Assembly (NCBI GenBank): GCA_048013815.1
Contig: CM106586.1
Span: forward strand, 13,702,001 to 13,766,000
DNA length: 64,000 nucleotides
From: Setoptus koraiensis
Lineage: Eukaryota; Animalia; Arthropoda
Direction: 5' to 3'
This document shows positions 1-64,000 of this stretch, piece by piece (position 1 is the stretch's first letter; each line of letters begins with the position of its first letter). Made by a program: the position numbers and the translations under genes. The notes beneath the pieces are model-generated. The model worked only from the letters and a program-made list of their open reading frames with translations, was not told where the DNA came from and did no database searches.

Positions 1-999
1 TCGATTCGATGTTAGTCGTTGTTCGATGACATAGAATAGCAAATCGAATTGTGCGCAGACAGACAAACAGTTAAAACATATGGAGCATTAGCTAGCGGAG
101 TGCGAATTGGCACAGATTCAACAAACACACACAGACAGACACGCACAGACAGGCGGAGAGTGTGCAAAACGCAATACTCCGCCATGTACAAATGGTGGTG
201 TGAGTGAGAACAGGGTCTGCATTACAGAGAGACAGGGTCCATCTTGTTTTTGTTTCACATCATCGTTATTATTTTACATTGGATTTTGCACCCTCGCTTT
301 GTGTCGCCATTTTCGATTCTATTTGTTCTATATTCTGCACACTGGATTACACACAAATGAGCCCACCAGAACGACCAACGGAATTCTAGATCATAGTTCG
401 AATTTGGTTCCAATATTCGCTAGGCCTGGATACATATTATCACATCGTCGCCACTAACTGGTAGTAGCTAATTCAGCATAGATTCAATTGGAACAACTAG
501 TATATATTACTAAATAATTACTACATTGATGCTAACTCTCATCGCGACCACAATATTTCAGAAATATCTCGGGATAAACCTCAATTTAGACCATTTTTAT
601 TATTCGATCAATTGATTGTCTATAACTGTTATTACATTCAGCTTGAGATCAATCTGAGTCACACCATCGATATTAACCCGAATCGCTGGATAATAGTAAT
701 AATATTGAATATCATCAATAAGCTAGCCCATAGGGATACAGAGCTACAGGCGGCGTCATTAAATTGACTCAACCACTTTACAATAATAAGGGAGGCGCTT
801 ATTATTGCAACACAATTACATAACAACAAACACAGTTGAACGTGCGCCTTTGCTGGCCCGGAGTGCTGGTGGATATTTCCAGTTATTGCTGACTGTATGT
901 ATTACACACTATAAACCAAGTCTGTCTTATTTGACTACGCACCCAGTTTCCTGCCGTGCCGATGCCGTTCGACTAGCTCGCTCAATACTCTCTGTCTAG

Positions 1000-1038
<39 letters not shown>

Positions 1039-2390
1039 CACACACACACACTTTTGGAACTATCGATGAGAACTTCATTATTAACAGAATCTAATTAGGC
1101 TGTAATAATTATAATAATTTCTGTTGCGCAACAACACGACTACAAGTATTCCCACAGGCAAATAAACTAAGGCATAGACTCATATTAGATAGCTGATCCA
1201 TTAAACTAACACCGTGTAATTCTTATCTCATCAAACAACTATCACCTATTAATCCATCCAGTCGTTCATTGATGAGGCACACTCAAGTATCTTCAATCAA
1301 GCCTGTTTTCTAACAACACGTTACAGGTAATGCTGTTGTAGTTCTACAATAGCTTTTCAATTTAAAAATCTTTTGGAGCCGAAACAGGGAACATCGTCTA
1401 GAACATTGGAGCAAATCGCCATCTTTTGGGATATCGTTACTCACTCAACATTAGGCATATGTCACGTTTATCACAAGCATGACGACGATGATATTTTAAG
1501 CTCGCTAATCTCCAAATAGAAGTTTTTTGTTGAAAATTCATAAGTGCAATCGTCACATTACATCAAATCTTCACAGTTAGTAAACAAATTGCTTTTCCAA
1601 GCCAGATACATAGATAGTCTGCGCCTCCATCTGGAACATGCAGTCAGCGCAGGCTCGACCACACTATTAGTCATACAACAGCTACACTGATTTTGTTGCA
1701 GCAGTCAGTCAGTCAATCAGACGACACGACACCAAAGCGGCTTGGGCAAACATTAAATCGGTATAAAAATGATTATCATCTTACTGCTGTTTAATTGTTT
1801 ATATTGATGATTATCATGATATCATCACTACTAGCTAGCTCCAACCAATGCTCAATTTACCACAATTCACTACTATCAACAACGACAATATTGGCCATAT
1901 TATTTTGGATGGTGAAAACATTGAACTATCACAAACTTGCAAGCTGTGATTGTTGTTAGTAGTTTGATGAACCACTACATCATCGATAATACAAGTAAGT
2001 TGATCAATTGAATATATCTCAACTCAATTTCTATCAGCAACATAGATAAATCTCAACTAGTATTCGATGTATCTTTCTCTTTCTTGCTAAAGCGTATGGT
2101 CTCCGAAGTGGCGTTAACTCGGACACTTCCTCTTTCAATCTTCAATTGCCAACTATATCATATAACCAATATGCTCATTCGAAGATGACATCTGAACAAA
2201 AACTATCAGAAACTTTCTTCCTCCAGTGAAGTGATCTATCCGACATATGGACAACAGATATCCATGCGTGATCATCACACAAGTGCATTAACAAATAACT
2301 AATCATTGTCTACAGACACATCCTTCTGCTAAAAGTTCGAATCAGAAAAACAAAAGAAGCACACACCCATGAAAGGATAATCTATTTCTT

Positions 2391-4228
2391 TTGTACTTTG
2401 ACTGGGATAGGCAACCAAATCTAGATACAGTGCAATCATTTTTTTCTCAAATTTTCAAAACGGCTGTACACGCTGATACTGACCAAGCCACTCGAGAAAC
2501 CTTGAGTGGTTCGATTGACGAAAGTGATTGGCATACCAAATGTGAAGAGTGTGATACAACTGTTATTGACGGTCCACTTACGAATATCAGTTCAATTTCA
2601 CATAAAACTATACCTTTCAAGATTGAGCATCAACTGAAGAAATGTAAACAAGTACAAAAAACAACTTTGTCTAATAACGGATCACAATCAAACCAAGATG
2701 TAGTATCTGAGGAAGGGACCAGCTCCGTCATTGACGGACCAATAAAATGTGGGTCCAACTGGGACAGTCCAGGAAAAAACAGCGACGAACGAATGATCAC
2801 ATCTAGATCAGAATTTGTGAGACAAGTTAACGACAGTTGCGATGCTCGTGATCAAAACAAAATAAGTGACAAAAGTGAATCTGAATTGTCTCACAAGCAC
2901 TTCAATTACCCTCCGAGTGATAACCAACCACCTTCAGTTAGTGATAATAAACTAGTTATGGGGCCCACTAAGTTTGAGCCAAATTTTACTGGTGATGACG
3001 GTTCATTGATATTTCAAAGCAATAAATCCAGAGTATCTGACTACTCTACCGCTCACAACGTTGTTAGTATGAAATGTGTATCGTCTTCAGCCCCTCAAGA
3101 TGTGCCTGTCGTCACAATAAATGATTTGAAAAAGAAGACTATTGATCCAAAAGACGCTAATCCATCAACTAATTGGATCACAGACCTACAAGATTTTAAC
3201 ATTAGATATGATTTCAGATGCCGCTCCATTCAGACCGACCATCTCAAGACATCTACCATAAAAGATGTACCTAGTCGTCGAGCATCATCTCTAACTTCAA
3301 ACGCGTCATCTCAACCATCTGCACCGTTACTGGGGAATCTTGAAGTAAGTCTTCATTTGTCTGAAGTTCAGACTCTGAACAGCTCTTCATCGATCTCGAA
3401 AGTTAGAGGTGTTTTCCGATCAACCACTGCCATGATACGTTCAATTTATTTAACTTGTCTACTCTTTTGAAATCACTTTACAACCAAATCCATATCATGA
3501 TTGTCATACTTAGGAAAATATTCTCAACCGGAGACTAGCACCCGTTCAAACTGTGGATGGATTTAGAGCTGAGATTAGAGCAAGTGGCTCATTTTGCCCT
3601 AGACCATTATCATCACCAGTGACTGTTTCATTCTATTGTATCGGGGACAGCTTTCCATATCTAGGTCAACTTCATTTAGGAGACAAAGGCTATCACATAC
3701 CACGCAAAGGTACACTCCAAGTCACATTGTTCAATCCATTAGGAACTGTGGTAAAGATGTTTATAGTCTTTTTCGATTTGTCGGATATGCCAGCAAATTC
3801 ACAAACCTTCCTCCGCCAGAGAACTCTCTATATGCCCAACTCATTGGGAATTCAAACTTCGATTAATAGTCATGATCCAGAGAATATTCGAAGAGTCAGA
3901 TACATAATACATTTAAGGTGGGTCCGACTCACCTTTATAGGTAGAGGTTCATCATAGTGACATATGTTTTAATGCAAACTAATGTGCCTGAACTAGCTCT
4001 CTAATGTTAACCTAAATACATGCTAATATTTATTTTTCATCGAAAACTTTTTCTCATAGATTTGTCAGCTCTAAATCTGGAAGGATTTATCTAAATGAAG
4101 ACGTGAGAATCTACATTTCTAGAAAGAGTGATCTCGACGCTGCCACAAGGATGATGACGGATCAAACCCATGAACTACGATCATTCGATGAATATCCTGA
4201 GAGTCCTAGATTTTCCACCAGATCATGA
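2391..4228 (+). CDS. Atos: Atos homolog (ATOSA/FAM214A, Drosophila Atossa family), copy 1. Exons about 2391-3344, 3514-3917, 4060-4228; 5' end unresolved
   Basis: Spliced product reads LLGNLE|ENILNRRLAPVQTVDGFRAEIRASGSFCP...GTLQVTLFNPLGTVVKMFIVFFDLSDMPANSQTFLRQRT...VRYIIHLR|FVSSKSGRIYLNEDVRIYISRKS...PESPRFSTRS*, matching the conserved FAM214 C-terminus. GT-AG introns at 3345-3513 and 3918-4059 keep the frame. An in-frame TGA at 2370 means the true start or upstream exons are uncertain. Confidence 0.9.
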
Positions 4229-4938
4229 CCTCCGCCGCTACTTTACAACAAACGATATCCAAAACAAAGCGGATGCTCTTACGTTATTATAGGTTTTTTT
4301 CAAATTGATTTCCAATCATATATATTGGAATAATAGAAATGATACTTCAAACCTACTGACGGAAGCACTGTACCGGCAATCGATTGTATCCCTCAGCTAG
4401 CCACAAAGTATACCTTTTCCATATTCAGAATGGTATTCATAGTGATTTTTACTTCGATATTGAAACGCCAAACGGTACTGTCACTCATAACAAACTGAGT
4501 TCGATACATAGTACAAGCTAGAAATTTCGCCGAAATGTTTCCATGAGAATATCTATGCAACTGTCAGTTCTATACTGGAAGACTAACCGAAAATTGTAAA
4601 TAGTTATCAACCGTTTAGTTCATTAATAATCCTACTATGTCTAGACTTACAAATATATAATCTAACAAGTGTATAGTATAACAGATATCGTGCACATTTT
4701 TAACGCCGATACAATATTACTACATAGAAAAAGAATGTTACTATTTGCATATATTGCAAATACAAAAAGAAATTATTAGCCATTGATTGTGTTCGAAAGA
4801 GATAAGTATCCTAGCTAGGATAAAGGGTGAGCGGCGTGAAAATGTGCCTGGTATCTGGATTTGAAAACCCCCTCAATAGGATGTCATTTTGAGAGTATAC
4901 CTGATTAGGTGGTACCCGGATATTTAGTTCTGTTTACA

Positions 4939-5850
4939 CTATAATTGTTCCAATATATTCTTGACTTCGCAATGCTTCTCTCTCAAGAATTGTAACTCGA
5001 TGTTGTAGAGTTGTTCTGCTTCTTTTATGTTAGTGCATGAGATGAATTCTTTTAGTCTTGATCTAGTCTCATCAATGAATGCCAGTAACTTTGAAGCCTC
5101 GTCTCGAGATTTAAAATCATTTTTCAGCAAAAAGTACTTGAAGGTTATGAGATCCATCGATTCTTTTACAACTTCGAACGATATGGGACCATAAATTCTG
5201 ATTAAATAGTCGATATGTTCATTCAAACAATCTAGCGCTAGTTGGAATTCTTTGGTCAACTTAAAATATTCATAAAGTCCTTTTCGGACCTCTACCATGA
5301 CAGGATTTTTCCAGTAGACTAAATCGGAAATCTTTTGTTTGCATTCCATCAGCTTCTTCGACTTTTGGGTGTTGCTTGACATGTGCTGGTTGGAAGTTTC
5401 GATTGAGAGCCATTTTCTCAATTCTCCTATTTGTTCCAGTCTAAGTTTGACATCGAGCTTGGTGGATTTACATTTCATGCAAGCAGAAGTATAGTCTCTA
5501 TTATATATAACAGGACCTTCGCATGAGGAACACTGCAAAGCCTTCGTTTCGTCCTCCTCGTTATTAGAGCAAGCATGACATGAGCAATCAAAATAATATT
5601 GACTTTTCAGTCTTGATTGGCGATCTTTTTTCGACATACTACGAACCGAAGGCCCGTAACAGTAACAGACTTCGTCTCCAGGTTGTATGCTCCCACCAGC
5701 TCGCACTATCATTTTGTTGTTTTGGAACATGGTCAATACATTCGGCCTACAGCTGTGATTGAGTAAACTAATCGTTGCATATATTGCAATTCCGATTGGT
5801 TTTTCGACCACATCTGAGGTTTCAGTTGATAATTCATGAAATTGTTGATC
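4939..5850 (-). CDS. Smyd4: Smyd4 3' part, copy 1 (partial; 5' portion lost at the gap)
   Basis: Open frame containing SLLNHSCRPNV, EVCYCYG and post-SET FDCSCHAC. Identical in protein to the copy 2 C-terminus except Y/H at RI(Y/H)GP. Confidence 0.88.
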   Translation of the reverse strand, partial: DQQFHELSTETSDVVEKPIGIAIYATISLLNHSCRPNVLTMFQNNKMIVRAGGSIQPGDEVCYCYGPSVRSMSKKDRQSRLKSQYYFDCSCHACSNNEEDETKALQCSSCEGPVIYNRDYTSACMKCKSTKLDVKLRLEQIGELRKWLSIETSNQHMSSNTQKSKKLMECKQKISDLVYWKNPVMVEVRKGLYEYFKLTKEFQLALDCLNEHIDYLIRIYGPISFEVVKESMDLITFKYFLLKNDFKSRDEASKLLAFIDETRSRLKEFISCTNIKEAEQLYNIELQFLREKHCEVKNILEQL

Positions 5851-6350
5851 NNNNNNNNNNNNNNNNNNNNNNNNNNNNNNNNNNNNNNNNNNNNNNNNNN
5901 NNNNNNNNNNNNNNNNNNNNNNNNNNNNNNNNNNNNNNNNNNNNNNNNNNNNNNNNNNNNNNNNNNNNNNNNNNNNNNNNNNNNNNNNNNNNNNNNNNNN
6001 NNNNNNNNNNNNNNNNNNNNNNNNNNNNNNNNNNNNNNNNNNNNNNNNNNNNNNNNNNNNNNNNNNNNNNNNNNNNNNNNNNNNNNNNNNNNNNNNNNNN
6101 NNNNNNNNNNNNNNNNNNNNNNNNNNNNNNNNNNNNNNNNNNNNNNNNNNNNNNNNNNNNNNNNNNNNNNNNNNNNNNNNNNNNNNNNNNNNNNNNNNNN
6201 NNNNNNNNNNNNNNNNNNNNNNNNNNNNNNNNNNNNNNNNNNNNNNNNNNNNNNNNNNNNNNNNNNNNNNNNNNNNNNNNNNNNNNNNNNNNNNNNNNNN
6301 NNNNNNNNNNNNNNNNNNNNNNNNNNNNNNNNNNNNNNNNNNNNNNNNNN
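5851..6350. other. Scaffold gap of exactly 500 N
   Basis: 500 N. The left contig ends in GATC and the right contig starts exactly on an LTR terminus (TGTAACG). Fixed 500-N spacers are typical of some Hi-C scaffolders (inference). Confidence 0.99.
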
Positions 6351-6564
6351 TGTAACGACCAAATCGTTCAGTCGGTACAAGATATACTAATATGACGCTG
6401 AGGGAGGTTTACTTTAGCTGTTAGATGTTTATTGTATGAGAGTTGAAGCACAAGTGAAGTGTTTGAGATGAATACACGCATATATAAGTGTTTACAAGTG
6501 AATATCATAAGTGAACCATGAGATGAATAGTACGTGTGTGGATAGTTACAACAGTGGCGTTACA
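6351..6564 (-). mobile_element. 214-bp LTR of a second, related LTR-retrotransposon family, in inverted orientation (solo LTR or 5' LTR of an element running into the gap)
   Basis: Termini TGTAACG...CGTTACA are the same 7-bp inverted ends as the neighbouring element. The minus strand reads TATATA followed by AATAAA, as in the neighbour's LTR. The interior is otherwise unrelated. Confidence 0.75.
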
Positions 6565-6568
6565 GCCA

Positions 6569-6837
6569 TGTAACGACCCGTTCCGTGCCGCTACTATTCA
6601 CGCACACTCCAACTGACACACCCACTGACACACCCCTTTCCCGACCACAAACACGCTACAGTTCATCATAACCCACTTCCTGTTCACACAATATATATTA
6701 CACACACAGTTACCAATAAAGATCACTCTTACGTTAGCCTTAAGACAATACACAACTCGCTATTTGCCTAATTATTTATATAAAGAACTCTCGCGTTCGT
6801 TGTCTAGATATCACCCGACATCAACCACAACGTTACA
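6569..6837 (+). repeat. 5' LTR
   Basis: TGTAACG...CGTTACA; TATATA then AATAAA inside; no difference from 13257-13525 seen. Confidence 0.97.
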
Positions 6838-6839
6838 TA

Positions 6840-6857
6840 TGGCATCCCATTTCGTGA
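6840..6857 (+). promoter_or_regulatory. Putative primer-binding site (cognate tRNA not identified)
   Basis: TGGCATCCCATTTCGTGA begins 2 nt after the LTR; TGG is complementary to tRNA CCA. Confidence 0.6.
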
Positions 6858-7131
6858 CTTACTGATAAAATTCTAAGAGTCCCAATTAAAACAAAAATTT
6901 GTTGCAATCAGTGTGTTGCAGACAAAGAGAAAAAACCGTTGGAAATTTGAGCACGCTGTTAGCGCACACACGTAAGGCAATCAGCCATTTTGGGATTGCG
7001 GTGTAGCAAGACAATTTCAACATTATTCATTTGTATCGGGAGGTAGAATTGTTATCCCTAAGTAGATAAATAACTAGGGTAGGAGTTAAGAAGTCGTTAA
7101 GCAGTATTAGTCAAGGAAAAATCAACTCAAG

Positions 7132-10100
7132 ATGAGTTCAGACGAAAATAATGATAAATCAGGAGTCCAGGACTCCATAAATGAAGAGAAAGTCGAGCAA
7201 ACGATTGCTGACAAACTCACTGAAACAGTTTTAGGAAAGTTAGGAGGATTGCTAAGAGAGCAATTCCAAACACTGAATCAAAGGATAGAAGCCATTGAGA
7301 AGAGCAATGCAAATGCTTCAACTCTAATAGATACGACGTATTATGATGCAGACCAAACTAGGAAAGCACAGAATAGAACGTCGACAACAAAGAAATCGGG
7401 ATCGGATCCCAAACAACCTGAAAGATTAAACGAGTGTGATGAGTCAGACTCATCGTCAATTATTAGTAATGTATCACAAGATGTGAGACCAACATTCATT
7501 ATAGCGAATACCACTGTAATACCTTTACCAGACTTCAGCGGAGAAAGACAAGACGCAAGAAAGTGGCTGAGAGGATATGAGCAAGCTTGCCAAATGAACA
7601 ATTACAGTGATCATCAGAAAATCCAATATGTAGGTTCGTGTATGAAGACCCCTAAAGCACATGCTTATTGGGTAACCGAAGTAGAAGATACCGGCATTGA
7701 TTGGACAAGATTTAAACAGACATTCCTAGAGGATCATACAGACAATAATATAAAGATAGAGCAACTTACAAAACTGTGTAATGCTAGACAGTATAGTGAA
7801 GAGACACCGATTGAATTCTACACAAGAGTGAGAAAACTTTGTAAAGATTATGACAGATACTTGCCAGATGATCGTGTCATTGAATACATCATGAAAGGAT
7901 TGAAAATACAATATGCTAATTATGTTAGAGAAAGTACAGGATCTCTAAGTAAGCTTAAAGATAGTCTCAAATCGATAAGAACTTTGAAAAATAGAGAGAG
8001 ACCTGATGATAAAACAAACAAAAGCCCCAGAAAGGAAGCTAGAGAGCAACTCAAAAAGGATGAGTGTGCTAAGTGCCACAAAACTGGTCATTGGGCAAAA
8101 GAATGTCCAGAGAATAAGAAACCAAACGATCAACCTGATAACAAAAGCACTGCCAAGGATAAAATGAAACTGAAAGTGAACCAGGTTCATACAAATGATG
8201 AAAGTGAATCAGATAAAGAATCTTCAACTGAAGAAGATACAAAATCAGTTAACAGTGAAACAGAATGTAACACCGAGACGGTCTCGGACGATTCCGAAAA
8301 TAACATAAACATGATTCAAAATAACGAACAAATCGCTATATCCAAACTCAATAATATGAGTAAATATCTAAGACAATTTGGAGAGATCAAAGTCGATGTC
8401 AAGATAAACAACATTAAAGAATGTTTACAGTTAGACTCAGGCGCAGGTATGACTGTGATCAATAAAACAAAAGCCATTAACACAAAACTCACAATATTAG
8501 ATTGGGATCACAAGCCATTCAGAGCTTTCAACAATGGAACAGTTACACCATTAGGATATTCAAGTGCTGTATTTGAATATGATGGACAGAGAAACTGTCT
8601 TATAGTAGCCATAGTAGGAGATGAATTCGATTCACTTCTAGGCAGAGATTTCATTCGAGTGTTTAACATTCCGATTGGTAGAAACGGCAAGATCTCACCA
8701 GGTGAGGATGACATAGCCATACTTAAACAAGACTTCTCAGGAAGCGAAACTGACGAAGATGAAGAAGTTAAAATTTCAGTGAAGACTGAGATACTTCTAG
8801 AACCTTTTGAGATGAAAGCAGTAGAAGTTGAGAGATCAGACGACTCGTTATGTAAAATTGAAATGAATGGTCTCCAAACTAACGAAATCAAAGGACTTTT
8901 TGTCAGCCCAGGTACAACAGAAAAAGAGAAAACATTTCGAATATTTATTCAGAACAGATCGGAACAACCGAACATACTATTTGTAAAACAAGTTATGGCA
9001 ACTGGAAGACATATTAATCCTGAACCATACAAACCCGACGACTCCGACATTATAATCAACAGTTTATCTACAATTCTTGCAACGTCTACACAACATAAAG
9101 ATAGAAAATCTATACTAGAACCAATGCTCAAAATGGATGATAGGTTATCCGTCGACCAGGTCGACGAAATGAAGAAAGGAATACTCCTATACTCAGATGT
9201 GTTCTCTATCAGTCCGACTGATTTAGGTCACGTGAAGATAACGAAACATAAGATTGAGACAGGTGACTCAAGACCAATTGCATTGAAGCCATACCGTATG
9301 GCCCATAAAGAGAAAGAAATCTTCAGAACAATGTTAGACGACATGCTGAATGCAAAAGTGGTTAGACCATCAAAAAGCCCGTGGGCATTTCCGGTCGTCC
9401 TTGTGGACAAACCAGATGGATCTAAACGATGTTGCATCGATTACCGCAAACTTAATGCAATCACAGTCCCCGACAGGTATCCGATACCTCACTGTGACGA
9501 AGCTTTAGAACTAATGTCTGGAATGAATTATTTCAGCAAGCTAGATATCACATCTATGTATTGGCAGATAGCAATGGACGAGAACGACATAGAGAAGACC
9601 TCGTTCACAACACCATTTGGATGCTACGAGTTTGTAGTAATGCCGTTTGGCTTAATGAATGCCCCAGCTACTGCAGTACGCCTCATGAATACAGTTCTCA
9701 ATGGAATGAATGGAGAATATGTCTTCGTTTATTTCGATGACATTTTGATATTTAGTGAAACATTTGAAGAACACCTAATTCACGTACAACATGTTCTTAT
9801 GGCATTAAGAGAATACAACATAAAACTAAAACCAACCAAATGTTCATTCGGATTAGCAAGCACTTCCTTCTTAGGTAACCATATATCCTCGGTTGGAATC
9901 AAACCAGATCCAGAGAGATCATCAGATGTAGAGAAATTCGAACAACCTAAAAATGTTACGCAGGTTAAGAGTTTCTTAGGCCTATGTAATTACTATAGAA
10001 GATTTGTGAAGAACTTCGCTATGATTGCAAAACCGATGAACGATCTCACAAAAAAGAATATCAAGTTCCAATGGGATTTGAGCTGCCAGGCAGCCTTCGA

Positions 10101-11970
10101 TAAGCTCAAGAACATACTAATTAACCCACCGATATTAGTCCACTACGACTACAATGCAGAACATGAGCTGAGAACAGACGCTTGTCATTACGGAATAGGA
10201 GCAGTTCTTATTCAAATCTCAGACAAACAAAACAAATCTGGAGTGATAGCTTATGTCAGTCGAATTTTGAAGAACGCCGAACTAAACTACGGTATTAGCG
10301 AGAAAGAATGCCTAGCTGTCATTTACGCTACATCTAAACTGAGACATTATTTGTATGGAAAACATTTCACAATTGTCACTGACCATTGCAGCCTATGTGT
10401 TCTCAAGAATATTGGCAATCCAACTGGACGATTGGCAAGATGGAGTTTGAAAATGCAACAGATGGAATATTCAGTTAAATACAAATCAGGAAAACTTCAT
10501 CACGATGCTGACTGTATGTCTAGATTTGCAACAGAAACTCATGATGAGCCAGGCTCACCATCAGATGAAGCGGATGACATACCGACGCTGACTATCAATT
10601 GGCTAGAGAACGAATCAAACATTGATATCCGAGAAGAACAAAGAACAGATGACTTTGCCAAAAGATACATAGATATCTTAGAGAGTGATTCTACTAGAAG
10701 ACAGAAGAACAGACTAGCTAGAAATTACCTGATACTCGATGGCATACTGCATAAGCGTATATCGAGAAAACAGACCAATAGTTATGTCATCGTTGTCCCT
10801 CAGAAATTGGTTGACCTCATCCTAAGAGAGATGCATGATAGAATATCAGCAGGTCATTTCGGTATTAGAAGAACATACAAAGCAATAGCATCAAAGTATT
10901 GGTGGAACGATATGTACAAGAACATCAAAGACTACGTATCCAACTGCGATGCTTGCCAGCGACGTAAAGCGACTAATCAACCGAGAAACGGATATGACCA
11001 ACCAATTAAGATATCTGACCGTCCTTTCGAACAGATTGGTGTAGACCTATTAGGCCCAATAAATCCACCAACAGATAGAGGAAACACTCATATCATTGTC
11101 ATGACAGACCATTATTCTAAGTTTGTAATTGCTGAACCATTAGATGATACGTCATCTGAGACGATCAATGATACCATACAGAGAAGACTCTTTAACATCT
11201 TCGGTACTCCTAGAGTTATCATTACCGACAGAGGCCCAAATTTGGTTTCATGGGAAAGCAAACAATTCTTCAGTATGTTCAAAGTGGAACGAGTAACCAC
11301 AACTGCATACAATCCAGAAGCAAACGGACAAACTGAAAGGTACAATCGCGTTCTTTGTGACCAACTCACTATCTATACAGGTGACAATAAGAAAGACTGG
11401 GATCTGCACGTCTTGGACCTGGTCCATGCTTACAACATCTCGTATCACGAAGTCACTAAGAAATCCCCATACGAAGTTGTTTTTGGTCAACAAGCTAGAA
11501 CTGCCTTAGATAATCTCATGTTCAAGGATATCTACACAGATGATATCAATACCTATACACACAGATTTGAAAATATGCAGAAAAACATCAAAGACTTCAT
11601 ATACAAAAATCAATACAGAAACAAACAACGTCTTGACTCGAAAAGAACTCATTTCAAGTATCAAGTAGGTGATATTGTTCTACTCCAAAGAGGTGCTGAG
11701 CATGGTAAACTGTCGAACCGCCGCACTGGACCTTACAAAATCATTAAGGCGATAGGAGAGCTCGAGTTGGATTACGAAATTCAACACGTAAACAATATTA
11801 ACGACGTACAAATCGTTCACGTTAAAAGATTATCACCTTACAGAGCAAGAGACGTCTCCAACATACAGTTAGAACACAATTACGGCAACCAGGTTGCCCA
11901 AACAGCTGACGAACCAACAAATAATACTCACAGCAGAGACACGCAAACCACGTGTGCTACACAACAATAA
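7132..11970 (+). CDS. Gag-Pol polyprotein, single 1612-aa ORF
   Basis: Capsid-like LPDFSGE...AHAYW; CCHC knuckle CAKCHKTGHWAKEC; protease LDSGA; RT PWAFPVVLV, IDYRKLN, MPFGLMNAP, YFDD; RNase H TDAC, SEKECLA, TDH, ADCMSR; integrase HHCC, VDLLGP, TDRG, NGQTER; C-terminal GPY motif. Confidence 0.98.
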   Translation: MSSDENNDKSGVQDSINEEKVEQTIADKLTETVLGKLGGLLREQFQTLNQRIEAIEKSNANASTLIDTTYYDADQTRKAQNRTSTTKKSGSDPKQPERLNECDESDSSSIISNVSQDVRPTFIIANTTVIPLPDFSGERQDARKWLRGYEQACQMNNYSDHQKIQYVGSCMKTPKAHAYWVTEVEDTGIDWTRFKQTFLEDHTDNNIKIEQLTKLCNARQYSEETPIEFYTRVRKLCKDYDRYLPDDRVIEYIMKGLKIQYANYVRESTGSLSKLKDSLKSIRTLKNRERPDDKTNKSPRKEAREQLKKDECAKCHKTGHWAKECPENKKPNDQPDNKSTAKDKMKLKVNQVHTNDESESDKESSTEEDTKSVNSETECNTETVSDDSENNINMIQNNEQIAISKLNNMSKYLRQFGEIKVDVKINNIKECLQLDSGAGMTVINKTKAINTKLTILDWDHKPFRAFNNGTVTPLGYSSAVFEYDGQRNCLIVAIVGDEFDSLLGRDFIRVFNIPIGRNGKISPGEDDIAILKQDFSGSETDEDEEVKISVKTEILLEPFEMKAVEVERSDDSLCKIEMNGLQTNEIKGLFVSPGTTEKEKTFRIFIQNRSEQPNILFVKQVMATGRHINPEPYKPDDSDIIINSLSTILATSTQHKDRKSILEPMLKMDDRLSVDQVDEMKKGILLYSDVFSISPTDLGHVKITKHKIETGDSRPIALKPYRMAHKEKEIFRTMLDDMLNAKVVRPSKSPWAFPVVLVDKPDGSKRCCIDYRKLNAITVPDRYPIPHCDEALELMSGMNYFSKLDITSMYWQIAMDENDIEKTSFTTPFGCYEFVVMPFGLMNAPATAVRLMNTVLNGMNGEYVFVYFDDILIFSETFEEHLIHVQHVLMALREYNIKLKPTKCSFGLASTSFLGNHISSVGIKPDPERSSDVEKFEQPKNVTQVKSFLGLCNYYRRFVKNFAMIAKPMNDLTKKNIKFQWDLSCQAAFDKLKNILINPPILVHYDYNAEHELRTDACHYGIGAVLIQISDKQNKSGVIAYVSRILKNAELNYGISEKECLAVIYATSKLRHYLYGKHFTIVTDHCSLCVLKNIGNPTGRLARWSLKMQQMEYSVKYKSGKLHHDADCMSRFATETHDEPGSPSDEADDIPTLTINWLENESNIDIREEQRTDDFAKRYIDILESDSTRRQKNRLARNYLILDGILHKRISRKQTNSYVIVVPQKLVDLILREMHDRISAGHFGIRRTYKAIASKYWWNDMYKNIKDYVSNCDACQRRKATNQPRNGYDQPIKISDRPFEQIGVDLLGPINPPTDRGNTHIIVMTDHYSKFVIAEPLDDTSSETINDTIQRRLFNIFGTPRVIITDRGPNLVSWESKQFFSMFKVERVTTTAYNPEANGQTERYNRVLCDQLTIYTGDNKKDWDLHVLDLVHAYNISYHEVTKKSPYEVVFGQQARTALDNLMFKDIYTDDINTYTHRFENMQKNIKDFIYKNQYRNKQRLDSKRTHFKYQVGDIVLLQRGAEHGKLSNRRTGPYKIIKAIGELELDYEIQHVNNINDVQIVHVKRLSPYRARDVSNIQLEHNYGNQVAQTADEPTNNTHSRDTQTTCATQQ

Positions 11971-12214
11971 ACAAATACCAACAGCAACATATAATAACAA
12001 TATTCAACAGGCAACGTACAATTCCATTCATCAAACAACCACATTTAATTAAAGATAACATTTCAGAAAACAGAAAATAAATAGGAACCAGGTTCCACAG
12101 GACAGTTAACAAAACCATTATTATAACCAACAACTAACAGGAATAACAGGAATATAATAATCAACACAAACAGGCTAAAAATATATTAATAGGAACCAGG
12201 TTCCCAACAGCATC

Positions 12215-13171
12215 ATGACACAACAATCTGAACACACAATAGAATTCATAGAAGGAACGAAAGAAACTCACCCTGAGTGGTTCGGAGACCTGATAACAGG
12301 AGGAAAAGGATTCCAACTTGGTTACAAATCGGACGAATTTATCAACGAATCACTTGCAGAAAGATATGCTTGTCGCATTTGTTCAGACGTTGAACCAAAT
12401 TCATTTAGACATATTGCAACACCTGGTGTTTATCTAAAAGAAAATGGAGCAAGAATGAGTGCCTGCGAAGCAATTTATTGTCGAAACTGCACCCACAACA
12501 TCTTGTACACTAATGCAGTGGACGATAGTGGAAATCGTGTACCAACATTTGAGTTACAACCGGTGAACTGCCCACTTAGATGCGGAATACCGTTTAGTTA
12601 TTCAACATTGACGTACCTCAATAAACAGGACAGACAACTCATCTTCGATGACCTAACAATGCGATGTGAAAAATGTAATGGTATACACACTAACAGACAA
12701 ATGTACAATTGTGATTGCCCGGCAATCAGAGGCCACTCAAGTCAAAGCCAACAAAAAGAAGAGTCATCACCATCTGAGCTAGATATTCTCTGTGCTGACA
12801 GATTGAAAGGACTTCATCTAGGGCGATCCAATAATCGACGAGCAACACCACGTCCATCTAATGCTAATTTAGACAGCAGATCACGATCGTTTATCATACG
12901 AAGAGGTACCGAAGATAAACTGACCATTGACAGCCACATGGACGAACCAATTGTTGACCTTAAAAAGAGAGTAGCAGAAGGCCTAAACATGGAAGCTTCG
13001 AAATTCAAGCTTATCCTGTTCCAACACGTCGATCTAGATAAATTAGATACAGTTAAACAACTGAACACCGGACCAAGAAACGTTTGGCTGACTATGCTGC
13101 CGAAGAAATTATGGCCAGCTGATGGACAAACACTGGATCTTGCAGTTCGTAATATCGGTCCAACCATATGA
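12215..13171 (+). CDS. Retrotransposon accessory ORF (318 aa): RING-like finger, second Cys finger and C-terminal ubiquitin-like domain; not an envelope
   Basis: C53xxC56...C84xAxYC89xxC92...C119PxxC123 with a TRAF-like GY-x4-F lead-in. Second finger C151xxC154...C166xC168. Residues about 225-295 follow the ubiquitin beta-grasp pattern by eye. No signal peptide or transmembrane segment. Lies inside the LTRs, before the PPT. Confidence 0.85.
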   Translation: MTQQSEHTIEFIEGTKETHPEWFGDLITGGKGFQLGYKSDEFINESLAERYACRICSDVEPNSFRHIATPGVYLKENGARMSACEAIYCRNCTHNILYTNAVDDSGNRVPTFELQPVNCPLRCGIPFSYSTLTYLNKQDRQLIFDDLTMRCEKCNGIHTNRQMYNCDCPAIRGHSSQSQQKEESSPSELDILCADRLKGLHLGRSNNRRATPRPSNANLDSRSRSFIIRRGTEDKLTIDSHMDEPIVDLKKRVAEGLNMEASKFKLILFQHVDLDKLDTVKQLNTGPRNVWLTMLPKKLWPADGQTLDLAVRNIGPTI

Positions 13172-13247
13172 ATGAGGAGCCAGGCTCCTTCGAACAACCA
13201 GTCGCACCAAAATCTTAACTCTTTCGTCTGGTATCCGAAAATAAACT

Positions 13248-13256
13248 GGGGGGAGA
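13248..13256 (+). promoter_or_regulatory. Polypurine tract
   Basis: GGGGGGAGA immediately 5' of the 3' LTR. Confidence 0.85.
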
Positions 13257-13525
13257 TGTAACGACCCGTTCCGTGCCGCTACTATTCACGCACACTCCAA
13301 CTGACACACCCACTGACACACCCCTTTCCCGACCACAAACACGCTACAGTTCATCATAACCCACTTCCTGTTCACACAATATATATTACACACACAGTTA
13401 CCAATAAAGATCACTCTTACGTTAGCCTTAAGACAATACACAACTCGCTATTTGCCTAATTATTTATATAAAGAACTCTCGCGTTCGTTGTCTAGATATC
13501 ACCCGACATCAACCACAACGTTACA
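13257..13525 (+). repeat. 3' LTR
   Basis: Direct repeat of 6569-6837. Confidence 0.97.
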
Positions 13526-14331
13526 AACCTCACAATAAACACAGTTGTGGGGCGTGTGAGCGTGTCCAGTAAAACGCCCTCTATCAACTGGTACCTGAGT
13601 TACTCATATGGCGAAGCTCTTAGGGTGTTCTTTTAAAAATAAAATCGCGCAGTTGGCTTTTAAGCTTTGAGCCGCAGTTAGCATTCGCCATTTCCCAGCC
13701 GCACCGCGAACTTGTCCATTTAAAAGTTGATTCGATCGCAATTATTTTCCCAGTACAGTAATGTGTGTGCAACAGTTTACTATAAGAAAAAGTTAGATAA
13801 CGAGTTTTCGAGCCTGCTATCTCAATACTGTATGATTATGGTGGCATTTCTGGTGTTACATGGTAACAACAACATGTAACAAGCCCGAGACTGAGAGACG
13901 CACAGCCGAATGCTCCATGCTGACGCAATTTGTTATCCATGTGCGTTTGTTGTTCAATGGCGTGAGCACATGCAATAAGAACGGTTCCATGCCTTTTCGT
14001 CGATAGATGTCTTGATCGAGTTTTTCTATCTCCTCTTTCTCTTTAGTCACACTGAAGGGGAGGGAGTGAGAGGCCGCATAGTGAAGCTGGGAGGCTACGC
14101 CCCTCAGTGCAATAAAATGACGACTAAGTGGTGGGTAGACTAGCAAGGACGATAAATCGCCCAGCTCAAGGTTGTGAGTGGGCACACTAAAGCGAGAGAG
14201 GGAGCGGAATTTAGTTGCATGGGCACAAGGGTGATGTGAGGTGCAAGTAAAGGGAGTTTTCCGAGTGTCTGGCCGTGTCGACGAAAAGAGAGAGAGAGAG
14301 AGAGAGAGAGAGCCCTACACCAATGAAAACA

Positions 14332-15334
14332 TCGATTCGATGTTAGTCGTTGTTCGATGACATAGAATAGCAAATCGAATTGTGCGCAGACAGACAAACA
14401 GTTAAAACATATGGAGCATTAGCTAGCGGAGTGCGAATTGGCACAGATTCAACAAACACACACAGACAGACACGCACAGACAGGCGGAGAGTGTGCAAAA
14501 CGCAATACTCCGCCATGTACAAATGGTGGTGTGAGTGAGAACAGGGTCTGCATTACAGAGAGACAGGGTCCATCTTGTTTTTGTTTCACATCATCGTTAT
14601 TATTTTACATTGGATTTTGCACCCTCGCTTTGTGTCGCCATTTTCGATTCTATTTGTTCTATATTCTGCACACTGGATTACACACAAATGAGCCCACCAG
14701 AACGACCAACGGAATTCTAGATCATAGTTCGAATTTGGTTCCAATATTCGCTAGGCCTGGATACATATTATCACATCGTCGCCACTAACTGGTAGTAGCT
14801 AATTCAGCATAGATTCAATTGGAACACCTAGTATATATTACTAAATAATTACTACATTGATGCTAACTCTCATCGCGACCACAATATTTCAGAAATATCT
14901 CGGGATAAGCCTCAATTTAGACCATTTTTATTATTCGATCAATTGATTGTCTATAACTGTTATTACATTCAGCTTGAGATCAATCTGAGTCACACCATCG
15001 ATATTAACCCGAATCGCTGGATAATAGTAATAATATTGAATATCATCAATAAGCTAGCCCATAGGGATACAGAGCTACAGGCGGCGTCATTAAATTGACT
15101 CAACCACTTTACAATAATAAGGGAGGCGCTTATTATTGCAACACAATTACATAACAACAAACACAGTTGAACGTGCGCCTTTGCTGGCCCGGAGTGCTGG
15201 TGGATATTTCCAGTTATTGCTGACTGTATGTATTACACACTATAAACCAAGTCTGTCTTATTTGACTACGCACCCAGTTTCCTGCCGTGCCGATGCCGTT
15301 CGACTAGCTCGCTCAATACTCTCTGTCTAGTATT

Positions 15335-15365
<31 letters not shown>

Positions 15366-18300
15366 CACACACACACACACACTTTTGGAACTATCGATGA
15401 GAACTTCATTATTAACAGAATCTAATTAGGCTGTAATAATTATAATAATTTATGTTGCGCAACAACACGACTACAAGTATTCCCACAGGCAAATAAACTA
15501 AGGCATAGACTCATATTAGATAGCTGATCCATTAAACTAACACCGTGTAATTCTTATCTCATCAAACAACTATCACCTATTAATCCATCCAGTCGTTCAT
15601 TGATGAGGCACACTCAAGTATCTTCAATCAAGCCTGTTTTCTAACAACACGTTACAGGTAATGCTGTTGTAGTTCTACAATAGCTTTTCAATTTAAAAAT
15701 CTTTTGGAGCCGAAACAGGGAACATCGTCTAGAACATTGGAGCAAATCGCCATCTTTTGGGATATCGTTACTCACTCAACATTAGGCATATGTCACGTTT
15801 ATCACAAGCATGACGACGATGATATTTTAAGCTCGCTAATCTCCAAATAGAAGTTTTTTGTTGAAAATTCATAAGTGCAATCGTCACATTACATCAAATC
15901 TTCACAGTTAGTAAACAAATTGCTTTTCCAAGCCAGATACATAGATAGTCTGCGCCTCCATCTGGAACATGCAGTCAGCGCAGGCTCGACCACACTATTA
16001 GTCATACAACAGCTACACTGATTTTGTTGCAGCAGTCAGTCAGTCAATCAGACGACACGACACCAAAGCGGCTTGGGCAAACATTAAATCGGTATAAAAA
16101 TGATTATCATCTTACTGCTGTTTAATTGTTTATATTGATGATTATCATGATATCATCACTACTAGCTAGCTCCAACCAATGCTCAATTTACCACAATTCA
16201 CTACTATCAACAACGACAATATTGGCCATATTATTTTGGATGGTGAAAACATTGAACTATCACAAACTTGCAAGCTGTGATTGTTGTTAGTAGTTTGATG
16301 AACCACTACATCATCGATAATACAAGTAAGTTGATCAATTGAATATATCTCAACTCAATTTCTATCAGCAACATAGATAAATCTCAACTAGTATTCGATG
16401 TATCTTTCTCTTTCTTGCTAAAGCGTATGGTCTCCGAAGTGGCGTTAACTCGGACACTTCCTCTTTCAATCTTCAATTGCCAACTATATCATATAACCAA
16501 TATGCTCATTCGAAGATGACATCTGAACAAAAACTATCAGAAACTTTCTTCCTCCAGTGAAGTGATCTATCCGACATATGGACAACAGATATCCATGCGT
16601 GATCATCACACAAGTGCATTAACAAATAACTAATCATTGTCTACAGACACATCCTTCTGCTAAAAGTTCGAATCAGAAAAACAAAAGAAGCACACACCCA
16701 TGAAAGGATAATCTATTTCTTTTGTACTTTGACTGGGATAGGCAACCAAATCTAGATACAGTGCAATCATTTTTTTCTCAAATTTTCAAAACGGCTGTAC
16801 ACGCTGATACTGACCAAGCCACTCGAGAAACCTTGAGTGGTTCGATTGACGAAAGTGATTGGCATACCAAATGTGAAGAGTGTGATACAACTGTTATTGA
16901 CGGTCCACTTACGAATATCAGTTCAATTTCACATAAAACTATACCTTTCAAGATTGAGCATCAACTGAAGAAATGTAAACAAGTACAAAAAACAACTTTG
17001 TCTAATAACGGATCACAATCAAACCAAGATGTAGTATCTGAGGAAGGGACCAGCTCCGTCATTGACGGACCAATAAAATGTGGGTCCAACTGGGACAGTC
17101 CAGGAAAAAACAGCGACGAACGAATGATCACATCTAGATCAGAATTTGTGAGACAAGTTAACGACAGTTGCGATGCTCGTGATCAAAACAAAATAAGTGA
17201 CAAAAGTGAATCTGAATTGTCTCACAAGCACTTCAATTACCCTCCGAGTGATAACCAACCACCTTCAGTTAGTGATAATAAACTAGTTATGGGGCCCACT
17301 AAGTTTGAGCCAAATTTTACTGGTGATGACGGTTCATTGATATTTCAAAGCAATAAATCCAGAGTATCTGACTACTCTACCGCTCACAACGTTGTTAGTA
17401 TGAAATGTGTATCGTCTTCAGCCCCTCAAGATGTGCCTGTCGTCACAATAAATGATTTGAAAAAGAAGACTATTGATCCAAAAGACGCTAATCCATCAAC
17501 TAATTGGATCACAGACCTACAAGATTTTAACATTAGATATGATTTCAGATGCCGCTCCATTCAGACCGACCATCTCAAGACATCTACCATAAAAGATGTA
17601 CCTAGTCGTCGAGCATCATCTCTAACTTCAAACGCGTCATCTCAACCATCTGCACCGTTACTGGGGAATCTTGAAGTAAGTCTTCATTTGTCTGAAGTTC
17701 AGACTCTGAACAGCTCTTCATCGATCTCGAAAGTTAGAGGTGTTTTCCGATCAACCACTGCCATGATACGTTCAATTTATTTAACTTGTCTACTCTTTTG
17801 AAATCACTTTACAACCAAATCCATATCATGATTGTCATACTTAGGAAAATATTCTCAACCGGAGACTAGCACCCGTTCAAACTGTGGATGGATTTAGAGC
17901 TGAGATTAGAGCAAGTGGCTCATTTTGCCCTAGACCATTATCATCACCAGTGACTGTTTCATTCTATTGTATCGGGGACAGCTTTCCATATCTAGGTCAA
18001 CTTCATTTAGGAGACAAAGGCTATCACATACCACGCAAAGGTACACTCCAAGTCACGTTGTTCAATCCATTAGGAACTGTGGTAAAGATGTTTATAGTCT
18101 TTTTCGATTTGTCGGATATGCCAGCAAATTCACAAACCTTCCTCCGCCAGAGAACTCTCTATATGCCCAACTCATTGGGAATTCAAACTTCGATTAATAG
18201 TCATGATCCAGAGAATATTCGAAGAGTCAGATACATAATACATTTAAGGTGGGTCCGACTCACCTTTATAGGTAGAGGTTCATCATAGTGACATATGTTT

Positions 18301-20181
18301 TAATGCAAACTAATGTGCCTGAACTAGCTCTCTAATGTTAACCTAAATACATGCTAATATTTATTTTTCATCGAAAACTTTTTCTCATAGATTTGTCAGC
18401 TCTAAATCTGGAAGGATTTATCTAAATGAAGACGTGAGAATCTACATTTCTAGAAAGAGTGATCTCGACGCTGCCACAAGGATGATGACGGATCAAACCC
18501 ATGAACTACGATCATTCGATGAATATCCTGAGAGTCCTAGATTTTCCACCAGATCATGACCTCCGCCGCTACTTTACAACAAACGATATCCAAAACAAAG
18601 CGGATGCTCTTACGTTATTATAGGTTTTTTTCAAATTGATTTCCAATCATATATATTGGAATAATAGAAATGATACTTCGAACCTACTGACGGAAGCACT
18701 GTACCGGCAATCGATTGTATCCCTCAGCTAGCCACAAAGTATACCTTTTCCATATTCAGAATGGTATTCATAGTGATTTTTACTTCGATATTGAAACGCC
18801 AAACGGTACTGTCACTCATAACAAACTGAGTTCGATACATAGTACAAGCTAGAAATTTCGCCGAAATGTTTCCATGAGAATATCTATGCAACTGTCAGTT
18901 CTATACTGGAAGACTAACCGAAAATTGTAAATAGTTATCAACCGTTTAGTTCATTAATAATCCTACTATGTCTAGACTTACAAATATATAATCTAACAAG
19001 TATATAGTATAACAGATATCGTGCACATTTTTAACGCCGATACAATATTACTACATAAAAAAAGAATGTTACTATTTGCATATATTGCAAATACAAAAAG
19101 AAATTATTAGCCATTGATTGTGTTCGAAAGAGATAAGTATCCTAGCTAGGATAAAGGGTGAGCGGCGTGAAAATGTGCCTGGTATCTGGATTTGAAAACC
19201 CCCTCAATAGGATGTCATTTTGAGAGTATACCTGATTAGGTGGTACCCGGATATTTAGTTCTGTTTACACTATAATTGTTCCAATATATTCTTGACTTCG
19301 CAATGCTTCTCTCTCAAGAATTGTAACTCGATGTTGTAGAGTTGTTCTGCTTCTTTTATGTTAGTGCATGAGATAAATTCTTTTAGTCTTGATCTAGTCT
19401 CATCAATGAATGCCAGTAACTTTGAAGCCTCGTCTCGAGATTTAAAATCATTTTTCAGCAAAAAGTACTTGAAGGTTATGAGATCCATTGATTCTTTTAC
19501 AACTTCGAACGATATAGGACCATGAATTCTAATTAAATAGTCGATATGTTCATTCAAACAATCTAGCGCTAGTTGGAATTCTTTGGTCAACTTAAAATAT
19601 TCATAAAGTCCTTTTCGGACCTCTACCATGACAGGATTTTTCCAGTAGACTAAATCGGAAATCTTTTGTTTGCATTCCATCAGCTTCTTCGACTTTTGGG
19701 TGTTGCTTGACATGTGCTGGTTGGAAGTTTCGATTGAGAGCCATTTTCTCAATTCTCCTATTTGTTCCAGTCTAAGTTTGACATCGAGCTTGGTGGATTT
19801 ACATTTCATGCAAGCAGAAGTATAATCTCTATTATATATAACAGGACCTTCGCATGAGGAACACTGCAAAGCCTTCGTTTCGTCCTCCTCGTTATTAGAG
19901 CAAGCATGACATGAGCAATCAAAATAATATTGACTTTTCAGTCTTGATTGGCGATCTTTTTTCGACATACTACGAACCGAAGGCCCGTAACAGTAACAGA
20001 CTTCGTCTCCAGGTTGTATGCTCCCACCAGCTCGCACTATCATCTTGTTGTTTTGGAACATGGTCAATACATTCGGCCTACAGCTGTGATTGAGTAAACT
20101 AATCGTTGCATATATTGCAATTCCGATTGGTTTTTCGACCACATCTGAGGTTTCAGTTGATAATTCATGAAATTGTTGATC
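14332..20181. repeat. Copy 2 of the duplicated segment
   Basis: Matches 1-5850 at offset 14331. Confidence 0.97.
16722..18559 (+). CDS. Atos: Atos homolog, copy 2. Exons about 16722-17675, 17845-18248, 18391-18559; 5' end unresolved
   Basis: Same as copy 1; one synonymous difference seen (ACA/ACG at 3726/18057). Confidence 0.9.
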
Positions 20182-21636
20182 AAGAACAGCTATAACGTTG
20201 GTCGACAATTGCATCAAGTGAGTCATCAGGACCTCACCAAGTATCAATTGCTTCTTTTCTTCCATCAGCAACGGCTTGCCTACGGTGGTTTGAGCAAGTG
20301 CTTCAACTAGAAGTGCTGCTGTCAAGGTATAAACAAACAAATCGTTTGCTTCATGATCGTTATAATGGTCTAATAAAGAACTAAGCGAACTATAGTCGCC
20401 TGGAAAACGTTCTTCCGGCCATAGACACAAATCATCTAGTTTATGGGATAGGGTTCTGTGATTAGAATCCGAGGTTGTCTCAATTTTCTCGATCTCTCTG
20501 ATGATTGTCTGTAATTTAGGCACAGATATAATGTGAAGGGCGATGAAAGCAATTCCTATATGAGCTTGCAATGGGAGCAACTCGATGCACTCCAAATAAT
20601 GAACGTGATCCCAGTTGGTATCGCGACATTCTTCATTGCAATATATGACTTGATTGCATTTTCTACATCCTATGCCAAGTCCATATAATTTTTTAAAACA
20701 ATTGTAACAATAATCTGAAATATAACAAGGAGCTAGATAGGTGGCAAATGGTTCTTCCACTATTAGTGGTTGCCCAAATTGAGTCTGTTTGGAAGCTATC
20801 AAATGGCGTCCACTCTCGGGTGTGTAGGCCATTTCTAGGAAGTCAGATGCCATAGGTAGGAGCTTGCTGTGATGAGCTATCTTATATGACTTGGCGTCAA
20901 TTGTGTCGAGATCTGCCTCATTGTTAGAGTCTACAATTGGCTCTTCCAGGAATTTGAACATTTTTTCGATCTCGCTTCTAGCGACACTGCCAACCTTGGA
21001 GTTTCTCATTGTAGCTGCAAGGCCCTTTTTGATGTCTTCAAAATCATTTGTCCACAGGGATAACAAATGCAAACATTTGACCTTCCTAATGAGAAGCTTG
21101 TACAAGTTAGATTTTGGGTAACCGTATTTAATAGACAACTCGATATCACTTAGGCAATGGGTATACCTGTTCATACTAAACAATGTTGCTGATCTGTTGT
21201 TCAGCGCAAGAGCCAGACAGTCTACGGCATCAGTATCGGCACCATAGTCGAGTTCATCATTAGGATAGGGTGCCAATATAACAGCCTTTGAGTATTCGTG
21301 CAGAGCTTCTTGGAAATTGTTGATCCTGAAGAAGTTGTTTCCTTTAACCCGGTGTCGTTTGGACTTTTGGGGCGACTTTGAATACTCTGTTGTCTGGTGC
21401 TTGGGTAGGTAAGTTTTGAGTAATTGTTCGATGGTGATGCGACAAATTTGATCATGCCAAATACGTCGAAACTGTTCCTTCTTTGAGTTCAATAGTCCAA
21501 ATTGATGTACATAGTCTGACTCATCAAAATCCGGATCAACCTCAAGGTGGGCATCAAGGACCAAATCGCGTATTGTGTCAGAGAAGTCGGCAAATATCTG
21601 CCAGCCATCTGTCACCTGTTGTTGGTCATGAGCCAT
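19270..21636 (-). CDS. Smyd4: SET and MYND domain protein 4 (SMYD4-type lysine methyltransferase), single-exon 788 aa
   Basis: N-terminal TPRs (KGNNFFRINNFQEALHEYSKAV; NRSATLFSMNRYTHCLSDIELSIKYGYP), SET-N GRHLIAS, MYND CYNC...CRKC...YCNEEC...HYLEC, SET-C NHSC and YG, post-SET CxCxxC. Confidence 0.93.
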   Translation of the reverse strand: MAHDQQQVTDGWQIFADFSDTIRDLVLDAHLEVDPDFDESDYVHQFGLLNSKKEQFRRIWHDQICRITIEQLLKTYLPKHQTTEYSKSPQKSKRHRVKGNNFFRINNFQEALHEYSKAVILAPYPNDELDYGADTDAVDCLALALNNRSATLFSMNRYTHCLSDIELSIKYGYPKSNLYKLLIRKVKCLHLLSLWTNDFEDIKKGLAATMRNSKVGSVARSEIEKMFKFLEEPIVDSNNEADLDTIDAKSYKIAHHSKLLPMASDFLEMAYTPESGRHLIASKQTQFGQPLIVEEPFATYLAPCYISDYCYNCFKKLYGLGIGCRKCNQVIYCNEECRDTNWDHVHYLECIELLPLQAHIGIAFIALHIISVPKLQTIIREIEKIETTSDSNHRTLSHKLDDLCLWPEERFPGDYSSLSSLLDHYNDHEANDLFVYTLTAALLVEALAQTTVGKPLLMEEKKQLILGEVLMTHLMQLSTNVIAVLDQQFHELSTETSDVVEKPIGIAIYATISLLNHSCRPNVLTMFQNNKMIVRAGGSIQPGDEVCYCYGPSVRSMSKKDRQSRLKSQYYFDCSCHACSNNEEDETKALQCSSCEGPVIYNRDYTSACMKCKSTKLDVKLRLEQIGELRKWLSIETSNQHMSSNTQKSKKLMECKQKISDLVYWKNPVMVEVRKGLYEYFKLTKEFQLALDCLNEHIDYLIRIHGPISFEVVKESMDLITFKYFLLKNDFKSRDEASKLLAFIDETRSRLKEFISCTNIKEAEQLYNIELQFLREKHCEVKNILEQL

Positions 21637-21935
21637 TAGTTAGTTTGGGTAGTCTGCTGAATATTCCTGAAAATATTCCAAGATACATAGGTTGTGTGAC
21701 ATCGGCTTTGGGAAGATTGTAAGGTTTAATCGGTTAATATATGGAAGGATGAGTGTTCAGTGCCATTGTTGTTGACTGATACAATCAAATCATCGGAATG
21801 TCCTAGGAACCGAGACAAATTTTTGTGATATCCCGATTTGACTCGACTAACCACGTGGTGTCTGGCATCGTGTCTGTTAGAGGAATCGCCCAAAACAAGC
21901 ACAGTCATTCATTAGTTTATTTTGCTTCGTTGGTT

Positions 21936-21953
21936 GCGGCGCCAATTTCAAAT
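21936..21953 (-). promoter_or_regulatory. Possible E2F/CHR-like promoter motif about 300 bp upstream of Smyd4
   Basis: Minus strand ATTTGAAATTGGCGCCGC contains TTTGAA next to TTGGCGC; motif match only. Confidence 0.25.
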
Positions 21954-24900
21954 CAATTTTTCAAAAAAAAAAAAAAAAACGACGCCACGAAATCTTGCCA
22001 TTGAGGAACTGATTATCACCGAAATATAACAACGATGGCCATTCAGAACTGATCCGATGTGGGCGAAAAACTTTCGACGAGGCCTAGAATCTCAAGCCAG
22101 TTCGATGACGGGACCTTAGATTAGCGTTAGAATTGGCGGCTAGAAATGGTCGAGTCGATGATGTTTGTAATTCATTGCCACATATTTTGGTATCAACAAT
22201 AAACTTTTTCGTATCGAGCTTCACCTGACTAATAGATTGTAATAGATAACAAAACTTAATGTTGGCCTGACCTATGTCAAGTCATGTGTGCAGCTGCGTC
22301 AGGATTTCCTCTTCCGAACAATAAAAAAATCTTGACCGCTTTGCGGGCAAATCGGATATTTGCCAATGGCACATCCGTGCGCGTCAAAACTTTACACACT
22401 GTGATTAATTAGGTCACATATATATAATAATGTGCTTCCCTAACTTTATCGTAAAATTGAGTCAAAATCAGTAGTAGTAGTATATCACTTGATTGCCCAT
22501 CATTCATCTAGTTAGTGATGATGAGTAGAGAGAGGGGGACGTTTGGCCTCATAAACTAAATCAACAATTAAGATAAAAAATAGAAAAATATACGCTGGAA
22601 AGGTCATTAATCGCCCATGTCACTCAGTTGATATCATCGGTTTGTCAGATATGGTTAGACATGTGTAAATAGTGGCTGCAAAAGATGGCATACAAGCCAT
22701 ACTGGCAGCAAGTAACCTACTTGAAACATTACATAACATAACCTCCAACACTTCAAGCCGGAGTGATACCACACATATTCATTTGGGCAAACATTTGGCG
22801 ACATAACGTTTCTTTCTGTTTTTTCTGCGCTCAATCGTTTTCTAGTTTCGCCGTCATTGAGAGTCAAAACAGCTTTGTAATTATGGCTCAATTTATATAT
22901 ATTATTGGTGAGATTTATTAGTCTTGTCACATTTGTTAATGGCAACATGCACCACTTAACAGTGTAAACCTTCGAAAAGGAGCTGGATTGAGTGGAAAAG
23001 ATAACGTTGTCGTCGTCGTTGTCGTCGTAGCATGTGTATGTGTTAGCTAAGATAACGTTATTTGCAACATAAGCACAACAGTAATTGCGCAACTATCTAG
23101 ACCAGCGGCATTGAGAGTTGTTGGCTGTTGTTAATAGGGTTTTGCCTGCGAAACAAACAGCCCGAGTAGTGGAATACCTGTAGTGTCTAGAGATGTCACC
23201 ATGCCTGTATTGGTCGTCTCTCTGGCTCTTAAATAGTGGCTAAAATAGCAGCAGACATTACAGCACTTTGTTATAAAGCTGTCAGGCCATAAATTCCCAC
23301 GATAAATATATTAAAAAAATGCATTTATCCGCCAGCCTCCTATGTCAGCATACCACTAATACCTGTATAAAGTGCCCTCACTACTGTTACCGTCGCATTA
23401 AAGAACCTTGTGTCTATCTATTCTATATTGCTTCCATCTTTAGATTGGTAGCAGTGGATTTTTATTGTTTATTTGGACACTAATCATGGTGTTCAATAGA
23501 GCAAATGAATCAATTATATCATCTTCATCATTGCCACTCTGGAGAGCGTCTCTCTCTTTTTCTCCGTCTCTGTCTCTTTCTCTCTGTCTATCTCTCGCCG
23601 TCTGTCTCTCGCTCTCTTGTCGGCTGGCTTGCTGCTCGATGGTGGCACTGTTTTTTTTTCTCGGAACAAACAACGCCATTAGTTTGTCTTTTATTATTTT
23701 CTATTAGAACACAACAACAGGCTTGTCGATGCTGCTGCTATGAGTCTAGCCGAAGCATTGATGGTTGTTAGTTGTCGTAATGGAAGTGGCTGGCAATAGA
23801 ATATTGACAATGGTGGTAGTGCAACAACACCAATAGCAACAAATAAACGCAAGCAAACACTGGCTTAAATAATAAAATTTACAGAGTATTCATACATATT
23901 TTATATATACACTTTTGAGCACAGGATGATACATGGAGAATGTATATAAAAGAAGTTTATGACTATAGTCGTCGACTCAGGGTGCCAGATCTGTCTAGAC
24001 GTTCATGTATGGCTACTGCTTGCAGCTAGGCGACAAACAAACATTGATGTTGCTGCTCTTGTTGCCGTTAGAAATAGTTGGAAATAGTTAGTGTCTAACT
24101 GTTAGTTAGACACTACGACTCTAACTAACTGCGACTAACCCACATGCTGTTAGCCGATATAGTTACTAGGCTCACGATCAAGTTGTTAGCGGCGACAACA
24201 AAAACGCCAGCATGCAAACAACAAACAACAGAAAAACAAACAGAAATTATAAAGATATAAATATACAGATATACAAATATATAAATATACAAATATACAA
24301 ATATAGAGATAAGAGATAGTAGCTGGCCACTGGTTAGCCGATGCCAATTGGCTCCAATTGGCACTATAGCTAATTGAGGCGCTCGGCACAGACAAGACAA
24401 AACAACAGTTGTTTTGTGTTATTTTAATATCAGCAGTTTAATTGTGAGTATCGAGAGTGCCAAGTAAGGCGAAACGTATTCAAATGTGGCTCGTATTGAT
24501 TGGTGTCTGCATAACAACATTATGTAATGGCTGGTGCAGCGGCGTCATGAGCATGAGTGCAGCAACAATTAATAACTCGTCTCATTTCGGCGACGCCAGT
24601 CAATGATGGATTACATTATAACGTTTTAACGTTTATAAATTTATACGCTGATTATATTATGTATATCGCTGTTTGTAAAGAGTAGTGATAAGTGCTAACT
24701 TGTTGTAATAATCACCACTGATAAGCCGGCTTGGCCAGCTAATTAAGTGACTAGATTGCATGGACATTCTCTTAATTCTGTTAGCTTAATTTCGTTTCTT
24801 CTCTCTGTTGGCTCAATTTCGTTTTTTCGTTCTGTTGGCTCAATTCTGTTTCTTAATTCTGTTGGCTCTGTTGTCTCCCTTTGGACATTTCGCTATTTAT

Positions 24901-25332
24901 AGTAGCCACTGTAACTGTTGGCTGCAGTTGTTAATATGCCATTGGCTCCGCCACTCAACCAACTTCTCAGCTTGCTGACCGGCTGACCGCTCAACTGGAA
25001 GCTCGCCACTAAGCTGGCGAGTGGCGCCCGATCATAATACCCTGGCCATGGGATCGGTAACGAGTCCGGCCGACTACAGCCAATAGCCGCTACCGAGACG
25101 CTGCCTGGCCATCGAGAATAATATTATGTAATGGCCATACATTATGTATCAGTGCACAGTTATGTATCGGGCGTATATTTTCAGCATGAGCGACAGACAG
25201 CGAGCGATAAATGGCTAGCCAATGCACACACAACAAACATTTAACATTCAACATAATATGTCGCTATGTCGTTATTATGTAATGACGCCGGCATGCTCCC
25301 GTTGGCGCTGCTGGCCCACATGCTGGCCGGCC

Positions 25333-25418
25333 GGCGATGTAATGTTAAGGCGACGTAATGTTAGGGCGACGTAATGTTAGGGCGACGTAATGTTAGGGCG
25401 ACGTAATGTTAGGGCGAC
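25333..25418. repeat. 16-bp minisatellite (GGCGACGTAATGTTAG) x5
   Basis: Direct reading. Confidence 0.95.
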
Positions 25419-26405
25419 AACGACGCCGACCAATGAATATACGGTATATAATGAATATATGGCTCGCAAGTGAGTTTATGGCCGTAGACGGATCAGTGGA
25501 CAGCCTCATGTTTGTTTATGCGAGCTCGCAAGGTTGTCAGCTAGCGAGTTGCTTCTTTCAAATGGCTTGTGTGTCACGTTGGACCGGTTACACTGGCTCA
25601 CGTTGTTGCGCACGGTCGTTGATTATAAACGAACAAACCAAGCAGAAGCGTCATGGTGGCGGCTTCGGCAGGAAGCTGTCGCTTGGCAAGTCGATCATTA
25701 TGTTTCGCTAATTAACTCGCCACTAGCCCGGGGCGCCAGTGTCCGTCGCTTCGGATCGCCCCGTCGAATGGCTCGCCGGCCGGCCGGCCGGCCGGCTCGC
25801 CCGCTGACTGGCTGGCGGCCCCACGATGCACCGACGACGAGCGAGCATGATACATATAAATATACGTGCTGTCGATGTTGTGCGCCGAGAGCAGCTTGCT
25901 GCAGCAAATTGTGTTGAATATATAAATTGTGTTGAATATATAAATTGTGTTAAATATATAAATTGTGTTATGTTTATATTGATAAATGGTATTATGATCG
26001 ATCGGGCCGAGCGCCGGCCGTGGCTGTAGCCGTAACTTGCAACTCGTTTTTGTGTGTCCCCTCATCAGTTAGTCGAGGCGAGCGGCGACTTAATGAGCGT
26101 CATGACAACAGGTTAACAACAGGCAAAATTAGCAGCGAGCCAATTTCTGTCTCACTGGCCTGACTCTTGTTGCCTTAGATGGCACCTAATCTCAGCTGGC
26201 GGGCACCCCATCTATCTGGTTGCAGCTCGCCGGGCGCCCTCTAGTGCGCAATCCGGCATGACACGCATGATAACAACGAACACGATGATATTAATGATGA
26301 TAATTTAAGCTACCATTGAACCACTTTTTTGAGCCAGCTTGCCCACGCCATCAAATGGCTCAAATGGTATCGTGTCCGGCCAGTCGAGCGACAATTGATC
26401 TGGCC

Positions 26406-26486
26406 ATTGTGAGACCGATTGTGAGACCGATTGTGAGACAGATTGTGAGACCGATTGTGAGACCGATTGTGAGACCGATTGTGAGA
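26406..26486. repeat. 12-bp tandem repeat (ATTGTGAGACCG) x~7
   Basis: Direct reading. Confidence 0.95.
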
Positions 26487-29135
26487 GATAAAGGGTTGCG
26501 AGCAACAGGTGGTCCAGTGATATGATACGCACAGTGTCCAGTGTGCCAGTTGAATCGCAACATCAAATCGCCGGCATTATCTCGGTGCTGCCATTAGTGT
26601 TGTGTGCGAGCACAGCTTGACACGGCACCTTGAGCCTATGACATCTCGCTGGCTGCATTGGTGGACAACAAGACAAGAACACGAAAACTCGCCAAGAAGA
26701 AGTTTTGCCCTTCCGAGCGCCGCGAACGCTTCGAATGCTTCGGACGGCGCGAACGGCGCGCTCAGGTAGCCCACAGTGTGAGGGCATCGGCGAGTGGCGA
26801 GCGCTGCAACACGCCAGCGCTGCTGAGGCCAATCATCGCCCCTGGCGCCTATCACGAAAAGTTGCGCACTTGGCATGTTTCGGCTGGCGCTGCTGCTGCC
26901 GCTGCAGCCAATATTGGCCAACAAACAAAATGGCGCTTGGTATTGCGCAACAATTCGCGCCAGTTCAATCGGCGCCGGCGCCGAGCAGCGAGTCTGTGTA
27001 GCCGAGCGAGGGCAGCGACGGCGAGAGAGAGAGAGCGAGAGAGAGCGAGAGAGAGAGAGAGAGCGAGGCAAGGTAAATCGTGGAATAGATTAAGTCGGAA
27101 CGGCTGCTGCTGTTTTCGCAGGCTGCCGGTGAGCGGCAACATACACAATGTTCATTGTATCCACGTCCGACAATATCGGCCAGGTAATGATATAATGATC
27201 GATGCTAGCGAGCATTTTCATCATTTAATAGCATGATATGATTACATCACACACACACACACACACAAACAAATCAAACGAGATTCATCATCAGGTGGCA
27301 TCTGTTGCTGAAATGACGTTCATCACACATTGACCGTCCCCTGCTGCCCATTGCCCATGGACGGTGTTACAAGCGCCAGCCAAAAAAATAAATATAAATA
27401 AACAATCTTGGCCTGTCAGTGGCACTCACTCAGCTGACTGATTTGTAAATGTAAATGTTGCATCAGTCAGCTGATTGTCAGTGATTGGATGGGGCACACA
27501 AATAGCGCCATTCGAACGCCGAACGCCAAACGCAACACGCCGGCCAGCATCGCCGGCCAAATGAATGGACGATTAAATGACTTTTTGTGTCCAGCGTGTG
27601 TGTGTGTGTGTATTGCACAATCAACAATAAATTATTAGCCTGTTTAACTTTAAATGGCTTGTTGTTGCATCTTTTCAGCGGCATCCTGTTTGTGCGTTGC
27701 GTAACCGAGCGCTTGTGTGCACTTGTTGCTCACGTTGTTGTTGTCGTTGTTGTTGCTGGCGTTGTTGTTGTTGCTGCCGTTGTTGTCGGCCGGCCAATCG
27801 GTCCATGTTTCGCAACTTGGCCGACAGGGCGAGCGAGCGAAAAACTTTTGCAGTGGACAGTGGGCACTCTGTCGCTCGATTGTTGCCCAACTTGCCCACC
27901 AAACGAGCTCACACTCAACACCAAAAACAACAACACACACACACACACACGTAATGGTCGTCCGGCGAGGTCATCGTCATGCCGATCGTGCCCGCACAAA
28001 CCTACATACACTTACACATATGTACAGATGTAGACAAAAATACAAAAATACGCACATGTCTAGCCGATGGTGCGTACTTGCAACAGCAGCGCCACCGACA
28101 CCAACAAGTGTGTAATATAATCAACAATAATTATTATAATTATTATACCCATGCGCCTAGCAGAGATGGTCGCCACTTTAACGCCCAACAGCCCTATCTA
28201 ATTGGCCGGTGCGGCCGCGATCATGTAGCGCAGCCATTATGTAACACAGTCTATAGTTTATATCTCTATAGTTGTGTGCTATAACTTGTATGTTATAGTA
28301 CAGTCTCTCGTCACCAGAGTCGAGTCACTAGAGTCTGGCCGCTAGTCTAGCCAGCAGTCTAGTCGCCGGTCGAGTCGCCGGTCGAGTCGCCGGTCGAGTC
28401 GCCGGTCGAGTCACCCGTCTAGCGCCAGTTACATAATGTTGCCGTTCGGTTAATTGTTTAGTTGCGCTGCTGCCGGCTGCCGGCTGCAGCGAGCGGCCAC
28501 CGGAATAACCCTTTGCCGGATAATAGATTAGATAATTATTGGAATTGTTAATCATTATTCACTGCTCCACTACTTGACTTGCGACGCAATTAGCCGGCCT
28601 GTACAATATTTGAGTTTGTTTTTTATTTTTCATTTTTCGTTTCTTGTTTTGTTCGCTTTTTTCTGCGCTCGCTGTCTCGCTTTTGTCTGTTGCGCTTTTT
28701 TCTTCGCCGGCTTTTTTCTCGATCGCTCCTTTCCAGTTCGCCTGTCCGTTCATTGATTTCGTCCGTCGATTTCGCCCGTCGATTTCGTCCCTCGATTTCG
28801 TCCGTCGATCTCGTCCGGCGTCTTGCGATCTCGGATGAACGGGTTGCCCATTGCCGGCGACCGGGCACGATGGGCGGCATCGACGAGCCGTCGCCGACGA
28901 GCAAATGCGGACGCACGGTTTGTTTGTGATGGCACAAACCAATTGCATCGTGCCGGTCACTTATCACCGATGATAAGTTGTCGTCAATTATTTAATTACG
29001 GCCCAATCCATTAATAGGCGCCATGGCAACAGCAGCAGCAGCAGCAGCATGTTAAGCACTGTTCAACAGTGACTGTTAAGCAAGTGCGTCCCATTTCCGG
29101 GGGATCTGTTCGCACACGGCGCCAGTTTTAGTGTC

Positions 29136-29205
29136 GCACAGGTGAGTTGGCACAGGTGAGTTCGCGCAAGTGAGTTCGCGCAGGTGAGTTGGCACAGGTG
29201 AGTTC
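29136..29205. repeat. 14-bp tandem repeat (GCRCAGGTGAGTTS) x5
   Basis: Direct reading; the third unit has CAAGTG. Confidence 0.95.
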
Positions 29206-29732
29206 GACGACCCGCTTGGTGAGTGGTTAGTGGTTGTCGCAGACGCAACAGGCACGGACAAGCTGCGGCGTCACAAGTTTTGCACCATGACGCGACTAGT
29301 TGTCAATAATTAACTTACATCTGTCTGTGTAGTTGTTTGTGTAGCTGTCTGTTTAAGCGGTTGCACCGCCATTAGGACCAGCCAGTGGCACTGCTGACTG
29401 GCTGGTTGGCTGGTTGGCTGATCGACTGGTCGGCTAGTCGGCTGACTGGCTCATTGGCGATACCGGCCATTGTTTGTTTGTTTGTTTGTCGGTGGCTTAT
29501 GGCTCATTTAAGACGCCTAAGATCGGACTTTTTGTCTCGAGCCTTTTCTCTCGAACGCTCCATACACACAACATAATAGTGATTATATTGCATAATTGGC
29601 TCGCATGCAGCAACAATTTATTATCGCTCGTTTGGCTGCTCTGGCTGCTTCGGCCTGCCCATACAATCGATGATACAATAATGGCCGCCAGTTGTCAACG
29701 AAGCAGCTCACATGTGTCGCTGGCAACAAGGG

Positions 29733-29860
29733 GTTGACGTTGGTGAGCAGTTGACGTTTGTGAGCAGTTGACGTTTGTGAGCAGCTGACGCTTGTGACCA
29801 GTTGACGTTTGTGAGCAGTTGACGTTTGTGAGCAGTTGACGTTTGTGACCAGCTGACTGC
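29733..29860. repeat. 17-bp minisatellite (GTTGACGTTTGTGAGCA) x~7
   Basis: Direct reading. Confidence 0.92.
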
Positions 29861-32800
29861 TTGCTGGCGCTCACAAGCGCACCACTCGTCATCGGGCCAA
29901 TTAGCGATATTAGCTCGCCTAGATAAATCATCACTGTTGTATGCAAATCAATTACAAGTGTCTGACTGGCTAGTTATGCAACTCGCCAGTCGCCAGTTTC
30001 AAGCAGCTCACAACAAGCTCACAACAAGCTCACAACCAGCTCACAACTAGCTCACAAGTAGCTCAAACACAATTACGGTGCTGCAAGTGTTAAATGGCCA
30101 GACAGCTGCAGCTAATGTTTGTTGTTGCGCAACCGTAGTCACGGTGCTGTCACTCGCATCACAAGCGAGCTGCTATCCCCCATGACTCATGAGTCTATCA
30201 TGTGTGCCAGTGTGCGATCAGACAGAGTTACCTGTTGCATAACACTGATATACGTGTGAAAAACATGAGCCAACGACATTAGCGATAAATGGCGCAGTTA
30301 GAGCACAATTAGATTTATTCATTTAACAAGAACAAACAATCGCTTGGTTTCAGTTTGCGATACGCGACCCCTCGCATGCACTCTGCTGGTTGGTTGGTAC
30401 GACACACACACACACTGTCGCGACACTGTCGGAATACGACCGACACTGTCGGAATACGACAGCGTCAGTGCATGTTAAATCGCGTCTAGTTATCGCTGTC
30501 TGGGGCTCGTCTGGATCCTTCGCTTCTCTTCTCATTTAATCCTTGATTGATGTCAGCTGCTTGTGTTAAAAATAAGAACAATGCGCAAAAGAGAGCATTT
30601 TTATGGCTCTATCCAATGGATAGTATCCATGCATTTAGCAGACAGTGAGCACGCACAGACATTACGCAAACATTACATCATCAACAATGAGCTTCGAATT
30701 GCTCACTTGCTGCCAGCGACAGCGACAACCACAACCACACCGAACAGCATAGGCGCTCAAAAAGTTGGACGAGACTCGAGTTGACGATACTTTGCAGAGG
30801 CTTCCAAGTGGCGAGGATGCGAGGCATAGGATAAAAGGCTCATAATGTCTGGCGTGGAGCCTCCGTCTGCACAAGTCCATTGCATCATTAATGGCATTGA
30901 TGGCAAGCTGGTGGATAAGTTGCCGCTTCCAAACGAGTTACAAGCCCGTGCGATACATACGTACTTATATAGGCAGTGAGCCATCCAACAGGATATCAGT
31001 GCAAACGAGTCACTGGACTAGACAATTTATATCCGAAACACTTCAGCATCGGCTCACAACGAGGCTCATCGTGGGCTCATTGTCGCATCATTGTGGGCTC
31101 ACTGTGGGCTCATTGCTGGCTCACTGGGGGCTCAGCGACCACGGCCACCAGTTAGCGCGTCGATACAAATGACAACTAGCGACAAATCAGCAAATCTAGC
31201 CGAGATGGGATAGGGCCAAACTAGGGTCTTTGTCGGAATTTTTCTTTTCACCGCGTCGTGAGCCAGCGCGCTGTGAGATGAACTTGCACCATCTTGGCGT
31301 CGGGCCATCTTGCCAACACACTCTTGCAGTGTGGGCACGTTTGCCTCGCAAAAGAGGCCTCAGGTAACCTGAGTCAGGTTAACCAATCGACGGCCCGATC
31401 GAGCGTTCGATGGATGCGGTTGTGGCATGCGCCAGTATTGACAATTTATCAGATTATTTGCAATAATGTTCAATTTCTCACTTTGTGCGCCTCTTTCGCT
31501 CGCCTCAATACAAATACCTCGTACAGATACCTCGCACAAATACAGGTAGAGAGAGAAATGTGCACATGGAAAATTTGAATTCATTTATCTCTGAGGCTAG
31601 GTTAGTTCATTACGAAAAGTGGGCATTCTCCGAGGAAAAGAAAGACCTTTTCGGGCTGCACAGAAGTGGGACAGTTCAAAAAGACCACACTCGGCTCACA
31701 ATAAATGTGTCACGCCGACTGTCAGCCTACAGAGTTAGGTAACTGTTGTTGCAACTTGCAACGGTATGTTGTGAGGCACGGTGATATGTGTCCATATTTC
31801 TTTTATTTATATTTCTATTTGCGTCTATCACCGATTATGATCTCACTTAAGTGCTCTTAAATCAAATCTGTTATCAGCTTGCACATTGCAACTGACAAGA
31901 CAACTTTTCGTCGAAGGCAGCACAAGTGTGCTGATGTCTTGAGAGTTTTTTTCTTCTTCTCTTGTACGACGACTGTGTCGCATCAATATATGCAACTGAT
32001 GTTCACGTTTTGAATTGAGGCCACACAATTGCGAGCCAAAAAACAGCCAAACAATGTTTGCCAGTTTAATTAGCAATGGACAAAAATGACACAAACTCGA
32101 CCAACTGAGACATTTACAACTACGATGCAGATAAAAGCGATGTGAATGATAATATAAATGAACGCAGCAGACGGATATGGCACATGGAAACATCAAAGCA
32201 TCGAATCATGAACCATCAGTAAATCATGGTAAATCTGAATCATAATAGCGATTCATTTTAATGAAGCGCCGAGGCTCTATGGGCCATTAAAAGTCGATTT
32301 TGGTCGTTTATGTCAATGGTGAACTGTGTCAAAATGAATTCACATTTGCATTCTGCATGCTGGACCCATCATTGATTTATTGGCTGGTCATTTCGGTGGC
32401 CGGTGGGCCAATTCATTCATTTGCAGTTGCATTTGGGCCACTTGTTTGTTTGTTTCAAATGGCTGCTCGGTGGTGAGCTTTTCTTGAGCTCATAGCGAGC
32501 CCAATTAATGTATTTAAAATGAAAATTTTTCTCTATTTGGCGCACTTTATACACAGGCGGGCGAAAGGACATAATTACAACAAACAAAAAAGCGACCATT
32601 CATCGCTTCGTCAATTAGGCTGCCTATTTGCTAGCTCGAACAGCAGCAATTGGCTTCCGAATAAGTTGGCAGCTCAATTGAATTATGTCACTCCAAATAG
32701 TTGATATGACAACTATATAGAGGCGGAACAAGTAGATGGCATTCATTTGATAAGTTGACAATCTCGAGACGAGTTTTTCTCGCGACTCGCGAGCGACACA

Positions 32801-34161
32801 GACAGAAAGAGAGACAGAGAGAAACAATTGCAGCGAGCACCTACCGCTCGCGACCTGAGTTATATAACTGAGTTAGTTAATAGCTCGCGGGGACAATAAA
32901 CATACTTGTATATATAGTTGAGAAAAATCACGCCCGCGCAATCGAGATGAAAACATCCAGACGACGGATGCAGCTTTTTAGCGTGTGCACCCAAGCGGCT
33001 CCATAGGTGGCCCTAAATGGAATGGACTGATATTTTTAACTGGATGATAACTGGATAAATACTGCACTGGACTATATTGTTGTGCAGTAACAGTATTCGA
33101 GTAATTGTATTTGAGTGGAGTAAGGCGACACGAATTTCGCATGAGTTTTGCATGAGAAACAAGCAGAGATGGTGATAATGTCGCGACTGCAGTCATAAAA
33201 GGATTGGGCCAAACATTTCGTTTCGGCTGGCTGTGAAGGCAAACTGTAAACTGACGGTTGGTGCTTTGTTCAAATAGAGTTGTCTCGTTTGTTGCATCAA
33301 ATTGAGTCTAATTAGAGTCAGATATGAGCCGAAACTCGCGTTGAGAGAGAGACTTTGTGCGAACAGAAAAAGGCAGAGGCGACAACGGAGAAGGAAAGAG
33401 AAAAAAGGATGAAAAGAAGAAGAAGAAAAAAGGAAAAAGCAATTCAAGTGGCGAGCAAAAACCGTATGAAACGGTTCCATCGTTCGTGTGTCGCCGTTGA
33501 ATTTGCACAGCTATCAGATCGTTATCAGATGTATTCGCTTGGCGAGCGGCCGGCACCAAAGGATTGGCTTACAACATGAAAAATTGGCCATGTTACTTAC
33601 TAAATTGTCTATTGTTACATGCTAACTTTGGCGGGCCACCCATTTTCTCGAAATTAATTAGATTAATCAGCAATTGATTTGTCTGGCGACAACAAGCGCG
33701 GCGAGTCATTTGTTGGGCTCGCTGTCGTTTCTGTTATCCGTTGCGAGTTTGGATTGTTTCTCATTAAAGCGTGACAACTGAATTAACTGAATTAACTGAA
33801 TTAATAGCGAACTGAGAAAGAAAAATTTTTGCTAAAAAAAGTATTTTCTATTCAGCAGCTCAGCGCGCTTGCGGCAGCTTATTCGCGCCATCCCACCCGT
33901 GATATATGGGCCCAGCTCATTGATGTGTACGCAGTATACGCAGATATACGAGAGAGAGAGAGAGATGAAATGGGAGCGATGGCGAGACACACAGACAACA
34001 ATTGTTTGCGTCGTGCGTCATCATTTACATCGAAACTTGCAGTGAATGGCGAGCCGAGATTTGTAATTCTTGTCTTGTTTGCAGCGCTTATCGGCCTTTG
34101 TTTGCTGGCGCTGCGAATGAATGGATGCTCGTCGCACAATTAAATTCAATCTTGTATCGTT

Positions 34162-34202
<41 letters not shown>

Positions 34203-35470
34203 TCTCAAAAGGCTCTTTTGAGGTCATTCAATTATGTTGCCAGGTAATAAAATTTGCTGCTTTTGTGCCGGCTCGCAAGTTGAACGTACCCATAAAGGTG
34301 TGATAGGCACTGAGAGGGAAAGAGTTAGCGCAACTCCGACATTTAAGTTGGCCGCGGTGGCTGTTGTTTGTGGCAGCGGCAAACAATTTTAATTTTAATT
34401 ATTTTTATTATTCGCGCAAGTTGCGAATCACAGCCTGCCTGTGATAATATTCACAAGTTGCGATAATATTCACGCCGAGACCCAGCTCGCCGGCCCCTCC
34501 CAACCTTTATATGGCTCGTTGCACCGATCACTTTATACTTGATACCTGTTTTGAATGGTGCATTTATGCATTCGGATATTTAGATACATCGATCACGTAT
34601 GCGCGCACACTGTAGCGAGCGGATGTCAAAGTTTATAATGCACAGTGGAGCGCGATAAAAAACTCGGGATACTCGCTGGTCCGATGCTTGTTGCGCAACA
34701 TTGTCTTGCGTGTGTCGCTGTCGTCGTTGGCGAGATCAATGTCGACCGGCCCACAACAGTTTGAACAATTGTGTTGATGCTGCTGCTGTTGTCGTCGTTG
34801 TTGTTGTTGCTGCTGTCGTTGTTGTCGTGGCCTCTCTATTTGGCCTGTATCGCATTGCATAACAATGCTTGCATAATAATCAATTCATCACAAGCTCACG
34901 CCACCGTCGTCATGATTGACCCATAGCCATCGCATTGCCCATCGAGCGGCCAGTTGAGCCCATTGAGCGCAGACTTCCGGTTGACTGGTCAGTTTGAGAG
35001 CCATCGATTGTCAGATTGTGTCGGCGCGCAAAGGGAGAGAGCGAGAGCGAGTAAAATAGCAGCCTAAAATATAGCAAGGCCAGGGTGCTGCTGGCCACAA
35101 TGACACTGATCATCAGTGACTGATGCCCATCTAATGCCCGTCATCCGATGCTCGTCAATTTACAACAGTTACGTAACAATAGTAATAACAATATTATCGC
35201 TTGTTATTATATTTGTGCTGTGATCGGCCAGCTAATGATGGCCAGCCCACGACCCATGCACTGGCCATCATTAGCTGGCCGAAATCGGCCGAAATGGGCT
35301 CTTGTCAGCTGATGGTCCTTGGTGCACGGTCTCACTGACAAGCTCTCTCAGCTTGCTCACAAGCCGAATTCGCATCATGTCGAGACCGTTGCGATGCTGG
35401 CTGTTCATGTGTGTCGCTCACTGTGTTGTCAGTGCCCCGTCGAGTCGAGTCAAGCCGAGCCGAGTCGCGC

Positions 35471-35547
35471 AACAACAGCAGCAACAACAGCAACAACAGC
35501 AACAACAGCAACAACAGCAACAACAGCAACAACAGCAACAACAACAG
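35471..35547. repeat. (ACAACAGCA)n / CAA-CAG simple repeat, one of many CAA, CA and GA microsatellites in 22-64 kb
   Basis: Direct reading. Confidence 0.95.
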
Positions 35548-36232
35548 CGCTTCGCCCACTCGCTCGAGCCTCGAGCCCCGAGTTGTGTGATGAGCAGCAT
35601 GAGCTCGCCACGTCAAAAGCTATTACATAATTTGCAATCAAGTTGCCAGTTGCTGCTCGCAGCAAACGAGCAGCCAATTGGCAATTGCGCGCCGATGTCA
35701 AGCCAATAGAAGCCAATAGTGAGCAGCACAACTTATATATTCGTTCGTTTTTTAATATCATTGCGAGGAATATTTGCGAGAAGATTTGCGAATCACTGTG
35801 AGATCACCGTGTGACTCACAGTGAAATCACTCACTAGTCACAGTGAGATGCGCACGGATAGAGCGAGAGATTGCCGAGCGGCCACAAATTGCCGGCGCAA
35901 ACTGTTTTGCGCCAGCACTAAATGAATGCAAGGCAATTGCAACTTGTTTCTCTCTTATGTAATATCTCCTACAAAAAAGAAGCTTCTTTACTAAAGAATC
36001 TTTAGTTATCTAGGTTAGCTGCAACATTGCGCCACCCACCAGCACAGGTGAGACGGTGCGCATTGTGGATACAATGCTGCCACAATGTGCACCGTCTCAC
36101 CTGTGCACCTTCAGTTGTCCGACACACACACACACACGCAACCCAATACCCACAACGGCTCATTGGCGCAATCAGCTGTTGTGTTGTGTGATGTAATTAA
36201 TTCAGGTGAGATACAGGTATATTGCATTTGCA

Positions 36233-36273
<41 letters not shown>

Positions 36274-39200
36274 GTTGGCAGCACTGACAGGAGCGAGCAA
36301 CAATAATTGCCATTGGGCACTGTTGGCGCCAACGATGTGATTGTGGTCGCACTGTTACATCGACCACTCGTCTCGCTGGCCAACAACAACAAGTCGCTAG
36401 CTCCATGTATGATGCACCATGCACACAGCAGCATTATATAATGCACTGTTACGCAATACAGTGTTATGTAATACTGTAATACACTGTGTTGTGTGTGATG
36501 CAGTGTTGCGCAATAAGTTGCACAATGAGACTTTATCCCACAACAGACTGGTGATAGATACAGTGAGATAAAGTGTTGCCTGTTGCGGCCTATTTATGTG
36601 TCGCTGCGCATATAGATCATTCACACACACAAAATAGAGATATTGTTGAAAAAATTTAAACGCTATGGTATTGCGACATGCACATTACGTAACACATGGT
36701 GTCATTTATTCTGACACTTGTCGCGTCGTCAGCTGGCGCTGGTCCGGTGCGTGCCGGATACGAAATTGAATTGGAATTTGAGCGAATTTCGCATCATTTC
36801 GCACCGTTTTGCGAGTGGCGCCACCAAGCCGATTTGCGTGTCGCTTCGAACTGGCCCCGAATCGGCATCGAATTGGCACAGAATTGGCCTCGAATGGGCA
36901 TCGAATTGGCGCCGAAGTGGCGGCCGTCGAATGTTGCTCGTCGTTGCGATACGGACTCGAGATGAAAATTCATCCAATTTGCCGTTGATTGCCGTTTATT
37001 TGATCGGGCGTGCGATATTGTTACACGGTGGGCAACTTTTCTATTTAACATGCATTTGCATTTACATTTTCATTAATGTGTCTGTTTGTTTAGTCGATTC
37101 GGAAGTCGTCGGTAGTTTGTGTGTGTGTGTGTGTGTGTGCACTTGTCGTGAATAGCTCACACAAGTTGTGAATAACTCACATTGCGTGTCACTCATTGCA
37201 CTTGTCGGCGGTGTGAACCTGTTAGGTGTTGCGCAATTTACCAGCCAGCCAGCCAGCACACTGACACGCACGCACTCACGCACATTTTTTGCAATTTGCA
37301 ACACATGCACACGAACAGACAGCATGCAAATGAATCGGCCTAACATTACGCAACAACAGCCACCGGCAACAGGTGCTGTATGGACACAGGAATGTGCGTG
37401 CGTGCTCGGTGAGCAGCAAAAGAAGATTGCGCAATAATGATCGCACACAAACAACTGTTGGCCCGCATAACTATCGCATGTTGTTATGTAAGAGTTTGCT
37501 GTTGTCGTTGCTGTTGTTGCTGTTGTTGCTGTTGTTGCTGTTGCTGTAGTTGTCGTTGCTGTTGTTGTTGGCGTTGTTGTTGCTGTTGGTCGAGCGCTCT
37601 CATCGGGCCATCGGCCAATTTATTCAATTTAAATCAGTTTTAGCACCGCCAGCAATTGTGCAATCAGTGCGATTGGTCGGTAAGGCTCAATGGGCGCATT
37701 CGGTCCGTTCATTGAGTGGCCACCAGGTAACATGCGCGCTCGAATGATAAATGATCTCTGTCCGTTGTTGGGCCGCCGGATTATTTCGCAACAGCGAAAT
37801 TATCATCATTATTATGTTGTTGTTGCTGCTGCTGTTGCGCAACAGCACCGGCAGCACCGGCAACAACAGCAACACCAGCAACAACAACGGCAACAACAAC
37901 AACAACAGCAACAACAACGACAACTGCAACACGGCATGACACGGCAACAATTGGATGGCGTATAAATTAATAGGTATATGCATATATTATGTATTAATAA
38001 TAGTTTACCGCAGTCACACACAAGTAGCCGGCCCGACCATAATCGGGCCGTGAATCGTCCCTGTCCGAGTCTGTCCGCCCGCGCGCATGTTATGTAATTG
38101 TGAACATGCTACATGTAACACGAACGCCATGTGTTTTCTTTTTTTTTTAAAAACTTACGGTGCGGCACAGTTTGCGCTAGTTTTGCGCCTCTCCACCTCA
38201 CAGTGCCCACTGACTATTGCGTAACTATGTCAGGTGACTGTAGCGAGTTGCAACGCAACATCAACGCACCTGAACTGTGGCGCGCAGCGCGTACTTTACC
38301 TGGCGCGAACAATCAGCGCCGATATCCGATGTTTCATTTTGCAAATATCCGATACTTGACTTTGCAAATATGCGATGTTTAATTTTGCAAATATCCGATA
38401 CTTAACTTTGCAAATATCGCCCAGACAGGCGATATTTGCATATTGCTGCAAACTGCGCGCCAAATCCGATCAATCGGATTGAGACTGGATAATTGAGTCG
38501 ACGGGACTGAGATCGTGGGTCGTTTCGTGCCGCTTCATTAGTGCAATGGACGTGCCGTATGAGGGGACGCAAATTGCAGCCTGCAATTGATACAACACGA
38601 TCCCGGCAACACTTACACTGCGCAGTGAGCACACTGACGAGATAGGCGAGATGTTGGCCTGAGCATCACAGAGATACAACGGCAACGACAGCATCATGAC
38701 ACAAACAACAACACATAATAAATTAAACGGTAACAATGCACAATTTATTACCTGTTGCTGCATTGGCCAATTAGAGTATTTATAGCAGCGGCCGTATCAT
38801 TAATTAAAATGCCATTATGATGCTAATGCGCTGGATAATGAGTGCGCTATCTGGCCGCGCTGTTACGTCTTCATTTGGTGGCCGTTCTTTTCCCTTCTTT
38901 TCCCTTCTTTTCCGTTCTTTTCCATTCTTTTCCATTATTTTTTCATTATTTTCATTCAGCCAGTCGTGTCATGTTTTTTATTGTTGGTTTGTTGCAATTC
39001 TCATAAGCTCTCACATTGCAATTCTCATTGTATGGGCATGGACACTGCCAGCCAGCCAGCCAGACAGACAACAACCATTAGCGGCCATGACAGCGCCGGC
39101 CCACTAATGGTCTTTTGCCGGTTGCTGGCCGGCTGACTTGTGAGCTGATTGTTACGCTTGCCACTTTGCCACCTCACTACTAATTATACGACGACGCGCC

Positions 39201-41771
39201 TTTTGCATATTACATAATACGCAAAACGCACACGCACAAGTGATACAATTGCCCATGCAAACAACCTGTTGCCTGTATTACTAACACAGTGTTACGCAAC
39301 AAGCACAGGTATCATAGCAAACAAGCACAACCAACGGACAGGTGAAGCGCTCGCTTGACAACGCTATTTGTATATTCACCTATCGCCGGTAATCGGATAG
39401 CTTGTGGGGCCGGGCCGGCACAGTCGCACCTCGCCGATTGGTCGCTGTGTGTGGTTGTTGTATTATGTAACTGGCGTGATTGAAGATGCAACCATCGCAA
39501 CACTATGTAATTACACAATGGGCGTTATTCTTGATTATTCAAATTAGTGCAAATTAGCTGTCTGTTCAACAACGACTCCGCTGTTGTAATCATTGTGTTG
39601 TGCAATGTTATGTAATAATAATAATAATAATAATAATGGTTGTGTAACTTGTTGCCCGTCGTTACGTAACTAGACAACTCGATGTCGACCACGTCCAAGT
39701 CGAGCCGTCTAGTTACGTAACCGACAGTTGCTTACTGTACCTGTTGTAGTTTACACAGTAGACACAGTGGCGCCTTTGCATCGATTGTACGATTGCGTAT
39801 CGTCGATGCTCCAATGCAACGATATCGTCGGCAACAACTCAATGAATAATTCAATTTATTAATTTTGCATTCGCTGCTCCGTCTTGACAGTGCCTGCTTG
39901 TCGGAATTCATTTGCATTCTTATATTCACTCGTCTCAACTGCTCATGCTCAAATGCTAGCCAACACACGGTGGCCCACACGATCGACTAGCGGTGCGTTT
40001 CCGGTTTGTATTGGTTATGTTGATATTGTGCTGATATTCACGCATAAATTGTTCACTGATAAATAAATAGTGACGTTAGAGTGTTGCTGCCGCACACAAT
40101 TGCGTGAATGGCACCGCTGGTATTCACGTGATGGAGCTGTCAGTTTTGCTCACAAGTCAGTTTGTCAGTTTGTCAGTTTGTAGCCCGAAAAAAGGGTCAC
40201 AAGCCGGCCGATTAACTGATACAAACAATCAGATTATGCGACAATCAAATGTTGCGCTGATGACGCAAACGAGTCAACGTAGTGACAGTTGCACAAACTA
40301 GTCAAGCGACTCAACTGACAATTGAGGCTTCACTCACAACAGGACATTAGCGTTGCTCTCAAATGGTAATTCCTGCAATTTAATCAGCGCCCAACAACAA
40401 TGCTCACAATTGCTGTGACATTGTTGTCACCTGTGCTGCCACTGGCACTGCTAATAACTCATTAGTAGTAAGGCACCTGTTGTTGGCTAGTGATGGTTGC
40501 GCAACAATGTCACAACAACAACAACAACCATGTGTCAGTTGAGACTAATTAATTTAGGCAACTAACAAGCTAGATGGCGCTTGTTGATGGCGCTGATACA
40601 TATAGTGTTATCATCATCTGTCAGATTAGTTTAATTGTTAGCCGGCGTGATTACTGCTGCCGACTTGTGATGCTAATTGTTGATAGTCGTTGTTGTTTTT
40701 GCTGTTGTTGTCGTCGTTGGTGTCGGTGTTGTTGTTGTTGTTGCTGCTGCTGCTGTCGGTGTTGGCGCCAACGCGAACAATTAACAATCAACAAGTTGCT
40801 AATAAGTGGACAGGCGATGAGTAATTGTGCCGCTCCGGCAGCCACTGGCTTCCAGTAACTGGAAGCACCTGTTGCATGCGTATACAAATTGTGTATTATG
40901 CACAGTATTATGCACAATTGCATAATTGTCGGATACTGGCACATGTGACTGCTGCTTTAGTTGCAATTGTTGGCAATTGTGTGTGCAGCAGCCAGTGACA
41001 GGCCAACAAACAAGCGAACTGTCAAACAAACAACGACGACGACAACGACGACGACAGCAGCAACGACAACAGCAGCGGCGACGACGACGACGACGACGAC
41101 AAGTGGTTAGCGGTATAATTAATTTTGTGAAACATTGCGTCATTAATCAATGACACTCATAGGGACAACAATTTGTTGCCGCTTGCTTTTCGTCACCCTC
41201 TCTTCGCGCGCCACTCGAGCAAGACTGGTCGCCGGCGAACGGTCGCCACTGACTGGTTTGCCGGGCCGGCCAATTGTGCGCCGGGCCGGCCAATTGTGCC
41301 CAAGTGCCGACAGTGGCGAATCGTATGCCGCCGGCACGGCAAATCGTGGGCCGACACGGCAAATCGTGGACCGACGGTGGCAGTGGCAGGCTCATGCTTG
41401 CATAATAGCTGACTTGCATAAGCGAGCGCTCGTAATTACGCCAACATGTATACATGTGTACACACAAATATGAGCAATGAAAATCACTGCTGACACACAA
41501 CAATGATTAATGGCACAATGGCCATGATGAACGGCGCCGATAAACGACGCCGGGTGCAAAATTAGATAATTAGTTATCGGATCGTCGTCTTTGTTACACA
41601 CACACACACAATTAATTGTCGCAAGCAACCACTGGCGCACAAACTAATCAACGCCGCTCGCCAATACGCTGGCCACTTGCCTCTGACGCTGTTATTATTG
41701 GCCATTGCAAATTGTGACCAAATCATTATCTAATAGCGTCTACCTGTCGCGCCATACTGCTGTCTCAACAG

Positions 41772-41894
41772 GGCGCACTCTCGACAAGGCGCACTCTCGA
41801 CGAGGCAAACTCTCGACGAGGCAAACTCTCGACGAGGCGCACTCTCGACGAGGCAAACTCTCGACGAGGCAAACTCTCGACGAGGCAAACTCTC
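41772..41894. repeat. 16-bp minisatellite (GGCRMACTCTCGACGA) x~7.5
   Basis: Direct reading. Confidence 0.95.
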
Positions 41895-44022
41895 AAAAAG
41901 ACAAGCTCGCAAAGAGACAAACTGGCAAAGGGACAAACTGGCAAAGAGTGGCAAAAGGACTGGCAAGGGACAATTTTTTGCAAGTGTGCCCAAGAGGGAG
42001 AGACGCACAACAAGAGCAAGGCGAAACTTGCAAAAATGCGATCGCATCCGATGATCAGATGAGATAAGCTCAAGCAAATTCAGCTAACCATATGTTATGT
42101 AATTTATCCAAAAGGAGCAACAACATTCTGGCAAATGGCTGCGCCAGCAGCAGCACAGCGAAAACATTGATACAAAGTATCTATTTTGATAGATAAACTC
42201 TTGTTTATCTCACACAATCTAATACAGATCACACAACTCATTTAGCTCACTTAGCTGCACAGATTAGCGCCGGGCACAGCAACAAGTTTTTGCACTACTG
42301 GCACTACCACTTTTTGCACCACTGCCACCACTACTTGTTAGGTGGTTGCAGTGCGACACACACTGCTTAATTATTAAACTGCTAATGATAATTTCTATTT
42401 GCTGCCCCTACACATTGCACAACAAATAATACACATAATGATCATGTGATGCGTCTGACCAGCGCCGGCCGAGCGCTGTGGTCAGCTACGAGTGGCCGAA
42501 TTGAGAATTGGTATTGAGAATGTAGTTATTTGTCACAGGAGAAAAGCAAAAATAAACATTGCGCGCCATGGTGCCGACAACATCAATTGCAAACATCAAT
42601 TTGTTGCTGCTCGAGCCTCGAGCTTCATCTGCTCACAGTTTGCTGCGGCAACAGTTAGCCGGCAGCGGCACCATGAGCAAAATTAAGATGCAACAACAGG
42701 TCGTTTGTTGCAATTAGCCGGCCTACGACTGGTCGTCTCGCTATCGCATCAATTGACCGGACTGCACCACTTATTGCTCACGTTTAGCGCTGATCGCCGG
42801 CGAGCGTCTCGCCGGCATGTCGCTGGCATGTCGCTGGCGTGTCGCTGGCGTCGCCGGAGTCGCTGGCGTCGCGCTGGCATGTCGCTGAAATCCTGGCAAA
42901 ATTGCAGCAAAAAGCGGCCGAGAGTCGGTGTTGAAAAGATCGCACACACTCGCTCAATCCGGCTTTCTAGGTGGTCACATAATCAGACGATCGAGTGGCC
43001 AGATAATCGGCCGGCCGGCCGGCCAGCGCGCAGTGTACCTGTCCGATGCGTGTGTGTGCCCGAAATTTGAATTGATTGATCATTATTTAATCTGGCTGTC
43101 TAATCTTTGGTCGGCAACTTCGGCCTGCGACTCGCCGACTTCGGGCTGCGACTCGCCGACTTCGGGCTGCTATTCGGCCGCTCGGTCGCCGGCTCGGTCG
43201 CCGGCCGGCTGGTCGGCTCGTCCCGCTGGCCGGCTGGCCGGTCGCATTATCTCGCTTGCGTAATCTTCTCGGACCGTGCTCGTTTCAGCGGCGGATCGGT
43301 GTGCGGCGTTGCCAGCCAAGCCAGCCAAAAATGAAATATCATTAACTTGTTGCCGGGCCGAGTTGGCGTAATGCACTGGTGACAATTTGAATTATTGCCG
43401 CTTATTATAATCGCCTGTTGTCGGTGCCTATTACATATGCCATTATTACGTATGGCATCGTATATACGCCATGTACTTACATGGCGTATATGTGAGCCAG
43501 TGTGCAGTCGGCCGGCCCGGCCCGAATCGCATCGCATCGGATCGCATCTAATCTGATTTTTCCATGCTCTCTCGGCAACTATTTCGCTCGCTGCTGTTGC
43601 CTGTTCGGGGCTCCTCGCCCGAGCTCACCGGCAACCTGTTGGTGCATCCCGACTGTTGGTGCATCTCGACTGTTGGTACATCTTGATAAAGCGCGCCCGG
43701 GCTGCAGTTGGTGCGTGCAACGCACACTAATTGAATGATTAATTGCCCCGAGATCATTTTGGCAGCTCTCAATTATCGCACCAAAAACGCCAGCAGCCGG
43801 CTGGCCGAGCCGAATGCGCCGAAATTTCTCCAAGTTTTCCGAAATTTTCCGATCGCCGCCAACGACGCCGATTCGCAACGGTGGCACAAATCACAACTAA
43901 CCATTTTGCGGCGCGTTGCGTTGCATATTGCGTCGCCATTCTCGACAAAACCAACTCACGGTCTAGATCATTATCGCGCCCATCGTTTCGGCCTGCATCG
44001 GCGTGGGTCGCACTCACGCTTT

Positions 44023-44147
44023 ATTATCCGGCGATCCGACGATTCGGCGATCCGGCGATCCGGCGATCCGGCGATCCGGCGATTGGGCGATTGGGCGATG
44101 TGGCGATCCGGCGATCCGGCGATTAGGCGATTGGGCGATTAGGCGAC
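44023..44147. repeat. 8-bp tandem repeat (CGGCGATC / GGGCGATT variants)
   Basis: Direct reading. Confidence 0.9.
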
Positions 44148-47100
44148 CCAATCAGCGCCATTGTCACCAGCACCTTGCCATCATCATCGGAGGTCAGCAG
44201 TCGCAACAAGCGAGCAATAACACAAAACAACCTGCGCAATTACGCAAGTGGCCGTGCGATCTTGGCAGCAATTTTCGGTACTAGCCACAGTTGCTCATGA
44301 TGCAATTGGTGGTCGCATTGCATAATTGCCGCTGCCATGATGTAACTCGCTGATATGTATTATATAGGGCGCACCGGGTCAGTGCGCCATATAGGTCTCG
44401 TTTGGGCGCCACTGTGCGCAACAGTTTTTTGCAACTGTCGGCCGATTTCTGAACAGTTTCTGAGCAGTTTCTGAGCAGTTTCTGAGCAGTTTCTCAACGG
44501 TTTGCAGCCCGACAAGTGAGCGTCAGTTGGACACACAGTCTGGCCAAGTATCATCAGATGTATCAGTGTGTCACATGCGTGTGTGTGTGTGTGTGTGTGT
44601 GTGTTTGTGGGGCGCCCACAATGTCAAATCTGTTGTTTTTGGAGGCTGCTCGTTGACAGCTGACAGCTACTGTGTTTGCGCGTTTTTGACATTCTTGTCG
44701 GCAAACACTGCCGAACAATGTTTTTTCTCTCTGTCCCATTTGCTTTGTTTCATTTGTGTTCGCCACTGTTCGCCAGCGTTGACGATAATAATTATGATGT
44801 AAATGAGAAAACTGTTTCAACTGTTGCGTTGCTGCGGCGCTTTTTTTCGACTCTTCCGACAGCGCCGCAAATGAGATTAATTTGAGAGGGACAGCAGCAC
44901 GCCTACACGTCATTTGATGGCGACGGTCATAGCGATCCGCTGTCAGTGTTTGCTACTCAACATGTCAACCAATCACACGGGATGATGGAGCCGTCATGAC
45001 ATAGAGACGGAGCGAGACGAAACCGCGCCGCGCCGCGCCGCACCGACTAGAACCGCGCCGCACCGACTAGAGCCGCACCGAACAGAACCGAAGCGCGACG
45101 AAACGGGATAGTGAGCGAGAAAATTACCTAACGACATGATGTGGCGCTCACATGCAAATGGAGTGACAGGTCGGACAAACAGGCAAACATGATGAAAAGT
45201 TTGCCAACTTCCCGTTGGTTTGTATATCTCTGTTGTTTGCATTGTGCGCCGTCGTCGTCGTGGCCGTCGTCGTGGCCGGCGCCCCCGAAAGCCACGTGAG
45301 AATGGCTGCGCAAAAGATGTCGCCCGGCGTAAGCCGCCCGAATAGAATATAAAAGAATATTAACAGAATATATATTAATACATGGCCATATTACATCGCC
45401 AGTGTGTAGCCGAATTGCGTATACGAAGCATACGCAATTTCAATTAGTAGTCGGCTAGCAAAAAATGCTTTTAATTAATCATCGGCACGCCAGCGGCTGC
45501 TTGCATGCATGATAATGCTAATAGTTCAATTAAGACTACTCATCGTGTCGCAAAATAATAATAATAATAATAGTCGGATAATCTAATTCGCTTCTAATAT
45601 ACACAAAGAATGTGTGTGTCTCACAACAACCGCTCAACAACAATTGTGTTTGTGTGTGTGTGAGCTGCCACTAGACAGCTCAATTTTGGACGACATGACA
45701 TCACTTTTGTCATTGATTGACACCTCTATGGCCACTTCTCTCGCTGGCTCGTCTCTATTTTCACTTGGCTGTGCACTGTTGCATCAAGCGATACCACCAC
45801 CATCAAGTGATGTAACACTCTGTTATCGTGTGTTATAACAACGTTGAAAATTGTGCCTCGGCCGGCTCGCTGGGGAGCCTTCACTGAGCCTGTGTTTTCG
45901 TGCGCTTCGTTTCGCGAAACAAGCCAGCTCTTTTCCTACACACTTTACACACAATCCACAGAAGCCAGCAATGTTTTTTCGTGCAGCAAAAGCAGAGTTT
46001 TTTCGTGCTAAAAGCAAACTTTTTTTTTCTTGCTCAAACACATGGTTAGACGTTGTGTGACGTCGAGCAACAGGACATTAGCCAGACATAACAACGACTT
46101 CGAATGCACGTATGTAATTGCATGTCGCACTTGTTTAAACTAGTTTAAACAAGTGCCATAAATACAACAGATGTAATTCATCATCAGCGAGCGTTCAATG
46201 AAGTGACATGACACACGACGAAATATGCATAATGTGGTGCCCGTCATTTCCTTGCCACTTCCGTTAAATTAGCACCGCTACTTGATGCAGACAGCGCCAC
46301 TAGACAACGTCGCTCGGCAGCGTGACTCGGCTGCTCGGATATTTGATAGATAAACTGGCTATTGTTATCATTCATTAGTTATGCTGCTGATTGGCCACAA
46401 TGCGATCGCTCACCATAGGGCGCACGCCACACAAAGTCAAATGACGTCACCAGAGATAAAAAACCACCACTAACCAAGCCTGAACCAAAACGAAAACGAC
46501 ACGACACGAGATAAACCAACCAATCTTGTCAAGTGATTTATTACTGCGGCTCTAATGAAGGCCACGATGGTTCGCGAATTTAGCCAGTAATTTATTTAGC
46601 ACAGTTGTACGCTAAATAAAAAACTGTCCACTGGTGCATGGCAATATGGTGCTGGTATTTCTGAAGAAATCAATGATATAATTGAATTATTTGTGAATGC
46701 AACCATCGCCGGTCCAGATGGCGCTTCGACGCTTCACAAAATGCGTGTTGGCTTCTGAGACTCACTGGCCCAATTGTGTCGACAGATCTTACAGATTGAA
46801 CGATCAAACGCGACTATTAGTTATTACCGTCAGTGTTCGAATTCACAGACCTGATACTCAGTTGAGAGAGAGAGAGAGAGAAAGTCAACTTATATCAGCC
46901 TGTTGATGCAGCGAAACAGTGTTGAGGCATTTTACAATATTTTTTAATTCGCGACGACCATTCACCAATGAATGTAATTTGGGTCAATGAACTTGATAAG
47001 GTAGACAGCGAAAAAACATGCGCGACGCAGATCGCAATCTCTCTTTATTTCTGGTGCCTTCGTCTGGTCAGTTACTATTGATTGACTTTATTAATTATAA

Positions 47101-47630
47101 TAATGATTATGCTGGTTTTACTTTACTTTTAACTTTGTGCATGCAACACCAGTCCTTAGAACACACACACACGAACATCAAATGAAAATTCTGTTTCTTT
47201 TCTTTCTTTTCCACTAGACACCAACTACTAAAGAGACTAATTAATAGAGCGAACGAGACACAGACGGACAGACAGCCAAAAGAGAGAGAGCAGCTAAAAG
47301 AAACAAGTCGACAAGTCAGAATCGAGCATGGTCGACTTTGCAACAGCGCCAACATCGTATAATGGCAATAAAAGGCTCGCTCATTATGCCAAATCTTTGT
47401 TTGTCGCTTCATCAAATATGCCCAGTCGACATGGGCAAACGCAGACGCACAGTGCATCAGATAAGTAAATGCTCATCGCTTCTTTACGCAATAAATCGGA
47501 CAAACACATATATCTAATAAAGTATCACTCTTTCTGAGATAATATATTATTTTGGACAGCCAGACAGGCTCTCAGACGGCCAGCGAGGGCCAGCATTTCG
47601 GACGCAACGGTGTGACGCTGGCACACAGTC

Positions 47631-47707
47631 CAACCGTCCAACAGTCCAACCGTCCAACCGTCCAACCGTCCAACCGTCCAACCGTCCGACAGTCCGACAG
47701 TCCAACA
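47631..47707. repeat. 8-bp tandem repeat (CCAACCGT / CCGACAGT variants)
   Basis: Direct reading. Confidence 0.9.
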
Positions 47708-50700
47708 GTCGAAAACAACAGCCAGTCAATATTGACCATCGACCTGCCACTCATGACTGATGGCATGACTATTAACTTCTTCGAAGGTCGCCATTTTTAT
47801 CTTTCGGTGGTTGCCGTTCGGTGACGCTTCGCATCGCTCAAACTCAGCCTCTTAACCTGTGCCTCGCATACAGGCTGAGGCTCCCGCGCATCGGCATGAA
47901 ATTTTCTACTTGTTGCTTCGCTTTGGAACAACTCGGCCCGAAATTGGCCTCTTACATTCACTGTGTAACTAATGCTGGAAAAAACACTCACAGAAACGCA
48001 TGACACTGTTTTTGCATGGCTGGCGATCTGAAGAGCCCAGGATGCTCCCTTGCACTTCCCCAGCACTCACAGAATGTCCGAAAAACGTTTATCCCCTTAC
48101 GAAACAGCCCGAAAAAACGTTTATCCCCTTTTGGAAGGGCCCGAAAAAAGTTTTTCGAAATAAAAGTACGTTTCGGGTGTTTCAAGAAGAAAAAAATAAT
48201 CAAAAACTGGCCCGAAAAGATTTTTCGGTTTGTGTAGCCACTTGGAACGTTTTTTTTTCCAATAGCCGCGAGCTTATTTTGGTGCGGATTAATCGTCATC
48301 ATGTGGCTAAGTCGACATTGGGCAGATTTGCGATTTGAGATTGCTGGAGCATTTCGTCTGACTTTCTTGTGAGAGTGGCGGCCAGTGCAAGTCGAGGCCA
48401 GGAAATGGTCGCTCTCTGGCATGCTGCATGACAAGCAGATACAACTCATTAGCTGCGACGAGCTGCTTATATTTCTGACGCCAAATGCAGAAGCAGAAAT
48501 ATCAGCTCAGAGAGTTTATATGTCGCAAATCAAGGTTTTCGGCGGAGATTCCGAGGACACGGTGGCCATTCGCTGTTGCTAATTGAACATGCTGTGCTTC
48601 TGTTCTTGGGATTGTCGATCGTGTGTCACTGACAGCCGGCGCTCCAGTGCCATCATTACGTAACTAGCACTGTGTTTTGGTGTATATTTTGTGTGCGAGT
48701 GTGTAATATTTTGTTGGTATAATTTGTAATATCTGGATATGCGCGATGTTTTAAACTTATCATGTTCAGTAACGAAGGTGGAAAACAAGTAAAAGTCTCA
48801 TTAAGCAAAAACGTATTTCCTGTCCGCTTAAGCGCACAAACGCACACAAAACTAGCTAATACCTCTGCCGACTGCAGCTGCCAGGGTATTATTTCAAGAG
48901 CACGCTTCATGTTGAAATAGTAATCGGAATAGGTCATTTGGTGGTTGCGGTGGTCGTAATGGCGTACTGTTATTGCATAATACGAGTTATAGTCGCTGGC
49001 AGCTAGAAAAAAGGGAAAAGTAATGCCTCTCGATTGAATTATTACAATACATGCATGCGAGGGGGCGCTAGCGGCAGCTACCATTTACTAAATAACTAGT
49101 TACGTAATTTAGCTCGGCCTCTGTGTGTCAGAGGTTACACAGTGAGCGAGTGTTAGTTTAGGGCATTTTTCAATTCAGCATCGGCTTTTTAGTTGCGTGG
49201 TGGTGCAACTAAACTGAATTGTTGCGTGCCCGAATGGGTCTTGTTTCGGTGTTTGTTGGCTCGCCATCGCACACATTAGTAATAGTTGGTTAATAGTTGG
49301 TAGCGGCCTAGTGGTGGACGTACGCAATACGCTGCTGATTCGTATGACCAATTGATGATAACTCACTGGCTAACTCCGGCATTATGTAACCAGCAGTCGA
49401 CACAATCGACTGGTGTTTGGATAAGCTTATTATGGCCAGAATGGCGGGAGGAAGCGCTGCAAAGTGTGTCGACGGCGACCAGCCTGCGCGCGTATATTTG
49501 ATCTTGATGTAACTAACTAAATAATGCACAAAGATATATGAAGAAGTTGCTTGGTTACGTGATTTCTCTCTCTCTCTCTCTCTCTGATGATGCTAATTTT
49601 GTGAGCAACAACAGTAGTAGTCTGATGGTAATAATAATAATAATAATACTGGCTACTGGACACTCATCATCTTCTCTGTGTGTTGTGTAATTTGGGCATG
49701 CCGAATCGAATTGCATCACAGCGAATCGCATGGCATCGCATGGCATCGCGCATTGCGTAAGATCGAGTCACGTCATGCCAGTATTTATCACTTGTATTTA
49801 TAAGTGAAGCAGCTCCGGCTGCCAACTGCAAGCCGACACAAACAGCCACAACTGCGGCCAAACAACTGGCAATTCTTCTAACCGCGATTATAATTACACT
49901 GCGGAGGGTCAGTGGCTTCTTTTTTAGGTGCCTTACAGTGGCCAAGGTTTAGGACCTATGTCAAGTTAATCGCCTGCCTATCGCTGGTCATTAATGGCTT
50001 GCAAACAACGAAACGCAGCAGCGGCAGCAGCAGCAACGGCAATGGCACCAACAAACACAAAGAAAAAGAAGCTTCGTTCGTTGATCTCAACGAAGTCGGC
50101 TTCGGCTTACACTGGCCGAACACTGCAATGCGCTGCCAGGGCCGATTGTTGCCGAAACGTTGCCCCCGAAACGTCACCTCAACGTGAATCAAATGAGCAC
50201 CGAAATACAAGCCAGCCAATATGTCCGACAAACGAGAGTACCGAAAAACCAGAGTTTGCCAAGAAAAAATCAAATTTTATCCATCATTACACACACTTGT
50301 TGTTACTGTTGTTGTTGTTGCTGTTGTTGCTGTTGCTGCTGTTGTTGCCGTTGTTGCCGCTGCTGTTGTTGTTGTTGTTGGATAATGTGCAGTCATTATT
50401 ACATTTCGAATGGATCATAAGTAATTATTATGACTACTGTAATTATGATTCATTCGACGCACACACCCTCGACATTAGTCGCCACAGCTTGCCTGGCCAT
50501 CTTAAGATCAAATCAGTTCGGTTAGCCCTAATCGACACCACCTTTTAATGAAGAGCAACCATAATAAATCGCCAGCATCAGCTGACAATGAGCTTGTGTA
50601 ATATAACTATCAAGATACATGCATGTTGCACACATAAGACCAAAGTTCAATTTGTCCGTTTATTAGATGCAGCTTGTTAGTTTTAGTGCAAACAAACAAC

Positions 50701-51636
50701 CATTTATATCAAGCAATTGTCCGATTATGATTGATAACAGTGATTGTCCACTAGACAGATAGTTGGGCGCAGTGAAAAACAAAAACTCACTTGTGAGCAG
50801 CCTAGATTCACTTTGATTCAAATCGAACGCACACATTAGTTTAGAAAATTGTCAGAAGAGATGAACAGAAATTTACAAGAAGCGATATTCCACGAAAGCA
50901 ATTTGTCTGGTTCTGTGTTGTACTGGCCGTCAAATGCGCCCGACATAGATTTTATCCGTACTTGAACTCACTGTCAGAGAGACGCTGAATTGAATTTGAA
51001 TTTCACATTGAACGATACACACAAGATAATAATTTTTACTCGTAATTTTAGTGCCCACGTCAGTTTAGACAGTAAAATGTTAGTTGGTTTCCACGAACAA
51101 TGTTTGCACTGTGTTTCGCTTCTTCCTGATATTGATGATTTAAACCATGATTAAAATAGGCATTTTTTGGTCAAAATGATTTTTATCTCTTCTTGGCTTC
51201 ATCAAAGTGCATTTTATTCATAATTTCTGAATTAAATGTTTTTTATTAGCAATAAAAACCATTTAGACCCACACTGACGGCCCAGTTCGAGTAACAATGT
51301 ATATGTGTGTTTGTGTTGCCGCAAGGTTGCATACGAGTCTCACCAGCATGCTCAACTGGGACCGCGTATCGTAACTTTGCATGTGTTTTGATACGAAATG
51401 ATTCGAATCATGGTTTGAATGGTTTTAATTTCGAAATTTATTTGAATCAGACGACATAAAAATCGCTTCGTTCAATGTTGACCATTTAAGCCACGGTTAA
51501 AACCAACAAAAAACTTCTTCAAAGTTGATTCAATCGTTCCGTCTTAAACTTTTTGCTTGTTTAGACTTTTCCAACTAAATCATGATAAAATCCATGATGA
51601 TCGAAACATAAAGAGGCCCATTCTACTCGACGGGGA

Positions 51637-51846
51637 CTCACTTCGCGAAGACTTGCGTTAGTGAACGAATGAACGTGAAGTTTCGCGAAATGTTCGTGAA
51701 CTATGATGTCTTGTGAATGCAAGATTATTTCGTGGAAATTCATGAATCATGTTGGTGAATCATTTCCACGAAACGTGTGAACGCAAAGCACATTCGTTCA
51801 CAATAGTGATGCATGTTTCGCATGTGAACTTACTCTCGCAAGTGAG
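51637..51846. mobile_element. Degenerate fold-back / MITE-like element
   Basis: Nested inverted repeats: CTCACTT/AAGTGAG at the ends, GTGAACGAATG (51661)/CATTCGTTCAC (51791), TTTCGTGGAAAT (51728)/ATTTCCACGAAA (51762). No TSD established. Confidence 0.45.
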
Positions 51847-54546
51847 CTCTCTATTTATCTATTACCGCCAAATTGTGTTTGTGTGTCGAGGCGATATCTA
51901 GTGAAATTTCCGGATTATCGCGTTCGCATCTGAATACATGAACGTTACGTAATCAGCATCAAATTTTTCATGCTACAAAGTAGGCAAATAAGGCAACACA
52001 GCCGGCACACAATATCGACAGTGGCAATACAATGAAGCGGCCCATCAATTTGTGAGTTGACATTGTTGCTGCTATGCGAATTACTGTGAAGATTGTAAAC
52101 AACAAATAGGCGCAATATAATGATAGTTTGGTATTTATCAGTTGCGCTCAATGATGACACTCACTCTTAGAATTTAATTATTATTATTATCATTATTATC
52201 TATCTAGCTAAACATTGCTACATTGTGTGTAATTGTGGTGACAACTAAACAAATCTAACGCTAACTAACTTAGTTAGTCTAATTGTGGCAATCTATTTTG
52301 AAATGTTGCCGCTGCAAGTCATCAACAAACATAACGATAGCGCAACCAACAAACGAGCCATTTCGGGTCGATGAACTTATCCGATCGTTTGGCCACAGAG
52401 CCCCAATCACGATATCCAACGATAAAACACCAATGTCTAATGTAACATGTATGCCCTTCCCATTGCCCGCACTAATGCCAATAATGCACGGGGGATAAAT
52501 TCGGGATAGATCGCATACATGCGATTACAGGTTGCAGCCAAAGCAGTTTGTGTTTGGACTAAATAACAATACATGTATTATCGGTGCTAGTGTCAGCATA
52601 GCTCGCCTATGCTAGCTCGGCAAACAGTTTGCCCTATCTAAACTGTCTAATCAATATTGTTTGATCATTGATAAGATTATTGTGACACAATTGAGTCTTT
52701 CAGATAACTGCAAGCTGGCTCATACGAACTGGAGATAGAAAAGCAGTGAGTTTGAGATTCGAAATTCGGACACATCCCGCTGTCCGCTTTTTGCGCTCTC
52801 TGGCCACACGAAGCCAGTATCCATGCGTGAATAGAATCGCGTTTATAAGCAGGGCAGGGTGTATCGCGATAGAGCAGTGGTCATGCTAGACCCTCTATGG
52901 CCGAAACAGTTGGAGTGACCATAAATTGAACAAGTTTATCGCTGTCCGAGCTGATGCTGTCACGGCTGTGTGACACCCACGCTCTTTTGGAGCGCTCACA
53001 AAAATAACGAGGGATCTATATTCAAATTGCGACATATCTTATGAGCGCAACGAAACAGCTATCAGATAATAAGAAAACCAAACAAACTTGTTGTTGGCGC
53101 TCGCATCCAGGTGAGACGCGAATAAGCAAACTTTTCAGCACACTCAAACTTGTGCTACGTGACACCACTGTACCGAATTTGGATTAGATATGGATTTGTT
53201 TTGCTCGTCGTGAGGTTCAATATGTGAGTGCCCACTGCAGAAATCATTGCAAGGATTGTCGTTGCGTTGATTTTCGTTGGCACAAACGCGCTAGAACTTT
53301 CCGAAACAATCTTGCATTAACCGAAGTGCGACAGAGTGCTCGGGTTCGCAGACTATTTCGGAGCATCGTCTTGGATCGCCTTTATCGGGGTGTTCTTATA
53401 ATGACTGTTGTCGCTGTTTGTGCGACAAATGACGATAGAATAGGCCGGGCCGGCCTGCGTCTAGAGCGGATTAGATTTACTTTTCCCATAACGAAACGAC
53501 GACACGAGACGCGACGAGCTTGCAAAAACTTTCAACATTTTTACGCACACACACACACAAGACGAAAGCCACGAATATAGTGAGAATTGCGTGATCAGGT
53601 AAAGTATTGCGTCACGCAATTTATTATCCACTATATATCGCGCTGTATTCATTCACTTAATGATGCAATTTATTAAAAGTGACGCAATGCAAATAAAGTC
53701 GACTTTGCCCTGACTTGTCTGGCTGCCTTTTGGAGCTGCTTGTTGGCTTTTGGGGCTGCTTGTTGGCTTTTGGAGCTGCGTTGGCTGGCTTGTTATGGCT
53801 CGTCATGTCGACTTGACTGTTTAGCGTCGCAGAAAAAGAGAAACGAGTCTGCTGAAAAGTGCCAGAAATTGACCAACTTGCAACTGCTTGCAATTTCCAT
53901 TTTGTGCGCTTAGCATACTGCGCCAAGCGATTCAATCAGCGCCATTGTGATTCACAATTTGTGAGGACAGTGGCGCTGACTGGGGCGAGCGTCAGTTGGA
54001 AGCAAATAGTTGCAGCAAAATGGAGGCAAGTGGAGGAAATGAAGATTCGTAATGTCGCATTAAAGAACAGTTGCGCGCCAGTTACGTCACTCGGTGTGTC
54101 CGTTGGAGGGTGTGCGCGTTTCGCAATGCCGCTCACTGCCAGTTACGGCTGCCGATTGATAACATTGGCTGTAATTTGCAGCACGTCCGTTTTGTTTGTC
54201 GTGTCTGCTCGTCGCAACAACCGACTGACCGCTCCAAAACTGACCACTCAGCTGACCACTGGTCGTCGGCGACCAGTGGTCAGCTGAGCGGTGCTGATAG
54301 AGGTGCACCATTTTGCACTCTTTGCTGTCCTTGTCGTCCTGCCTCATGGTTGTTATTACATCATTATTGAAGCGGCCACATGCGCACTTGAATGCAACTA
54401 ATGGATCTGGCCGCATTATATCGGCCGCATTATGTTGGCCGCATTATGCTGGCCGCAGCGGCTAATGAGAACCTAATGACACTGCAAACTAGACGAGCGC
54501 ACAAATTGTCAAGGTTTGGCAGGTTACTTCGGCAGTGGACAAATCG

Positions 54547-54578
<32 letters not shown>

Positions 54579-54668
54579 GGAAATGACCAGACAGATTTCG
54601 CTGCCGGTCGTCATATTGCTTTCAGGCCAGTTCGCGTTTCGTTTGCGGCGTCCATAGCCGTTTCGGGC

Positions 54669-54748
54669 AACGCTGGCCAAACGCTGGCCGAACGCTGGCC
54701 GAACGCTGGCCGAACGCTGGCCGAACGCTGGCCGAACTCTGGCCAAAC
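54669..54748. repeat. 11-bp tandem repeat (AACGCTGGCCG) x~7
   Basis: Direct reading. Confidence 0.93.
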
Positions 54749-56439
54749 TTACACACAGTCTGGCCAGCGTCGGCCGGAATCAGCTGGGCCATGCTGGCAA
54801 CTGGCTGCGGTCAAGTGTTGTTTGTTTTGTTGGCTGTCATGGCGGCGATGTTGCACTGGTGGCGGTGATTGCAGATAACGACAACAGACGGCGCACAACA
54901 AGTGAGTGTAAAGTGATCTCATCGCGCTGATCTAATCGCCAGATTAGTGGCTATGCTTGCCCATTAGCAAGCAAAGTTTTTAGAGAGATAATTCAAAATA
55001 AACACACACACTGTACGTGTATTTTTGGCCACAAGCGAGCGCGATCGTCGTCAGTTGTCATTAATTAAATGTTTCAAGTAAATCGAAGCAAGCGATCGCA
55101 ACTAAAGTGAAGTGAAGCGCGTTGCAATCAAGTGGGCTTCGCCAAGTGCCAGCCAAGTGAAATGAAACCAAAAAACGGACACTCGCCCGCTCACCTGTTG
55201 GCCTGTTCACCTGTTGGCCTGTTCACCTGTTCGCCGCTCACCTGTTGATCGCGATGGCCGAGAATGGCAACACACACACACACAGGTATAATGTGAGCGC
55301 CTGTTGTGTCGGCGGCAACAGAAATGGCCGCCGGGAGTCTAGAATGCGTCTGGCCGGCCGGCCGGCCGAAATTCCAGCCACTTCGGCCAATCGCAATGTA
55401 AATTGTCAAAGAAAGAAACAAATTGGGCGTCGACGCTGACCCAATGCTATCGGGCCACTTGTTGTTTGCGCACTGCTGCCGCTGCCCATGTTGCGGTAGC
55501 CGGCGTCACTGTCCGCTGGCGGCCGGCGGCTGACGGGTATTTGCGGCCGAAGCGCATTTGCGGCCGAAGCGCAGTGGACATTTATTTGATTTGCTCGCGC
55601 TCTTCGTTGGCATGGCCGGCGCTTTTCGTCGCCGGCCGCCAGCCCGAGCGTCTATCGGTCGGGTCGGTGGTCAGTTGGTGCGATTGTGAATCGGATTGGA
55701 GCTTGCGCGCAATGGATAATGGACAGGCAATCGATTAAGGCCGACTTGGGGCCGGCCCGCAACTGAGCCCGCTCGCTCTCTGCCCTTGAGCCCGCTCTCT
55801 TTGCCCTTGAGACCGCCGACTGAGTCGGCCGAGCCGCCGCGCTCCGTTGAGTGAACGCTGAGTCGTCCGCGCCGACGCCTGGCACGGATGAAGGCCGCCC
55901 GACCGAGACCGGCCCGGCAAACAAGCCCGCGCCGGGTTGTTTGCTGTCCATTGATGAGTTGAGTGGCGGCCATCGCGCCATGTCATCGCCTGAGCGCCTG
56001 ATTAGCTTGCGGGCTGGCCAGCCAGCCGGCTCCGCATGAGTCGGCCTGTCCACTCGAGCCGCTTGTCCGGCCGAATCGGGCCACTTGAGTCGCTCGCATC
56101 GTTCGCACCATGGGCACCGTGTGCCTCGTGTGCTGCACCATGCAGCATGCGCACCGGCTGCACACGGCGCAAGTGTAGGTGTGCAGCCGAGTTCCTTATT
56201 TGGCCTGAGACTCTCGCCGGCCGACAGTGGTCAGCTCTGAAATGATCAAAATTCATAGCCACCATTTTGCATTGTAAACCCGGCCGGGTGCATTATACGG
56301 TGCACATGTAGTTGCATAACGTGGCCGGTGCAATTCTGGCGGCGTGAATGTCGACGCGCACCGAGATGCCATTTTAGCCAGAAAGAATTTGCAGCCCGAT
56401 GCCCATGCCAATGCGCGCTGCCCGGTGTGTTGCGCAACG

Positions 56440-56559
56440 GTGCAGTGGTGCAGTGGTGCAGTGGTGCAGTGGTGCAATAGTGCAATGGTGCAATGGTGCA
56501 ATAGTGCAATAGTGCAATAGTGCAATAGTGCAATAGTGCAATAGTGCAATGGTGCAATG
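56440..56559. repeat. 8-bp tandem repeat (GTGCARTR) x15
   Basis: 4x GTGCAGTG, 7x GTGCAATA, 4x GTGCAATG. Confidence 0.95.
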
Positions 56560-58628
56560 GTGGCATGGTGCAACCACACTGTGATGCAGGACTTTTCGCG
56601 CACCATTCGCTGGCCGGCCGGCGACCAGAACGGCGCAAGTCACAAGCGAGATCAATGACTCGAAATGGGAAATGGGAACCGCCGAGTCCACAGTAGCACA
56701 TGTTGATTTAGTGGGACGACGGCCATTGTTGTTGCGCCGCTGACGAAGCGTCCGGGCGGCTCGGACGCTGAGTCGGGCCCGCGGTAGGAGCCGCGGAATT
56801 CGCTCATCAGCCTCATTCCTTTCGGCCCACTCTGTTCGCGGTGGCTCTGGTGGCATACTCAGTGGCAATAAATTAGCCGCCTTCGGACACACACACTCGG
56901 CCAAAACGAAAGTCCGAGCGGCGCCAAGATGGCCGGGCACAACGTGAGAAGTGGCACCAGCGGCGCTGCACCGACTCACGTTGTTGGCTCAACTCAACGT
57001 GGTGCGCGGTGCAAGGCGGTGCAGTGCCTGTGCAGCGCGGCGAACAACGAACAACGCGAAACGACGGGACGAATAGGAAGAGCACCGAGATGGGACAAAA
57101 AGTAGGCCGGTGATGCGGTGCAAGCGTGCGGCCGAAATGGTGCTATTGACGATGCCAAAATGATTGATGCAATGGAATGCCGAGCGATTAAACTCTCGTC
57201 CGCAATGGTTGCGCAACAGCGCGGCGCAACAAGCGCACCGCAACAACCATTGCGCAACCGTCCTGGCTGTGTGTTGCGCAATAATGGCCATGGCCCGCCG
57301 AATGCTGCACTCCGCTGGCGATGCAATGTTATGCAATGTTATGCAATGTGTGTGTGCGCGCTGGCCGAACGGACGACCGTCAAAGGTGCGCACCGATGGG
57401 CGAGCCAATGGCCTAGAATTGACTTATGCAACAGCACAAACGTTGCGTTACATAAGTACGCACCAGCGGCAAGTGCACAACCAGTGCACAACAAACCGTG
57501 CTACAGTGTGCCTGTGTCATGTGTGTTTCGCCGTGGCCACAAATGAACTCTCGAACGCATCTCATATGGAGCCGGTTCGGCCACTTCGGTCAGATGGCAG
57601 CACCCTCGCGGTGCCGACCGGTCATGATGCTGACGTCCGCATGTCCACTCGCAAACTCACACTCTGAACAGAGCAAGCGCAAGCGGCTCCCTCCATGTGG
57701 TGCCGCTCGATGCTGCATGCACCTCTGGCCGGACCGCTGCACCGAGCGCACCGAGCACGCCGAGCGCACCGAGCACGCCGAGCGCACCGAACAAGACGGC
57801 ACCGAACGAGACGGCACCGAACGAGACGGCACCGAACGAGACGGCACCAAACGAGACGGCACCGGACAGCATAGGCGTGGGAGACTCGCCGTGACTCGAG
57901 AGCCGAGCGGCCAGTTGCGCAAGGGAGACGACGAAGGCTGCACCAACAGGGGGCTGGGAGGGCACCGGCGGTGCTAGGCAAGAGTCGAGCGAGTGCAGCG
58001 CAGCAGCATGTAACAATGTGCACCGACGGTGCGCAACAAGTGTGAGCCGACTCAATCGAGTCAGACCGGCGGACACGCACATGAATTTAAATGGCCGCAG
58101 ATGATGCGCCGAGTTGAGTCCCGTTCGCTGCCAACAATCACCGGCCAGCACATCAGGCGTATCAATTGAGCGGTCAGCCGGCCGGCCGGCCGGCTAGTCG
58201 GCAAGCGCTGCCAGCCTGCAACAGATGAGCGGCGGCGCCGCCGCCGGTCAACGCCGTGCCGTGGCCTGGCAAAGTTGCCGCAGCCATGTTACGTAACAGC
58301 AGCAGACTGGCCACGCCGCGAACTGGCCTGCATGGCATGTCGCCGCTAAGTTCAATGATTCAGCTCTCTGTCGGCGCGTTGACTCATTGGCCACGCCGGA
58401 GGAGCCCGTTTGAGCCGCGCTCGCCGTGTGCCGACGACGCTCCAAGTCCCACGCTGCGCCGTGAGTTGAGTCGCCGCTCGCGGGGCTCACGCAGCTCGGC
58501 TTGAGCCGGTTGAAGGGCCAACGCTGGCCTTGCTCAGCGAGTTGCCTCGCAATGTCGACTCATGATGCAGACTTAGCGCAATGAGTAGACATTGTGAGTC
58601 AATTCGGTCGGCGTCGCCTCGCCGCACC

Positions 58629-58783
58629 ATGCGCTGAGTCGGTACGCTGGGTCGATGCCTGAGTCGATGCGCTGAGTCGGTACGCCGGGTCGATGCCTGA
58701 GTCGATGCGCTGAGTCGGTACGCCGGGTCGATGCCTGAGTCGATGCGCTGAGTCGGTACGCCGGGTCGATGCGCTGAGTCGGT
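58629..58783. repeat. 38-bp minisatellite (ATGCGCTGAGTCGGTACGCCGGGTCGATGCCTGAGTCG) x3 plus partial units
   Basis: Direct reading. Confidence 0.93.
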
Positions 58784-60894
58784 GTAGCGAGCCGGCCGGC
58801 CGGCTTGCAGCATGCTCTTGCGAGCATGGGCTCAACTTGAGGGGGGCGAGAAGGCTTTGCCCTGCGACAAGTGTTCAACAGCGACAGCGGCGTGTCCTGT
58901 GGTTTGTTTGCACTCTGCTCACAAGTCAGCTGTTGTTGCGCAATGGCCCGAGTTGATGCCTAACTAATGCCAGCCTCGCCAACTCGGGCGGACATTTCCC
59001 TCTGCTTTCCCCCACTGTTCACACACACACACACACTGCAGTTGAGTAGCCGACGTATCGCTTGCAAGTGCGACTCAAGTTGAGCTACTCAACTGTTGCC
59101 GGCTCCGTCTGGCAACAAAACTTGAGTCCTGGGCTTAAAGCTATGGCACACGATTCGCGGCACAGACACACCTCAACAAGCGCTGTGCTTGCGCGCACAG
59201 CTACCGTGCTTTGCATGGGCAGTTGAAGCGGTTGCATCATCCTGTTTGTCGGCCCCCACATCACGGAGGAGCGCTGTAAGCTGGCTGCATTAAGTAATGC
59301 AGGCTGTAAGCCGGCAGCTCACCTGGTGTAAGCCATTAGTGGCCGGTTGGCATCGTGAGTTAGTGCGAAAACTGACAGGTGAGTGACTTGTGACTGTTCG
59401 TTGGGTTGTGTGAGCAGCGCACCTAAGAGGCCAATCAGTGCTCAAGTGTTGATATTGGCCGGCGAGATAGCTTATTTCGGTAGTCGCTTGGTTGACAACG
59501 GCGCCATGCTCACAACACAGCAGCAACTACTTATTATCATCAGTATTTAATCAAGCAGCCATCAGATGATTAGTGTGCGATTAGTCGGTGTGATTCTTTC
59601 GGCGCCGCGCAAGGCTGTTGCGCAGACACAGATGCCAAGATAAGTAGAGGAGCGACAAAAAAACTTGATGAAATCAGTTGGCGAGTTGCATCTTTTCAAT
59701 TAATCAATCACTAATGTTGTAAGGTCCGATCTGTGGCGATTGTTGTAGCTGCACGATGGGTGCATACGACAGTTGAGCCACTAGCAAGGGCATTGGACAG
59801 ACAGGACCAACGAGTCTTGCCGAGTCTCGTTAAACGAGACGGCAAGATCGGTAATGGGGCTAATGATTTTGTTCTTAGACCCTGTAGAAGCCTGGTCTCT
59901 CTTAGTCCAGTTTTATGCATATATCCAAAAGATTGCAACACGTAGCATGCACACGTATGTATCAATGATGGGCACCATTTCACGGCCAATTACGGGCTAT
60001 TTAGGCTGTTACCTGTTGTCGGGCGCAGTGTCAGATTTAGCGTTGTTTGTTGCGAATTGTTTGTGTAGCGGCCTTGTGGATCGTGAGAAATCTCATTCTA
60101 TAATCTTATCATCCAACGTTTAAGCCCTGTAAATCTGATTAGATGACGTACATGAGAGAATTTTAGTTTAATCAAGTTTGAATTCGTCTACGACACAAAC
60201 ACAACATTTTGCACAATCCAACAGGGTAGAAACAATGCAACAACAACGCTAAAAGTCTAAAGCTTAACCCGGCTCACAACAGTTGACGTTGTCAGCCTGT
60301 CTTGATGATAACTTTAATTGTCTGACTTGATGATGATATTTACTTCACAGATATTATTGCGTCACCGATCATTACAAATTGTTGATAGGTTTGGCTTTTG
60401 TTTATATGAACTACACACATTATAAACGCTGCATGAATTGATTAGCAAAAAGCGGCCCTCTTATCGCTAAAATGGATTACGTTAGTTTTCTGGGAATATC
60501 AGCAATGCAACAAAAACCGCGACGCAACCGCAAACATTGTATGATTTGATGCAATGCTAATATATATACGTATTTATATATTTATATATAAATATATTTA
60601 TACGTATATAGTAGTAGATATTATATATATAATAATAGTATATGATGAAATATAAAATAGGCCGAGGCAAGACGCTGGGGGTGGCACAAAATGGAACAGA
60701 AGATTGCTTGGTGGCACAGAAAGCTTGGTGTGCCAGTCGGCAAATGAGTGCGGATAGAGCTGCTGTGTGTAAGTTAAGTAACAAGTAAGTGGAGTGAGTT
60801 GAGTCATAGCACACTAAAATGAACTGTTGAAGCTGAGCTAAAACCGGACTCAACTGACCTGAACCGTACTCAAGTGACTCAAGCGACTCAGTTG

Positions 60895-61021
60895 AGACGA
60901 AACGAGACAAGACGAAACGAAACGAAATGAAACCAAACGAGACGAAACCAAACGAGACGAAACCAAACCAAACGAAACGAAACGTAACGAAACGAAACGA
61001 GACGAAACCAAACGAAACGAA
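60895..61021. repeat. (GAAAC)n-type pentamer repeat
   Basis: Direct reading. Confidence 0.9.
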
Positions 61022-63917
61022 CAAAACAAAAAATATCTCTCATCTCATTCATTTACCATTCATTTGCTGATCAATGATCACAGACAATGGTCACGTTCCA
61101 ATAACATCATCATCATTCAGGACAATCACTAATCAACGACAACAACAACGTCAACTGCAACAGCAACAACAACAACGACAACAACAACATCGACAACAAC
61201 AGCAACAGCGGCAACAACAGTAACAGCAATAGCGACCACAATCAGACAACAACAGTGAAGCAACAACGACAACACCAACAACAACAACAACGACAACACC
61301 AACAACAACTTGCAAAAAACGACAACAACAACAACAACAACTGCCAAACAACAACAGCAACCACCATCAGTAGCAAAGAGTCATAAAAGTCAATTATTAT
61401 TATTATTGAATATTAGTGCTACTCTTCATCGTCGCCGCAACTCGCAAATAAAATTAAAAACAAACATTGCATCATACACCTAGTGAAATAGTTTATTTAT
61501 ATCTAATAGTAGTAGTAAGTCTAACACAGTCTGTTACGCAGATGATACAGTTTATTCATCAGTTTATTCAACTGTTGCTGTTGCGTCGTCGTCGTTGTTG
61601 TTGTTGTTGTTGTTTGAAATGAAAACAACAATTTGATACAATTGTTTGAACAGCGTCGACTGGCGCAGCCATTGCACACACACATCAACTGTGATGTATA
61701 AGTATTAATAAGTTATTATTAATTGTTAATCCTATTATATTGATTATTGACAGTCAAAGCAACATGTTACAATTAACAATAATACTAGAGATAATCATAG
61801 TCAGTTCAGTCAGCTCAAGTTGCGTAATATTTTAATAATGCCCTTAGATTGTGCCCCTAAAAGAATTAGTATTTGAATAGGCGAATCACATGCTACGCTC
61901 AGCTACCGATCAGTTATATCAGTTATATCAGATCGCAAGTCACAAGTGAGTGTGGCCGGCAACAACTGACCGGCTCGATTGGTCAAGTGCAGTGCAGTAT
62001 GTATCACAGTGTAACGCCATTATTATTAAAAGCATTATTTAATTATTATTATATTAATTTAATTGTACCGATATTGTCGCACAAAAGTACACAGTAACCA
62101 AGTGTCGAATTGACACACGAATATTGATGATTATACGCAACAACAACAAGTGAACAACAAGCCGTCAAGAAGTAAACCGAGACAATTACATTCGAATTCC
62201 TCACCGATCTTCTAACTATTCTGGCCACTATCAGCTGTTGTTTGTTGATTGCGCAATAATATTAAAATGTGCAGCATCAACCACAAACCATAACAACCAA
62301 GACGCCAAATAAAGACACAGCAAAATGTACAAAATAATAACACAAAAAACGCACACTGCACACGCACACACACAAATAAATAAAAATGAAACAAATGATA
62401 ATTGATTGAAAATATCGACAATCGCATCGCTAATAATCCTGCGGCCCTGTGATAAAGCAGCCAAAACAACAACAACAACGACAACAACAAACAAACAAAC
62501 AACAAGAAATACTAATTGATTGATTGATTGCCAGCTAGCTACATTGAGTTGATCTCATCTCGACCCAAAATAACTGCGCTACACAGACGCGACGACCAGA
62601 TTAGAATCGCACACTACTTGACTTTTGAATTGATGATGATGCAAAGGCGGCAATTTATTTCGGCAATTTATTATTTCTATAGATTATCATAGATTCTGTG
62701 TGTATTCTATAGATTCTATAGATTGTTGTTGTTAGATTGTTGCCGGCTGCAGATTCGAGCCATCCCATGTTATTGTGTGTGTGTGTGTTTGTATCATGAT
62801 TATTTGATTATCCGCAAAACTTGCTCGCTGCTGCTTGTGAGATCTGGTCTGTAACTTACACAAACTGTGAGTGTGTTTCGGGAAGGGATCGTTATCAACG
62901 TTTTTCGTAGCTCGCACTGAATATGCTCTTGTTGTAGTTGTTGTTGTTGTTGTTGTCGTTGTCTGACAACAACAACAAGCGCTGTTGTGCGCTGTTGTGC
63001 GCTGTTGTGAGCTGTTGGCTTCTTCTTGAGACGCACTCAGATGAAATTGATGATAAAATCAAGTCAGTCAGCCAAACAACGATCTTATCTCGATCACATG
63101 TGTGCGCGTGCTAGCGCTTGAGCAATGGCGTTGGGTGGCCAATTAATTAAATTGATTACATTGATACGCGGCTGCGGTGCTGGCGGCGGCGACGACGACC
63201 ACGCCGGCCCAACCAACCAACGATGCACCGACCAATGATATACGACGCTGCTGACTGGGCCCGAGCCGCGTTGTTATGCGATGCGATTTGATCCGATTCG
63301 AAGCGATTCGAAGCGATTTGTCTCAGACTGTTTGTGATTGTGAGTGCCAGTGCCTGCGTGTGTTCAGTTTGCTGCTGCCAGTGGCGCAAAGCTGATAGAG
63401 AGGCCAGTTTAGGTTAAAAAATAATATTGGTCGGTGGGATTTTCGTTTGTCTTTGTTTTGATACAAGCGCATCGATCGAGCCAGCGAAGCCAGCGACACG
63501 AAGCGGGCAACTTGAAGCCGGCGACACAAGACAACAACGTAGAAAACAGCAAGCAACGCAATTGAAATCTAGTGACCAGCAAGCGCCTATCAACGTTTCA
63601 ATCTCGGCGTGTCAAGATCTCAAATAAAATCTCAAATCAAATCAACTCAACTGTGTTGTGTTGTGTGCACTTTATCAAAACTGTTCATCTGCACTTGTTA
63701 TGCGCTTGCGTTTATCCGGCGCGTTTATCCAGCAGCACACGCAACAATTTCCATCTCATTTATTTATCTGGCGCTGCGTTCGCGTTCGAGCTGTGCCGTG
63801 CCGTGATTACTCCGGTGTCACAATTCTAGCTTACATGTCCATCCGCTCGCTGGAGTGTGTATTTGCACACTATGCTTGCTCTATGCGCCGGCCACTCACT
63901 GCACCACTGTACTAGCT

Positions 63918-63977
63918 GCGGTATATCTGCGGTATTATGCGGTATTACGCGGTATTATGCGGTATTATGCGGCGGTA
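63918..63977. repeat. 10-bp tandem repeat (GCGGTATTAT)
   Basis: Direct reading. Confidence 0.9.
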
Positions 63978-64000
63978 TTAGTATATCCGCAGCATTGCAT

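What the first reader, a model, noticed from the sequence alone, without database searches (positions are those of the whole stretch)
7162..13189. At least 19 sequence-diverse perfect palindromes, all centred on C-N-G, written through the coding sequence of a Gypsy element
Seen directly (arm-spacer-arm): 7162 GGAGTCC-A-GGACTCC; 7398 GGGATC-G-GATCCC; 7438 GATGAGTC-A-GACTCATC; 8177 TGAACC-A-GGTTCA; 8273 CCGAGAC-G-GTCTCGG; 8694 CTCACC-A-GGTGAG; 9150 CGTCGACC-A-GGTCGACG; 9208 ATCAGTC-C-GACTGAT; 9288 GCCATAC-C-GTATGGC; 9475 AGGTATC-C-GATACCT; 10082 GCTGCC-A-GGCAGC; 10545 TGAGCC-A-GGCTCA; 11414 TGGACC-T-GGTCCA; 11884 GGCAACC-A-GGTTGCC; 12084 and 12192 GGAACC-A-GGTTCC; 12418 AACACC-T-GGTGTT; 12712 TGATTGCC-C-GGCAATCA; 13175 AGGAGCC-A-GGCTCCT. 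Twelve of the 13 CCWGG sites in the element are embedded this way (exception 8908). Six CCWGG sites checked in the host Atos/Smyd4 region are not. I saw none in the LTRs, and no palindrome in the element with arms of 6 bp or more, a 1-nt spacer and a different inner pair. A uniform-base estimate gives about 1.6 such palindromes of any centre in 6.4 kb and about 0.4 with a C..G centre. Sixteen lie in intact ORFs (14 gag-pol, 2 ORF2). The arms differ while the symmetry is kept, which points to a shape (5-7 bp stem with a CNG triloop, or a dyad DNA site) rather than a fixed sequence. Hypotheses (inference): dispersed Gag/nucleocapsid packaging hairpins, as in the multiple packaging signals of MS2 and STNV; dispersed docking sites for an element-encoded protein such as ORF2, analogous to VANC motifs in Arabidopsis VANDAL elements; or RT template-switch perfection of quasi-palindromes. 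I know no description of this pattern in LTR retrotransposons.
Basis: partly seen in the sequence, partly recalled or inferred. Interest (0 to 1): 0.9.

Follow-up and report, generated by a model that had tools for sequence, protein, structure and literature searches.

The report
Nineteen perfect palindromes in a retrotransposon
An intact gypsy-type jumping gene in an arthropod genome carries 19 short, perfectly mirror-symmetric sites, all built round the same C-any-G centre, about 75 times more than chance allows, and nothing described so far explains them.

Summary
Between 7162 and 13189 there are 19 perfect palindromes (arms 6-8 nt, 1-nt spacer), all with a C-N-G centre. About 0.25 are expected from base composition (Poisson P about 2e-29). 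Synonymous-codon shuffles of gag-pol give 0.66 against 14 observed.

The set is sharply bounded. There are no arms of 5, no one-mismatch class and no complementarity beyond the arms. No other centre type occurs in the element, and host DNA shows nothing comparable.

The sites need particular synonymous codons and spare conserved residues. They avoid Pfam-matched domain cores (1 of 14). Places where the protein would allow such a palindrome but none exists do not avoid them (11 of 23, Fisher p = 0.013). This looks like a history of selection on the protein, not naive editing.

Mirrored deviations between arms point to base pairing or copying, not to a protein reading two half-sites. My best reading (confidence 0.3) is dispersed single-strand hairpins with a 5-7 bp stem and a CNG triloop, made by short template switches and kept as cis signals. 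Neutral template-switch footprints and a record artefact remain live rivals.

No close relatives were available. Conservation is therefore untested.

The parts
6569..6837 (+). 5' LTR (269 bp, TG...CA ends with a 7-nt terminal inverted repeat)
   Evidence: 100% identical to the 3' LTR; ends read; holds no palindrome of this class
6840..6857 (+). candidate primer-binding site starting TGG, 2 nt after the LTR
   Evidence: read directly; inferred, no tRNA match tested
7132..11970 (+). gag-pol ORF, 1612 aa, intact (gag, zinc knuckle, protease, RT, RNase H, integrase)
   Evidence: no stops or frameshifts
12215..13171 (+). ORF2, 318 aa, intact orphan protein with a Cys-rich N-terminal half
   Evidence: one relative only (54% identity)
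13248..13256 (+). purine tract next to the 3' LTR (polypurine tract)
   Evidence: read
13257..13525 (+). 3' LTR
7162..7176 (.). palindrome 1: arm 7, centre A, gag-pol aa 11-15
   Evidence: hairpin in local MFE, -7.0 kcal/mol
7398..7410 (.). palindrome 2: arm 6, centre G, core TC-N-GA, aa 89-93
7438..7454 (.). palindrome 3: arm 8, centre A, core TC-N-GA, aa 103-108
8177..8189 (.). palindrome 4: arm 6, centre A, aa 349-353; weakest stems, not in local MFE
8273..8287 (.). palindrome 5: arm 7, centre G, core AC-N-GT, aa 381-386
   Evidence: outcompeted in local MFE
8694..8706 (.). palindrome 6: arm 6, centre A, aa 521-525, just past the protease match
9150..9166 (.). palindrome 7: arm 8, centre A, aa 673-679; most stable hairpin (-8.6)
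9208..9222 (.). palindrome 8: arm 7, centre C, core TC-N-GA, aa 693-697
9288..9302 (.). palindrome 9: arm 7, centre C, core AC-N-GT, aa 719-724; only site with centre at codon position 1
   Evidence: three conserved residues kept inside it
9475..9489 (.). palindrome 10: arm 7, centre C, aa 782-786; the only one inside a Pfam-matched core (RT)
   Evidence: conserved Y, P, P kept; P(palindrome given peptide) 0.0004
10082..10094 (.). palindrome 11: arm 6, centre A, aa 984-988, between RT and RNase H
10545..10557 (.). palindrome 12: arm 6, centre A, aa 1138-1142, RNase H-integrase linker
11414..11426 (.). palindrome 13: arm 6, centre T, aa 1428-1432, after the integrase core
11884..11898 (.). palindrome 14: arm 7, centre A, aa 1585-1589, C-terminal tail
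12084..12096 (.). palindrome 15: arm 6, centre A, non-coding spacer between the ORFs
   Evidence: same 13-mer as palindrome 16
12192..12204 (.). palindrome 16: identical copy, ends 10 nt before the ORF2 start codon
12418..12430 (.). palindrome 17: arm 6, centre T, ORF2 aa 68-72
   Evidence: peptide not kept in the one relative
12712..12728 (.). palindrome 18: arm 8, centre C (CC-C-GG), ORF2 aa 166-172
13175..13189 (.). palindrome 19: arm 7, centre A, non-coding, starts 4 nt after the ORF2 stop
8556..8580 (+). possible extra member: plus-strand quasi-palindrome on a C-N-G centre, arm 12 with two G.U pairs
   Evidence: post hoc, uncertain
10193..10213 (+). possible extra member: plus-strand quasi-palindrome on a C-N-G centre, arm 10 with two G.U pairs
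   Evidence: post hoc, uncertain

Best explanation
The 19 sites are a real, element-intrinsic set of strictly Watson-Crick self-complementary sequences. In the single-stranded forms of the element they fold into short hairpins: a 5-7 bp stem and a C-N-G triloop, usually closed by C-G with purines on the 5' side of the upper stem. Because no G.U pairs are used, this holds for both plus-strand RNA and minus-strand cDNA. I infer that each arose in one step, by a short template switch that copied one arm from the other. Those that damaged the protein were purged. The survivors are kept as dispersed cis-acting signals read by shape plus loop, most plausibly by the element's own Gag zinc-knuckle or chaperone region during RNA selection or pairing of two genomic RNAs. 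Shown: the sites, their statistics, their sharp edges, their dependence on codon choice, their avoidance of conserved protein cores and their predicted folding. Inferred: the template-switch origin, the selection that keeps them, and the reader protein.
For: There are 19 sites against 0.25 expected, and 14 against 0.66 under synonymous-codon shuffles. Each site needs particular synonymous codons: P(palindrome given peptide) is 0.0004-0.10. Arm deviations from the weak RRCC-N-GGYY preference are mirrored exactly, as expected for pairing or copying. The palindromes are 60% GC in a 39% GC, A-rich element. In 15 of 19 sites the hairpin is in the local MFE, and in 14 the mean pair probability is >= 0.86. 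Realised sites avoid Pfam-matched cores (1 of 14, binomial P = 0.0125), whereas unrealised peptide-compatible C-N-G centres do not (11 of 23; Fisher p = 0.013). Conserved columns inside the sites are kept as often as outside (6 of 7 against 82%). Non-coding interior carries them at a similar density (3 in about 0.6 kb). Two further long plus-strand quasi-palindromes with G.U pairs share the C-N-G centre, and the minus strand has none of comparable length. Template switching can make perfect stems in one event and keep them perfect (PMC8794818).
Against: This is a single copy, and no family member or close relative was compared. Distant relatives cannot encode the sites at the same places. RNA elements under selection normally show G.U pairs, mismatches and variable stems; here there is no imperfect class at all. 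The stems are short and weak, -1.5 to -8.6 kcal/mol, and four are outcompeted locally. Nothing explains why the centre is C-N-G and never G-N-C. No site lies in the 5' leader, where retroelement packaging and dimer signals usually sit. Rfam has no match. No binding protein is identified.
Confidence: 0.3

Rival explanations
1. Neutral mutational footprints. The element's reverse transcription, or a single error-prone cycle, made many short template switches that copied one arm from the other. The palindromes have no function and persist only where the protein tolerates them.
For: The complementarity is perfect Watson-Crick with sharp ends and random flanks (26% complementary beyond the arms). 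There are no G.U pairs. The feature is element-specific and absent from host DNA. Sites avoid conserved cores, as expected after purifying selection. The mechanism is documented for DNA replication (PMC8794818).
Against: Template switching has no known reason to turn round only at C-N-G (19 against 0 for other centres). Neutral palindromes should decay, yet there are 19 perfect and none with one internal mismatch. All events would therefore have to be very recent, which fits poorly with a selection filter having had time to act. Arms stop at 8.
Confidence: 0.2
2. The record is not natural at these bases. It could be an assembly or polishing artefact, or an edited or synthetic sequence.
For: The pattern is unusually clean: arms of only 6-8, no imperfect members and one centre type. 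The element lies next to a 500-N gap and inside a 14.3-kb duplicated, probably mis-scaffolded stretch. No target-site duplication is visible. Neither the gag-pol nor any close relative is in a 5.8-billion-protein collection.
Against: No known sequencing or polishing error produces length-neutral 13-17 nt palindromes. Both ORFs stay open, and conserved residues inside the sites are kept. The sites avoid domain cores while equally codable places do not. Arm composition fits neither native left arms nor uniform random arms. The host gene also lacks close kin (85% best hit), so the missing relatives reflect a poorly sampled lineage.
Confidence: 0.15
3. Intermolecular pairing sites. Each palindrome is self-complementary, so two copies of the genomic RNA could pair at many points: 12-16 bp with one central N.N mismatch flanked by G-C pairs. 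This would be a genome-wide version of retroviral dimer-linkage palindromes.
For: Computed homodimer energies are -16 to -30 kcal/mol, against -1.5 to -8.6 for the hairpins. The fixed C and G next to the unpaired centre would stabilise a central mismatch. It is my own knowledge that palindromes that switch between hairpin and duplex are used for dimerisation by retroviruses.
Against: Even-length palindromes would pair better, yet none with arm >= 6 exists in the element. There are no sites in the 5' leader. G.U pairs would be tolerated but are not used. The topology of many antiparallel contacts along two parallel RNAs is awkward.
Confidence: 0.1
4. Double-stranded DNA dyad sites bound by a dimeric protein (ORF2 or a host factor) on the integrated or unintegrated DNA.
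For: Odd-length dyad symmetry with a preferred core (RRCC-N-GGYY) resembles sites of homodimeric DNA binders. Strict Watson-Crick symmetry is a DNA-level property. Two identical copies lie just upstream of ORF2.
Against: A protein reads each half-site against a consensus and does not need the two halves to deviate identically. Here the deviations are always mirrored. ORF2 shows no DNA-binding family match. Most sites lie inside coding sequence, far from the LTR promoter.
Confidence: 0.07
5. Binding sites for a host hairpin-reading RNA-binding protein, in the manner of Smaug recognition elements or Roquin decay elements. These would tie the element's RNA to maternal mRNA control or decay.
For: These systems read a loop motif on a stem of arbitrary sequence. 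Smaug elements are common inside ORFs (PMC4053848). Thirteen sites contain CNGG.
Against: The defining Smaug loop is CNGG at the 5' end of a 4-8 nt loop, but here the second G is paired and the loop is 3 nt. Six sites lack CNGG. The Roquin triloop is pyrimidine-purine-pyrimidine (own knowledge), whereas here the last loop base is always G.
Confidence: 0.05

Closest known systems
Dispersed packaging-signal stem-loops of ssRNA viruses
   Same: Many short hairpins are spread through coding sequence. Their stems differ and they share a loop feature, so they are written over the protein code through codon choice.
   Different: Those signals are degenerate and imperfect, with G.U pairs and variable stems. 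Here the stems are perfect Watson-Crick with a fixed C..G pair next to a free centre. The host here is an LTR retrotransposon, for which no such system is described to my knowledge or in the two searches.
Template-switch (quasi-palindrome) mutations that create or perfect hairpins (PMC8794818; also PMC13100816)
   Same: They produce perfect reverse-complement arms in one event, with sharp ends, and can keep stems perfect without G.U intermediates.
   Different: They have no known centre specificity or fixed 1-nt spacer. They are described for replicative DNA polymerases, not as 19 events confined to one retroelement.
Retroviral and retrotransposon dimer-linkage palindromes (HIV-1 DIS, MoMLV PAL, Ty1 PAL; own knowledge)
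   Same: They are self-complementary sequences in a retroelement RNA that can form either a hairpin or an intermolecular duplex.
   Different: Those are one to three even-length palindromes in the 5' leader. Here there are 19 odd-length ones, none of them in the leader.
Smaug recognition elements (PMC4053848)
   Same: A non-specific stem carries a C-N-G-containing loop. They are frequent within ORFs and occur in arthropods.
   Different: The loop must be CNGG(N0-4) and 4-8 nt long. The palindromic fold here gives a 3-nt loop with the fourth base paired.
CCWGG sites (Dcm / EcoRII type)
   Same: Twelve sites have a CCWGG core.
   Different: That is a bacterial system. Seven sites have other cores, and nothing in it requires symmetric flanks. 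The likeness is sequence coincidence only.

Membership tests
Ty3/gypsy LTR retrotransposon (Metaviridae-like) | Two direct LTRs with TG...CA ends | tested here: met
   The LTRs are 269 bp and 100% identical, with a 7-nt terminal inverted repeat.
Ty3/gypsy LTR retrotransposon (Metaviridae-like) | Domain order gag - protease - RT - RNase H - integrase | tested here: met
   Pfam matches lie in that order in one 1612-aa ORF.
Ty3/gypsy LTR retrotransposon (Metaviridae-like) | Target-site duplication flanking the LTRs | tested here: not met
   The flanking 4-5 nt differ. The 5' flank is another LTR-like fragment next to an assembly gap, so this says little.
Dispersed packaging-signal hairpins | Multiple predicted stem-loops with a shared loop feature across the genome | tested here: met
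   There are 19 sites, and in 15 the hairpin is in the local MFE, all with a C-N-G loop.
Dispersed packaging-signal hairpins | Kept among strains or family members, with covariation | not tested
   No close kin were found at protein level. Fetching related element DNA was left out. Distant kin cannot encode the sites at the same places.
Dispersed packaging-signal hairpins | Bound by the capsid or Gag protein | not testable with these tools
   This needs binding or crosslinking data.
Template-switch mutation footprints | One arm is an exact reverse-complement copy of the other | tested here: met
   The arms are perfect, and complementarity falls to the background 26% right beyond them.
Template-switch mutation footprints | A multi-base change relative to the ancestral state, explained by one event | not testable with these tools
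   No close relative or outgroup copy is at hand.
Retroviral dimer-linkage palindromes | Located in the 5' leader near the packaging region | tested here: not met
   There is none in 6838-7131.
Smaug recognition element | CNGG at the 5' end of a 4-8 nt loop, with the base before it paired | tested here: not met
   The predicted loops are 3 nt and the fourth base is paired. The definition is from PMC4053848. Six sites lack CNGG.
Any Rfam RNA family | Covariance-model match | tested here: not met
   The only hit is a chance-level miRNA match, E = 0.72.

The most novel reading that the evidence does not exclude
An LTR retrotransposon maintains, at about 3 per kb through its coding and spacer sequence, strictly Watson-Crick hairpin or self-pairing sites with an invariant C-N-G centre. 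This would be a genome-wide structural code written over the protein code. It would be created and kept perfect by the element's own template switching and read during selection or pairing of its genomic RNA.
Probability: 0.25. Interest if true: 0.85.

Novelty: new variant of a known kind. Interest (0 to 1): 0.72.

Why it matters
If the sites are real and shared by the family, they would be the first dispersed, shape-defined nucleic-acid signal reported in an LTR retrotransposon. They would also show unusually plainly a second code laid over a protein code: 38% of the places in gag-pol where the protein permits such a palindrome actually have one. The all-or-none perfection would make them a natural test case for whether template switching builds and maintains hairpins. 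If they are footprints of an error-prone reverse transcription, they would define a new, centre-specific mutational signature. If they are an artefact, that would flag a problem in the assembly.

Tried and rejected
Chance is rejected.

A by-product of the protein sequence is rejected. Synonymous shuffles destroy the sites, and other centre types have 68 peptide-compatible places in gag-pol with none realised.

A host-genome property is rejected. The host ORF realises 0 of 15 compatible C-N-G centres, and none of the 54 host CCNGG sites is extended.

Conversion of pre-existing CCNGG sites alone does not fit. Only about 5 are expected in the interior, against 14 present.

The claim that the peptides were bent to fit is only weakly supported. 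There are 37 compatible centres, against 23 expected from homologue-derived controls but 31 expected from the host-ORF rate.

The CC-N-GG bias in coding sequence is largely what coding allows: 16 of 37 compatible centres and 8 of 14 realised ones.

Naive overwriting of one arm is unlikely, because conserved residues lie in both arms.

The ORF2 fold failed: the AlphaFold model has mean pLDDT 31, so no fold search was run.

Literature searches for perfect palindromes or CCWGG in LTR retrotransposons found nothing relevant.

No other copy or fragment of the element is in the window.

Limitation: all three word-indexed protein searches went on full-length queries (gag-pol, ORF2, host ORF). Short fragments of close kin, below 0.55 of the query length, were therefore never looked for, and the domains were not searched apart.
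Full report
**Observation**

A scan of the whole window for perfect inverted repeats with a 1-nt spacer and arms of at least 6 nt finds 82 sites. Only 8 of the 63 sites elsewhere in the window have that centre.

Arm counts for C..G centres in the element interior (6838-13255) are:

| Arm length | 3 | 4 | 5 | 6 | 7 | 8 |
|---|---|---|---|---|---|---|
| Sites | 9 | 6 | 0 | 9 | 7 | 3 |

- The three other possible inner pairs have no site with arm 6 or more.
- Spacers of 0, 2, 4 and 5 show nothing unusual. The spacer-3 excess is the same 19 sites seen one pair shorter.
- The LTRs have none.

**Anatomy and context**

- The element has 269-bp LTRs at 6569-6837 and 13257-13525. They are 100% identical, with TG...CA ends and a 7-nt terminal inverted repeat.
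- A TGG-initiated candidate primer-binding site lies 2 nt after the 5' LTR, and a purine tract lies before the 3' LTR.
- The gag-pol ORF is intact, 1612 aa, with gag, zinc knuckle, protease, RT, RNase H and integrase matches in that order.
- ORF2 is intact, 318 aa, with no family match. No gene of the element is broken.
- No target-site duplication is visible. The 5' flank (6351-6564) is itself LTR-like, with the same terminal 10-mer, and it follows a 500-N gap.
- Window 1-5850 is repeated almost exactly at 14332-20181. The element therefore sits in a stretch that is probably mis-scaffolded.
- The host ORF at 19270-21636 (minus strand) is a SET/MYND protein. Its best relative is 85% identical and unnamed, and named insect proteins are only 26-29% identical. 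The host is an arthropod of a poorly sampled lineage.

**Statistics**

- Base composition predicts 1.66 such palindromes of any centre and 0.25 with a C..G centre in the interior. Poisson P for 19 or more is about 2e-29.
- A thousand synonymous-codon shuffles of gag-pol, which keep protein and codon usage, give means of 1.62 in total and 0.66 C..G-centred, with maxima of 6 and 4. Observed are 14 and 14. ORF2 has 2 against 0.14.
- Given the encoded peptide and the element's codon usage, each site has a probability of only 0.0004-0.10 of being a palindrome.

**Character of the symmetry**

- Edges are sharp. Beyond the first mismatch the flanks are 26% complementary, which is background.
- There is no imperfect class. 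Every C..G centre with 7 or 8 of its first 8 pairs complementary is one of the 19. The nine centres with 6 of 8 are near background.
- All pairs are Watson-Crick.
- Allowing G.U adds three plus-strand sites on C-N-G centres. Two of them are long (arm 12 at 8556-8580, arm 10 at 10193-10213). The minus strand has none of comparable length. This was a post hoc look and is only suggestive.
- The centre base follows composition (A 11, C 4, G 2, T 2).
- The arms are not free of preference. Distance 2 from the centre is C in 13 of 19 and never G. Distance 3 is a purine in 17 of 19. Distance 4 is a purine in 14.
- One 13-mer occurs twice, at 12084 and 12192, with the same four bases before it, just upstream of the ORF2 start.
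- Wherever an arm departs from this weak preference, the other arm departs in mirror image. That is the signature of base pairing or of copying, not of a protein reading two half-sites.

**Relation to the protein code**

Counts of centres in gag-pol where the peptide would allow a palindrome of at least 13 nt:

| Sequence and centre type | Compatible centres | Realised |
|---|---|---|
| gag-pol, C-N-G | 37 | 14 |
| gag-pol, the other three centre types | 68 | 0 |
| Host SET/MYND ORF, C-N-G | 15 | 0 |

Broken down by core in gag-pol:

| Core | Compatible centres | Realised |
|---|---|---|
| CC-N-GG | 16 | 8 |
| TC-N-GA | 7 | 4 |
| AC-N-GT | 10 | 2 |
| GC-N-GC | 4 | 0 |

- Much of the CC bias in coding sequence is therefore what coding permits. 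All three non-coding sites are also CC-A-GG.
- Only 1 of 14 realised sites lies in a Pfam-matched stretch, although these stretches cover 38% of the ORF (binomial P = 0.0125).
- Of the 23 unrealised compatible centres, 11 lie in such stretches (Fisher p = 0.013).
- Against 120 distant homologues, columns conserved at 60% or more keep the common residue in 6 of 7 cases inside the sites and in 82% of cases outside. Conserved residues occur in both arms of sites 9288 and 9475.
- The sites thus look as if they had passed through selection on the protein. This argues against a naive edit of the record and against purely synonymous recoding.

**Relatives**

- The nearest gag-pol proteins are 27-44% identical.
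- ORF2 has one relative, at 54% identity, among 1.84 billion representatives.
- At the homologous places, the homologues' peptides could encode a C-N-G palindrome with arm 6 in 0-4% of cases, against 0.5% at random places.
- The two ORF2 sites fall on peptides that differ in the one relative in ways that exclude the palindrome (my reading).
- The sites are therefore not conserved by position across distant kin. Whether close kin or other copies share them is unknown.

**Folding**

- As RNA, each site folds as a 5-7 bp stem with a 3-nt loop, at -1.5 to -8.6 kcal/mol.
- Within 75 nt of context on each side, 15 of 19 hairpins are in the MFE. Four are outcompeted.
- Two copies of a site could pair with each other at -16 to -30 kcal/mol.
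- Rfam has no match.

**Explanation**

My best reading, at confidence 0.3, has three parts:
1. The sites are single-strand hairpins, or self-pairing sites, that are intrinsic to the element.
2. Each was made in one step by a short template switch. This mechanism is shown elsewhere to create perfect stems and keep them perfect (PMC8794818).
3. They are retained as dispersed cis signals where the protein allows.

The rivals are:
- **Neutral template-switch footprints (0.2).** These explain the perfection. They do not explain the single centre type or the lack of decay.
- **A record that is not natural at these bases (0.15).** The pattern is very clean and the neighbourhood is badly assembled, but the protein-aware placement argues against this.
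- **Intermolecular pairing of two genomic RNAs (0.1).**
- **Double-stranded dyad sites for a dimeric protein (0.07).** Mirrored deviations argue against this, and ORF2 gives no support.
- **Host hairpin readers of the Smaug or Roquin kind (0.05).** The defining loop features are not met.

**Comparison with the known**

The closest concept is the dispersed packaging-signal hairpins of small RNA viruses. The closest mechanism is template-switch mutation. The closest retroelement feature is the dimer-linkage palindrome. None shares the combination seen here: odd length, an invariant C..G pair next to a free centre, strict Watson-Crick arms of 6-8 nt, about 3 sites per kb, and confinement to the interior of one LTR retrotransposon. 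Two full-text searches found no description of such a pattern.

- All three word-indexed protein searches went on full-length queries. Short fragments of close kin were not sought, and the domains were not searched apart.
- The ORF2 model was too poor (pLDDT 31) for a fold search.
- Shuffled sequences were used only for counts inside scripts and were neither saved nor printed.

Noticed in passing
window 1-5850 and 14332-20181; N run 5851-6350: A 5.85-kb block is repeated almost exactly at an offset of 14331. The first copy ends at a 500-N gap and cuts the SET/MYND ORF short. This looks like a haplotype duplication or scaffolding error around a heterozygous insertion rather than a true tandem duplication.
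   Followed up: partly
window 6351-6564: An LTR-like fragment lies right after the gap and 4 nt before the element's 5' LTR. It starts with the same 10-mer as the LTR and ends with the same 7-mer. It is otherwise only weakly similar, slightly better in reverse orientation. No target-site duplication of the element is visible.
   Followed up: partly
window 12215-13171: ORF2 is an orphan. It has one relative (54% identity, 313 aa) among 1.84 billion representatives. Its N-terminal half is Cys-rich with only weak zinc-finger-like hints, and the C-terminal 100 residues are highly conserved. The structure model was unusable (pLDDT 31).
   Followed up: partly
window 12080-12096 and 12188-12204: A 17-nt direct repeat, made of four bases plus the identical 13-nt palindrome, occurs 108 nt apart in the spacer before ORF2. 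The second copy ends 10 nt before the start codon. It may be a signal for ORF2 expression.
   Followed up: no
window 8556-8580 and 10193-10213 (also 7220-7234): These are plus-strand quasi-palindromes on C-N-G centres that pair fully only if G.U is allowed (arms 12, 10 and 7). They may be further members readable only as RNA, or chance.
   Followed up: partly
window 20200-64000: Host DNA is poor in CCNGG (54 against 131 expected from composition), CTNAG and AGNCT. It is rich in GCNGC (362) and CGNCG (291).
   Followed up: no
window 19270-21636 (minus strand): This is an intronless 788-aa SET/MYND/TPR (Smyd4-like) ORF. Its best relative is 85% identical and unnamed, followed by a group at 36-40%. 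Named insect proteins are only 26-29% identical, so the host lineage is poorly sampled.
   Followed up: partly
window 2391-3470 and 16722-17801: A 359-aa ORF with a TTG start and no Pfam match lies inside the duplicated block. Its nature is unknown.
   Followed up: no
window 14287-14313, 27038-27064 and 34163-34199: The same short simple repeat occurs at three places.
   Followed up: no
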